From: a virus
Lineage: Duplodnaviria; Caudoviricetes
Length of the DNA stretch: 58,942 nt
IMG/VR virus record: IMGVR_UViG_3300032284_001272
Coordinates: 1 to 58,942 of that record
Reading direction: 5' to 3' (one strand)
Every line of letters begins with the position of its first letter. Within the stretch, counting starts at the first letter, position 1. The translations under genes were made by a program, and so were the position numbers. The notes under the pieces are model-generated. The model saw only the letters and a list, made by a program, of their open reading frames with translations. It made no database searches and had not been told where the DNA came from. Positions 1 to 58,942 of the stretch are shown piece by piece.

Positions 1-120
1 TATTGTTGAACGGTTGGAAGAACTACGAGATTTAATGAAGCAAGATATAGACCGTGCAGTTTTGCAAGATGCAATGGACGAGATTGAGAAACTGCGTGAA
101 GAACGCAGTCGGTTGCGGGA
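1..120. repeat. Terminal direct repeat, identical to 58823-58942 (circular assembly overlap)
   Basis: Exact 120-bp identity of both ends; an ORF reads through the junction. Confidence 0.95.
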
Positions 121-241
121 AGCGTTGAACCTTATCCGAGTTGCAATTGAGAATTATGGCAACGGCGGCAAAAGTGAGGGATTTGCTCTTGGTTATGTAG
201 ATGAAGTTGCCCGTGCCGCACTAAAGGGAGATGAGAAATGA
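14..241 (+). CDS. 3' part of the 'ALKGDE' family protein (true start 58797)
   Basis: DEIEKLRE...RLREAL...ARAALKGDEK, paralogous to 4325-4627, 58286-58558 and 58555-58797. Confidence 0.75.
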   Translation: MEELRDLMKQDIDRAVLQDAMDEIEKLREERSRLREALNLIRVAIENYGNGGKSEGFALGYVDEVARAALKGDEK

Positions 242-444
242 TGATGTGCGAAGCTTGCGGGTGCGAGAGTGCCGTAACTGATACCCGGAAAAGTAAAACA
301 ATACCGAATTCCGTCAGGAGAAGACGGAAATGCCTATCATGCGGGTTCCGCTGGGCCACTAACGAGATCGCGGGGGATTTCGCCGGGTATATGTATCAAC
401 GTTTCAAGGCAGACACAAAGGAAGCCAAGGAGGGCAAGGTATGA
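238..444 (+). CDS. NrdR N-terminal-like zinc ribbon protein
   Basis: CEAC...VTDTR...VRRRRKCLSCGFRWATNE matches the NrdR zinc-ribbon pattern; no ATP-cone. Confidence 0.7.
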   Translation: MMMCEACGCESAVTDTRKSKTIPNSVRRRRKCLSCGFRWATNEIAGDFAGYMYQRFKADTKEAKEGKV

Positions 445-481
445 TATTGTAAACGTCCCGAAATGTACTTGGAGAAAGTAA

Positions 482-895
482 ATGAAGGTATGGATACTAT
501 ATGCAGTTTTAACATTTTCAGCCCTATGTGTCAGTGACGTATACGCCAGTGACGTAGAGGGGATGTTAACTCAGGCGGCTCACAAACATAATATCTCACC
601 GGAAATTGTGAAAGCGGTGGCGAAGGTTGAAAGTAACAAGACATGCGGCCTGAAAGATGGACCCCATAGGGGCATCATGCAGGTTAGCCGAAGTACCGCA
701 AAAGAGGTCGGGATGCCTTGGCCCTTCCTCTCCTGCGAAGACGAGATAGAGGCTGGTGTGAGATATTTAGAAAAAGCGATAGCCATTGGAGGCGAAAATT
801 GTGTCGGTATAACGCTTTATAACTCAGGAATAAACGCTGGGTTGCATTGTTCCCAATATGGGAAAAAAGTGATGCGGGAAGCAAGGAGTCAATGA
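482..895 (+). CDS. Secreted lytic transglycosylase (SLT domain)
   Basis: Hydrophobic N-terminus; VES, GIMQV and YNSG motifs. Confidence 0.8.
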   Translation: MKVWILYAVLTFSALCVSDVYASDVEGMLTQAAHKHNISPEIVKAVAKVESNKTCGLKDGPHRGIMQVSRSTAKEVGMPWPFLSCEDEIEAGVRYLEKAIAIGGENCVGITLYNSGINAGLHCSQYGKKVMREARSQ

Positions 896-954
896 TGTGT
901 AACAGAGTTTCTGCTATAGTCCGTCCTGATCAACCTAAGGTTCAGGAGCGCAAG

Positions 955-1215
955 ATGGCTGAGTTAATCGCATTTGAGACCCGTAAAAAGCAGAAGGTTG
1001 AAGAGGAGGCGGCGGAGAACCCGCCCGTCCCGGAATTCCTTACCAAGTCTTTGGATAATGACGCGGTGAAAGCGGCGAAGTGTGCTTTACTCCTGCTTGA
1101 GGACGAGGATGGGAATATCACGATGCTCGCGACGAACACGACGGATGCGGATTGGATCTGGTTCGCGAAGCATATTGAGTATGAAGTTATGTCTGGGCTT
1201 TATGGGGATGATTAA
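955..1215 (+). CDS. Hypothetical acidic protein
   Basis: AGGAG upstream of ATG 955. Confidence 0.6.
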   Translation: MAELIAFETRKKQKVEEEAAENPPVPEFLTKSLDNDAVKAAKCALLLLEDEDGNITMLATNTTDADWIWFAKHIEYEVMSGLYGDD

Positions 1216-1294
1216 GGTGATTGGTCAATTTGTGGAGTGGATGATTATAGCGGCGATACTACTTTTGTTCGTTTCTTCATTCCTAGACATATAG
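1208..1294 (+). CDS. Small membrane peptide (28 aa)
   Basis: MIKVIGQFVEWMIIAAILLLFVSSFLDI; overlaps the end of the upstream gene. Confidence 0.35.
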   Translation: MIKVIGQFVEWMIIAAILLLFVSSFLDI

Positions 1295-1390
1295 CAAGGT
1301 AAAAATTGTGGTGAACTATGAGGAAGTTTCCTTGAGGGGGAACTGACAGGAGAAGTATTGTGTCTGGATGCCAGATGAGGAGGTTTATTT

Positions 1391-1705
1391 ATGAATGTGC
1401 TAGATGTCGCCGCCAAGCATGGTTTTACCATCCGCTCATTGAGTCTTGGTACGCAGAAGATGAAATGCCCTCGCTGTAGCACGACGAGGAAGAATAAGGA
1501 CGATAGGAGCTTATCGGTGAGGATTGATAAGACTGGTATCGGGTGGCGTTGCCACCACTGCAATTGGACGGGAGGAGAGTTAAATGCTGGGTTTGAAACA
1601 CGCGGAGTGGCTGGAAAAAAGGGGAATATCCCCGGCGGTGGCGGAGCGTATGGGTCTCTACACCGTGAGGCAAGACGACAATGGGCAGTACACTCCAGAC
1701 CCTGA
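1391..1705 (+). CDS. Stand-alone primase zinc-binding domain
   Basis: CPRC...LSV...WRCHHCNWTG (T7 gp4/Twinkle-type ZBD); GAGGAGG SD. Confidence 0.7.
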   Translation: MNVLDVAAKHGFTIRSLSLGTQKMKCPRCSTTRKNKDDRSLSVRIDKTGIGWRCHHCNWTGGELNAGFETRGVAGKKGNIPGGGGAYGSLHREARRQWAVHSRP

Positions 1706-3074
1706 TGGCAAAGTCCTCGCTATGCCCTTTATCCGGGGTGGTGGAGAGGTGGGGTGCAAGTACAGGGGACCGCAGAAGAAGTTTTGGCAGAGGTCGGGTG
1801 GTCGAAAGCAATTTTGGAACGCGGATGTATTAGATGACCCGGCGTTGCATGATGGGTCGCAATCCTTGGTCATTGTTGAGGGGGAGATGGATGCTCTCGC
1901 TGTAGCCACAGCGGGGCACCCGTGGGTCGTTTCTGTGCCTGATGGGGCACCCCCTGCCAGAGATGGGGATGGGCGGCTCATAGACGTTCCTAAGGGCACT
2001 GAGGACATAGATATAGAGAGTGATACGAAATTCTCGTTCCTCCTCTCTGATTGGGATAGCCTGTCTTTGGTCAGGAAGATCATTATCGCGACGGATGCGG
2101 ATGAGCCGGGGCGTCGGTTAGCGAATGAATTGGTTCGCCGCCTTGATAGGGTTAGATGCTTTTTCGTGACCTTCCCGGAAGGGGCGAAGGATATGAACGA
2201 GGTTCTTGAGAACCTTGGGATAGATGGGGTTAAGGAATTAATTGATGGTGCAAAACCGTACCCGGTTGATGGTTTATACAAGATGGCGGATTTCCCGCCA
2301 GAGACTACGCTACAGACGTACTCAACGGGATGGGGCAGTTTGGATGGTCTGGTTAACCCATACCTGTCTGCATTTATGGTGGTGGGTGGTTTTCCGGGCC
2401 ATGGTAAATCAACTTGGTGTCTTCAATTAGCCGCCAACATGGCGATGCAGCATGGGTGGAATATCGCGGTCGCGTCATTCGAGATGCAGATTGTCCCATA
2501 TGTCACGAATACCCTCATGTCCTCCTACATCAGGGGGAACATCAAATTCACGAACCCTCAGACGAGGGTGAAGGCGGAGGGATGGGTAAACCATCGTTTT
2601 ACGTTCATAGCCCCTCAGTCGGCGGATACGGATACGGAACACGACATTGACTGGCTGATTGATAAGATGGCTGTGGCGGTGATCCGTGAGGGCGTCAGGA
2701 TGGTCCTGATTGATCCCTTCAACGAGATAGAACACAGGAAGAGGAACGATGAGACACAAACAGAGTATATTGGGAGGGCTATCCGTAAGCTTAAGGCTTT
2801 TGCCCATCAATATGATGTTTTGGTATGCGTTGTGGTCCATCCGACTAAGGCGGCTTCTCAGGTCGATAGTGCGGATTTGAGCCTGTACAACTTAGCGGAC
2901 AGCTCTCATTGGGCGAACAAGGCTGACATAGGTGTGATCGTGGGAAGGGTGGGTGATCCAAGGGTGGATCTCATCACGGGTATTTACGTAAAGAAGATCA
3001 GGTATCAGCCTGATGCGGGGAAGCTTGGTGAAGCCTTTTTAACGTTTGACCCGGCTACAAGGTTGTTTGTATAA
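1584..3074 (+). CDS. Toprim primase / SF4 (DnaB-like, Twinkle-like) helicase
   Basis: VEGEMDALA, SVPDGA, DADEPG and KDMNE Toprim motifs; GFPGHGKS Walker A; LIDP and VVHP helicase motifs; GGAGGAG SD. Confidence 0.9.
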   Translation: MLGLKHAEWLEKRGISPAVAERMGLYTVRQDDNGQYTPDPDGKVLAMPFIRGGGEVGCKYRGPQKKFWQRSGGRKQFWNADVLDDPALHDGSQSLVIVEGEMDALAVATAGHPWVVSVPDGAPPARDGDGRLIDVPKGTEDIDIESDTKFSFLLSDWDSLSLVRKIIIATDADEPGRRLANELVRRLDRVRCFFVTFPEGAKDMNEVLENLGIDGVKELIDGAKPYPVDGLYKMADFPPETTLQTYSTGWGSLDGLVNPYLSAFMVVGGFPGHGKSTWCLQLAANMAMQHGWNIAVASFEMQIVPYVTNTLMSSYIRGNIKFTNPQTRVKAEGWVNHRFTFIAPQSADTDTEHDIDWLIDKMAVAVIREGVRMVLIDPFNEIEHRKRNDETQTEYIGRAIRKLKAFAHQYDVLVCVVVHPTKAASQVDSADLSLYNLADSSHWANKADIGVIVGRVGDPRVDLITGIYVKKIRYQPDAGKLGEAFLTFDPATRLFV

Positions 3075-3114
3075 TATGGGGAGCGTCCCGATACCCTCCC
3101 TATCGGTTGATGCG

Positions 3115-3152
3115 GGGGGGCGGGTATCTTGAAAATACCGCCCCCTTTCTTT
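3115..3152. terminator. Intrinsic terminator between convergent genes
   Basis: GGGGGCGGGTAT...ATACCGCCCCC hairpin followed by TTTCTTTT. Confidence 0.65.
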
Positions 3153-3388
3153 TAGTGCCTCTTCATATCGGTGTATGAAACTGTAGGAACTTCTTCATCA
3201 TCTCCTACATCTTCGTCATCTGGGAGTAAATTAACCGCTATATCCAGAGACCTCGTAAACGCCTGAGGTTCTTTCTCCGGGTCATTATTCTGGTTTACCC
3301 CCATGATTTCCGCCTCTTTAGAATTAGCTGCCTCCACGATGTAGACGTTCTCCACCGTATTGGAGAGGATAACTGCGTACTTCTTCAT
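3152..3388 (-). CDS. Hypothetical protein
   Basis: ORF with GGAG SD. Confidence 0.6.
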   Translation of the reverse strand: MKKYAVILSNTVENVYIVEAANSKEAEIMGVNQNNDPEKEPQAFTRSLDIAVNLLPDDEDVGDDEEVPTVSYTDMKRH

Positions 3389-3399
3389 GGCTCGTACTC

Positions 3400-3430
3400 C
3401 AAAGAAAAACCCGGCCTGTCACGCCGGGTT
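3400..3430 (-). terminator. Intrinsic terminator
   Basis: AACCCGGC/GCCGGGTT hairpin followed by a T tract on the minus strand. Confidence 0.6.
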
Positions 3431-3456
3431 GATCCTATCACACATTGATGGGGAGA

Positions 3457-4023
3457 TTATAGCCCATCACCCTCCATGAAATTCAGCGTAACCTTGACGC
3501 AAGCGATGCGGTCTGTGAAACGTGCGGCGGCGTCAGCGGCTTCCCTGCTCAAGTTGCCAAGACCATAATGAATGCCGCCATCATCGGTTTTATAGACGTT
3601 AATCCACATATCCTTCACATGGACCTGACGAACCTCAACAAGGTCATACTCACCCGTTGGGAAGTCCGTCTTACCACTTTTGTTCCATACGCAAGGCACC
3701 GCCCCTTTTGGGGCCATGATAGCGCCATGGATTTCATATGGCGCAGCACCTGTGTCGCTATAGATCGTGACATCCAAACCGCTCTTGGTTACGTACTGCT
3801 TTGATTTCGTCACAAATTCATTACCGTTTGTCATTGGCTTGCCCATGTTAATTGTTTGATTTCTCTTGCGCGAATAACCATTCAGCGTGATTTGCTGATT
3901 GACAGCACCGACACTGCAACCGTATTTTGTGGCGATGTCCTTTACCTCCACACCTGAAAGGTATTCCTTCTTCAGGTTCTCAAGCTTCGCATCTGTCCAC
4001 TTAACGTATTTGCCTTTAATCAT
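3457..4023 (-). CDS. HTH-like N-terminus fused to an 'RIACVKV' family domain
   Basis: KWTDAKLENLK...DIATKYGCSVGAV; C-terminal half paralogous to 4627-4983. Confidence 0.65.
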   Translation of the reverse strand: MIKGKYVKWTDAKLENLKKEYLSGVEVKDIATKYGCSVGAVNQQITLNGYSRKRNQTINMGKPMTNGNEFVTKSKQYVTKSGLDVTIYSDTGAAPYEIHGAIMAPKGAVPCVWNKSGKTDFPTGEYDLVEVRQVHVKDMWINVYKTDDGGIHYGLGNLSREAADAAARFTDRIACVKVTLNFMEGDGL

Positions 4024-4034
4024 CTTACCTCTCC

Positions 4035-4328
4035 TCAGATTGATTGACCGGATTTCATCGGATCATATGCCTTATGTTGAACGTGTATCGTACCCTCGCC
4101 TAAGGCGTCGCGAGCGATAGATTTGAATAATTCTAACTCTGCCAATAGCTCATGCAAGGTGAAGTCATTCTCATGCTCCCCACAGGGTGAAAAATACCGG
4201 GCTATCTTTTCCAGCCCAGCCCTCCACCGATTAGCGACTTCCGCACCTTCCCGGAAAGCCTGGTCGTATCCAATCAAAATGCGCCGAGCAGTTTCCAAAT
4301 CTGTAACTTCTGAAAAGTCTTCCATCAC
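4035..4328 (-). CDS. Hypothetical protein (ARxAL family)
   Basis: Coupled to the upstream gene; LEKIA...IARDALG. Confidence 0.6.
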   Translation of the reverse strand: MMEDFSEVTDLETARRILIGYDQAFREGAEVANRWRAGLEKIARYFSPCGEHENDFTLHELLAELELFKSIARDALGEGTIHVQHKAYDPMKSGQSI

Positions 4329-4627
4329 TCATCTCCCTTTAGTGCGGCACGGGCAACCTCACCGCATTGGCAAGAAAATCCGCAGTCTAAATTTTCAATA
4401 TTCTTCAACGCTTCCCGCAGTCGCTCAATTTCTTTTCCTCGTTCAACAAATTGCAACGTCATGCCGTCAACAATTTTTGAAACGGTTTCATGCGCGTCCC
4501 GCAACTCGTTACGCTGCTTGCGTAACTCCTCAATCTCGTTTGCAGCCCTATCAAGTAAAGCGCCGTTATCCGCCTCATACTCGTAGAATACTTTGTCCAA
4601 GTCTCTTAACTCTTCAAGGATATCCAT
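4325..4627 (-). CDS. 'EIERLR...ALKGDE' family protein
   Basis: MDILEELRD...AANEIEELR...EIERLREAL...ARAALKGDE. Confidence 0.7.
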   Translation of the reverse strand: MDILEELRDLDKVFYEYEADNGALLDRAANEIEELRKQRNELRDAHETVSKIVDGMTLQFVERGKEIERLREALKNIENLDCGFSCQCGEVARAALKGDE

Positions 4628-4983
4628 CACAATCCCTCCCCTTCTGCACAATCAATCTCGACCTTCACGCAAGCGATGCGGTTATTATCAGCCATTTTGT
4701 TTGCTAGATTTTTAGTTTCCCAAATAGCTGTTTGTAAATTTGTTGAATACAAATTCAGCCAATACGTCCGCTTGATGCGTGGTTTTGCTTCAATGAGGTC
4801 AAATGGACTATCTTCATCATCAAATTGAGAACGCCATCGTCCGTCGTTTCCCCATGTTTCAACTTCCCATCCATCACCAACCTTTATTGCTCCGTGAATA
4901 GGACCACTGGAAGCGCCATCCGTCGCATAAATACGAACTTCACGTTTGTCGCGGGTGCGATATTGTTTGTCTTTGCTGATCAT
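4627..4983 (-). CDS. Hypothetical 'RIACVKV' family protein
   Basis: KQYRTRD..VRIY...PIHGAI...DLIE...RIACVKV...EGEGL; paralog of the 3457-4023 C-terminal half. Confidence 0.7.
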   Translation of the reverse strand: MISKDKQYRTRDKREVRIYATDGASSGPIHGAIKVGDGWEVETWGNDGRWRSQFDDEDSPFDLIEAKPRIKRTYWLNLYSTNLQTAIWETKNLANKMADNNRIACVKVEIDCAEGEGL

Positions 4984-5004
4984 CACTCATCTCCCAAATC
5001 ATGT

Positions 5005-5100
5005 GACAACATACTCTCAACATTTTTAAATTTTCCTGTCAACATTTTTTCAACTTTTTTAAACTTTTTTTCGCGCGTGAACATTTTCAAGTTTTTTAAA
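5005..5100 (-). promoter_or_regulatory. Leftward promoter region with A-tracts and GTTG-N7-GTTG direct repeats
   Basis: TTGACA on the minus strand, upstream A-tracts, two GTTG-N7-GTTG pairs. Confidence 0.45.
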
Positions 5101-5101
5101 A

Positions 5102-5129
5102 GGTTATGGTTACGGTTATGGTTATGGTT
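5102..5129. repeat. Hexamer tandem repeat (GGTTAY)n
   Basis: ggttat ggttac ggttat ggttat ggtt. Confidence 0.8.
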
Positions 5130-5250
5130 GCGCTTTCATATTTTAAATCATGAAGCGTCATGGTGACGTTTTGGCCCTTTGGCCTTTTTGAGATTTTCGG
5201 GTTTTCGGTTTTCCTACGGTGACCTGATCTCCCGGGCGACGGTGAAAAAA

Positions 5251-5345
5251 GAACAAAACAAGAACATCGCGTTTTTGAGAACAAAAAAAGAACAAAAGGT
5301 GAACAAACCCCGTTTTGGAGAACAAAACGTGAACAAAAACAGAAC
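5251..5345 (-). promoter_or_regulatory. Array of alphaproteobacterial LexA (SOS) boxes, GAAC-N7-GAAC on the plus strand
   Basis: GAAC at 5251/5262, 5279/5290/5301 and 5320/5331/5342, spaced 11 bp within each group. Confidence 0.75.
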
Positions 5346-5412
5346 ACCACAATTTAAAACGTGAATTATCTTAATTAACAGAAAAGGGCGGGGATTAACC
5401 AGCCCGATCCGA

Positions 5413-6090
5413 TTAGGCCGCGATTTGACTAGCGGCCCTCGCCTTAATCCCATGAGCAGGAAAGCCTACGATCACCGACCGATCACGCACCGCGCACAAG
5501 CCGCATGACTTGCATGTTACGTCGTCCCGATACGTCGCTGGGCATACGACAATCTTGCGCCCTTTTGGCGTTTTCAGTTTCACGTTTCCGGAAACGTCGG
5601 AAGGTAGGATGACGACGACGGGGCCGCAATTTGTTTCCGCTAACCGATCCGCATGTTCCCGATTATTGGCGGACAGGTTAATTGTAAACCCGTCGGAATT
5701 CGCCTTGGCAATCGCTTTCCGGTTAACCTTGTTTTTGATCGGATCGTAATGCGTGTAAGTGAAGCCCCGCTTTCCCGAATTCGCCTTTATCAGGGCTTTA
5801 AGGTGCGGGAAAGATATTGTTTCCCGATCACCTATCAGATCGCCGCTCTGGTTGTGCCGCCATAACGTCCCTTTTTTAAGGGCGGACACTTGCGCGATAA
5901 AATCCTCATATGACGCGCCAGCCCGCCCTTCCGTGACTTTTTGCCAAAACATGCCAAGCGGGCCTATTTCAGCATAGCATCCGGAATTCCGTAAAGGGCA
6001 AGCGTCCGGACATGACGCCTCGCTGGTAGTCGAAACGGGAATCGGTCCCGTTTTGGCGTTCCGGCTTTTCAAGGTTAGTGCCGTTTGCAT
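5413..6090 (-). CDS. Cys-rich phage protein (GP88/DUF7227-like, possibly Fe-S binding)
   Basis: NAKTG, SCPDACP...GCYA, RHNQSGD, FTYTH, INLSA, VCPA...CKSCGLC, FPAHG. Confidence 0.6.
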   Translation of the reverse strand: MQTALTLKSRNAKTGPIPVSTTSEASCPDACPLRNSGCYAEIGPLGMFWQKVTEGRAGASYEDFIAQVSALKKGTLWRHNQSGDLIGDRETISFPHLKALIKANSGKRGFTYTHYDPIKNKVNRKAIAKANSDGFTINLSANNREHADRLAETNCGPVVVILPSDVSGNVKLKTPKGRKIVVCPATYRDDVTCKSCGLCAVRDRSVIVGFPAHGIKARAASQIAA

Positions 6091-6153
6091 TGAATATCCT
6101 TTCCCTATGGTAAGGCGCGAATTGCGCCGCTCTCATGAGGTGCACGAAAGCGA

Positions 6154-6179
6154 ATTAAGGTCAAGCTAACGTATGGTAA
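6154..6179 (-). promoter_or_regulatory. Tandem CtrA-like half-sites over a TTGACC -35 element
   Basis: Minus strand TTTA-N7-TTAG-N7-TTAA (CtrA consensus TTAA-N7-TTAA). Confidence 0.4.
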
Positions 6180-6499
6180 AGCAATCGGGGCCGAGATTTG
6201 CTCGTTTTGAGTATTAGCCTTCGGCGTAAAGCAAGAGCCGTGCCAAGTGACCTATCGTCAATGAGAACAAAACGGGAAATCGGGCAAGAATATTTTTTTG
6301 AACCCTACATAGCCAAAACATGAAAAACCCGCCTACGGGCTTTAAAACGCGATTTTGAGGCATGTCAGAATTTGACGCCCTCGACACGAAACAAAATCGC
6401 CATAACCCGAATTTTGTAATTGACATAGTTCCCGAATAAGCTTTCTATGATGAAACGAGACGCAATTCCGCCTCTCGCATATATAAAGGGATTAAAATT

Positions 6500-7291
6500 A
6501 TGTTGAACGAAATTCACGCTCTCGAAACTCTTCCATCATCCGCCCTTGCTAGCGAGCCGCATTTCAGCCGCGCCCCCGCATATGCTCACATTAAGACAAG
6601 TGATATTGCACAATTATTGCGCGATGAATTCGATATGTTGCCCGTCTCATCATCCGAACGTCGGGTGCGTCGTTCTGATAAGCAAGGGTATCAGCGGCAC
6701 CTTGTGAAATTCCGTCGGTCCGATTTGATGCATACGGATAAGCCGCAGGTGCCGGAATTGCTGGTGCTTAACGCCCATGATGGCAGTTTTGCCGCGCACC
6801 TATGGACAGGCTATCACCGCTTCGCATGTGCGAATGGATTAGTTGTCTGCACTAGCAGTTTCGGGAAAGTGTCAGTGCCGCATCGCGGCGATGCATGGGG
6901 TAAAATCATAGACGGGGTTTATCGCGTGATTGATAATGCTAACGAGGCGGAAAGGGCCATAGAAAATTGGAGCGGCTTGGATATGCCTTGGGTTGATCAA
7001 TTATCCTTTGCTAATGAGGCGGTCAAAATCCGATATGACGATCCAAATGATTGCCCTGTTAATCTCGGGGATTTGCTTTTAATGCGACGTTCGGAAGATC
7101 AAGGTTCGGACCTTTGGCGTGTGTTCAATCGGGTGCAGGAGCATTTGATTAGGGGCGGGCTTGTCGGTCGCAATAGTGAAGGCGAGCGCCGGACCATGCG
7201 ACGGATTAAGTCACCAGAGCGCGACGTCGGGATTAATTCCGCCTTATGGCAATTGGCGGATCAATACGCCCAAACCCGCGCAATCGCGTAG
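6500..7291 (+). CDS. DUF932/DUF945 family protein
   Basis: PELLVLNAHDGS, RFACANGLV, RRSEDQGSDLWRVFNRVQE, INSALW. Confidence 0.85.
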   Translation: MLNEIHALETLPSSALASEPHFSRAPAYAHIKTSDIAQLLRDEFDMLPVSSSERRVRRSDKQGYQRHLVKFRRSDLMHTDKPQVPELLVLNAHDGSFAAHLWTGYHRFACANGLVVCTSSFGKVSVPHRGDAWGKIIDGVYRVIDNANEAERAIENWSGLDMPWVDQLSFANEAVKIRYDDPNDCPVNLGDLLLMRRSEDQGSDLWRVFNRVQEHLIRGGLVGRNSEGERRTMRRIKSPERDVGINSALWQLADQYAQTRAIA

Positions 7292-7351
7292 CCATTGGCA
7301 AGGGCGCAATCTCCACGGGTTGCGCCTCTCCAATTGCTATCAAGGCAATTG
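7289..7351 (+). other. Intergenic structured element 1 (long hairpin plus alternative hairpin)
   Basis: TAGCCATTGG/CCAATTGCTA outer stem; GGCGCAATCT/GGGTTGCGCC inner stem; alternative CAATTGC/GCAATTG. Confidence 0.6.
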
Positions 7352-7377
7352 ACTTAACCTAAAGGAAAGGGAAAAAA

Positions 7378-7647
7378 ATGATTTATATAGCAACTGACAT
7401 TCATGGCCGTGGCCTTCGTCATGTGACCGCTTATGATTCGCGCAAAGACTTTTTAAGCACAGCACTGCAATGGCTTGACCGATCCGACAAATATTTTTCG
7501 ATTAAAGCGCGGTCATCAATCAATGACATTTGTGATGCACTTCGCGACAGTGGGGCAGGCTTTGGTGCGCGATCACATCATCGCGTCACGCGACGCGAAG
7601 CCTTTAAACTCGCGCGCGATGGAATTAAAACATCCGGTTTTGCGTGA
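7378..7647 (+). CDS. Hypothetical protein
   Basis: AAGGAAAGGG SD; ORF lies between the two structured elements. Confidence 0.65.
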   Translation: MIYIATDIHGRGLRHVTAYDSRKDFLSTALQWLDRSDKYFSIKARSSINDICDALRDSGAGFGARSHHRVTRREAFKLARDGIKTSGFA

Positions 7648-7705
7648 CAATCAGTTAGGGCGCATCTTTCGGGGTGCGTCTCACTGATTGCCATGGTGGC
7701 AATCA
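7645..7705 (+). other. Intergenic structured element 2 (same architecture as element 1)
   Basis: TGACAATCAGT/ACTGATTGCCA outer stem; GGGCGCATCT-TTCG-GGGTGCGTCT inner stem; alternative TGATTGCCA/TGGCAATCA. Confidence 0.6.
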
Positions 7706-7738
7706 ACTTGACGTAACGTTATGAAAGGGTTATATAAA

Positions 7739-8068
7739 ATGGATATCGGGATTGAATTAAATCGCGAATTGGACCGGATGCATAGTCGAATTCGAACGCT
7801 AGAAGAAACGAAACAAGATGAAACAGGCGGGAAAGAGACAGCCGCCTTATGGCAAAGGATTTTTGCGCTTGAAGCTGATTTAAGGGATATGGCTAAGGAT
7901 TTAAGCGCGGCGGAAGGCAAGCTTGCTATCCTGCAGGATAGTTTAGAGGATAAAATCAGCGAGGCGATCAAAGCCGCAATGGTTGAGATGGCGGAAGATA
8001 AAATCGAGGAAGCAATCCAAGACGCCATTGAGAAGCTTCCTTATCGTCTTTCAATCACATTGGATTAA
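7739..8068 (+). CDS. Acidic coiled-coil protein
   Basis: GAAAGGG SD; EDKISEAI/EDKIEEAI internal repeat. Confidence 0.65.
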   Translation: MDIGIELNRELDRMHSRIRTLEETKQDETGGKETAALWQRIFALEADLRDMAKDLSAAEGKLAILQDSLEDKISEAIKAAMVEMAEDKIEEAIQDAIEKLPYRLSITLD

Positions 8069-8078
8069 GGGGCGGATC

Positions 8079-8318
8079 ATGGGGCAAGGTGCTACTCTTG
8101 AATTCTATGATGCGGACGAATTTTCGTCATATGTTGAGGCGAAAAAGAAAAACGCCGTCAAAGGCGTACACCTAGATTACGCCGATAAAGACACGCTCGC
8201 GCAATCGGCGGTATGGGATGCATTGGAGATAATTCACGCCGCTTTATCAGTCGCGGATAAAAGAGACATGAAGCTTCGTTATGTCTTAACACGCGATAGC
8301 GTGATTTTAGACTGCTAG
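8079..8318 (+). CDS. Hypothetical protein
   Basis: AAGGGG SD, ATG at 8079. Confidence 0.6.
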   Translation: MGQGATLEFYDADEFSSYVEAKKKNAVKGVHLDYADKDTLAQSAVWDALEIIHAALSVADKRDMKLRYVLTRDSVILDC

Positions 8319-8369
8319 CGTATCAGGTAAAAGCCCAGGCGATTGAGCCAATAGGCTAAGGCAAAACAT

Positions 8370-8402
8370 AAGGGGTCGGTCCATTGGATCGGCCCCTTTT
8401 TC
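8370..8402 (+). terminator. Intrinsic terminator
   Basis: AAGGGGTCGGTCC/GGATCGGCCCCTT hairpin followed by T tract. Confidence 0.75.
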
Positions 8403-8948
8403 GTTACGCTATCGAAACAAATTGGAATTCGGTTTCACTATGGCTTAACAGAGTTAAGGATATCGCGGGGCATGGGGCCAATATAGGCTAAATGGAACGA
8501 TAAAGAAGGGCATAGAGCCGCCTTGAGCACAGTGTCCGCTATGGTGGTGGCTTGGAACCCATAAAACCCGCCAGTGACCGTTTAAATCGGTTTTAGAGCT
8601 ATATGGCACCCCACACCATAACAGAGCCGCCAAAAGGCGAGAATTCGCCTTATGAGAATACGTTAGTATTCGAATAAGCTAGGTTCCTAATAGATGGTTC
8701 ATATATAGACCCCCCCCATAATGGCCCCCCTCCTCATTGCTTAAAAGAAAACTAAGACCCCCCCCATTTGTGCCCCCCTCAAGGATGGCACCCCTCCCAC
8801 TAAATATGGCATGACGTAACAGTAGCGACACGTTACGTTAGGGCGGAAAGCTTCCGTAACCTTTGGGAAACTTTACGCAACGTCACGTAACATTGTTTAC
8901 GTTACGTAACGGCATATGACGTTGACGCAAGGAGATGACGATGGGTAA

Positions 8949-9036
8949 GTTCATGGTCTGTTCTCGTTTCGTTCCCGTTATGTTCTTGTTTTGTTCACGG
9001 TTTGTTCTAGGTTTACTATCTGTTCACGATTTGTTC
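8949..9036 (+). promoter_or_regulatory. Array of alphaproteobacterial LexA (SOS) boxes, GTTC-N7-GTTC
   Basis: GTTC at 8949, 8960, 8971, 8982, 8993 and 9004; then GTTT 9011, GTTC 9022 and GTTC 9033. Confidence 0.75.
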
Positions 9037-9351
9037 TTTGGCTGCGGTAACCCCCTACCCCCCTTTTGCCTGACCCTCCTACACGGATCAGTACCCCTCC
9101 CTCCGCCAGATAAAACCATTTTCCCACTAATTTGCTTTTTTCCAAACAACAGCGCAGCGGGCCAAAGGCTACCCCCGGGTACCCCTTTACAAGTACCTAT
9201 ACCCGCCGAAGGCTACCCCCAAAAAGGTACCCCCATATGAAAGGAACCTTTAATACCGCAAACTCATATTAAAGAAAAACCGCCACAACCTTTCGATCAT
9301 GGCGGCTAATTGGCGGGGACAACAGACCCCTTCTCGTAGGGAACTTCCCCG

Positions 9352-9447
9352 TTAATCTTTTATAAGCGTGTAGACGAAGTACACACCCAACCATAGCATA
9401 ACCATTATAGGCAGAACCAAACCCACGAACAAGACAAAATCACTCAT
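9352..9447 (-). CDS. Small membrane peptide (31 aa)
   Basis: MSDFVLFVGLVLPIMVMLWLGVYFVYTLIKD; ATGA overlap with the upstream stop. Confidence 0.45.
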   Translation of the reverse strand: MSDFVLFVGLVLPIMVMLWLGVYFVYTLIKD

Positions 9448-9686
9448 AATCCCAACACCTCTCTCGTTTCTTCCATAGCTTCTTCCCCCAGTAACGGATC
9501 ATCTTCCCCATCCGCCTCCCAAAACTTTACCCACATGCAAAGCACGTTACGAAGCTTCTCAATCTCATCGGCGCAAACCCATTCAATTGTCTCCTCTTTA
9601 GGCCATGTAGATTTCCCAGTTACTGGATCGCGCTCGCCATCCTCGCAATCCAAAGCAGCCTTTCGTAATTCCTCAACAAGATCCAT
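9444..9686 (-). CDS. 'DEIEKLR' family protein
   Basis: MDLVEELR...ADEIEKLR; GGGAG SD. Confidence 0.65.
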   Translation of the reverse strand: MDLVEELRKAALDCEDGERDPVTGKSTWPKEETIEWVCADEIEKLRNVLCMWVKFWEADGEDDPLLGEEAMEETREVLGL

Positions 9687-9704
9687 TATTTATCTCCCGG
9701 TAAT

Positions 9705-9779
9705 TGGAGCGGGCGATGGGGTTTGAACCCACGACATCCTGCTTGGAAGGCAGGAACTCTACCACTGAGTTACACCCGC
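9705..9779 (-). tRNA. tRNA-Gly (anticodon TCC)
   Basis: GCGGGTG/CGCCCGC acceptor stem, CCTGC-CTTCCAA-GCAGG anticodon arm, GGTTCAAA T-loop, U73, encoded CCA. Confidence 0.93.
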
Positions 9780-9829
9780 ATAAAAAAGAACCCCCCAGTA
9801 CTCCGAACACCGGGGGGTAGGACGGGTCT

Positions 9830-10153
9830 TTAAGCCGCCCCCTTATCTTTGAATTTCAGCTTGATCCTAAAGATGCGGTCAACATCATCTTCACTATCTT
9901 CCTCCGCCTTCTCCAGCGAATTGTACACAAGCATCGCGTAGCCCGCAATATCCTCCCAGTGGTCCTTTTCACTAGGATCACCACAAAGGATACGCGCAAG
10001 CTTTATTGAGATCATCTCCAAAGCTTCCGTCTGCTCGCTATCCATCCACTCCCAATTCAAGGTGTCGCGAAACATCCTTTTGAACTTCTGGGATGTGTGC
10101 GCCACATCCTCATAGTCACCATGGGTAAGTTTTCTATCTTCCAATACTTTCAT
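9830..10153 (-). CDS. DUF6378-like protein
   Basis: R..THGDY...KLARILCGDP...DHWEDIAGYA. Confidence 0.75.
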   Translation of the reverse strand: MKVLEDRKLTHGDYEDVAHTSQKFKRMFRDTLNWEWMDSEQTEALEMISIKLARILCGDPSEKDHWEDIAGYAMLVYNSLEKAEEDSEDDVDRIFRIKLKFKDKGAA

Positions 10154-10383
10154 TGCTGTACAATCCCTTCATAACCATCAAGAGAGATGCTGAAAATGCG
10201 GCTATGAGGAATAAACAGCACAAGGACACCCTCTGACCACATATCTACATCATCTTTATGATCAATGTTGAAAAACCCAACACCCCTCTCACCAACGCGA
10301 ACCCCATCAGCCGTAACTTTGGCGGATGAATGGGTATCTTCTGTCCAATCAGCGTGTGTAACAACCAACCAAGTCTGCATCAC
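10150..10383 (-). CDS. Hypothetical protein
   Basis: Coupled ORF in the leftward operon. Confidence 0.55.
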   Translation of the reverse strand: MMQTWLVVTHADWTEDTHSSAKVTADGVRVGERGVGFFNIDHKDDVDMWSEGVLVLFIPHSRIFSISLDGYEGIVQQ

Positions 10384-10622
10384 TTATCTCCGTTTTGAAA
10401 AAATCTGTTCTTTGTCCAGTAAGCGCATGTCCAATAGATATTCACATCCATAGCTTGGCGGATGCGGGGGACCATATCACCACTGGACGGGTTAAAATGG
10501 TCATAGAACGTATCATTCATGGGGTTGCGACATACCATCCCACCTTCCGGGCGGCTCAGCATCCACGCGCATTTCGCGCATGTCTCCTCCCCAACCTCAC
10601 CCTTAACCGCCAGCGTCACCAT
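10380..10622 (-). CDS. Cys-containing hypothetical protein
   Basis: CAKC...CRN...CAYW; coupled overlaps. Confidence 0.55.
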   Translation of the reverse strand: MVTLAVKGEVGEETCAKCAWMLSRPEGGMVCRNPMNDTFYDHFNPSSGDMVPRIRQAMDVNIYWTCAYWTKNRFFQNGDK

Positions 10623-10864
10623 TGGCCCGGCTCCGCCATCTTCATGATCTCACCATGGTCCGTTTTATCCAAAACCTTCTTCTCAAAAGCTTCGCCAACC
10701 ATAAGGAACACCGCCTCTAATTCAGCCATTGAGTCCGAGAATAAAATAGGTTCCGTAACTCCGTAAACCCTACCCTCCTTATCGTAAAACACCTCGCAGA
10801 TGCCGAACGTGTCAACGTCCTCACCCTTAAGCCTCTCCTTAACAACCCTGTAATTCCAACTCAT
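10616..10864 (-). CDS. Conserved phage hypothetical protein (WNYRV family)
   Basis: MSWNYRVV...ICEVFYD; GGAGG SD. Confidence 0.65.
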   Translation of the reverse strand: MSWNYRVVKERLKGEDVDTFGICEVFYDKEGRVYGVTEPILFSDSMAELEAVFLMVGEAFEKKVLDKTDHGEIMKMAEPGQW

Positions 10865-10957
10865 ACATTCCTCCATTTGTGAAACTCACGGATCATTTCC
10901 AGTGAAACCTCAATTATCTCGCGGTAAACCACCCCCGCTAAGACGCACACAATAAAA

Positions 10958-11158
10958 TCAGCAAAACTTATCATCTAACCCCTCTATCAATTCCAATATG
11001 TGCTTATGTTGATACCTCACGACCTCCTGTAAATTCTCAACCCTCTTCTCAAGGGCGAGAATTTGTTTACGCAGGTCAATAATGTGGTCAATCGTCACGG
11101 AATCAGCGTGTCTATCTGTTGGTGTGTAAGGCCCAAGCCACTTAATATTCGTCATCAC
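10958..11158 (-). CDS. Hypothetical coiled-coil protein
   Basis: ORF with GGGGTGG SD. Confidence 0.5.
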   Translation of the reverse strand: MMTNIKWLGPYTPTDRHADSVTIDHIIDLRKQILALEKRVENLQEVVRYQHKHILELIEGLDDKFC

Positions 11159-11241
11159 CCACCCCTTTTCCCATACGAATCAACATAATACTCGGATTAA
11201 AGGCGGTCAACCTTTAATATAATTTGACATAACGTAAACTC

Positions 11242-11805
11242 ATGAATATTATTCAACTCATGAGCGAAACTAATGAATCATCATTTCCGGAACGTCCTTA
11301 CGGCAAGCGTTCGAAGACGGGGAAGCGCATGGGTAGAAAACCGACGAAACCGCCTGTTGAGAAAAAGCAGCCGGAAATCGAGAAGAAAACCCGTAAGCGC
11401 AGGTTGCAGGACAGTGATCTGGTAAAGAAGGCCATTATGGGCCTCGCTAAGCGCCAATTTACGCTGGATCAAATCGCGGATGTGGTTGGTGTCAGCAAGA
11501 CTTGGTTAAAGGAAAATTACCAGCAGGAAATTAAATCCGGCAGGGAGGTCGCGGATGCGTTGGTCGTTGAGAACTTATACCAGCAAGCGATGAAGGATAC
11601 GCCCGCGTCAATTCAGGCGGGTATTTACCTGACGAAGGCTCGCCTTGGGTGGAAGGATAAGCCTGACGAGGACAGCAGACCGCAAGTTGTTTTTAATTTT
11701 GGTGAACTATCTTACGAAGAACGCCAAGTATTGATGGAAAAGATTCAAGAGAAAAAACGTCTAGCCGCTAGAACAATTGAAGGTGAAATAGTCAGCGATG
11801 AGTAA
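11242..11805 (+). CDS. terS: Terminase small subunit
   Basis: HTH (LDQIADVVGVSKTWLKENY), LYQQAM..., YLTKARLGWKD; directly upstream of terL. Confidence 0.75.
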   Translation: MNIIQLMSETNESSFPERPYGKRSKTGKRMGRKPTKPPVEKKQPEIEKKTRKRRLQDSDLVKKAIMGLAKRQFTLDQIADVVGVSKTWLKENYQQEIKSGREVADALVVENLYQQAMKDTPASIQAGIYLTKARLGWKDKPDEDSRPQVVFNFGELSYEERQVLMEKIQEKKRLAARTIEGEIVSDE

Positions 11806-13393
11806 AATACTACACGCGAAGACTATGGAAGAGGCTATTAATCAGTACCCAGAGGCGGCTGAGTTAGAATTAGATCGACTTAATTGCGAAGAAAGTCTTG
11901 TTAATTTTGTTGAAGGTGCATGGAAATACATTGACCCAAACCCCTACGTCTACGGATGGCACTTGGAAGCCATTGCTGAACATCTTCAAGCAATTGCGCG
12001 AGGAGAGATCCGCAGACTTGTCATTAATGTCCCACCAAGAACTTCGAAATCGTCTATGGTCTCTGTATGTTTCCCAGCATGGGTCTGGGCACAATCAGAA
12101 ACCGGACCATTATCTGGACCACATGTCCAATTCCTCTTCGCATCCTACGCCCAATCCCTCTCCATCAGAGACAGCATAAAAACGCGCCGTCTGCTGGAAA
12201 GTAAATTTTACCATGACAGGTGGGGCGGCAAATTTAAGATTACGTCCGACCAGAATACCAAAGTACGTTTTGATAACGATAAGGGCGGCTATCGCCTCGC
12301 GACCTCTGTGGACGGGGCTTTGACGGGTGAAGGCGGGTCCGTAATCGTGGTGGACGATCCTCACAACGCCAATGAAGTGGAGTCGGATCTTGTCCGTCAG
12401 GGTACGCTGGAGTGGTGGGATCAATCCATGTCCACCCGTCTCAACGACCCTAAAACAGGCGCATACATCGTTATCATGCAGAGGCTTCATGAGTCTGACC
12501 TAACCGGGCATGTGCTGGAGAAAAGCAGGGGTGAGTGGGTTCATGTCTGCCTCCCCATGCGCATGGAGACGGATCGTCGATGCATCACGCAGTGGTTTGT
12601 GGATGATCGAGAGGAGGGGGAACTCCTTATTGAGGATCGTTTTGGCGAAGCGGAAGTTAAATCTCTAGAAAGCTCTCTTGGCCCATTCGCAGCGGCTGGT
12701 CAGCTTCAACAACGCCCCAAACCAAAAGGCGGGGGTATTTTTAAGCGTGATTGGTGGGTTCTTTGGGACGAGGCGGTCTCTGGTGCAGAAGGCCTACCCA
12801 AGACAGTATTCCCGACGTTCGAGTATATGATCGCGTCTCTGGACACCGCGTACACCTCAAAACAAGAGAACGACTTCTCCGCCATGACCATCTGGGGAGT
12901 GTGGACGGATCGTCAGGATAACCGACGCCTCATGCTGGTCTACGCGTGGCAGGACAGGTTGGAATTCCCGCAACTTACAAAAAAGGTGGCGGAACTCTGC
13001 ACCAAATTTAAAGTGGACAAGCTCCTCATTGAATCTAAGGCGGCGGGGTTATCCGTCGCGCAGGAGTTGCGCGCTCACTTCTCCCGAGAAGATTGGGGCA
13101 TTCAAACCGTTGACCCGGGCAGAGGTGACAAGGTAGCGCGAGCGTATGCGATCCAGCATCTGTTTGCTGACGGCATGGTTTACGCGCCGGATTACGAATG
13201 GGCAGATAAGCTTATTACTCAGGCGGAATCGTTTCCGAAAGTAACGCATGATGACTTAGTTGACAGTATGACTCAGGCTTTACTTCACCTCCGTGTAATT
13301 GGATTTGCTCAAAAGCCTCAAGAACTTGTAGCGGAGCGTACAGATAGTATGCTATACAGACCGCAAAAGCCTCAACCACTTTACCCGGTGTAA
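11798..13393 (+). CDS. terL: Terminase large subunit
   Basis: INVPPRTSKS Walker A, VVDDP Walker B, SLDTA and HDDLVDS RNase H-like nuclease motifs. Confidence 0.95.
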   Translation: MSKILHAKTMEEAINQYPEAAELELDRLNCEESLVNFVEGAWKYIDPNPYVYGWHLEAIAEHLQAIARGEIRRLVINVPPRTSKSSMVSVCFPAWVWAQSETGPLSGPHVQFLFASYAQSLSIRDSIKTRRLLESKFYHDRWGGKFKITSDQNTKVRFDNDKGGYRLATSVDGALTGEGGSVIVVDDPHNANEVESDLVRQGTLEWWDQSMSTRLNDPKTGAYIVIMQRLHESDLTGHVLEKSRGEWVHVCLPMRMETDRRCITQWFVDDREEGELLIEDRFGEAEVKSLESSLGPFAAAGQLQQRPKPKGGGIFKRDWWVLWDEAVSGAEGLPKTVFPTFEYMIASLDTAYTSKQENDFSAMTIWGVWTDRQDNRRLMLVYAWQDRLEFPQLTKKVAELCTKFKVDKLLIESKAAGLSVAQELRAHFSREDWGIQTVDPGRGDKVARAYAIQHLFADGMVYAPDYEWADKLITQAESFPKVTHDDLVDSMTQALLHLRVIGFAQKPQELVAERTDSMLYRPQKPQPLYPV

Positions 13394-13396
13394 TAA

Positions 13397-15526
13397 ATGC
13401 CATTAGCCCCGATGAACATGCGCCAGAATCCCGTCGCAGGGAATTATCCAGACATGGAGTCGGTGGATATTGACTTGGACGCGGGTGAAGATACGGAAGC
13501 CACAATTGACCCAAAGTCCGGTTTTATTAAAATCGAACTCCCTGATGGTTCCGTCACCATCAGTATGGGCGGCGTTGTGCCCGGCACTAAAAGCGATGAT
13601 TTTGAAGCTAACTTAGCGTTAGAGATTGAATCATCCGCGTTGGGCGGCATTGGGTCGGAATTGATCCGCCTCATTGAGGAAGATGATAAGTCACGCGATG
13701 AGCTGCTCCAGCAGTACACGGCTGGCCTCGAACTTCTTGGGACTAAGATTGAATCCCCCCGTTCCAACGCCTCAGATGGCTCTACAGCAGTTGAGGGGCA
13801 ATCCACAGTCCGTCATCCCCTCCTCCTTGAGGCTATTGTGCGTTTTCAAGCGAACGCCCGTGGGGAACTCCTCCCATCTAACGGTCCTGTAAAGGCACGT
13901 AATGATGGCATGGAGACACTTCAGGTGGATTACCACGCGAATGAATTTGAGAGAGACTTTAACCATTACCTAACGGTCACCGCCAGTGAATATTACCCGG
14001 ACACGGAACGTATGTTCTTTGATCTTGGGTTTGGTGGGACCGCATTTAAAAAAGTATATTATTGCCCTATTCGTCGCCGCCCTGTGTCGGAATTTGTCCC
14101 ATTGCGCGACATCATTATCTCCAGCGCGGAAACATCCGCTTGGTCAGCCCAGCGCGTCACTCATGTCATTAAAATGCCCCCAAGCACTTTGAAGCGTATG
14201 CAGCTTCTTGGTATCTACAGGGATATCGCGATGACAATCCCGCAGCCACCCAAAAAGAATGTGGTTGAGGAAAAAATTGAGAGTATGCAGGGGGTTGTAC
14301 CGAATATCTCCAACCAGATGGAGACGGAGGTACGCGACATATACGAATGCTATTGCGAATTGGATCTCCCCGGATTTGAGCATGAGGAGAAAAGCGAAAA
14401 GACTGGGTTGCGCCTCCCATACCGCGTCACATTAGACAAAAGCAGCAGAGAGATTTTGGAAATCCGACGTTGGTGGAAGCCGGAAGATCAATCTTACCTC
14501 CGCAAGCAGGTGTTTGTGGATTATATTTTTGTCCCGGGCTTTGGTTTTTATGGCCTTGGGTACCTTCACCTTCTTGGTAATACCACGATGACGTTGACGG
14601 CGGGAACCCGCCTCTGCATTGATAACGGGATGTTCGCCAACTTCCCCGGCTTCCTTTACGCAAAGGGTGCTGGGCGACAGAACACGAACGAATTCCGCGT
14701 CCCACCGGGCGGCGGTCTCCCGATTGATACAGCGGGTCTCCCCATTCAAAACGTCGTCATGAACCTCCCTTATCGCGGGGTAGATTCATCCTTCCTTAAC
14801 CTCCTCCAGATGGTTGAGGAAGGGGGCCAGCGCCTTGGCTCAACGGTAGAGGTTAATGTCGGTGAGGGCAATTCAGAAGCCCCAGTCGGCACAACCATCG
14901 CGATGATTGAACAGGCTCAGAAGGTTATCTCTTCTGTGCATAAACGTATGCACGCGTCACAAGCGCGTGAATTCCAGCTCCTGAAAGAGCTGTTTAAAGA
15001 AAGCCCAGAAAGCTTCTGGGAAAATAACAAGTACCCTGCTTTCCCATGGACCCCCGACGCTTTGTTGGCGGCTTTGGATAACGTGAGCATTGTACCTGTG
15101 GCTGATCCGAATACCCCGTCTCATTCGGCGCGTATTCAAAAAGCTATGATGATTAAACAACTACAATCCGCGAACCCACAGCTTTACGATGCGAAGTCTG
15201 TGGATATGCGCGTATTGACCATGATGGGGATTGAGGACGCTTCCTCGCTATTCGCCCCGCCCGCACCTCCGTCTGGACCTGACGCTAATACTGTCATGGC
15301 ACAGGCGAAGATGATGGATGCCCAAGCCCGCCAAGCTGAAGTCACCATCAAAGCTTTTGATGCGAAAGCGGATGACGACAACCGCGTCGCGGAAAGAGAA
15401 AGCAAAGAGCGTATAGCGATGCTTCAGATGGCCCGTGAGCTTACAGTTCACCCAGAGGGCGCTCAAGAAGCTGAAAGTTTCCTTGGACCAAAAATTAAAG
15501 AACTTGTACAAAACCCATCAGTATGA
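13397..15526 (+). CDS. Portal protein
   Basis: 709 aa after terL; HPLLLEAIVRFQA, GTAFKKVY, PGFGFYGLG, APVGTT motifs. Confidence 0.88.
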   Translation: MPLAPMNMRQNPVAGNYPDMESVDIDLDAGEDTEATIDPKSGFIKIELPDGSVTISMGGVVPGTKSDDFEANLALEIESSALGGIGSELIRLIEEDDKSRDELLQQYTAGLELLGTKIESPRSNASDGSTAVEGQSTVRHPLLLEAIVRFQANARGELLPSNGPVKARNDGMETLQVDYHANEFERDFNHYLTVTASEYYPDTERMFFDLGFGGTAFKKVYYCPIRRRPVSEFVPLRDIIISSAETSAWSAQRVTHVIKMPPSTLKRMQLLGIYRDIAMTIPQPPKKNVVEEKIESMQGVVPNISNQMETEVRDIYECYCELDLPGFEHEEKSEKTGLRLPYRVTLDKSSREILEIRRWWKPEDQSYLRKQVFVDYIFVPGFGFYGLGYLHLLGNTTMTLTAGTRLCIDNGMFANFPGFLYAKGAGRQNTNEFRVPPGGGLPIDTAGLPIQNVVMNLPYRGVDSSFLNLLQMVEEGGQRLGSTVEVNVGEGNSEAPVGTTIAMIEQAQKVISSVHKRMHASQAREFQLLKELFKESPESFWENNKYPAFPWTPDALLAALDNVSIVPVADPNTPSHSARIQKAMMIKQLQSANPQLYDAKSVDMRVLTMMGIEDASSLFAPPAPPSGPDANTVMAQAKMMDAQARQAEVTIKAFDAKADDDNRVAERESKERIAMLQMARELTVHPEGAQEAESFLGPKIKELVQNPSV

Positions 15527-15555
15527 TTACGTAGAGTAATCCCCGGAGTTATAAA

Positions 15556-17673
15556 ATGAGCCACTATAAAAACGAAGCAAAGTCCGCGTCCCAAGCCAAG
15601 ATGAAGCGCATGGGTTTGCATAAAGAACATAAGTCGGAAGAGTTTAACGATGTGGGGCCATACGATGGCGTACCGCAGTTGGATTCCGGCAACGCTGGTC
15701 AGTGGCCTAAGGGCAAACAACGTTTCAAGCGCGGCGGCAAGGTGGCTCATCTTGAGGGGGATAAGGCTCGCAAGAACCTTGGCAAGTCTGCCCGCAAAAA
15801 GCGTGATGATGGCGGTCGCCTCCCGGGCGAAAACGCACAGTACGCTAACGCACGTGCGAAAGCTTACAACGCTTATAAAAACACTAAAGAAGCTGGCGAA
15901 GCTGCTGATAAAATTTATGAGACGAATGAAGATCCAACCGTCCGTCAGTTTGCGCGTGAGAACGCTCAGAATGTAGCGAACAAAGCCGTTGGCCCAGATC
16001 AAGATTTGGGCAAAGCAATGAAAGAAACTGGCTACGGTTATGCCCGTGGCGGTATCCCTAAAGGCTCCCCAGCCAAGCGTCAGGCTATGGTTGGTGCTTT
16101 GGCTAATCGTAAAAAGAAGGCTGGTATCCCGTCTGGCCCGGCTGCTCCTCGCGGCCCAATGATGAATATCCCTACCCCGGTCGGTGCTGGTGCGCCCGCA
16201 GTGCAGAACTCAATGATGCATAAAAAGGGTGGCGCGGTTAAGCATCGCGCTCACAAAGCTGGTGGAGGCGCTCAGTCAATTATGGATGAAAGTGGTTTGC
16301 GCAATTTACAACAATCTCGCAAATCTCGTGATTCTATGGAAGGTTTAAATCTTGGGGATTTAGGATCTTCCCGTCGCATGGCTTCGCATGGTGCAAACAT
16401 GGATAGTATGCATGAAAGAATGCGTTACAACATGAAAGATAAAGAAAACGCATCAATGACATCAAGCGGATTAAAGCATGGTGGCCGCGCTCATAAAATG
16501 GGCGGCGGAGGTTTGTCTGATTATATGAATGCGGCTAGCGGAAATCTTGCGGGTAACGCTCAAACATTTGGTTCTGGTCTTGCCAAAAATTATGTAAACG
16601 AAGATGCTAAACGCAACATGGAAAAACGTCAGGCCGGAATAAATCTTGCCGCAAAAAAACTTGCTGGCAAAGATGTTAATGTCCCTGCAACACGCAAACA
16701 TGGCGGTCGCGCTGCGCACCCTGATGAAGCAGAAGATAAGAAGCTTATCCGTAAGGAAGTTAAAGCATCTGCATTGAAGCATCGCCCTCATCGCGATCTT
16801 GGTGGGAAAGCCACTAAAAAGCCGGGGACAGTTTACCCGAATTATGAAAGCCATGAACACGTTGATCCGTCAACGTATGATTGGGCATCAAGCAATCCTA
16901 AAGACGAAGATTACGGTAAGCCAAATCAATGGCTTTTAGACCGTATGGAATACGCTCAAGAACTCAAGAGTGACAATGATCCGTCAGAAAACCGTGGTCA
17001 GGGTCCAGTTGCTCACAAGCATGGTGGCCGCGCTAAGAAATTTGCTGGTGGCGGCATGACTATGGCCCCAACAAACGCTATGGGTATGCGTGGTTCGCCT
17101 AACCAAGGTAACTTTGGAACACCTCCGGGTGTGGGTCCAAATGGTCAACCAATGCCGGGCAGATCACCTTCCCCATTCATTGGTGGAACTTTAATTGGTG
17201 GCGGAACTCCAACAGGAACTGGGTTTGAAAATATGCAACCACTAACTGGCGGATATGGTTCACTTCCAACGGGCGGCGCAATGAATAATATGCCGGGGTT
17301 TAATGCATCTGGCGTTTATAAAGATGGCGGTCGCATTCAACGCGCTTCCGGTGGGCGTACAAAGGGCAAGGGCAAGACAAACATTGTGATTAATGTGTCA
17401 CCACAGAGCAGCCAACCACCTGCCATGCCTATGCCTCCTATGCCTCCTATGGGCGGTATGCCTCCTATGCCTCCTCCGGGAGCTGGCGGCCCTCCTATGC
17501 CCCCTGCGGGCGGCGCTGGTGGTCCTCCTCCACAATTGGCACAGGCTCTTGCTGCGTTGCAGGGTGGCCCATCGCCAATGGCAAGAAAATCTGGTGGGCG
17601 TGTTCATCAGGAAACGGAATTTGGCTCCGGTAGCGGTCTTGGTCGCCTAGAAAAGCCAAAATGGTACAAGTGA
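15556..17673 (+). CDS. Basic low-complexity putative internal head protein / polyprotein with 14 xxGG junction motifs
   Basis: Repeated KRGG, KHGG, FAGG, KDGG and ASGG motifs separate dissimilar segments. Confidence 0.7.
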   Translation: MSHYKNEAKSASQAKMKRMGLHKEHKSEEFNDVGPYDGVPQLDSGNAGQWPKGKQRFKRGGKVAHLEGDKARKNLGKSARKKRDDGGRLPGENAQYANARAKAYNAYKNTKEAGEAADKIYETNEDPTVRQFARENAQNVANKAVGPDQDLGKAMKETGYGYARGGIPKGSPAKRQAMVGALANRKKKAGIPSGPAAPRGPMMNIPTPVGAGAPAVQNSMMHKKGGAVKHRAHKAGGGAQSIMDESGLRNLQQSRKSRDSMEGLNLGDLGSSRRMASHGANMDSMHERMRYNMKDKENASMTSSGLKHGGRAHKMGGGGLSDYMNAASGNLAGNAQTFGSGLAKNYVNEDAKRNMEKRQAGINLAAKKLAGKDVNVPATRKHGGRAAHPDEAEDKKLIRKEVKASALKHRPHRDLGGKATKKPGTVYPNYESHEHVDPSTYDWASSNPKDEDYGKPNQWLLDRMEYAQELKSDNDPSENRGQGPVAHKHGGRAKKFAGGGMTMAPTNAMGMRGSPNQGNFGTPPGVGPNGQPMPGRSPSPFIGGTLIGGGTPTGTGFENMQPLTGGYGSLPTGGAMNNMPGFNASGVYKDGGRIQRASGGRTKGKGKTNIVINVSPQSSQPPAMPMPPMPPMGGMPPMPPPGAGGPPMPPAGGAGGPPPQLAQALAALQGGPSPMARKSGGRVHQETEFGSGSGLGRLEKPKWYK

Positions 17674-17685
17674 TAAAGGAGAAAC

Positions 17686-17898
17686 ATGTCATCACTTGAT
17701 CTGTTCTTGTTTCGAAGGATTCAAGAACGTTTGGAAGAAGAAAAGAGAAACCGCTCAGAGGTAATTCTGGGCGGTTCAGCACAAACCTTAGAGGAGTACA
17801 AATACGCGGTTGGGTACCTGAATGGATTATCCGACGCAATTATCTGGGCAAAAGAGATCAATGATCAATTGATCGGCATTAACGAAAAAGCGAGATAA
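17686..17898 (+). CDS. Conserved hypothetical protein of the head module
   Basis: AAGGAG SD; EEYKYAVGYLNGL. Confidence 0.7.
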   Translation: MSSLDLFLFRRIQERLEEEKRNRSEVILGGSAQTLEEYKYAVGYLNGLSDAIIWAKEINDQLIGINEKAR

Positions 17899-17899
17899 A

Positions 17900-18298
17900 A
17901 TGGCTAAGAATAGTATGAAAATGACTCATACGGTTGACCCCGTAAATGAGTTGCGAGAGTCTGTAGGCGATCTTTCCGGCATTAAAATTTATAACAATTG
18001 GATTTTGTGCGCGATTTATAAGCGCCCTGAGAAGACTGCAAGCGGAATTATCCTCACCGACAATACCCGTAAAGAAGATGAGTATCAGGGTAAGGTAGGA
18101 TTGGTCCTTAAAAAAGGCCCATTGGCTTTTGTGGACGACGAAACAACAACTTTTCAAGAACAAAACGTGAACATAGGCGAGTGGATTGTTTTCAGATCGT
18201 CTGATGGATGGTCTTTGACCGTCAACGGAGTGCTTTGCCGCATGATGCAAGACATTCAGATCCGCATGGCCATCCCTTCACCTGATGTGGTGTTCTAA
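17900..18298 (+). CDS. groES: GroES-like co-chaperonin
   Basis: EKTASGIIL mobile loop, GLVLKKGP, VNIGEWIVF. Confidence 0.75.
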   Translation: MAKNSMKMTHTVDPVNELRESVGDLSGIKIYNNWILCAIYKRPEKTASGIILTDNTRKEDEYQGKVGLVLKKGPLAFVDDETTTFQEQNVNIGEWIVFRSSDGWSLTVNGVLCRMMQDIQIRMAIPSPDVVF

Positions 18299-19251
18299 TG
18301 GAGGGCATTATGGATCTAGAACCAGTAGATATTGTCATTGATACCGAGAAATTGGCGGATAAACCTGCCGCAGCAATTGATCTTGGTGCAAATGAACCGC
18401 TTAAAGTAGAGGCGGCACCTGAAAAACGAAACACGGAAGACGATGGGATTGAGCTTCTTAAACAGCAGCTTGAAGATCGCCGCCGTGAAGCGGACGAAGC
18501 TAGACGCCAGAAAGCACAAGTTGAGCAAATCGCTGTACAGCAACAGGCTCAGTTGCGTAATTTTCAGTTTCAAGCGTCTGATAGCCAGCATACATCGTTT
18601 GTAAATGCCATCGCGGCGTATGAACGTGACGCTGAAATGCTAGAACGTGAGTTGGCGGCTACGTTAGAGGCTAATGATTATTCAAAAGCAGCTAAACTTC
18701 AACGCCAAATGGGCCAAATTGATAACCGATTGATGACTCTTCAGCAGGGCCGTGAGGCTTTAGAAGAGAAAATACGCACACAGCAAGCAGAGGCGCAGCA
18801 ACCGCAGCGTCAAATGCAACCCCCTGTGCATCAACAGAACCTTGATCCTGTTGAATCGCAAATCGCGACCCTTAGTGAAGCCTCCAAGCATTGGATACGT
18901 CAGCGCCCAGAGGTCATTACTAACCCACAGATGAAAGCTTTGATGACTGCGGGTCATTTTGAAGCTGTAGCGAAGAATATTCCGGTCGAATCACCTGAGT
19001 ATTTCTCTTACATCGAAGGTAAATTGACCAATGACGGCCAACCTCAACAGAGAACAGCCGCCCCAACGCGTCAATCCATGGCTTCAGCACCCGTATCACG
19101 CAGTGCAGCACCCGTAACGCAAAATGGTCGCTCAATGACCATTAATCTTACACCTGAAATGCGAGAAATTGCCCGCGCCAACGATATGTCGGACGAGGAA
19201 TACGCAATGTACCGCCTTAAAGAGATCCAATCAGGTAACATAAGGGCTTAA
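18298..19251 (+). CDS. Putative capsid scaffolding protein
   Basis: Coiled coil, Q-rich; C-terminal LTPEMREIA...MSDEEYA; position before the capsid gene. Confidence 0.65.
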   Translation: MEGIMDLEPVDIVIDTEKLADKPAAAIDLGANEPLKVEAAPEKRNTEDDGIELLKQQLEDRRREADEARRQKAQVEQIAVQQQAQLRNFQFQASDSQHTSFVNAIAAYERDAEMLERELAATLEANDYSKAAKLQRQMGQIDNRLMTLQQGREALEEKIRTQQAEAQQPQRQMQPPVHQQNLDPVESQIATLSEASKHWIRQRPEVITNPQMKALMTAGHFEAVAKNIPVESPEYFSYIEGKLTNDGQPQQRTAAPTRQSMASAPVSRSAAPVTQNGRSMTINLTPEMREIARANDMSDEEYAMYRLKEIQSGNIRA

Positions 19252-19255
19252 TATT

Positions 19256-19819
19256 ATGACAAACACAAAAGTAGCACGTAAAAGCACGTATGATCGCCCA
19301 GAAGAGGTGATTGAGATTGATAACGAAGTAGAGGCGGCTCCAATCGCGTCTAAACCACGCGGTCTACGCGATGCGGCGCTTCGTGCGGAGCAAATTCGCG
19401 ACCGTATGCGTAACAATGAGCAGAACCTTGATCATTATGACGAGTTCTTCATTGATCCACGCGTTGTCCCAGAGGGTTGGGATTACAATTGGAAGCGTTT
19501 AGAGATCGCTGGCATGAAAGACCCTGCGTATGAAGTCGAATTGCTTCAAGCGGGTTGGGAACCAGTGGATGCTGCGCGTCACCCTGACATGGTACCGCCC
19601 GGTTATAAAGGTGCGATCACCAAAAAGGGTATGATTTTGATGGAACGTCCATCTGAAATCAGCAACATTGCCAAACAACGTGAGCTTTCAACAGCCCGCG
19701 AAGCAGTTGCCGCAAAGGAACGCGCTCTTGGACTTGCTCCTAGTGGTCAATTTGAGCGTGATCAAAGTAAAACTGGTGTACGTAAATCGTATTCACCGAT
19801 GAGTGTACCTACAAATTAA
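19256..19819 (+). CDS. Conserved head-module protein
   Basis: PEGWDYNWKR...GWEPV...GMILMERP. Confidence 0.7.
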   Translation: MTNTKVARKSTYDRPEEVIEIDNEVEAAPIASKPRGLRDAALRAEQIRDRMRNNEQNLDHYDEFFIDPRVVPEGWDYNWKRLEIAGMKDPAYEVELLQAGWEPVDAARHPDMVPPGYKGAITKKGMILMERPSEISNIAKQRELSTAREAVAAKERALGLAPSGQFERDQSKTGVRKSYSPMSVPTN

Positions 19820-19823
19820 CAAT

Positions 19824-19850
19824 AAAGGGGGCTTCGGCCTCCTTTTTTCT
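19824..19850 (+). terminator. Intrinsic terminator
   Basis: AAGGGGGC-TTCG-GCCTCCTT hairpin followed by T tract. Confidence 0.75.
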
Positions 19851-19976
19851 ATTGCGAGCATAATTCTTATTGTGTATACATGCTCACATAACTCCGCTAC
19901 GCGCCGTAGTGGGCTTCCTCGTTTGAAAACACCGTGACACGCCGTCGCACAGTTTTCTACCGAAAAGGAGCAACCT

Positions 19977-20588
19977 ATGGCGAACACTTCAGCGCCTTTT
20001 GGTTTCCAACTTGCCGGGTTTCTGGACGGACGCACTGGTTCATTGGGCCAGTCCACGTACCTGATTCAATCCGGTCTTGGCTATAATCTCTTCACGGGCG
20101 ACCCTGTTGCTATTTCTGGTGGCTATGTAATTCAGGCTACCGCTGGCACGGGCGCTATTCTCGGCATTTTCATTGGCTGCGAATATTATTCTTCGGCGGT
20201 TAACCGCGTCATCTGGTCGCCTTATTGGCCAGCTTCGACGACCGTTCCGACCGGAACTGTAATTAATGCGTATGTCATCACTGACCCACAGGCTACCTTC
20301 AAGGTTCAGTCTTCGGGTTCGGCTGCCGTTACTCAGGCTAACGTAAATTCGAACATTGACTTTGCTGGTAACTCGCCAGCTTCGCCATCGACGGCCCAGA
20401 CACTCTCTGGCCAGTCAACGGCTTACGCCAATCAGGCGAATATCAGCACTTCGACCACGTATGCTTTCCGTATCCTCGGCCTCGTCACTGCTCCTCCGGG
20501 CGCAAACGGCACGGATTCGACAACCGCTTACAACCAGATCCTCGTTGCCTTCAATAATCAGACTCTTCGTCTGACTGCTGGCTCGTAA
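19977..20588 (+). CDS. Capsid decoration / minor head protein
   Basis: MANTSAPFG, LFTGDPV, GIFIGCEY, DPQATFKVQ; directly before the MCP. Confidence 0.7.
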   Translation: MANTSAPFGFQLAGFLDGRTGSLGQSTYLIQSGLGYNLFTGDPVAISGGYVIQATAGTGAILGIFIGCEYYSSAVNRVIWSPYWPASTTVPTGTVINAYVITDPQATFKVQSSGSAAVTQANVNSNIDFAGNSPASPSTAQTLSGQSTAYANQANISTSTTYAFRILGLVTAPPGANGTDSTTAYNQILVAFNNQTLRLTAGS

Positions 20589-20603
20589 TAGGAGTAATGT
20601 CAC

Positions 20604-21521
20604 ATGGCTATTAATCTTTCACAGATTCGTGACCTTCTCCTCCCGGGCCTCCGCGGGGTTGAAGGTAAGTACGCGATGATCCCATCGCAGTATGACAAGG
20701 TGTTTGAAATCACCAAGTCAAACATGGCGCTCGAACGTACCGCAGAAATGCGTTACCTCGGTCTCGCCCAGCTCAAGAACGAAGGTGGTAACACCCAGTT
20801 CGATAACGCTGCTGGCGAACGCTACGTCTACAATCAGGAGCATAATGAAATTGCTCTTGGTTACTCGATCACCCGCAAGGCGATTGACGATAACCTCTAC
20901 AAGGCACAGTTTAAGCCGACCAACCTCGGCCTCACTGAGTCGTTCCATCAGACCAAGGAAATTTACGCCGCTAACGTGTTCAACACGGCTACGACGTATA
21001 ACGCATCAGTCGGTGGTGACGGTGTTGCGCTCTGCTCGACATCGCATCCAATCGACGGCGGCCTGACCATCGCTAACAAGCCTACAATCGACGTTGATCT
21101 GAACGAATCGACCCTCCTTAACGGTATGGTCGCTATCCGTCAGAACTTCCGCGATATTGCTGGTAACAAGATTTTTGCGCGTGGTCGCAAGCTGATTGTT
21201 CCGCCAGCACTTGAGCCTGTTGCTATTCGCCTCACGAAGACGCAGCTGCGTCCGGGAACGGCAGACAACGACGTAAACGCTATCATGTTTACGGGCGGCG
21301 GTCTCCCAGAAGGCTACATGGTCATGGACTTCTTGACCTCGAACTTCGCTTGGTTCCTGCTTACGAACATTAAGGGTCTCGTATACATGGAACGTATGCC
21401 ATTCGAAATGGACATGCAGGTGGACTTTACGACTGACAACTTGTTGGTCAAGGGTTACGAGCGTTATTCCTTGGGTTACTATAACTGGCGTTCGATCTAC
21501 GGCTCGTTCCCAACAGCTTAA
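20604..21521 (+). CDS. Major capsid protein (Mu gpT-like HK97 fold)
   Basis: MAI..SQ...LLPGL, ALGYSIT..AIDDNLY, GGDGVALCSTSHP, KLIVPP, ERYSLG..NWR. Confidence 0.9.
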   Translation: MAINLSQIRDLLLPGLRGVEGKYAMIPSQYDKVFEITKSNMALERTAEMRYLGLAQLKNEGGNTQFDNAAGERYVYNQEHNEIALGYSITRKAIDDNLYKAQFKPTNLGLTESFHQTKEIYAANVFNTATTYNASVGGDGVALCSTSHPIDGGLTIANKPTIDVDLNESTLLNGMVAIRQNFRDIAGNKIFARGRKLIVPPALEPVAIRLTKTQLRPGTADNDVNAIMFTGGGLPEGYMVMDFLTSNFAWFLLTNIKGLVYMERMPFEMDMQVDFTTDNLLVKGYERYSLGYYNWRSIYGSFPTA

Positions 21522-21533
21522 GGAGAAGGCAAT

Positions 21534-22766
21534 ATGTCTATTTCAGCATTCTCCGGCCCATTAGTATCGTTTGGGCAGAATACCAACCCGAATAGTCCGA
21601 CAATGACGGACTATAATCCGGAAGCTGGCCCGTCGTTGTTTTACAACGGCGTGGCTCTTCTTGATCAGCGTTGGCCTTACAGCTACGAACCGGGACAGAA
21701 CTTCGGTAATGTCACGGCTGGTTTCTCCGTTCAGAACGTACAAACACTGAACGTGGTTCCTTATGCGTTGAGTGCTACAGCGATTTCGGCTGCGTTGGCT
21801 ACTACCGCCTCTACGCCAGTAACTCTTGTCTCGTCTTCTTCGACAACGACAGGCATTGCTACCGCTGTCTCAATCAACCGCGCTGATACGAATGCTACTG
21901 TCACTGGCCTTCTGGCTATTGATGGTTACACTTCGGTCACGGGCTATGTTTCGAACGGCACAAGCGGCACGGCTGGTAACATCCTCATCGTTAGCACGGC
22001 ATCGTATGCTCCGCTCGCGGTTGGTATGGTTATTAGCGGCACGGGTGTTACGGCTGGTACTTATATCACTGGCTATGCCCCATCGCTTAACGTCTCAAAC
22101 GGCAATTCTGCTACTGGCGGAACGGGTGCTTATTACGTAAGCAACTCATTCGCCGCTGGCACAAGTGGTTCGCCAATTACGATCAATGCTGCACTTGGCA
22201 CAAGCACCGTTCCTGCCACTTCGCAGTCGCGTATTGCTTTTGGTCAAGCTGGTACGGTCCAGTTGTGGAACCCACAGAGCCTTATCGCTCGCGCTGTTAG
22301 CATTACGCCGACATCCGCTAACCCGACCGCTTCGATCACATTTACAGTCGCTGGCTATGATATTTATGGCTACCCGATGTCTGAAGTGATTTCCCTCACA
22401 ACTGGTTCTACATCAGGAACAGCTGTGAACGGAAAGAAAGCGTTTAAGTATATCACATCTGTAACGCCTAGCGTGACAGACACGGTTACTTACTCGGTTG
22501 GAACGACCGATATTTTCGGGCTTCCACTCCGTGCGGATAACTTTGGTGAACTCTTGATCAACTATCCTGCGACAGTTGTGACGGCGAATACCGGGTTTGT
22601 GGCCGCTGTTACTACCTACGCTACGACAACGACTGGCGACGTTCGCGGCACGTATGCATTGCAGACGGCTTCTAACGGCTCCCGCCGCCTCATCGTAACG
22701 CAGTCTCCGCAAGCGTATAATATCGGCACGACGACCACAGGTCTGTTCGGCGTAACCCAAGTATAA
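21534..22766 (+). CDS. Virion structural protein (S/T/G-rich, beta-rich)
   Basis: GYDIYGYPMSE, GKKAFKYI, TTGDVRGTY; follows the MCP. Confidence 0.65.
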   Translation: MSISAFSGPLVSFGQNTNPNSPTMTDYNPEAGPSLFYNGVALLDQRWPYSYEPGQNFGNVTAGFSVQNVQTLNVVPYALSATAISAALATTASTPVTLVSSSSTTTGIATAVSINRADTNATVTGLLAIDGYTSVTGYVSNGTSGTAGNILIVSTASYAPLAVGMVISGTGVTAGTYITGYAPSLNVSNGNSATGGTGAYYVSNSFAAGTSGSPITINAALGTSTVPATSQSRIAFGQAGTVQLWNPQSLIARAVSITPTSANPTASITFTVAGYDIYGYPMSEVISLTTGSTSGTAVNGKKAFKYITSVTPSVTDTVTYSVGTTDIFGLPLRADNFGELLINYPATVVTANTGFVAAVTTYATTTTGDVRGTYALQTASNGSRRLIVTQSPQAYNIGTTTTGLFGVTQV

Positions 22767-22777
22767 GGAACTAAGCT

Positions 22778-23176
22778 ATGAAGGGTAAGCACCATCACGG
22801 TGATACTGCTGCGCAGCATCACAAAGGGCATATGGATCACCACGATCTAAGCCACCACCACCGCGCCCACCGTAAGCACGGCGGCCATGTCGGTAACGTT
22901 GCTCATGAAGGCGACGTTGCTCATGACGAGGCACCGCACGACGTTTACGCTGGTGCAAGTTCGCCTACTGTTAAGGAAGCGATGAAGAAGAAGCGCGGCG
23001 GAAAAGTCCACCATGGCCACAAGGAAGTCGAGATGCATGGGCATAAGGCTCACCACCGTCTTGACCGCCCGGCACGTAAACATGGCGGCAAGGTCGGCGC
23101 TGAAATGAACCCGTTCTCGGCAGCTCGTCACGTTAAGACGCCAGTGGGCCGCGACGTAGACTCGGTGGAAGACTGA
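22778..23176 (+). CDS. His-rich basic protein with KxGG motifs
   Basis: About 26 His in 132 aa; RKHGG, KKRGG, RKHGG. Confidence 0.7.
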   Translation: MKGKHHHGDTAAQHHKGHMDHHDLSHHHRAHRKHGGHVGNVAHEGDVAHDEAPHDVYAGASSPTVKEAMKKKRGGKVHHGHKEVEMHGHKAHHRLDRPARKHGGKVGAEMNPFSAARHVKTPVGRDVDSVED

Positions 23177-23372
23177 CTGCGGTTATTCAGCAGGTGGTAG
23201 TCCAAAGTGGATACAGGGTGCGATAAAGCACCCGGGCGCACTACATAGGCAGCTTCACGTTCCAGAAGGGGAGAAAATCCCCGCTAAAAAACTGGAAAAA
23301 GCAGCGCACAGCAGCAACCCCTTGCTTGCTAAACGCGCAAGTCTCGCGAAGACGCTGAAGAAGATGCATTGA
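23160..23372 (+). CDS. Open frame for a 'KWIQGAIKHPGAL' small basic protein with no in-frame start codon
   Basis: Frame open from TAG 23157-23159 to TGA 23370-23372: ...GYSAGGSPKWIQGAIKHPGALHRQLHVPEGEKIPAKKL...LAKTLKKMH; followed by a terminator. Confidence 0.6.
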   Translation, partial: TRWKTDCGYSAGGSPKWIQGAIKHPGALHRQLHVPEGEKIPAKKLEKAAHSSNPLLAKRASLAKTLKKMH

Positions 23373-23376
23373 CTAA

Positions 23377-23405
23377 GAGGGGGGAGAAATCCCCCCTTCT
23401 TTTTT
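23377..23405 (+). terminator. Intrinsic terminator
   Basis: GGGGGGA-GAAA-TCCCCCC hairpin followed by T tract. Confidence 0.75.
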
Positions 23406-23417
23406 CGAGGGATTGAT

Positions 23418-23663
23418 ATGACAGCAGCATGGACAAGGAAAGAAGGCAAGTCGGAGTCTGGCGGGTTAAACGCCAAGGGCCGCTCATCTTACCATTCTGA
23501 AACTGGCGGCACTCTTAAAGCCCCAACAAAAGACACAGGGAATTCTCGTCACAAATCGTTTTGCGCTCGCATGGAAGGGGAGCGGGCAAAAATGACCAAC
23601 ATGAAAAATAAACACGACCCAGAAAGTCGAATTAATAAGGCTTTAAGAAAATGGGAATGTTGA
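23418..23663 (+). CDS. DUF6321-like small basic protein
   Basis: AWTRKEGK...GGLNAKGR, SFCARM, SRINKALRKW.C. Confidence 0.7.
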   Translation: MTAAWTRKEGKSESGGLNAKGRSSYHSETGGTLKAPTKDTGNSRHKSFCARMEGERAKMTNMKNKHDPESRINKALRKWEC

Positions 23664-24085
23664 TTTGCACAAAATGTAAATTAGAAAAACCGGGAACACC
23701 GAAATTTTTTCCATTACATAATAAGAAAAAAAATGGACTAGATAGTTGGTGCCGAGTTTGCAGAAGCAATTATCGCAGCGAAATTAGGCGCGGTTTGTAT
23801 AGGAATATGATTGACGATGAAAAATTGAAATCAATCATAAAAACAACAAAAGAGTGCGTAATTTGCGGGGATGAAACAAATTTGGTTGTAGATCACGATC
23901 ATAAAACCAACAAGGTTCGCGGCATGTTGTGCAACAATTGCAATAAAGGTTTGGGGTTATTTAAAGACAATCCTGATTTTTTATTGTATGCTCGCATGTA
24001 CTTATTGTCCTCGGCAGAAGACAATGAAGCTGCCTTGTTTTTAAAAACCAACCGTTCATTTTTGCAATGTGATGGGGTTCAGTAA
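23651..24085 (+). CDS. Endonuclease VII-type HNH (probable homing endonuclease)
   Basis: CVICG..LVVDHDHKTNKVRGMLCNNCNKGLG; visibly AT-rich. Confidence 0.85.
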   Translation: MGMLICTKCKLEKPGTPKFFPLHNKKKNGLDSWCRVCRSNYRSEIRRGLYRNMIDDEKLKSIIKTTKECVICGDETNLVVDHDHKTNKVRGMLCNNCNKGLGLFKDNPDFLLYARMYLLSSAEDNEAALFLKTNRSFLQCDGVQ

Positions 24086-24249
24086 TGTCTAAGAAACCGT
24101 TCTGGGAACACCCGGCTGAAAAAGACGCGCATCATAAACATTTAACGGCGAAACAAAAAACAACTGCGAAGGCACATGCAAGAGCTGCTGGCAGACCATA
24201 CCCAAATTTGGTAGATAACGCAGCGGTAGCCCGCACGAAAGGAAAGTAA
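24085..24249 (+). CDS. Small basic protein (54 aa), absent from the ORF track
   Basis: MSKKPFWE...AKAHARAAGRPYPNLVDN...; TAATG overlap. Confidence 0.65.
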   Translation: MSKKPFWEHPAEKDAHHKHLTAKQKTTAKAHARAAGRPYPNLVDNAAVARTKGK

Positions 24250-24251
24250 AA

Positions 24252-24881
24252 ATGCGCCCAATTACAGTAACGGTCGGTCCTTTGGCGGCTGCAAATGCAA
24301 GCGGAATTGCCACAGCGGCGGCAACTGCTACATCAATCACAATTAGCAACGGTACGCTGGATACGCCTCGTCGTATTTTGTTTACTCCGGGCGGCAGTGA
24401 AGCCGCAAACACATTTACAATTGTCGGAACAGCGGCAAATGGGGCACCTCAAACTGAAGTTTTAGCTGGTTCTACGTCTTCTTTTTATTCAAACCTTGAT
24501 TTTGCGACAGTTACGTCAATCACGTTTAAAAATGCAATTGCTGCGGGCGCTGGCCTTACGGTTGGCACAAACAACATCGCGTCATCCCCGTGGGTACGTT
24601 TTGACGATTATGCGCCTTCTCAAACGGCTATTCAGTGTACCGTTTCTGGTACAGTGACGTACACAGTCCAACAGACTCTTCAAGATCCCAATAGCCCAAC
24701 AAATTCGGTCAACCCGTATTCTGTTACGTGGTTAAACTCTTCTGATTCTGCTGCGGTTAATGCTACAACTTCTGTTCAAAGCAGCTACCAATATTCACCT
24801 GTTTTTGCTAAAGTTACCGTTACGAGCGGCACGGGTTCTGTCACCGCAATATTCACGCAATTCGGCGTTGCGCCGTACTAA
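24252..24881 (+). CDS. Virion structural protein
   Basis: S/T/A-rich, beta-like; in the structural operon. Confidence 0.6.
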   Translation: MRPITVTVGPLAAANASGIATAAATATSITISNGTLDTPRRILFTPGGSEAANTFTIVGTAANGAPQTEVLAGSTSSFYSNLDFATVTSITFKNAIAAGAGLTVGTNNIASSPWVRFDDYAPSQTAIQCTVSGTVTYTVQQTLQDPNSPTNSVNPYSVTWLNSSDSAAVNATTSVQSSYQYSPVFAKVTVTSGTGSVTAIFTQFGVAPY

Positions 24882-24893
24882 TTGGAGCTACCC

Positions 24894-26918
24894 ATGTCTG
24901 GTTTAAGTTTTCCCGGTAACTCAGTAGATCAAGCAATTCAAACAGAGTACCCATCTCGTTTGCGTGATAACTTGGGCCGCACAGAAGTATCTGAAGTACA
25001 AAACCTGTTTGAAGCGGACTTTGAATACGGAACCCAGCCAATGCGCTGGGAACAGTACATTTCGGGCGGCGGTAGCATATCTGCTGTTTCTGCCTCTGGT
25101 GGTATCACGATGTCCGTTACGGCGGCTTCTGGAGATGTCGCACTTCGTCAAACACGCCCTTACATCCGCTATCAGCCGGGCAAAACCATTTATATGTCGT
25201 CGGGCTTTGTGTTTGGTGCGCCTTACACAAACCAGCGTCAGCGTGTTGGCTTCTTTGATGACGGCAACGGTATTTTCTTTGAACAGGGTGACCCAACGGC
25301 TAACAACCCAACAGGAATGGCTGTTGTCTATCGTTCTGACGTTGGCGGATTGCCTTTCGACACCAAAATTACATCTGATCAATGGCTTGACCCGCAGGGT
25401 ATCAAATCATCCATTAACTGGAGCCAGATCCAAATGATCTGGATTGAGTTCGCTTGGTATGGCGCTGGTTTGCTTCGTTGGGGTGTTGTTATTAACGGCG
25501 AACCATACGTCCTTCATCAGGTTGGTATCGGTAATAAAATCAGCCAGACAACGCCGTGGTCGCGCACAGGTAACATTCCGGTTCGCTATGAATTGCGCAA
25601 TATTGGACCAATCACGACTGGTTCGTCGCCTTATACGATGGCCCATTACGGCGTTTCGGTTCTCGCGAAGGGCAAAATTGATACGCAACGTGGCTTTACA
25701 TACGGTTACGGGATGGCGGCGAATACGCCAACGCGTACTGTAGCTACGTCTTCAACTCGTTACCCCCTCCTCTCAATCCGTTATCGCACCATGGGTACGC
25801 TTGAGTATGGAGTAGATACAAACTATTCCGGCTCAAACGGCACCCTCCCTACTGGCGGCGCAGCTATCACTAGCTCGTCCGTTCTTGCGTCACAGGTTGC
25901 GACTTCCTCCATTTCAGGCACGACGCTCACCATTGGCACGGTCACATCAGGTACAGTGGCTGTGGGGCAACTTGTGACTGGAGCGAACGTGGCGCAAGGT
26001 ACTGTTATCACCGCCAATATTTCCGGTTCTGGAGCGGGTTCTACGTGGACCGTAAACGCGTCTCAGACGGCGGCTTCCTCCACCATGTACATGACTGCTG
26101 GTAGCGTTATTACTGCTTCTAGCGCCACTTGGACGGCTAACCAGTGGGCAGGTAAGTATGTGTGGTCGCGTGGGGCAACTCAGGGCGTATCCAGCTTCAC
26201 AGCAGCCGCAAACGTGGTTACCGTAACCACATCATCCGCTCATTTCTTAACAACCGGGCGTTACCTTACGTTTTCGGGCGGTACTCTTACGACTGGTTCG
26301 CCAAACGGCACATTCCAAATCACGGTTACCGGGCCTACGACGTTCACGTATACGGTTCCTAGCGGCTCTGGTACGCCGGGCGGTACACTTGTGTACACTC
26401 AGGGTCTTGGCCCAATTGGGCGCATTATCTCCAACACAACCACAGCATTGACGGTTGTGGATAACGTGTTGGGTAGTGCCTCATTGCCTTACCCAATGGT
26501 TGTTACCCCGGGCGCGAGCGCAAACTACATCATTGGTGAAATTGACCGTGGTCAGATCCTCCCGCAAACGCTGAACATTTATTCGTCAGCCAACTGCACA
26601 TTGGAATTGATCACATCGACGTACTATTCGCCAATCGCTTTGACTGGCGCGACGTTTAACACGATGTATTCGCTTGGATCTTTGAACAGCTTTGTGGAAC
26701 GAGATGTCTCGGCTACAGCCCTCACAGGCGGCGAAGTGGTGTATAATACTCCTCTTCCTGCTGGTGGGTTGCAGAACTTCGACCTCACAAACTTCTTCCC
26801 GCTGTTTAACACAGTGCAGGGTGACGCTCCTGACGTCCTTACGGTCGCTATCACGACCCCATCGTCTGGTACCTTTACCGTTGGCGCATCTATCATTGCG
26901 CAGGAAGCGATGTCCTGA
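24894..26918 (+). CDS. Large virion structural / fibre-like protein
   Basis: RQTRPYIRYQPGK, RVGFFD..NGIFFE, WYGAG lectin-like core with inserted beta modules. Confidence 0.65.
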   Translation: MSGLSFPGNSVDQAIQTEYPSRLRDNLGRTEVSEVQNLFEADFEYGTQPMRWEQYISGGGSISAVSASGGITMSVTAASGDVALRQTRPYIRYQPGKTIYMSSGFVFGAPYTNQRQRVGFFDDGNGIFFEQGDPTANNPTGMAVVYRSDVGGLPFDTKITSDQWLDPQGIKSSINWSQIQMIWIEFAWYGAGLLRWGVVINGEPYVLHQVGIGNKISQTTPWSRTGNIPVRYELRNIGPITTGSSPYTMAHYGVSVLAKGKIDTQRGFTYGYGMAANTPTRTVATSSTRYPLLSIRYRTMGTLEYGVDTNYSGSNGTLPTGGAAITSSSVLASQVATSSISGTTLTIGTVTSGTVAVGQLVTGANVAQGTVITANISGSGAGSTWTVNASQTAASSTMYMTAGSVITASSATWTANQWAGKYVWSRGATQGVSSFTAAANVVTVTTSSAHFLTTGRYLTFSGGTLTTGSPNGTFQITVTGPTTFTYTVPSGSGTPGGTLVYTQGLGPIGRIISNTTTALTVVDNVLGSASLPYPMVVTPGASANYIIGEIDRGQILPQTLNIYSSANCTLELITSTYYSPIALTGATFNTMYSLGSLNSFVERDVSATALTGGEVVYNTPLPAGGLQNFDLTNFFPLFNTVQGDAPDVLTVAITTPSSGTFTVGASIIAQEAMS

Positions 26919-27637
26919 TGACAACGAGCGGCACATACAATTTTAACCCCAGTTTAGGTGAAGTCGTTCTCAACGCCTTCGCCCGCTGTGGTGTGCGCCG
27001 CACCGCCCTCCTTCAAGAACACATGCAGGACGCAAGGTTTGAAGCGAACCTTATGTTCTCAGAGTGGTCTAATCGCGGGGTAAACCTTTGGAAGGTGGAT
27101 TTGCAAACAATCCCCCTTACGCAGGGCGTTACGCAGTATTTCGCATCAACTAATAGTGTGTCTGATGACGCCGCCAAAACTATTATGGTGCTTGACGCGT
27201 ACATCACGACAAATTCTGGTCAAGAAACTCAATTTGACCGCGTAATTATGCCTATTTCGCGCACGGAATACGCACAAACACCCAACAAAAACCTTCAATC
27301 CCCACCAACTGTGTTCTGGTTTGATCGTTTGATTAACCCAACCATCACATTGTGGCCTGTACCTGACCAAACAGGTGTTTATACGCTTAATTTTTACCGC
27401 GTTATTCAGGTGCAGGATGCGGAGACAACAGGGGCGCAAACCCTTGATATCCCATATCGTTGGCTTGATGCGGCATGTGCGGGGTTAGCTGCTAGATTAG
27501 CTAATATTTACTCTCCTGATAGGTCTAATTTGCTTGAGCAAAAGGCTGCACAGGCGTATGATATAGCCGCTACTCAGGATACGGAAAACGTACCTCTTTA
27601 CATTATGCCGGGGTTGTCCGGGTACTTCAGGACATAA
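26918..27637 (+). CDS. Head-tail adaptor (tail tubular A / P22 gp4-like)
   Basis: MTTSGT, EWSNRGVNLW, ISR.EY...PNK, LWPVPD, GLA..LA. Confidence 0.7.
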   Translation: MTTSGTYNFNPSLGEVVLNAFARCGVRRTALLQEHMQDARFEANLMFSEWSNRGVNLWKVDLQTIPLTQGVTQYFASTNSVSDDAAKTIMVLDAYITTNSGQETQFDRVIMPISRTEYAQTPNKNLQSPPTVFWFDRLINPTITLWPVPDQTGVYTLNFYRVIQVQDAETTGAQTLDIPYRWLDAACAGLAARLANIYSPDRSNLLEQKAAQAYDIAATQDTENVPLYIMPGLSGYFRT

Positions 27638-27639
27638 TC

Positions 27640-28059
27640 ATGGCGTATCGTTATCATGGTAGAGCAACAGTAAATCCCCACAACCCGGCGGCATTTGCCC
27701 GCTGTGACCGTTGCGGGTTTATTTACAACCACAGACAATTGCAATTTCAGTTTGATTATCGCGGGCCGCGCCTCGCTAACTTGAAAATCCTTGTTTGCAA
27801 ACCTTGCTACGATAAGCCTCAGGCTCAATTAAAGCCTATCGTTCTTACGCAAGATCCTATGCCGATCATTAATGCGCGTCCTGAGAACTTCCTTGACGCT
27901 GAAAACACATACCGCACGACAATGGATGGGAAAACCCGCGTTACCCAAGACGGGCAGACGCGTGTTGTTCAATGGAACGTGGGCGGCGATCCTGTGAATG
28001 GTCAGCCAAACCTTTACCCACCCACTGATGTCGCGCACTTTTTGATACCGACGGAGTAA
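27640..28059 (+). CDS. Conserved CxxC-CxxC neck/tail-module protein
   Basis: CDRCGF...VCKPCYDKPQ...DP..I.NARP. Confidence 0.65.
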   Translation: MAYRYHGRATVNPHNPAAFARCDRCGFIYNHRQLQFQFDYRGPRLANLKILVCKPCYDKPQAQLKPIVLTQDPMPIINARPENFLDAENTYRTTMDGKTRVTQDGQTRVVQWNVGGDPVNGQPNLYPPTDVAHFLIPTE

Positions 28060-28062
28060 TAA

Positions 28063-30489
28063 ATGGCTAATGAAACCATCCTTATGCTCCCTAACGTCCC
28101 TACGGCGTTAAACGGCAATGAAGCAATTGAGATCGTGCAGAGCGGAACGTCGTATCAATCTACGACGGGTGCTATCGCTAACCTTGCAAATTACAATTAC
28201 CCAACAATTTCAGCGGGTTATTTGATTGGTAACCCAACTCAAGGTACCGCTGTATCACAACCAACGTCAGTATCCGCCCTTTTAGATGTTGCTTTTGGTT
28301 CTACGCAGGGCGGGATTCTTTATCGCGGTGTCGGTAACTGGAATTTCCTTCAGCCAGCATCTTCCGCTGGTTACGCCTTATTATCTGGCGGCCCAAGCGC
28401 GGACCCATATTGGCAAGTTGAACCGGGTTTTGGTACGGTTCAAAGTGTTGGGATCAATACGGGTTCGACAAACACAAATTTGGTCACCAAAATCGGTGCG
28501 ACCGTATCCACAACATCCCCTATTACGGCGGTTGGTACAATCTCCATCGTCGATAACCCAACCTTTAACACATCAGTCACATCCCCATTCTTAATTGCTA
28601 CGGGGACAGTAACCGGATCGTTAAGTGCTGGGGCTGTTTCATATGGAACATTAAGTTATCCAGATACGAACGTTCTCGCGTCGTTCCAATCGTCTGTAGC
28701 TTCTTATAATCAAATAATTGTTCAAAATTCGAGCAACAACGCTGCGGCGTCTGCATCGTACCTTGTTTCAAATGACGCTGGCACCGCTTCTACATATTAT
28801 GGCGAATTTGGCATGAATTCATCCGGGTTTACCGGAACTGGTGCATTTAATTCCCCTAATACTGTTTATTTAGATTCAGCATCCGCAGACCTTGCGATTG
28901 GTACGACGACAGCAAACGCCATCCACTTTGTGGTCAATAATGGCACGACAGACGCAGCTACCATTTCTTCTGCTGGTGTCTTCTCTTTAGCAACAGCCCT
29001 CGCAGCCACTTCTGGTGGCACGGGACAGGCCTCTTACGCTATTGGTGACATCCTATACGCCAGCACAACAACGGCACTCTCACGCCTCGCTGATGTCGCT
29101 ACGGGCAATGCCCTGATATCTGGCGGCGTTAATACAGCCCCATCATGGGGTAAGATTGGTCTCACGACGCATGTCTCCGGTACGCTTCCTGTCGGGAACG
29201 GCGGAACTGGCGCAACCACATTTACTGCTAACGGTATTATTTATGGCAATGCAACAAGTGCGCTTGTCGCAACAGCCGCAGGAACAACCGGGCAAATTCT
29301 AATTGGCAATACAAGTGCTGCGCCATCTTGGGCGGCGGCTACATCAGTTGCTGTCACATCTATATCGTTTGGTGCGACTGGATTAACCCCAAATACGGCT
29401 ACGCAAGGCGCTGTAACGGTTGCGGGAACATTGGCAACCGCTAACGGCGGCACAAACCTTACGACATTTACTGCTGCTAATAACGCGATTTACTCAACAT
29501 CAGCATCTGTTTTGACTGCCGGGACTCTTCCTGTCGCCGCTGGCGGCACTGGTGCGACAACCTTGACGCTTAACGGCGTATTGTATGGCAACGGCACGGG
29601 CGTTGTTTCTGTTACTGCACAGGGCGCTGCAAATACGATCCTTACAGCGAACGCTGGCGCTCCTTCGTTCTCCGCCACCCCGACCATTGGTACATCAGTC
29701 ACTGTCCCATTGGTTATTGGTGGTACGGCAGCAGGGTCAAAATTGACCCTTACATCAACAAGCAACGCAACGGCTTCCGGCGATCAGGTTTTGATTAACG
29801 TCGGCAACAACGGTGCGACCACGGCAGCCACGTTCGCATCAACCGCTGCGTTTTTGCAGATGGGTGCAGGAACATCAACAATTGCGCCTCTCAAATTTAC
29901 ATCCGGAACAAATCTTGGCACAGCAGCCGCTGGTGTTGTTGAGTACGACGGATCTGTTTATTATCAAACAGGAACAACTACGCTTGGACGCGGATATGTC
30001 CCAGTTACTCAAATCTTCAAACTTACGGCTTCTGGTTCTGCGATTGGTCCCGGCATCGCAAACTATTTTGGAGCGACATCAGGTGTTTCGCTTGAAACAA
30101 GCGCGTATTATGAACTTGAAGCGGAATTGTTCTTTTTAAAGACAACTGCGGGTACAGTGACATTTACGCTCACTTTCACACAAGCGCCAATCAGCGCGAC
30201 CGCATATTACAGCGGCTCACCTGTCGGCGGTGTCGGCACGGTTGGATCGCCTCAAACTGCGGCAGTTTTAAACTCGACATCAACAGCGACTGCAATGCCA
30301 GTAACGGGTACGCTGACAACCACAGTCAACCATCAGTACAAAATTTACGCGATTTTCCAAGCAAACGCGACAACTGGGGGTACTTTAAACCTTCAAATTA
30401 CAAGCAGTGCGGGAACAACGACATCTCTCGCGTTGAGCAATTATAAAGTTCGCAGGATCGCAACAGCTAACGTCGGCGCGTTCGCATAA
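28063..30489 (+). CDS. Tail fibre protein
   Basis: Repeated LPVxxGGTG fibre repeats. Confidence 0.8.
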   Translation: MANETILMLPNVPTALNGNEAIEIVQSGTSYQSTTGAIANLANYNYPTISAGYLIGNPTQGTAVSQPTSVSALLDVAFGSTQGGILYRGVGNWNFLQPASSAGYALLSGGPSADPYWQVEPGFGTVQSVGINTGSTNTNLVTKIGATVSTTSPITAVGTISIVDNPTFNTSVTSPFLIATGTVTGSLSAGAVSYGTLSYPDTNVLASFQSSVASYNQIIVQNSSNNAAASASYLVSNDAGTASTYYGEFGMNSSGFTGTGAFNSPNTVYLDSASADLAIGTTTANAIHFVVNNGTTDAATISSAGVFSLATALAATSGGTGQASYAIGDILYASTTTALSRLADVATGNALISGGVNTAPSWGKIGLTTHVSGTLPVGNGGTGATTFTANGIIYGNATSALVATAAGTTGQILIGNTSAAPSWAAATSVAVTSISFGATGLTPNTATQGAVTVAGTLATANGGTNLTTFTAANNAIYSTSASVLTAGTLPVAAGGTGATTLTLNGVLYGNGTGVVSVTAQGAANTILTANAGAPSFSATPTIGTSVTVPLVIGGTAAGSKLTLTSTSNATASGDQVLINVGNNGATTAATFASTAAFLQMGAGTSTIAPLKFTSGTNLGTAAAGVVEYDGSVYYQTGTTTLGRGYVPVTQIFKLTASGSAIGPGIANYFGATSGVSLETSAYYELEAELFFLKTTAGTVTFTLTFTQAPISATAYYSGSPVGGVGTVGSPQTAAVLNSTSTATAMPVTGTLTTTVNHQYKIYAIFQANATTGGTLNLQITSSAGTTTSLALSNYKVRRIATANVGAFA

Positions 30490-30497
30490 GGGAGCAA

Positions 30498-31247
30498 ATG
30501 ATGCCATTAAGTTTAAAAGGTACGACATCTGGTCAAGTTACCCTCACCGTCCCGGCAGTTGCTGGGTCGGGGACGCTTACGCTTCCCACAACAACGGATA
30601 CGGTCGCGACCCTCACAAGCAATACGTTCGTTACGCCTACGCTTACGTCGCCTATCGTTTCTGGAAACCTTACTCTTAACGGTTCTTCAAGTGGGACAAT
30701 TGCGGTAGCTGCCCCGGCCACAGCATCAGGTACTGTTACTTTCCCGGCGGGTACGGGAACGGTAGCTGTTCAAGGTGTTTCTACAAATATCGTATCTGGT
30801 ACAGCGCAAAACTCTACATCCGGTACTTCAATCGACTTCACGGGTATTCCATCATGGGCAAAGCGCATTACGGTAATGTTTAATGCTGTAAGTATAACCG
30901 GAACTTCAAATTATTTAGTGCAAATTGGTAATTCTGGTGGCGTTGAAACAACTGGATATGTAAGTCAAGCACAAGCGACTAACACTACAGCAACAAGTAC
31001 TGCTGGATTTATTCAATATCATACTTCTACCATTGCCTCCAATTCTTACTATGGACAATGTGTGCTTGCTTTATTTGGATCTAATACTTGGATTCAATTT
31101 AGCGGGTTAGGAAGCACTCCAACGGTTAGCGTGGCATTAGGTACTGGTGCAAAAACACTCTCAACCACGCTTGACCGCGTCCGAATCACCACAGTCAATG
31201 GCACAGACACATTCGACGCTGGTTCAATCAACATTGTGTGGGAATAA
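30498..31247 (+). CDS. Tail fibre-associated protein
   Basis: LxGxSSG...PA.A repeats; SIDFTGIPSWAKRIT...TFDAGSINI. Confidence 0.65.
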   Translation: MMPLSLKGTTSGQVTLTVPAVAGSGTLTLPTTTDTVATLTSNTFVTPTLTSPIVSGNLTLNGSSSGTIAVAAPATASGTVTFPAGTGTVAVQGVSTNIVSGTAQNSTSGTSIDFTGIPSWAKRITVMFNAVSITGTSNYLVQIGNSGGVETTGYVSQAQATNTTATSTAGFIQYHTSTIASNSYYGQCVLALFGSNTWIQFSGLGSTPTVSVALGTGAKTLSTTLDRVRITTVNGTDTFDAGSINIVWE

Positions 31248-31250
31248 GAC

Positions 31251-31898
31251 ATGTCAACACTTGCCGTATCCCAAATTACAAACCCATCAACCTACTTTGT
31301 GGGGACTGGTTCAATTTCCGGCACTACCCTCACAATCACCGCCGTTACATCTGGCGTGTTGGCGGTAGGCGCTACAATCACGGGTACGGGTGTAACATCC
31401 TCACCCGCAACAACAATCCAGAGTATTACGCAAGCTACGACGCTCCCATACACATATGTGGTGAATCAATCTCAGACCGTATCATCCACCACGATTAACG
31501 GCACGACGGGTGCTGTCTCCATGACGATGAACGCGAACGGCAGTGTCACGTTTGGCGTCCCATTAATCGCAGTCACATCCACAACTACGACTGTATCTTC
31601 CCCACTCGCGTGGAACAGTGGAAGCTACCAACAATATTCCCTTACCGCCCTTGCGAATGCCCTTACGATTAACGCGGATTCTGGATCACCATTAGACGGT
31701 CAGCGCATGATTTTCCGTATTAATGATAACGGCACTGCCCGCGCATTAACATGGGTAACGTCTGGTTCAGGGGCATTTAGGGCTGTTGGAGTATCTCTCC
31801 CGACCACAACAACCGCCAATAAAGCTACTTATGTTGGGTGCATTTATAATGCCTCTTCATCAACTTGGGATGTCGTTGCTGTGGGGACGCAATCGTAA
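31251..31898 (+). CDS. Tail fibre-associated protein
   Basis: Beta module plus DNGTARALTW...GCIYN...WDVVAV C-terminal domain. Confidence 0.65.
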   Translation: MSTLAVSQITNPSTYFVGTGSISGTTLTITAVTSGVLAVGATITGTGVTSSPATTIQSITQATTLPYTYVVNQSQTVSSTTINGTTGAVSMTMNANGSVTFGVPLIAVTSTTTTVSSPLAWNSGSYQQYSLTALANALTINADSGSPLDGQRMIFRINDNGTARALTWVTSGSGAFRAVGVSLPTTTTANKATYVGCIYNASSSTWDVVAVGTQS

Positions 31899-33550
31899 TG
31901 GCTTTTACTAAGCAAGTATTCCTCACTACTGTTGGCTCTGGAACTTGGACAGTTCCAAGTGACTTTGGCTCGTTGATCAGTGTTGAGACCATTGGTGGTG
32001 GTGGAGGTGGTGGCGGGACTAATGGCGCATCTGCTAGTTCTGGCTCGGGCGGAGGCGGTGGCGCTTATTCAAAAATTACAAGTCTATCTTTAACAGTCGG
32101 CGCATCAATTTCTTATTCTGTTGGCGCAGCTGGTGTCGGCGGGGCAAATGCCTCAGGAACAGCAGGCGGAGACACTTGGTTTAATGGGACGGTTATAACA
32201 TCATGCTCAGTCGGCGCGAAAGGTGGCGGCGGAGGTGGTGCAAGTACGGCTGCAGCAGGTACAGGCGGGGGTTTAGCCTTAGGTACAGGTTTAATAAAAT
32301 ATTCAGGAGGGAACGGAGTCACTGGTGGTTCTCAACCGGGCGGTGGCGGAGGTGCGGCTGGCCCATCTGGGACAGGTGGCAACGCTTCTGGAAAAATAGG
32401 TGGTTCTGCTAACAATAATACAACGGCTGGCGGAGGCACTGATGGGGCAAGTGGTGGCAGCGGAACAGAATTTGACTCGACGCACGGTTGCGGCTCTGGC
32501 GGCGCAAGCGGCGTAAGCAGTGGTGGATCTGGCGGAACATATGGCGGTGCAGGCGGTGGCATAGATCATGCTGGCTCAACATCGACCCCCGGCGGTAATG
32601 GCGCTCAAGGTCTCATCGTCATCACCTACACGCCTGCGGGCACGCTTAAACAGGTGTTTTTGACGACGACAGGCGCAGGAACATGGACTGTTCCATCTGA
32701 TTTTAATTCAAATGCGAATACGATTGAAACAATTGGTGGGGGTGGTTCTGGAGCAGGTGCGCTTGTCGGCACAGCTTATGGAGGAGGCGGCGGCGGAGGC
32801 GCTTACTCAAAAATATCCAATTTATCGTTAAGTGCGGGCGCAAATATTACTTATGCAGTAGGATCTGGAGGAACATCTTCATCTTCGGCTGCGGGAAAAT
32901 CTGGCGGCGATACTTGGTTTAATGGCGCATCTCTTGCTGCGTCATCTGTTGGCGCTAAAGGCGGCGGGGGGGGAACATACGGAATACCAGCAACAGGGGG
33001 AGCGGGTGGAGCGTCCGCATCAGGTATTGGAACGACAAAATATTCCGGTGGCAATGGCGCACCAGTAACGTCATCCAGCAATACAGGCGGCGGTGGCGGT
33101 GCAGCAGGTCCAAATGGTGCGGGTGCGAACGGAGGATCTGGTTGGAATAATACAGGTCAAGGTGGTGGCGGCGGGGGCGGCAGCGGCGGCGGTTCTGCGG
33201 GTTCAATTTATTCAGGAGTTACTGGCGGAGCTGGTGGCAATAATTTTTCAGGATCAGGCGGGGGCAGCGCGGGGAATGCAGGAACCAATGGAGGAGGCGG
33301 TGGAGGCGGCACTAATGGCGGCGGGAATGCAGGTAGCGCTGGCGGTAATGGCATAGAATGGGATAGCACTCATGGAGCTGGTGGAGGCGGTGGCGGAAGT
33401 GCTGTAACTACATCTACTGGCGGAAATGGTGGCCTTTATGGAGGAGGCGGAGGGACAGGAACTAATGCCGCTTCCGGAGCTGGCGCTCAAGGCATCATTG
33501 TCATCAGCTACGTTCCTTTTACCCCCGGTCAATTTTTCTTATTCTTCTAA
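31898..33550 (+). CDS. Glycine-rich tail protein with two tandem domains
   Basis: Two copies of KQVFLTT.G.GTWTVPSDF...GAQG.IVI.Y. Confidence 0.75.
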   Translation: MAFTKQVFLTTVGSGTWTVPSDFGSLISVETIGGGGGGGGTNGASASSGSGGGGGAYSKITSLSLTVGASISYSVGAAGVGGANASGTAGGDTWFNGTVITSCSVGAKGGGGGGASTAAAGTGGGLALGTGLIKYSGGNGVTGGSQPGGGGGAAGPSGTGGNASGKIGGSANNNTTAGGGTDGASGGSGTEFDSTHGCGSGGASGVSSGGSGGTYGGAGGGIDHAGSTSTPGGNGAQGLIVITYTPAGTLKQVFLTTTGAGTWTVPSDFNSNANTIETIGGGGSGAGALVGTAYGGGGGGGAYSKISNLSLSAGANITYAVGSGGTSSSSAAGKSGGDTWFNGASLAASSVGAKGGGGGTYGIPATGGAGGASASGIGTTKYSGGNGAPVTSSSNTGGGGGAAGPNGAGANGGSGWNNTGQGGGGGGGSGGGSAGSIYSGVTGGAGGNNFSGSGGGSAGNAGTNGGGGGGGTNGGGNAGSAGGNGIEWDSTHGAGGGGGGSAVTTSTGGNGGLYGGGGGTGTNAASGAGAQGIIVISYVPFTPGQFFLFF

Positions 33551-33558
33551 GGTGCATC

Positions 33559-33792
33559 ATGGAACCACAAACCATAATTGATATTATCGCTGGTGCCGTC
33601 CTTGCTGCGCTTGGTTGGTTCGCAAATGAAATGTGGACCGCGATGAAAGAACTTCGTCAAGATGTTCATGACCTAGAGGTAACCCTACCGTCAAAATACG
33701 TCAGGAGGGAGGAATTCTCTGAAGGTATAAAGGAAATCAAAGACTTGCTTGGGAAAATCTTTGACAAATTGGACAATAAAGTCGATAAGTGA
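33559..33792 (+). CDS. Small membrane / coiled-coil protein
   Basis: N-terminal TM segment; LPSKYV...IFDKLD.K.DK. Confidence 0.65.
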   Translation: MEPQTIIDIIAGAVLAALGWFANEMWTAMKELRQDVHDLEVTLPSKYVRREEFSEGIKEIKDLLGKIFDKLDNKVDK

Positions 33793-33813
33793 AGTCCCTT
33801 AACGGAGGTAAAA

Positions 33814-34017
33814 ATGTCAAAAATTACGCTTGAATTGGCTATCCACGAAGTAAACGCAATCCTCACAGGCCTCGCGAAACTCCCTTACGAAGCGGTGCAT
33901 GAGCTGATTACGCTTATCCGTGGGGAGGGGACAAAGCAGATCGAAGCTAACCCGGCGATTGCGGCTGCTCCTGCGGCTACTCCAGAAACACCTGCTGTAG
34001 AAACCCCGGCGGCTTAA
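33814..34017 (+). CDS. Small tail-fibre chaperone-like protein
   Basis: EVNAILTGLAKLPY; GGAGG SD. Confidence 0.6.
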   Translation: MSKITLELAIHEVNAILTGLAKLPYEAVHELITLIRGEGTKQIEANPAIAAAPAATPETPAVETPAA

Positions 34018-34018
34018 A

Positions 34019-34354
34019 ATGGCTATCACGTACTCTTGGCAAATAAATGGGATGAGTTCTATCCCATCCCCAAATTTGTACAATAGTTACGTGATCATGA
34101 CCGTTAACTGGCAGTATTCAGCTAGGGACGGGCAATACTTCTCAACCATATCCGGGGTTACGGAATTAAGTGAACCTGAAGGTCCAGACTTCATACCATT
34201 TGATCAGGTTACCCCGGACATTGCCGCAAGTTGGGTGGCGGGCGCACTTGGGGACACTACAGTCCAGCAAATGCAGTCCAACCTAGAAAAAAACATAAAC
34301 AAACAAAAAACAACATCAAATACTAACCTACCGCCGCCCTTTACTTTAGGGTAA
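34019..34354 (+). CDS. Tail-fibre-associated hypothetical protein
   Basis: ITYSWQI...FIPFDQVT...WV..ALG. Confidence 0.6.
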   Translation: MAITYSWQINGMSSIPSPNLYNSYVIMTVNWQYSARDGQYFSTISGVTELSEPEGPDFIPFDQVTPDIAASWVAGALGDTTVQQMQSNLEKNINKQKTTSNTNLPPPFTLG

Positions 34355-34382
34355 GATATAATGGTAGCTTTTGGAGCCGATC

Positions 34383-35084
34383 ATGTCTCTTACCTATGCG
34401 ACGTTAACCACTTCATTGGCGAACCTTATCGCCATCCAGTCTTCCGATTCAAATTTTCAAAGCATCCTGCCGGAAATCATTGATTACGCGGAATTGCGCA
34501 TTCAGCGCGATCTTGACCTGCTAAGCACTGTTACGGCGGACACTTCTACGGTTACGACGGCTGGTAGCAGGAATGTCACGATCCCTAATACATTTGTGAC
34601 GGTTCAACAGATCAACGCGCTTACCCCAGCAGGGGCAACAGCCACTTCTGGAACCCGCATAGCCTTAACACCCGTTGCCAAAGAATATATGGATGCCGTG
34701 TACAACACCCCATCCGTTACGGGCATACCCGTGACGTTCGCTATGCTTAGCCAATTTAACGTGATCCTAGGGCCATACCCAAATGATACCTATACCCTTG
34801 AGGTTGTGGGGACGCAGCGTGTTACGCCTCTTTCCGCCACAAATAGTACCAATTTCCTTTCCACATATTTGCCTGACCTATATTTGGCGGCTGCTATGAT
34901 CTTCACATCCGGTTGGATGCGTAATTTTGGGTCGCAGTCTGATAACCCGCAAATGTCCGTATCGTGGGAAGGGCAATACGGTAACCTCCTTAAATCCGCT
35001 ACCGTGGAAGAATTCCGCAAGAAATTCCAAGCGTCCGCGTGGTCATCCATGTCACCGCCAGCAGTGGCTTCTCCTACGAGGTAA
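34383..35084 (+). CDS. Second adaptor / tail tubular protein
   Basis: YAELRIQRDL, LGPYP..TY, FLSTYLPDLYL. Confidence 0.7.
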   Translation: MSLTYATLTTSLANLIAIQSSDSNFQSILPEIIDYAELRIQRDLDLLSTVTADTSTVTTAGSRNVTIPNTFVTVQQINALTPAGATATSGTRIALTPVAKEYMDAVYNTPSVTGIPVTFAMLSQFNVILGPYPNDTYTLEVVGTQRVTPLSATNSTNFLSTYLPDLYLAAAMIFTSGWMRNFGSQSDNPQMSVSWEGQYGNLLKSATVEEFRKKFQASAWSSMSPPAVASPTR

Positions 35085-35087
35085 GCC

Positions 35088-37703
35088 ATGCCATTTGGTT
35101 CGATTAAGTTTACCCCCGGCATTAATGCGGAATATACCCCAACCCTCAATGAGGCGGGGATTTCCGCCAGCAATCTCATACGTTTTCGTGATGGGTTAGT
35201 TGAAAAATTGGGCGGATGGGCGAAATATATTAACACTGCGATGCCATCAAAGGTCCGCGCTTTGAACGCGTGGCAAGATCTGAACACGCAAACCTACCTT
35301 GGGGTAGGTGGGACAAACTCGCTTGGGTATATCTCTAACCTTACACCCAGCAATCCAGCATCTACGTATTACACAAACATTAGCCCAAAATACGACGACC
35401 AAAACGTCGTACCAAAATTCACAACGACCGCTGGGTCATATGTCGTTACCGTAAAAGACACAAACCGCAACGCCACTTCGTATGATACTTTGTGGCTTAA
35501 AACACCCATATCTGTTGGTGGGTTAATCCTGTCTGGTCTGTATGACATAACTTTTGTTGATTCAAACACTTACACGTTTAACGCAAGTTCATACGCGTCT
35601 CAAACAATCAGTTCTACATTTTCTGGAACCGGGACAATATCAAATGGTTCTGGTGGGGCGGGAACGATCCTTAACATTACCGCAGTGTCATCCGGTACTA
35701 TTGGGATTGGGAGTTTCATCACAGGTACTGGCGTATCTTCCAACACATACGTTGAGGCTATCCTCACGGGTTCAGGCGGTGTTGGCACATATTTGGTGAA
35801 CAATTCGCAAAACACATCATCTACCACAATCTCATCCGCATCAGCGGGTGTTGTCCCATATTTCTCTCTCCCCTCCGGATCATCAGTTTGTACATGCGTA
35901 TTCCCTAACCATGGGTTTATTGTAGGCAGCACTGCCACCTTCCTTACCGCCACCACAATCGGCGGCGTGAAGATACTTGGGGATTACCCAGTACAAACCG
36001 TCGTTGATGCGAATACGTTTACGTTTAATACATCCGTCGCGGCCAACTCCACGACAACCCCATCATTTATGAATGGTGGTAACGCCCACTTTTACTATTA
36101 CATAGGATTAGGCCCAGCAACCGCTGGTGGTGGGTATGGTGCTGGACCTTACGGCGTTGGAGCGTATGGTATTGGTGCATCTGGCGCGAACTTTGTGGGC
36201 ACAGCATCTATTTCAAACGGGTCAGGTGGGGCTGGGAATACCCTTAACGTCACAGCCGTATCAACGGGTAACATAGCGATTGGGACAGTCATCACATACC
36301 CTGTTACTATTGGCGGTGTAGCTACAACTGGCACGACTGTTGTGACGGCGTTTGGTAGCGGATCAGGCGGTACTGGTACGTACACAGTCAGCCCTGCCCC
36401 ATCTCAATATATCGCTTCAGAAACGGTGTCGGGAACCACGGTTCACGCGGGTGCAAATACCGTGCAGGAAACTTGGAGTTTGGATAACTGGGGGCAAGCA
36501 CTTGTGGCTATCCCCAAAAATGGCCCGGTATTCTTTTGGGACCCATCTACAGGGTATCAAACAGCCACTGTTATCCCGCAAGCTCCTCCCGTTAATACTG
36601 GCGGGTTTATGGCTATGCCACAACGTCAGCTTGTGACGTATGGGTCTACGTTTGACGGGGTACAAGATCCACTCCTTGTGCGTTGGTGCGATGTAGCGGA
36701 TTACACCGTATGGAACGCCACATCTCAAAACCAAGCCGGATCTTTCAGAATTGGTTCCGGCAGTAAAATCGTGGGTGGGTTGCAAGCTGCGCAACAGGCG
36801 ATCTTGTGGACGGACGTTGACGCTTGGGCGATGCAATATATCCAGCCGCCACTTGTGTATGGGTTCACAAAAATCTCATCCAGTTGCGGGTTACTCGCTC
36901 AAAAGGCGGCGGTTGCTTTTGGCCCCAACGTATATTGGATGTCTCAAAAACAATTCTTCATGATGACTGGCGGCGGTATTTCCCCAATGCCATGCCCTGT
37001 TTGGGATGCTGTTTTTCAAAACTTGGCTACTGGCACGGTTACGGATCAAACCGCTGCGGACTATGGTCAGCCATACACAAACCGTATTTTCGCTGCCACG
37101 AATAGCCAATTCAATGAAGTGACATGGTATTACCCATCAGCTAATGGCGGCGGTGAAGTAGACTCATATGTCAAATTCAATACGGTTGCTAACGTATGGG
37201 ATTACGGGACATTAACGCGCACAGCTTGGATTGACCAGTCTGTCCTTGGATCTCCTATTGGCGCTGGCATTGACGCCTCTGGCAACTATTACATTTACCA
37301 GCATGAGTCGAACGCGAACGGCCCCCTGTATGACGCGGACGGGTCACCCATGAACTCATTCTTCACAAGTGGTTATGCCGCCATATCTAACGGTGAGGAA
37401 TTTGCGTTTGTGGATTACATGATCCCCGACATGAAATGGCAGTTTTACGGGAACGCTTCAAACAGCGCACAGGTGAACATTACCATTAATGTGACGGATT
37501 ACCCGGGCGACATTGGAACTACGACGCTATCCTACAATTCTTACGGACCCTACACCATGACGGCATCTCAAGATGCTCTCCCCAACATACGTTTCAGGGG
37601 CAGGATGATCCAATTTACCATCAGTTCCCCAGCGAACCAAACGGGAGCTTGGTGGAGGATTGGTAATGTTCGTTACCGTTACGCGCAAGATGGGAGAAGG
37701 TAA
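35088..37703 (+). CDS. Tail nozzle / DNA stabilisation protein (P22 gp10-like)
   Basis: IRFRDG..EKLGGW, WSLDNWG, DPLLVRW.D, FNEVTWYYPS, RTAWID, WRIG...DGRR. Confidence 0.8.
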   Translation: MPFGSIKFTPGINAEYTPTLNEAGISASNLIRFRDGLVEKLGGWAKYINTAMPSKVRALNAWQDLNTQTYLGVGGTNSLGYISNLTPSNPASTYYTNISPKYDDQNVVPKFTTTAGSYVVTVKDTNRNATSYDTLWLKTPISVGGLILSGLYDITFVDSNTYTFNASSYASQTISSTFSGTGTISNGSGGAGTILNITAVSSGTIGIGSFITGTGVSSNTYVEAILTGSGGVGTYLVNNSQNTSSTTISSASAGVVPYFSLPSGSSVCTCVFPNHGFIVGSTATFLTATTIGGVKILGDYPVQTVVDANTFTFNTSVAANSTTTPSFMNGGNAHFYYYIGLGPATAGGGYGAGPYGVGAYGIGASGANFVGTASISNGSGGAGNTLNVTAVSTGNIAIGTVITYPVTIGGVATTGTTVVTAFGSGSGGTGTYTVSPAPSQYIASETVSGTTVHAGANTVQETWSLDNWGQALVAIPKNGPVFFWDPSTGYQTATVIPQAPPVNTGGFMAMPQRQLVTYGSTFDGVQDPLLVRWCDVADYTVWNATSQNQAGSFRIGSGSKIVGGLQAAQQAILWTDVDAWAMQYIQPPLVYGFTKISSSCGLLAQKAAVAFGPNVYWMSQKQFFMMTGGGISPMPCPVWDAVFQNLATGTVTDQTAADYGQPYTNRIFAATNSQFNEVTWYYPSANGGGEVDSYVKFNTVANVWDYGTLTRTAWIDQSVLGSPIGAGIDASGNYYIYQHESNANGPLYDADGSPMNSFFTSGYAAISNGEEFAFVDYMIPDMKWQFYGNASNSAQVNITINVTDYPGDIGTTTLSYNSYGPYTMTASQDALPNIRFRGRMIQFTISSPANQTGAWWRIGNVRYRYAQDGRR

Positions 37704-38113
37704 TGGCTAGTTTAGATGACATCCTCACTACCCAGAAAAACGGCGTTGTCGCGATCAACAACCTCGCGACCTACGCTGCGAATTACTATAACCTTAATCG
37801 CGGTACTGTAGTACCTCCTACAGCCGGAACTGTATCTACATCCGTACTCTACACCGTACCAACAGGTGTACAGTTTCAATTGCAAGAGTTGGATATTGTT
37901 AACACTGTTGCAACGGCAGGTACATTTACCGTTTACCTCGTACCATCTGGATCTACGCCCTCACAAGCGAACGCGCTATTTTACACCGCTCCTATTCCGG
38001 GATTTACAACTGTCCAATGGAAGGGAGAGCTTGCTTTGCCAGCCGGGTCAACAATCCAAGCGGCTACGTCCGCTACCACAATCACCATTAAGCTGGCGGG
38101 AGCTGCGGTATGA
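37703..38113 (+). CDS. Tail protein
   Basis: LYTVP...IVN beta-sandwich; coupled to the nozzle gene. Confidence 0.6.
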   Translation: MASLDDILTTQKNGVVAINNLATYAANYYNLNRGTVVPPTAGTVSTSVLYTVPTGVQFQLQELDIVNTVATAGTFTVYLVPSGSTPSQANALFYTAPIPGFTTVQWKGELALPAGSTIQAATSATTITIKLAGAAV

Positions 38114-38892
38114 CGATCACGACTTACCCTAACTATACGATATCAAACACTGAAAACACATACTCCGCTCCGTGGTATATGCAAGTATCGCGCAACCTTG
38201 TGCCGGGCGCGTCAGTCGTTAATATTTACGGATATCAAAGTGCGCTCCCTAACTCCAGCGGCGCTACATATTATCCAGTATGGGACAATACAACGGTTTA
38301 CACATATCCTGTTTCAGCGACGACCATGTTGTTGTGGAGCAGTTCCGCTTCAGACACGAACGTCTCAGTTTTAATAAACGGTTTGGATTCAAGTTATAAT
38401 CCATTATCTGAAACCCTTGTTTTGACCAACGGAACAACTGGCGTAACGACCGTAAACAGTTATTTGAGGATCAACGGAATACAAATTGCGGGATCAAATA
38501 ATGCGGTTGGTACAATCAATCTTGGGAACGCGGGTAAAACAATTTACTATGCTGTGATTGTGGCGGGTAATGGGAAAAGCCAATCAACTATTTACACCGT
38601 CCCAAATGGATACACATTTTATTTGACGCGATCTAACGCATATTCAAGTTTGAATGGGAATACCGCAGGAAACTACGTCAATTATCGTGTTTTTACGCAA
38701 AATTCGTCTGGATTAATTCAAGTTTTGCTTCAGGCTCCATTTGTGAGTTCTTATCAAACATTACGCGTTTCCCCGCGAGGATATACTCAAAAAACCGACA
38801 TTCAGTGGCAAATCGCTGGGAACCCCGCTTCAGGCACCTCCTCTGTAGGGATCGGCGTGGAAGGCGTTTTGATCGCCAACACTGCTGCATAA
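38110..38892 (+). CDS. Virion structural protein
   Basis: IYTVPNGYTFYL, KTDIQ. Confidence 0.6.
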   Translation: MTITTYPNYTISNTENTYSAPWYMQVSRNLVPGASVVNIYGYQSALPNSSGATYYPVWDNTTVYTYPVSATTMLLWSSSASDTNVSVLINGLDSSYNPLSETLVLTNGTTGVTTVNSYLRINGIQIAGSNNAVGTINLGNAGKTIYYAVIVAGNGKSQSTIYTVPNGYTFYLTRSNAYSSLNGNTAGNYVNYRVFTQNSSGLIQVLLQAPFVSSYQTLRVSPRGYTQKTDIQWQIAGNPASGTSSVGIGVEGVLIANTAA

Positions 38893-38957
38893 CGTAAAGT
38901 TATTTGGTTGGCCTTCAAGCAAAAAATAGTATAAGAAAGAACAAAAGGGGAACAAAT

Positions 38958-40352
38958 ATGCCTACACTAGACGATTACATGAATGACCAGAATGACCCGG
39001 GTTTAGGGTTTGATGGTGCAGAGGTTAGGTCGCCGTTAAATGGAACCCCAATGGGCATCCGTTCGCGTTCGCAACAGCAAATGCTTAGTCAACTTGGCAT
39101 TCAGGGCCAGCCACAGCGCACAGCCCCCGTCCTCCCACGCTTAAATCAGTTCCCCCCATCCTATATTGACAACAATTCTGCGGTTATCCGCGATGATTCA
39201 ACCGGGCCGAAGGCAATAGATTTTCAAAATGTATTGAAAAATGCGTTCGGTGAACAATCGCCCGGTGCCGTTAACCTTGGTGCTGGTCAACAGCTCCCAT
39301 CAAGGCCGCAGCCCCTACCTCCTGTACACCCCGGCTTCCGCCCGGGTGGGCAAGACACATATTCAGAACCGACTTATTCGGCCCCTCCCGAATTTCGTTC
39401 CGGTAGTCAGGATGCGGTTTACGAACCTATGCATGACAGGATCATGCCTCCTAGCCCAACACAGGCGGCACAAGAGGCGCAGCAGGATTTAAGGTCTGCT
39501 TCCGGCACATACACAGCGCCGTATGAACCCGCACAGGTTCAGCCACGCCACCCTATGACGGCTACCCCTAAAACGGCTCGCCCTGTCACAAGAACGCAGC
39601 CCGTGGACCCAAATGCAGGAATGCATAAGGTTTGGTACGACAAGAATATGCATCGCGTTGGTGTGGGTGATAGCGCCCCATCTGGTGTTGCTCCAGATTC
39701 GTTTGATTACGAACCCAACAACATGACCTTTATGCAGAGGCTTGTGAGAGGTGCGTTTGATACCCCTCAGAAGGCTGGCGGCGGTCCTATTGAGATGGCT
39801 CAGAAGTATGCTTCTGGAGGCTCTCCAGAGGCCCATAGCGGCATTATCAACATGGCTGTTGGGGGACGTACCGATCATATCCCAATGAACGTCCTAGAGG
39901 GTTCTTATGTCCTCCCAGCGGATATCGTGTCTGGGTTGGGTGAGGGGAATACCCTCGCTGGTGCCAAAATCGTGGACAATATGTTTAAGGGCGGTCCATT
40001 TGGGTCAACTCCCCCAGCGTCAAAGGCAAGTGTTGATTTCCCAGCACCGCGTTATCAATGGTCGATGGGGCAGGATCAAACTGACCCGTATGGAGTGTTT
40101 AAGAAAATTGAATCTCCCGCAGCAAAGAATGGTGGGGCGATTTACAAAGCCGTAGGTGGGGGGCTTTCCCAACGCGGTAAAATTCCGATTATTGCGGCTG
40201 GCGGGGAATACGTTGTTCACCCGGAAGTCGTTGAAAGGCTTGGTAATGGAGACATGAATAAAGGTCATGAGTATTTGGACAATTTCGTTAAATATGTGCG
40301 CAAACACACTGTGAAAACGCTTAACAAATTACCGCCGCCCAAGAAAAATTAA
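38958..40352 (+). CDS. Internal virion protein with two tape-measure-C-terminal-like (G.YV.P) domains; candidate processing factor
   Basis: GGRTDHIPMNVLEGSYVLPADIVSGLGEG and IPIIAAGGEYVVHPEVVERLG, each preceded by xxGG motifs. Confidence 0.6.
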   Translation: MPTLDDYMNDQNDPGLGFDGAEVRSPLNGTPMGIRSRSQQQMLSQLGIQGQPQRTAPVLPRLNQFPPSYIDNNSAVIRDDSTGPKAIDFQNVLKNAFGEQSPGAVNLGAGQQLPSRPQPLPPVHPGFRPGGQDTYSEPTYSAPPEFRSGSQDAVYEPMHDRIMPPSPTQAAQEAQQDLRSASGTYTAPYEPAQVQPRHPMTATPKTARPVTRTQPVDPNAGMHKVWYDKNMHRVGVGDSAPSGVAPDSFDYEPNNMTFMQRLVRGAFDTPQKAGGGPIEMAQKYASGGSPEAHSGIINMAVGGRTDHIPMNVLEGSYVLPADIVSGLGEGNTLAGAKIVDNMFKGGPFGSTPPASKASVDFPAPRYQWSMGQDQTDPYGVFKKIESPAAKNGGAIYKAVGGGLSQRGKIPIIAAGGEYVVHPEVVERLGNGDMNKGHEYLDNFVKYVRKHTVKTLNKLPPPKKN

Positions 40353-40449
40353 AGTTGAGCAAAATCACCATGCAATTTAATTGCCGCCGCACAATAAATA
40401 ACATACAGGATTTTATCCCGTACACAAGTGAAAAAATAACTGGAGCAGT

Positions 40450-40917
40450 GTGTTGACCGATTATAATGTCGAAATTGCTACCCCTGATGATGAAGACCTG
40501 ATCGTCGATATGTTTAAATTGATGCACGAAGAAAACGGCATCTTTGACATTTCAGAAGATAAGGTTCGCCAAATGGTGAGAATGGCGACCTCAAACAAAG
40601 GTGGCATTATTGGGATTATTAAAGGCGATGATTTTTTGGAAGGAATGATTTGCCTTATTATCGACCAGCTTTGGTATTCTGAAGAATGGTTTTTGAGTGA
40701 GCTTTTTAATTTTGTTCACCCTAATTTCCGCCGTTCTTCAAGGGTAAAATCTCTTTTGGCGTTTGCCAAAAAATGTTCGACTGAGGTTCACCTCCCCCTC
40801 TTAATTGGTGTCGTCAGCAATGAGCGCACAGAGGCAAAAGTGAAACTTTATGAAAGACAGTTCCCAAAAGCGGGTGCTTTCTTCATGTATAATGGCGACT
40901 ACGCAAGGATGAGCTAA
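40450..40917 (+). CDS. GNAT-fold acetyltransferase
   Basis: FVHPNFRRS motif A-like segment, KLYER; typical position before ejection genes. Confidence 0.65.
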   Translation: MLTDYNVEIATPDDEDLIVDMFKLMHEENGIFDISEDKVRQMVRMATSNKGGIIGIIKGDDFLEGMICLIIDQLWYSEEWFLSELFNFVHPNFRRSSRVKSLLAFAKKCSTEVHLPLLIGVVSNERTEAKVKLYERQFPKAGAFFMYNGDYARMS

Positions 40918-40918
40918 T

Positions 40919-43900
40919 ATGGGTAGTTTTTTAAGTGGCCTTTTTGGCGGCAGCAACAGCACATCCCAAACCACAACGAAAACGCCAAATTCGGCGGTTC
41001 TCGCTGATTACCTTGCTATGCTTAAGCAGGGTCAAACGTTATCTTCGCAACCTTATCCAGACTATACTCCATCCGCTGCAGCGGCAGCTCAGTCCAAATA
41101 CGACCCTAGCCTTGTCGCGGCTATGACACCGCAACAATATCAAGCTATGTCCGGGATGAATAACCTGCCCGGTTATTCACAACCATACATGCAAGCGGCA
41201 GCCGGGTTGGCGGGGTTGGCAGCATCCCCAATTGAGATGCAACAATTTTCCCCCGGGGCAGTAAATCAATACCTATCCCCATACATGCAGGACGTTATGG
41301 GTTCTGCTGTCGCGAACATTAATGAGACGAATGCCCAACAGCAACAACAAGTGTTGGGCAATACAATCGCTCGCGGCGCTTTCGGCGGAGATCGTGGATC
41401 TATCGCCCAATCGGAACTTGCCCGTCAGCAAAACCTCGCGAATAACGCGACATTGGCGAATATCGCGAATACGGGATATGGTCAGGCGCTTGGTGAATTT
41501 AATAACCAGCAGCAACAAAATATGCTGGCTCAATTGCAGTCTCGTGAACTTGCGGGCAATGCGGCTGGCCAATTTGCGAACATTGGTACGCAGGGTCAGA
41601 ACGCCTATTTGCAGGGATTGCAAGCGCAGTATGGCGCGGGAACGGCTCAGCAACAGCAAGAACAGGCAAGATTAAGCACCGCCTACCAGCAGTATTTGAA
41701 TCAACAGCAATACCCATACCAGCAGCTTAACTGGTATAGTGGATTGCTGAACGGAGCAGCAAGTGGCATGGGCGGCACAACAACCGCTCAAATTCCACAG
41801 CCTAGCCTCGCCAACCAGCTCATTGGCGGTATCGGCATGATTGGCGCGATGAACGGTAGTGGCAACAATTATTTCAATAGTGGGCTTAGCTCCCTTGGAA
41901 ATGTCGCAAGTTCAATTGGCAGCGGGATTAGTAGCGCCGCCAGCGGTGTGGGTAATTGGTTGAGCGGTCTTGGATTTGCTGAAGGTGGTCGCGTCGGCTA
42001 TGCTGACGGAGGATCGCCTACGATTACTCCTGATCAAGCTTATAAAAATTATGTGGCTTTGGCTCAGTCTGGAACAGCAACCCCATCTGAACTTGATGCC
42101 GCTTATCAACAGTATTTGTCTGTTGAGCAGAATTATGTAGCACCACCAACAGCTACACCTGCGGCTACCCCTACAACTCCACCAATGACAAAGAATCAGC
42201 AAAATATTGCGGATCAAGTCAATAAATTTGGCGCTGGAATTTCCTCTTTGTCTAGCGGCAATAATTATAATGGCGGGAATGGCGGTCGCGGTAATACTTC
42301 CATTGATAATGGTAATGCTGACCCAAGTTCTGGAAGCGTAAATTCTAACACCGTTAAAAACCCAGCTGATGCCGCTATTGGCCTCCCGGGAACTGGCGAT
42401 GTTGGGTCCGGCAACGCATCCAACCCAAGCTATGGCACAGGGCAGACAATTGGCGGACTTGTCGGCGGAACTGCTGGGTTGATTGGCGGCGGGATTCCGG
42501 GTGCTATCAATGGCTATAGGTTGGGAACAGAGGCTGCTGGATTTATCACTGGTCCTGAGACCCTCCCGACCCCAAGCTCCACATACTCTTACCCCGGTGC
42601 TGGCCAGCCTGAAACTCAAATTAACAATACCGGAAATGGAGTCATAACGGGTACTGAAAACCCGTTTAATGGCACCGTTCAAGCAAAATATAATTCCCTC
42701 TCACCTGATGTTGGCGTTCAACCAAATGCGCCTACAGCGGGAGTTCCAACTTCGGATTCATTAAAGCTTTTCAGCCAAATTGCCCAGCAGGAATCGGGAG
42801 CGCAACAATTTGATAAAAAAGGCAACCCAATAATTGATACTGTACCGGGTGCAAACGGTGAATATGCAATTGGGTTCTCTCAAATACAGCCATCAACTGC
42901 GGCTGCTGCTGCGGCTGCGGCTGGGCTTCCATTTGACGCTACGCGCCTTGCCACAGACCCTAATTACAATGCCGCTATTGGTCAGGCTTATACGTCACAA
43001 TTGGTAGATAAGTATAACGGGAATACAACTCTTGCAGCGGCAGCGTATAACGCTGGCGAAGGAAATGTTGCAAATGTGATTAAAATGTTTAACGGCGATT
43101 TGAATGCCGCCGCAAAATATGTGTCTGAAAGAGGTTACGTTAAGGAAGTTGCTGGTCAGCCTATTAGCCAACCTACAATTCAAGATTTCTCTCAAATCTC
43201 TCCGGCGCTGTCTGGACTTCAGCAAGGTAATATTATCACGCAATTGGGTGATACAGGGTTATCAAATCAACCGATTATGACTGCGCCAGAAAGTACTGGG
43301 GCACAACAAAACGCATCCTCAGATGTTTCTAACCCATACGGGTTTGCGAGCAACCTAAACGTTAATGGTTTAGGAGGGGTTACTATGGCGGATAGCAACC
43401 CTTCAGGTAGTGGATTAGTCACGGATCGAACCATGACGGCTCCGGCAGAAGCTGGGAATTATGGATTTGGATCATTTGGATTTAATGGACCTCAACCCAA
43501 CGGTGGAAATGATTTAGGTGGTAATAGCAATTATTCTGCTGCTGGAGGCCAAAATTCTCCATCGGAAAGCAGTGGTGGACCGGGCGGCGGAAGCAGTGGC
43601 GGATGGGGCAGCTACGGCATGAGTACAAACGATGGCGGTGCTAGCGTTGGTAGCTATGGTAATGATAGCAGCGGAAGTGATAGCAGCGGTAGCGGCGGTG
43701 AAAAGCGCGGCGGTCTTGTCACGCGTCATCACCACTACGACAGCGGTGGTGTTGTCGCTCCTTCAGCTATGCCACAGCAAATCTCATTACAGTATGGTAT
43801 GCCAACACAGGCAGACCTGAAACGTTTTGCTCAATCCATTATGGGCAGCGGGGCAGGTCAGAACAACGCACAGGCGGAAGCTTTGGCGGCAAGCGGTGTT

Positions 43901-45544
43901 GTGCCTCAACAACAAGCGTCTGGTGGCCGCATTCACAAGCAGGTCGCGGGGCCAGTCGTGTGGTCTGGCGGAGACATGATGCCGGATCAGTCTTTTATCC
44001 CAACTGGACCTGACGCAGTTTTGGAAGAGCCAAAATATCAGCCATCCGTAGAGGTTAAACCATCTGGTTTGATTAACCGTACCAGTGGTGCGTATGACCC
44101 TACTATGGGCGGCGCTCCTCCTCAAAAACAAGACCTCTTGGAGCATCCAGCGTCTTCGAGAACTGAACCAGTCATGCCTAAGATTGACCTTGCTCCAGCA
44201 AAGGGTCCGGAAGAGGATTGGTCTGTTGCACCTATTGAAGAAGAGCCAAAGAAAAAAGGCGTTCAAGTTGCTCAGAACGTGAACCCTAAGGTGATGTCTG
44301 ATGCTGAACCTCAAGGCCAGCTTGGCGTTATGAGGGCTGAAGATCCATATCGTCTTGCTGCGTTCCAAGCGTTTGCCCGTCTTGCTGGCACACCGGGTTC
44401 ATTCGGTGTCGGCATGGCTGCGGCTGCGGACCAGTATGCGAAGACACTTATGGCTGGTCAGGAAGCACAACGTAAGCAGTTTGAAACGCTCGCTACGGCT
44501 GGTGAAAAGGGCGCTCAAGCGGATTATCTCCGTACTCAGGCTATGATGGGCCGTATCTCTGATAAGGGATTTGGTAGCGTCATCTCTACTCAAATGCCAG
44601 ATGGAAGCATCAAACAAGAACGTGTTATTGTTCCCCCGGGTCAAGCAGTTACGGCTGGCGGTCAGGGTGAAGTATCAACGTCACTTGGTGGTGCTGGCAC
44701 TCCATCTGCAACACCTCCTCAGGCGTTTTCTCAAGGCCCGGCTGCTGGTGCTGCTGATCCTCAGGAAGCTCTATACAAGCAAGCCGCCCTTACCCCATAT
44801 ATCGCTCAAGATATTAATCAGGCTGCTATCAGTCCTGAAATTCAAGCGAAAAAATACACTGACTTTGACTCTGAAGCGCAAAAACTTGCGAACGCTTCAA
44901 GGCAAAACCAGAACACACTGTATAATCAAATCAAGGCTTTGTCTGCGATCCCTGATGATGGATTTATGAAAGCTGGAGCTGGCGCTAACGTTCGTTATTT
45001 GGCGGCGAATTATTTCAATCAAGTTATCCCCGGACTTGGGGCTACGCCTGATAATATCGCAAATGCTGAAGTTGCGAATAAAATCGCAAACTATACTGCG
45101 CAAAGCACAGGTAATGATGCGGCGGCGGTATGGAAAAATGCGCTCGCTAAGTCACAGCCGGGTATTGAGTTGCAGAAATCCACATCAAATGAATTGCTTG
45201 CTTCTGCCCTTGTAAATCAAAAGCGAGAAGTGGATCGCGGGACATTCTCCAACTGGTATGGCGGTCAGACCTATCAACATGGTGGATCTGGAAACTCCGT
45301 GTTTGATAAGATTAATCCACCCGCTTTGTATCAGCGCGACCAGTTAATATTCCAAGACATGATGAACAATAAGTCGAAGACGTTGCCTGACGTTAATAAT
45401 CCGTCGAAGCAGGTTCTTGAAAACCCTGTGACGGCGGTATTGAACGGAAGAATGACGCCAGCAGAATTTGATGCGTGGGCCGATAAGACATACGGATCAC
45501 GTTACGGAATTAAGAATCTGCACCTTAGTGACTACCTCCGTTAA
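40919..45544 (+). CDS. DNA ejection/transfer protein with an internal lytic transglycosylase domain
   Basis: Q-rich N-terminus with GAFGGDR; QQESG, GFSQIQPSTA and AAAYNAGEG SLT motifs (about 42770-43150); paired GG motifs. Confidence 0.8.
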   Translation: MGSFLSGLFGGSNSTSQTTTKTPNSAVLADYLAMLKQGQTLSSQPYPDYTPSAAAAAQSKYDPSLVAAMTPQQYQAMSGMNNLPGYSQPYMQAAAGLAGLAASPIEMQQFSPGAVNQYLSPYMQDVMGSAVANINETNAQQQQQVLGNTIARGAFGGDRGSIAQSELARQQNLANNATLANIANTGYGQALGEFNNQQQQNMLAQLQSRELAGNAAGQFANIGTQGQNAYLQGLQAQYGAGTAQQQQEQARLSTAYQQYLNQQQYPYQQLNWYSGLLNGAASGMGGTTTAQIPQPSLANQLIGGIGMIGAMNGSGNNYFNSGLSSLGNVASSIGSGISSAASGVGNWLSGLGFAEGGRVGYADGGSPTITPDQAYKNYVALAQSGTATPSELDAAYQQYLSVEQNYVAPPTATPAATPTTPPMTKNQQNIADQVNKFGAGISSLSSGNNYNGGNGGRGNTSIDNGNADPSSGSVNSNTVKNPADAAIGLPGTGDVGSGNASNPSYGTGQTIGGLVGGTAGLIGGGIPGAINGYRLGTEAAGFITGPETLPTPSSTYSYPGAGQPETQINNTGNGVITGTENPFNGTVQAKYNSLSPDVGVQPNAPTAGVPTSDSLKLFSQIAQQESGAQQFDKKGNPIIDTVPGANGEYAIGFSQIQPSTAAAAAAAAGLPFDATRLATDPNYNAAIGQAYTSQLVDKYNGNTTLAAAAYNAGEGNVANVIKMFNGDLNAAAKYVSERGYVKEVAGQPISQPTIQDFSQISPALSGLQQGNIITQLGDTGLSNQPIMTAPESTGAQQNASSDVSNPYGFASNLNVNGLGGVTMADSNPSGSGLVTDRTMTAPAEAGNYGFGSFGFNGPQPNGGNDLGGNSNYSAAGGQNSPSESSGGPGGGSSGGWGSYGMSTNDGGASVGSYGNDSSGSDSSGSGGEKRGGLVTRHHHYDSGGVVAPSAMPQQISLQYGMPTQADLKRFAQSIMGSGAGQNNAQAEALAASGVVPQQQASGGRIHKQVAGPVVWSGGDMMPDQSFIPTGPDAVLEEPKYQPSVEVKPSGLINRTSGAYDPTMGGAPPQKQDLLEHPASSRTEPVMPKIDLAPAKGPEEDWSVAPIEEEPKKKGVQVAQNVNPKVMSDAEPQGQLGVMRAEDPYRLAAFQAFARLAGTPGSFGVGMAAAADQYAKTLMAGQEAQRKQFETLATAGEKGAQADYLRTQAMMGRISDKGFGSVISTQMPDGSIKQERVIVPPGQAVTAGGQGEVSTSLGGAGTPSATPPQAFSQGPAAGAADPQEALYKQAALTPYIAQDINQAAISPEIQAKKYTDFDSEAQKLANASRQNQNTLYNQIKALSAIPDDGFMKAGAGANVRYLAANYFNQVIPGLGATPDNIANAEVANKIANYTAQSTGNDAAAVWKNALAKSQPGIELQKSTSNELLASALVNQKREVDRGTFSNWYGGQTYQHGGSGNSVFDKINPPALYQRDQLIFQDMMNNKSKTLPDVNNPSKQVLENPVTAVLNGRMTPAEFDAWADKTYGSRYGIKNLHLSDYLR

Positions 45545-45555
45545 TAGAGGGCGAC

Positions 45556-48500
45556 ATGGCTGAAGCAAATTGGTCTGAAGTTTTTGGTGATACCCCCGGC
45601 CCAGATTTTGGGGATGAGAAACCGCAACAAAAAACAACGGATTGGGGCCAAGTATTTGGTGACAAGCCCGGCCCCACAGATACGTCTGAAACAGCTACTG
45701 CGAAGGACGAGTATGAAAAGCTTGTCCAGTCAAAGGAAGCGGAAGCTAACAAGATCATGAAGAGTCTTGGCGTTCAAGGTGCTATTGAGGCGGGTATACA
45801 AAGCACACCAATCGTCGGGCCTATTGTTCAGGGTATTGGCGCAACGGTAGGCGCTGCCCTGCCTGAAAGCCTTGGGTTCGCGACTGGTGACACTTACAGC
45901 AAAAGAAAAGAAGACCTCTACGCTCAGTTTGAAGCAATGCAACGAGCTGCGGAAAAACAACACCCATACGTTAAGGCGGGAACGGAAGTTGCGTCATCCC
46001 TTGTTTTACCAGCGGGTGGGATTTCTGCTGTTGGTGAAGCTGCTACAGGTTCTAAACTTCTTGGTCTTGGGCTAGAAGGCGCTACGTATGGCGGCGCTTC
46101 CGCCCTCGCTGAAAAAGCTGGGTCAAAGCCAGAGTCGGAGCAACAAGGGGTAGGGTCATCCGCCCTCCTTGGCGGCGAACTTGGCCTTGGGCTTGGCGCT
46201 GCTGGTGCAACAGTGGGTAAGGCTATTGAGAAGTTTGCCCCTGAATGGATGTCGGCTGTTGGCAATAAAGATGATTACCAAGTCAGTCAGCTTGCGAAAG
46301 CTTATGACAAGGACGTTAAAGCTGGCAACGTCAGTATGTCTTTTGATGACTGGATGGCGGCGCATAGTAATGGCCAACCAGTCAATTTGGCTGACCTTGG
46401 CGGTCCAAACGTTCAGAAATTCGTAACAAAAACATTTAAGAACCAGCCTGATCTTGCGGATCAATTCCGCGATACCCTTTTGGGTCGCTCACAAGACGCT
46501 TCTTCTCGATTTTCGGATTTTGCTCAAAGTTTGACTGATAGCGACCTTAATGCGTCACAAATAATTGATGAAGCAAAGCAGGAAGCTGTTAGGGCGCAAA
46601 GACAAGCTTATGCAGCCGCCTACGAGCCTGAAAATGGTTCCGGGACATGGAATCCTCAATGGAGTAGGTGGATCAATCTTCCTGAAGTGAAAAACGCTAT
46701 TATTAAAACAGAAGATGATCTGGTTAATGACGCGCAACACAGGAATTTGGACCCCAACGGGCGATTCCCTGAAATAAATCAAGTAAGAAGTCCATTTACT
46801 AGCGTTGATACGCCTAATGGTGGATTTAAACTTGTCATGAGCAGCCCACAGGCTGTGAACATGAAGTACATTGATTTTCTGCAACGCAACTTGAATGACG
46901 CGATTGATGCGGTTCCATCCAGTGCGCAAGGCGGCGTTAAAGATAGCCTTATCAATATTCGTAAAAAGATTATATCAGATGTCACTAATCCTGATAGCGA
47001 TTACTATAATGCCGCATATGCTAATGCATACAATTCTACGCCGCTATTCCGTGGGCAGACTGACGCTTTCTCATATGGGAAAAACCTTCTTTCAAGTATC
47101 CGAGATCCTGTAAAGGCTAGCCGTATCGCGAATGAAACTGGCATGATGACCGACGCGGAAAAAGATTTCGCGATGAAGGGTGTTATGTCCGATATGCTTG
47201 CGAAGGCGACGAAACCTGACGGTAGTTTGGACACAAGAAAATTGCAACAATACTTCATGCAAGGCAACCCACGCCAAGCGATGATGAATGCTTTTGGTGG
47301 GCAAAAATATGCAGATTTGAAGCGTTTCGTGGATGCTGAATCCGTTATGGCGGAAGCATACGCAAAATCCAGACAGCTTGGGAAAGTAACATCTACAGTT
47401 CCAAGGGATATGTCCACGTTGTTGAGTTATTTGTTTTTTGACAAATATGCTCTCGCGAAGGTTGTGGCTGATTACGGCAATAAATTTATGAGTGATCGTT
47501 ACGCCAAAAATATGGTGCAGCGTCTTATGTCTGATGACCCTCAGTCGATTCGATCCGCATATGATGACATCATCAACAACAAGCCAGTTCGCGGTGCATT
47601 CACCAATATGTTGAGCCGATTTGTCCCGGTCGCAGGGGGGCAAGCAGGCATACAACCCATGGGCAGACAGACACAGACAAACCCAGTTGAAGATTACGTG
47701 AACTCGCAGCTTCAAGCGGCGGGGATTAAACGTGCGTTTGGTGGTCGTGTCGCTTATAAAAAAGGAGGAAGGGTCGAGAAAGGAGAAGGTGGGTCTCTTT
47801 CTGAATTAGAACAATATATGCGTGATTTAATGGGGGATTACGGAGCAAAACGCGTTCAACGTGCTGCTGATGAGATTCCGGGTTTAGAAAAAATGTATAC
47901 TCCTGAAGCAATCAAAAAAGCTTTCGGAGAAAAAAATACTGTTCTCACTTCAATGCCGACAAAGAAATTTTTATCTTTTGCGCAGCCATTGGAAAATAAT
48001 GGTTATTATTACGAAGATGACCGTGGGAATAAACTTGACCAAGAGCAATACGTAAGGTTTTTAGCAGAAAAAGCTAAAACAACCGGGTTATATGATGTTC
48101 CTTATTTGGGCGTGAAAAACCTTGAAGAAAAAGGAAAAAAAATTGTTGCTGGCGCTCCTTATATTTACAAACATGAAGGAAGGCACCGAAACCTTGGGAT
48201 GTTAAGAGAAGGCATTCCGACGGGTTTGGCAAGAATTTTCCCGAACGAAGAAACAATGGTTAAAAACAAAATTGGGAAAAGATTAGAACATCCTGAGTTT
48301 GTTTCAAAAATGAATGATCTTATGGGGCCGTCACGTATGGTTTCCCCAGAAACATCTGTATCTTCATTTTCCAAAAATCCTGATATATTGCATTCTTTAC
48401 AAAAACAAGAAATGCCAGAATTTTATGAATCAGGTGGCCGTATCCATAAGGATGATGGTGGGGGTACAGACACAAGTGGTGGTCCGGGGTCAGCACCGGG

Positions 48501-57111: not shown

Positions 57112-57154
57112 GGCCGAAAGGCTGTCCAGAAAGGGGAGTAAGAATTTTGTCTGA
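56912..57154 (+). CDS. Small helical protein, possible helicase-loader-like fragment
   Basis: KFAPTIAE motif; overlaps the initiator 3' end. Confidence 0.45.
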   Translation: MTPTEAVERMLAPFSLSHMRNPALFVRMAVEALKNYSPEVLSQLGSPSTGPLTKSKFAPTIAEMISEAERLSRKGSKNFV

Positions 57155-57335
57155 GAGAGAGTATGGTGTTCTTGATGAAGAAGTAAACGATGAGGATGAC
57201 GTAATCACTTACGAGGTGGTTAGGTATGAGAATGATGGTGGCACATTGTGGGCCGTCATTCAAACCCCAGACGGAGAACGTCATCGCGTATTGGTTCGTG
57301 ATGCGGATGGAAATTACCAATGGTGAGGAATTAAA

Positions 57336-58280
57336 ATGGCGACGCAACCTAGCTCAGACGAATTGCTTAAGCATACCGTCGAAATGTGGATCAAGGCGGG
57401 TAGGAGTGAAACGGGTGCATCAAAAATGTTTGGTGTGCCGCGTGGAACGATACAAAACAGAATGCTTAACGCTAAAGCGCGGTGGCCTGAGAAGTTTGCG
57501 GAGGGCGGTGAATATTACCGTGAAGCCCCTAGGCATTGGACATACCCTTCCGATCTTCACCTTCCTGTTACTGACGGGTCAGTGCTAATTGGTGGTGATG
57601 CTCACATTTGGCCCGGCCCTCCATCTATTATGTGGCAAGCGTTCGCGAAGGTTGGGAAGAAGATAAAACCTCATGTGATCGTTTTAAATGGTGATATTAT
57701 TGACGGAGCAAAGGTATCCCGACATGGGGCGAACCTTGGGGTAAAACCACCATCCGTTTCTGAGGAGATAGAGGCGGCTCAAGATCATATCGCGATGCTA
57801 CCTAAATGCCCTCATCGTTTCTACACGATGGGGAACCATGACATCCGGGTGGATAATTACCTCGCAAATAACGCCCCTGAATTAGGGGAGGAGTATTCCG
57901 GGTTATTGTCTGATCGTTTCCCGCAATGGCAGTTTTGCTGGGCGGTACATTTGAACGATGTGGAGGTGAGGCATCGTTTCCGTGGGGGTATCCACGCAGC
58001 TTGGAACAATGCGTTGCATAGTGGTGTGAGCATGGTGACTGGGCATACTCATCAGCTTCAAATCACGGCGGTTAGGAACCGTAATGGATCTCACTGGGGG
58101 ATTGAGGCCGGGATGCTATCAAACAAAAATTCCAAGGCATTCCAATACACAGAAGGGGCACCATCAAGGGCCAATGAGGGGTTTGTGGTCTTGACATTCC
58201 GTGAGGGGTTACTGATGCCGCCTGAGTTCTGTGAGATGGTTGATGGTAGGCCCGTGTTCCGTGGCGATTTCGTTTTTTAA
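57336..58280 (+). CDS. Calcineurin-like metallophosphoesterase with N-terminal HTH
   Basis: GDAH, LNGDIID, GNHD, GHTH. Confidence 0.88.
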   Translation: MATQPSSDELLKHTVEMWIKAGRSETGASKMFGVPRGTIQNRMLNAKARWPEKFAEGGEYYREAPRHWTYPSDLHLPVTDGSVLIGGDAHIWPGPPSIMWQAFAKVGKKIKPHVIVLNGDIIDGAKVSRHGANLGVKPPSVSEEIEAAQDHIAMLPKCPHRFYTMGNHDIRVDNYLANNAPELGEEYSGLLSDRFPQWQFCWAVHLNDVEVRHRFRGGIHAAWNNALHSGVSMVTGHTHQLQITAVRNRNGSHWGIEAGMLSNKNSKAFQYTEGAPSRANEGFVVLTFREGLLMPPEFCEMVDGRPVFRGDFVF

Positions 58281-58285
58281 GGTGA

Positions 58286-58558
58286 GTGATGGATATTACA
58301 CAACGCTTGGCACAATGGGCCGAGAACGATATGCGGTTTGAGTCTGTTGCACTTGAAGCAAAATACGAGATTGAGTTGTTAAGAAAACAATTTAATTTAT
58401 CTAGGGACCTTGGAATGAAATGGATGGATGAGATTGAGAGATTGCGGGAAGCGCTGAAGAAGATTGGCGATGGCGATGAATGCATACGATTATTGGTCTA
58501 CCCATCAAGATGCAAACGTGCTTACGATGCCCGTACCGCACTAAAGGGAGATGAGTGA
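58286..58558 (+). CDS. 'EIERLR...ALKGDE' family protein
   Basis: MDITQRL...EIERLREAL...ARTALKGDE. Confidence 0.7.
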   Translation: MMDITQRLAQWAENDMRFESVALEAKYEIELLRKQFNLSRDLGMKWMDEIERLREALKKIGDGDECIRLLVYPSRCKRAYDARTALKGDE

Positions 58559-58797
58559 TGATGACGACTGATTGGATGATGGAATTAGAAGATTCTCGCA
58601 CTTCAGGGTTATGGTTTGAGATTAACGGTGTCGGTGCAGGAGAGCTTTTAGATTTTATCTTGGCAAAGGATGCTGAGATTGAGCGGTTGCGTCAAGCGTT
58701 GATTGACATTGCAAAGTTAAAGCCGGACGGGGAACTTTGGAACACCAAGCCAGAGATATGGATGATCGCTATTGCCGCACTAAAGGGAGATGAGTGA
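58555..58797 (+). CDS. 'EIERLR...ALKGDE' family protein
   Basis: EIERLRQAL...AALKGDE. Confidence 0.7.
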   Translation: MMMTTDWMMELEDSRTSGLWFEINGVGAGELLDFILAKDAEIERLRQALIDIAKLKPDGELWNTKPEIWMIAIAALKGDE

Positions 58798-58942
58798 TGG
58801 ATATTGATAAACGAAATTTGAGTATTGTTGAACGGTTGGAAGAACTACGAGATTTAATGAAGCAAGATATAGACCGTGCAGTTTTGCAAGATGCAATGGA
58901 CGAGATTGAGAAACTGCGTGAAGAACGCAGTCGGTTGCGGGA
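58797..58942 (+). CDS. 5' part of a small coiled-coil 'EIERLR...ALKGDE' family protein that wraps the origin and ends at 241
   Basis: ATG at 58797 overlaps the upstream TGA; MDIDKRNLSIVERLEELRD continues into ORF 14..241. Confidence 0.75.
   Translation, partial: MDIDKRNLSIVERLEELRDLMKQDIDRAVLQDAMDEIEKLREERSRLR
58823..58942. repeat. Terminal direct repeat copy, identical to 1-120
   Basis: Exact identity with 1-120. Confidence 0.95.

What the first reader, a model, noticed from the sequence alone, without database searches (positions are those of the whole stretch)
39770..40352. Duplicated tape-measure-C-terminal-like domain: candidate GG-motif protease or reader
Seen: two related segments, GGRTDHIPMNVLEGSYVLPADIVSGLGEG and KIPIIAAGGEYVVHPEVVERLGNG, each follow a GG pair (KAGGG..YASGG; AKNGG..KAVGG). 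They resemble the 'SDSIP..LS.GEYV' module of siphophage tape-measure tails. One copy keeps the Asp (RTDH) but has GSYV; the other has GEYV but lacks the Asp stretch. Inference: the two copies may complement each other to form one active site, and this gene next to the ejection genes is the best candidate for the enzyme acting on the junctions. I recognise no conventional prohead protease in the genome.
Basis: partly seen in the sequence, partly recalled or inferred. Interest (0 to 1): 0.72.

Follow-up and report, generated by a model that had tools for sequence, protein, structure and literature searches.

The report
Duplicated tape-measure module in ejection protein
The end of a podophage ejection-cassette protein is a tandem, complementarily decayed copy of a small unannotated module also found near the tip end of tape-measure proteins such as lambda gpH, so it may bear on how those proteins mature; nothing yet shows it is a protease.

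Summary
Residues 290-482 of the ORF at 38904/38958-40352 hold two homologous units of about 50 aa (BLASTP E 1e-6; family profile against profile E 3e-9).

The domain is a very large phage family with no annotation. A profile search found 5403 cluster representatives. It is always at the extreme C-terminus, behind 0-1007 variable residues, and a few relatives carry ART or Nudix domains there.

In 77 of 80 related loci the gene lies between the nozzle gene and a GNAT gene plus two giant ejection proteins. The other three loci end too early to tell.

It occurs in 421 phage records and includes lambda gpH 727-800. It is flanked by A-x-G-G far more often than chance predicts.

The two copies decayed in a complementary way. 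R-T-D is kept only in copy 1 (342 of 344) and the Glu only in copy 2 (344 of 344). This suggests one composite site.

I found no protease fold or family. The protease reading rests only on a parallel from papers: lambda gpH and T5 pb2 are cleaved, by an unknown agent, just upstream of the equivalent region.

My best reading is a conserved C-terminal working module of an ejected protein. Its biochemical role remains open.

The parts
38958..40352 (+). Gene for the 464-aa protein (482 aa if read from TTG 38904), the first gene of the ejection cassette
   Evidence: ORF list. The database gene call of 464 aa is 100% identical. ATG 38958 has AAGGGG upstream.
38958..39770 (+). Variable N-terminal region rich in Pro, Gln and Ser, with no recognised domain
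   Evidence: No real Pfam match: the only hit was a chance-level one (LPMO_AA14, E 0.017, 14.8 bits against a cut-off of 27). No PHROG match. Not conserved among relatives; the extension ranges from 0 to 1007 aa. The Atlas model of the whole protein has pLDDT 0.49.
39771..39821 (+). Two A-x-G-G motifs upstream of unit 1 (aa 290-294 and 303-306)
   Evidence: The first GG is invariant or nearly so in 67 long homologues.
39861..39989 (+). Unit 1 (aa 320-362): strand, turn, strand, helix, G-x-G-N loop, helix. It keeps R-T-D.
   Evidence: AlphaFold2 model with pLDDT 85-93 over the unit. Conservation counts.
40119..40163 (+). A-x-G-G motifs in the disordered linker between the units (aa 406-411 and 415-420)
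   Evidence: GG is nearly invariant in alignments A1 and A2. pLDDT is under 50.
40173..40328 (+). Unit 2 (aa 424-475): same fold as unit 1, with a longer last helix. It keeps the Glu of GGEY, plus H, D and R.
40326..40349 (+). Conserved C-terminal tail (consensus K-L-P-G-P-x-R-D), always the very end of the protein
   Evidence: Alignment A1. 349 of 353 family proteins end within 2 residues of the end of the profile.
40450..40917 (+). GNAT-like acetyltransferase gene, the invariable downstream neighbour. It is the positional counterpart of T7 IVP-A.
   Evidence: phrog_1249, E 5.4e-7. Adjacent in 77 of 80 loci; the other 3 loci end too soon. Hardies et al., PMC4819975, passages read.
40919..45544 (+). 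1541-aa ejection protein with an SLT domain and A-x-G-G-R-V/I motifs
   Evidence: Pfam SLT, E 1.8e-14; phrog_4287 DNA ejection protein. Motifs.
45556..49521 (+). 1321-aa ejection protein with GG motifs, one of them fixed in position about 45 aa from the C-terminus
35088..37703 (+). Nozzle (tubular tail B-like) protein gene upstream of the cassette
   Evidence: phrog_3287, E 1.6e-60. Synteny.

Best explanation
The C-terminal 170-190 aa of this protein is a tandem duplication of a unit of about 50 aa: a beta-hairpin, a short helix, a G-x-G-[ND] loop and a second helix, flanked by A-x-G-G motifs.

The same unit occurs once near the tip end of siphophage tape-measure proteins, including lambda gpH 727-800. 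It also occurs once at the C-terminus of the first protein of other podophage ejection cassettes.

Here the two copies have each lost the half of the conserved polar residues that the other copy keeps. I infer that they pack as a pseudo-dimer carrying one composite polar site. Copy 1 contributes Arg-Thr-Asp, Pro-Ala-Asp and Glu-Gly-Asn-Thr. Copy 2 contributes Glu, His, Asp and Arg.

I read the domain as the conserved working end of a protein that belongs to the internal-virion (ejection) protein set. It is held by its free C-terminus, acts when the ejection proteins are assembled or released, and carries a variable N-terminal spacer or cargo.

Shown here: the duplication, the family, the architecture, the synteny and the homology to the tape-measure module. 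Inferred: the pseudo-dimer, the composite site, presence in the virion, and the role in ejection.
For: Duplication.

Family size: 5403 representatives at E <= 1e-3 and 1194 at E <= 1e-30.

Architecture: the domain is strictly C-terminal in 349 of 353 proteins, behind N-terminal extensions of 0-1007 aa; 132 proteins are essentially the domain alone. N-terminal domains seen in relatives are ART-PolyVal (P0114 and P0262, with a weak hit in P0343), NUDIX (P0115) and DUF7178 (P0339), out of 77 long members scanned.

Synteny: the order adaptor, nozzle, (small ORF), this gene, GNAT, SLT ejection protein, second giant protein is seen in 80 related IMG/VR loci. GNAT is adjacent in 77, and the other 3 end at the contig edge. 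The same order holds in MW202675, where the homologue is a 193-aa domain-only protein.

Structure: the AlphaFold2 model gives the same strand-strand-helix-loop-helix pattern twice, with pLDDT 85-94.

Single-unit forms sit at the extreme C-terminus of the first gene of ejection-like cassettes in Caulobacter phage GB2A, Synechococcus phage MinM2 and phage DSL-LC04.

Link to tape-measure proteins: a tblastn with the DSL-LC04 unit hits 421 phage records, and most of the 60 rows listed lie under genes annotated as tape-measure proteins. An HMM built from the podophage domain alone scores MinM2 52.8, GB2A 31.5 and DSL-LC04 12.1 bits, against a best of 4.9 in 2000 shuffles. An HMM built from tape-measure units alone scores DSL-LC04 48.7, GB2A 31.0 and MinM2 11.7 bits, against a best shuffle of 6.2. 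GB2A against phiE125 gp15 gives BLASTP E 2e-9. An independent HMM of 75 IMG/VR modules scores lambda gpH 727-800 at 25.6 bits (best shuffle 9.0) and hits both window repeats, at 5.0 and 8.7 bits.

Complementary conservation.

Tape-measure proteins and podophage internal virion proteins are both expelled ahead of the DNA (established knowledge; passages of PMC12617516 and PMC4819975 read).
Against: No proteomics shows that this protein is in the virion. Its closest positional analogue, T7 IVP-A, is a non-structural assembly factor (PMC4819975), so the neighbour could be one too.

About fifteen polar residues are invariant or nearly so (R33, T34, D35, D51, S54, E58, N60, T61, K66, E146, D161, H166, D170, R177). 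That many conserved polar residues looks more like an enzyme or ligand site than a plain docking module.

Only 5 of the 77 long relatives scanned carry a recognisable N-terminal domain, so the cargo reading rests on few cases.

The direct HMM link from the podophage domain to true tape-measure proteins is marginal: phiE125 5.9 bits, lambda 2.5 bits. The homology rests on intermediates.

The tape-measure-type module folded alone gave a poor model, with pTM 0.32 and no predicted hairpin.
Confidence: 0.5

Rival explanations
1. Maturation-cleavage module. The unit with its A-x-G-G flanks catalyses or directs proteolytic cuts at basic/aromatic-A-x-G-G junctions. It would act in cis in tape-measure proteins, and possibly in trans on the GG-motif-rich ejection proteins of this phage.
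For: A-x-G-G is tightly coupled to the unit. It lies within 30 aa upstream in 67 of 78 instances and within 70 aa downstream in 61 of 78. From the rest of the same proteins, 4.8% and 11.5% would be expected (16 of the 80 loci did not match my core pattern and are not counted).

Lambda gpH is cut in the Gly-rich region near its C-terminus, giving a fragment of about 14 kDa. Both the site and the catalyst are stated to be unknown (PMC12617516, passages). A 14.0-kDa fragment would start near residue 719, and the module match starts at 727.

T5 pb2 is cut after R1127 (PMC10038345, passage), and the next residues in my translation are AEGG.

GG[RK][VILA] is enriched in the window's internal proteins: 8 observed against 0.45 expected, 4 against 0.51, and 2 against 0.38. 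It is absent from about 81,000 aa of nozzle, adaptor and small-ORF homologues.

Many polar residues are invariant, and the complementary decay of the two copies fits one catalytic site.
Against: No peptidase family, catalytic motif or fold was detected.

No residue is conserved across all forms of the unit. Lambda gpH lacks the Ser/Thr-Asp, copy 2 lacks it, and copy 1 lacks the Glu.

T5 pb2 gives no HMM match to the unit, so the T5 parallel rests on position and pattern only.

No data show cleavage of any protein of this phage. By recall, lambda also encodes gpK with a JAB-type peptidase domain, which is another candidate for the gpH cut.
Confidence: 0.2
2. Reader or assembly hub. The pseudo-dimer binds the short A-x-G-G-[RK]-[VI] strands scattered through the ejection proteins and the basic protein next to the portal, tying the internal proteins together for packaging and release.
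For: The motif is specific to internal proteins.

It is fixed in position about 45 aa from the C-terminus of the 1321-aa protein's homologues. All 25 homologues listed carry a GG[RK][VIL] motif, in 24 of them near the C-terminal end, and the tails are shown.

The unit is flanked by the same motif in cis in tape-measure proteins. This suggests that the motif and the unit pack together.
Against: In the AlphaFold2 model the domain's own linker motifs are disordered and not docked, with pLDDT under 50. No binding data exist.
Confidence: 0.15
3. Cell-wall module. [quoted passage not shown]
For: The T5 pb2C region that starts at AEGG is described as a metallopeptidase motif 'shown to have muralytic activity' (PMC10038345, passage). 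It has the same position and size relative to the hub-binding C-terminal helix as the unit has in lambda gpHC. One Atlas neighbour cluster, found by predicted structure, is 95% LysM-bearing (a lead only).
Against: T5 pb2 is not detectably homologous to the unit. PMC12617516 states that lambda virions contain no such enzyme. The cassette already has an SLT domain. No peptidoglycan-hydrolase family or fold matched.
Confidence: 0.1

Closest known systems
Lambda tape-measure protein gpH, residues about 727-800 (N-terminal part of the cleaved fragment gpHC)
   Same: It has the same module: A-x-G-G, hairpin with G-E-F-V, helix, G-x-G loop, helix, A-x-G-G. An HMM that excludes lambda scores it at 25.6 bits against 9.0 for the best shuffle, and it aligns collinearly with phiE125 gp15. 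It lies near the C-terminal end of a protein expelled ahead of the DNA. Its function is unknown and it is unresolved in cryo-EM (PMC12617516).
   Different: Lambda has a single copy and lacks the Ser/Thr-Asp motif. The copy sits about 60-125 aa from the C-terminus and is followed by a hub-binding helix. It is part of an 853-aa ruler protein of a long-tailed phage. The direct HMM score from the podophage domain is not significant (2.5 bits).
Tape-measure proteins of Burkholderia phage phiE125 (gp15), Mycobacterium phage Halo (gp16) and Arthrobacter phage Persistence (gp18), among 421 phage records
   Different: The unit is single or in several dispersed copies; I saw up to 4 in one IMG/VR protein. 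It lies 100-430 aa from the C-terminus and is not a fused pseudo-dimer. No Pfam family covers it.
T7-type internal virion protein operon (IVP-A/gp13, gp14, gp15, gp16)
   Same: The gene lies directly downstream of the tubular tail B (nozzle) gene. A GNAT-like gene sits where IVP-A is, and giant proteins follow, one with a lytic transglycosylase domain (PMC4819975).
   Different: This gene lies upstream of the GNAT gene and has no counterpart in T7. hhalign of the domain family against T7 gp13 and gp14, and of the GNAT family against gp13, gave nothing.
T5 pb2C, the 92-residue C-terminal fragment of the T5 tape-measure protein
   Same: The fragment starts at an A-x-G-G motif after the mapped cleavage site. 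That motif is followed by a short Gly-Glu hairpin-like stretch and then a hub-binding helix.
   Different: No HMM match to the unit. The resemblance is by eye and by position only.
MuF-type head proteins and polyvalent proteins (Iyer et al. 2017, PMC5512222)
   Same: It works in a similar way: a conserved virion-module domain is fused to varied enzymatic domains (ART, Nudix) that are presumed to be delivered with the DNA.
   Different: There is no sequence relation to MuF, and no Pfam hit. The conserved domain here is C-terminal. Recognisable cargo is rare, in 5 of 77 members scanned.

Membership tests
Any described peptidase family (prohead proteases, S24/S26, M23, C39, clan CE) | Match to a curated family model | tested here: not met
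   No peptidase hit in Pfam, PHROGs or NCBIfam for the window protein. No peptidase hit in Pfam for 37 domain-only and 77 long relatives.
Any described peptidase family | Peptidase-like fold | tested here: inconclusive
   Foldseek against PDB: best E 1.9. VIA-align against 48,161 chains: best Z 3.2, with no peptidase among the rows.
Any described peptidase family | A catalytic residue set conserved in all members | tested here: inconclusive
   Many residues are invariant within the two-unit family, but none is shared by all forms of the unit (lambda, copy 1, copy 2). No known catalytic set was recognised.
A-x-G-G-flanked tape-measure C-terminal module (undescribed; defined here) | Sequence similarity of the unit to tape-measure units | tested here: met
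   Via intermediates: podophage HMM to GB2A 31.5 bits and MinM2 52.8 bits; tape-measure HMM to GB2A 31.0 bits and DSL-LC04 48.7 bits. The tape-measure-module HMM hits both window repeats, 14.8 bits in total, E 4.5e-6 for 4 sequences.
A-x-G-G-flanked tape-measure C-terminal module | A-x-G-G motifs on both sides of the unit | tested here: met
   Motifs at aa 290-294 and 303-306 before unit 1, and at 406-411 and 415-420 before unit 2. Coupling in tape-measure proteins is 67 of 78 and 61 of 78.
A-x-G-G-flanked tape-measure C-terminal module | Host protein is a length-determining tape-measure protein | tested here: not met
   No TMP Pfam family matched. The genome is podophage-like, with an SU10-type portal and adaptor and a nozzle.
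T7-type internal virion protein cassette | Position downstream of tubular tail B, with a GNAT-like IVP-A and giant proteins, one carrying a muralytic domain | tested here: met
   Literature definition from PMC4819975.
T7-type internal virion protein cassette | Homology of this protein to T7 gp13 or gp14 | tested here: inconclusive
   hhalign of the family against single T7 sequences gave probability under 2%. Single-sequence targets are weak tests.
T7-type internal virion protein cassette | Presence in the virion and ejection into the host | not testable with these tools
   Needs proteomics or labelling.
MuF / polyvalent cargo-delivery proteins | MuF (Phage_Mu_F) domain | tested here: not met
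   No such Pfam hit in any of the 114 family members scanned.

The most novel reading that the evidence does not exclude
The A-x-G-G-flanked hairpin-helix unit is a self-contained maturation element of ejected phage proteins. As a dimer, or as the fused pseudo-dimer seen here, it forms one Asp/Glu site that cuts, or positions for cutting, junctions of the type basic/aromatic-A-x-G-G. This would explain the long-unexplained processing of lambda gpH into gpH* and gpHC, and the T5 pb2 cut at R1127. It would also mean that the GG-motif-rich giant ejection proteins of this podophage group are matured at those motifs, with the two-unit protein as the trans-acting enzyme.
Probability: 0.13. Interest if true: 0.85.

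Novelty: new variant of a known kind. Interest (0 to 1): 0.6.

Why it matters
Podophage ejection proteins and siphophage tape-measure proteins are poorly understood proteins that open the way for the DNA. This finding ties them together through one small, very widespread module. It has 5403 cluster representatives in the two-unit form and 421 phage records in the single form. No database names it, and I found no paper that describes it.

In lambda the module lies in the part of gpH that is cut off by an unknown agent, at an unmapped site, and that cryo-EM does not resolve. The complementary decay of the two copies here points to specific residues, the Asp of copy 1 and the Glu of copy 2, which correspond to the G-E-F-V glutamate of gpH. 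These can be mutated in lambda to ask whether the module controls that cleavage. That makes an old open question directly testable.

Tried and rejected
1. Complex prediction of the domain (alignment A1) with the conserved C-terminal 75 aa of the 1321-aa ejection protein (alignment A3). The result was no verdict (ipSAE 0.00 and 0.02; controls not run). It says nothing either way.

2. Solved-structure searches by sequence profile found only chance hits at E >= 0.18. Searches by fold found nothing. BFVD returned only uncharacterised proteins of uncultured phages.

3. The ESM Atlas gave unnamed viral clusters. The nearest named one was crAss cargo protein 1 at 0.84, below the level that means anything.

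4. T5 pb2 as a homologue: no HMM hit with four different unit models. I keep it only as a positional parallel.

5. T7 gp13 and gp14 as homologues of the domain or of the GNAT neighbour: hhalign gave nothing.

6. The HHTV-2 hit lies on the strand opposite to the annotated gene, so I discarded it.

7. The 'tape measure' labels on GB2A gp065 and the DSL-LC04 759-aa protein appear to be automatic annotations. Their contexts are nozzle plus ejection-like cassettes.

8. By recall, the hairpin resembles the Ser-bearing hairpin of LexA and signal-peptidase enzymes. I rejected this because the position that would hold the nucleophile is Ser, Asp or His among units, and no fold match exists.

9. A helix-hairpin-helix DNA-binding reading of the G-x-G loop had no support from Pfam at E <= 5.

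10. AlphaFold2 of a single tape-measure-type module (alignment A5) gave pTM 0.32 and did not predict the hairpin. This is uninformative, though it is compatible with a need for oligomerisation.

11. Literature searches for the motif strings and for tape-measure self-cleavage found nothing relevant.

Supplementary figures of the T5 paper (fig. S5G) could not be seen. I took the cleavage site from the main text.
Full report
WHAT IS THERE

The window is a complete-looking podophage genome of 58.9 kb. It encodes small and large terminase subunits, an SU10-type portal, a major capsid protein, two SU10-type adaptor paralogues, a nozzle (tubular tail B-like) protein, an SLT-bearing giant ejection protein and an endolysin.

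The finding lies in the last 193 codons of an ORF at 38904-40352 on the + strand. The likely start is ATG 38958. It has AAGGGG 8 nt upstream, and the public gene call of 464 aa begins there. I number residues from the 482-aa reading so that they match the finding.

Both quoted segments and all four GG pairs are present.
- The two halves of the region align at 37% identity over 60 columns, BLASTP E 1e-6.
- Family profiles of the two repeats align with hhalign probability 96% and E 3.1e-9.
- AlphaFold2 with a 37-sequence alignment predicts the same pattern twice: a 7-residue strand, a turn, a 3-residue strand, a helix, a loop and a helix. pLDDT is 85-94 over the repeats, and the linker between them is disordered.

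In this register the GG of AAGGEYV is the hairpin turn of unit 2 and corresponds to EG in unit 1. The A-x-G-G motifs upstream of each unit are separate elements.

A LARGE, UNNAMED FAMILY WITH A FIXED ARCHITECTURE

- The word-indexed search gave 332 near-length and 528 shorter relatives.
- The exhaustive profile search gave 5403 cluster representatives at E <= 1e-3 and 1194 at E <= 1e-30.
- No Pfam or NCBIfam family and no solved-structure sequence matches, and the window protein, the only member scanned there, matches no PHROG.
- In 353 family proteins held locally, the domain ends within 2 residues of the C-terminus in 349, within 10 in the other 4, and never further in.
- The N-terminal extension ranges from none to 1007 aa. 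132 proteins are essentially the domain alone. In 49 proteins the inter-repeat linker is expanded, by up to 294 aa.
- Of 77 long members scanned with Pfam, two carry ART-PolyVal with a third weak hit, one carries NUDIX and one DUF7178. The rest carry nothing recognisable.

CONTEXT

In 80 related IMG/VR loci the order is adaptor, nozzle, often a small ORF, this gene, a GNAT-like gene, the SLT ejection protein, and a second giant protein.
- The GNAT gene follows directly in 77 loci. The other three loci end at the contig edge.
- The one relative in the phage record collection, MW202675, has the same order with a 193-aa domain-only protein.
- Hardies et al. (PMC4819975, passages read) report that T7 IVP-A (gp13) and syntenic genes of other podophages match acetyltransferases, and that IVP-A is a non-structural assembly factor. 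The neighbour here is therefore the positional IVP-A. My own hhalign against the T7 gp13 sequence showed nothing.
- No prohead protease was detectable among the roughly 35 larger ORFs scanned. By recall, that is normal for podophages that use a scaffold, such as T7 and P22.

THE UNIT IS THE TAPE-MEASURE MODULE

Each repeat, used alone in tblastn, hits one and the same place at the extreme C-terminus of a protein in Caulobacter phage GB2A and in Synechococcus phage MinM2. Repeat 1 also gives a weak hit (E 3) at the C-terminus of a DSL-LC04 protein. In all three phages that protein is the first gene of a nozzle-plus-ejection-like cassette. Two of them are auto-annotated 'tape measure'.

The DSL-LC04 unit in turn hits 421 phage records. 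By organism these include Mycobacterium 114, Gordonia 88, Arthrobacter 42, Burkholderia 39, Vibrio 32 and Pseudomonas 28. Most of the 60 rows listed lie under genes annotated as tape-measure proteins. I checked three:
- phiE125 gp15, about 100 aa from the C-terminus.
- Halo gp16, about 430 aa from the C-terminus.
- Persistence gp18, about 370 aa from the C-terminus.
Pfam covers other parts of these proteins but not the unit.

Homology runs through a chain of links.
- An HMM of the podophage repeats alone scores MinM2 52.8, GB2A 31.5 and DSL-LC04 12.1 bits (best of 2000 shuffles 4.9). It scores true tape-measure proteins only marginally.
- An HMM of four tape-measure units scores DSL-LC04 48.7, GB2A 31.0 and MinM2 11.7 bits (best shuffle 6.2).
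- GB2A against phiE125 gives BLASTP E 2e-9.
- Lambda gpH aligns collinearly with phiE125 gp15, E 5e-4.
- An independent HMM of 75 IMG/VR modules scores lambda gpH 727-800 at 25.6 bits (best shuffle 9.0). It hits both window repeats.
- T5 pb2 gives no hit with any model.

THE GG MOTIFS BELONG TO THE MODULE

Sixty-four of the 80 IMG/VR loci matched my core pattern and gave 78 distinct unit instances. The other 16 loci did not match and are not counted.
- A-x-G-G lies within 30 aa upstream in 67 instances and within 70 aa downstream in 61.
- The rest of the same proteins contain 0.183 motifs per 100 aa, which predicts 4.8% and 11.5%.
- The window protein has the motif before each unit. The GG is invariant or nearly so in the family.

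Isolated motifs of the form GG[RK][VILA] are enriched in the window's internal proteins:
- 8 observed against 0.45 expected in the 705-aa basic protein after the portal.
- 4 against 0.51 and 2 against 0.38 in the two giant proteins.
- 2 against 0.06 in a His-rich 132-aa protein.

The motif is absent from about 81,000 aa of nozzle, adaptor and small-ORF homologues. One motif sits at a fixed place about 45 aa from the C-terminus of the 1321-aa protein's homologues.

COMPLEMENTARY DECAY

In 344 distinct family members, copy 1 keeps Gly-Arg-Thr-Asp (342), Pro-Ala-Asp, Ser, Glu-Gly-Asn-Thr and Lys. At the hairpin it has Ser or Ala and never Glu.

Copy 2 keeps Gly-Gly-Glu (344 of 344), His (336), Asp (344) and Arg (343). 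It is unconserved where copy 1 has Arg-Thr-Asp.

Single units in most tape-measure proteins carry both the Ser/Thr-Asp and the Gly-Glu. The simplest reading is an inference: single units act as symmetric oligomers with sites built across an interface, and the fused pair has kept only one such site.

WHAT THE LITERATURE ADDS

PMC12617516 (passages read) states the following.
- The site and the catalyst are unknown.
- Residues about 690-817 of the fragment are unresolved.
- Residues 818-849 bind the hub protein gpI.

A 14.0-kDa fragment would begin near residue 719, and the module match begins at 727. PMC10038345 (passage) places the T5 pb2 cut after R1127. In my translation the fragment begins with AEGG. 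These are parallels, not evidence about this phage.

READING

The best-supported account (confidence 0.5) is that the domain is the conserved C-terminal working module of a member of the internal-virion (ejection) protein set. It is evolutionarily the same module as in the tip-proximal part of tape-measure proteins, fused here into a pseudo-dimer with one composite polar site and carrying a variable N-terminal part.

What that site does is open.
- Cleavage at A-x-G-G junctions (0.2) has only circumstantial support. No protease family or fold was found.
- Binding of the motifs as an assembly hub (0.15) and a cell-wall role (0.1) remain possible.

The complex prediction gave no verdict. No solved fold resembles the model.

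VERDICT

The feature is a real, widespread, undescribed module, and it offers a testable link to an old question in lambda tail maturation.

Noticed in passing
window 15556-17673 (+): A 705-aa, very basic, Gly-rich protein is encoded right after the portal. It has about 14 motifs of the type K/R/H-x-G-G-R/K-A/V (GG[RK][VILA]: 8 observed against 0.45 expected) and a Pro/Met-rich C-terminal part. It has no family match. It may be an internal head or DNA-associated protein.
   Followed up: partly
window 22778-23176 (+): A 132-aa His-rich protein with three copies of the same basic G-G-K/H-V motif. Function unknown.
   Followed up: no
window 49294-49518 (+) and loci L004-L080: The last 55 aa or so of the 1321-aa ejection protein form a conserved module: a GG motif, a helix, and then a T-x-P-L-L-N..D-D-x-I-V-x-A-L stretch. 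Its final helix resembles the N-terminal leader helix of many domain-only relatives of the finding's protein.
   Followed up: partly
window 17900-18298 (+): A GroES-like co-chaperonin gene lies inside the head module (phrog_3188 E 8e-12; Pfam Cpn10 E 7e-5).
   Followed up: no
window 26918-27637 and 34371-35084 (+): Two paralogous SU10-type adaptor genes are separated by about 7 kb of tail-fibre-like genes. Between them lies a 561-aa protein that is 35% glycine (31865-33550, Pfam Gly_rich_2).
   Followed up: no
relatives P0164, P0174, P0229, P0238 and the MW202675 193-aa protein (L001 8103-8684): Many domain-only relatives begin with a conserved leader of about 40 aa (M-P-L-x-K-G..N-I-x-E-L..P-x-x-Q-A-V-A-I-A-L). 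It gives one weak Pfam DUF6496 hit (E 0.019). The window protein lacks it.
   Followed up: no
L159 (IMG/VR), 2356-6303; also L157 and L176: Single tape-measure-like proteins carry 2-4 dispersed copies of the A-x-G-G-flanked module.
   Followed up: no
L116 (Azospirillum sp. A26 plasmid pA26_3, 62.6 kb); L103, L104, L114: Relatives of the domain lie on a 62.6-kb record deposited as a plasmid, and inside large chromosomal contigs of Bosea, Ancylobacter and Acidisoma. This suggests phage-plasmid or prophage relatives in Alphaproteobacteria.
   Followed up: no
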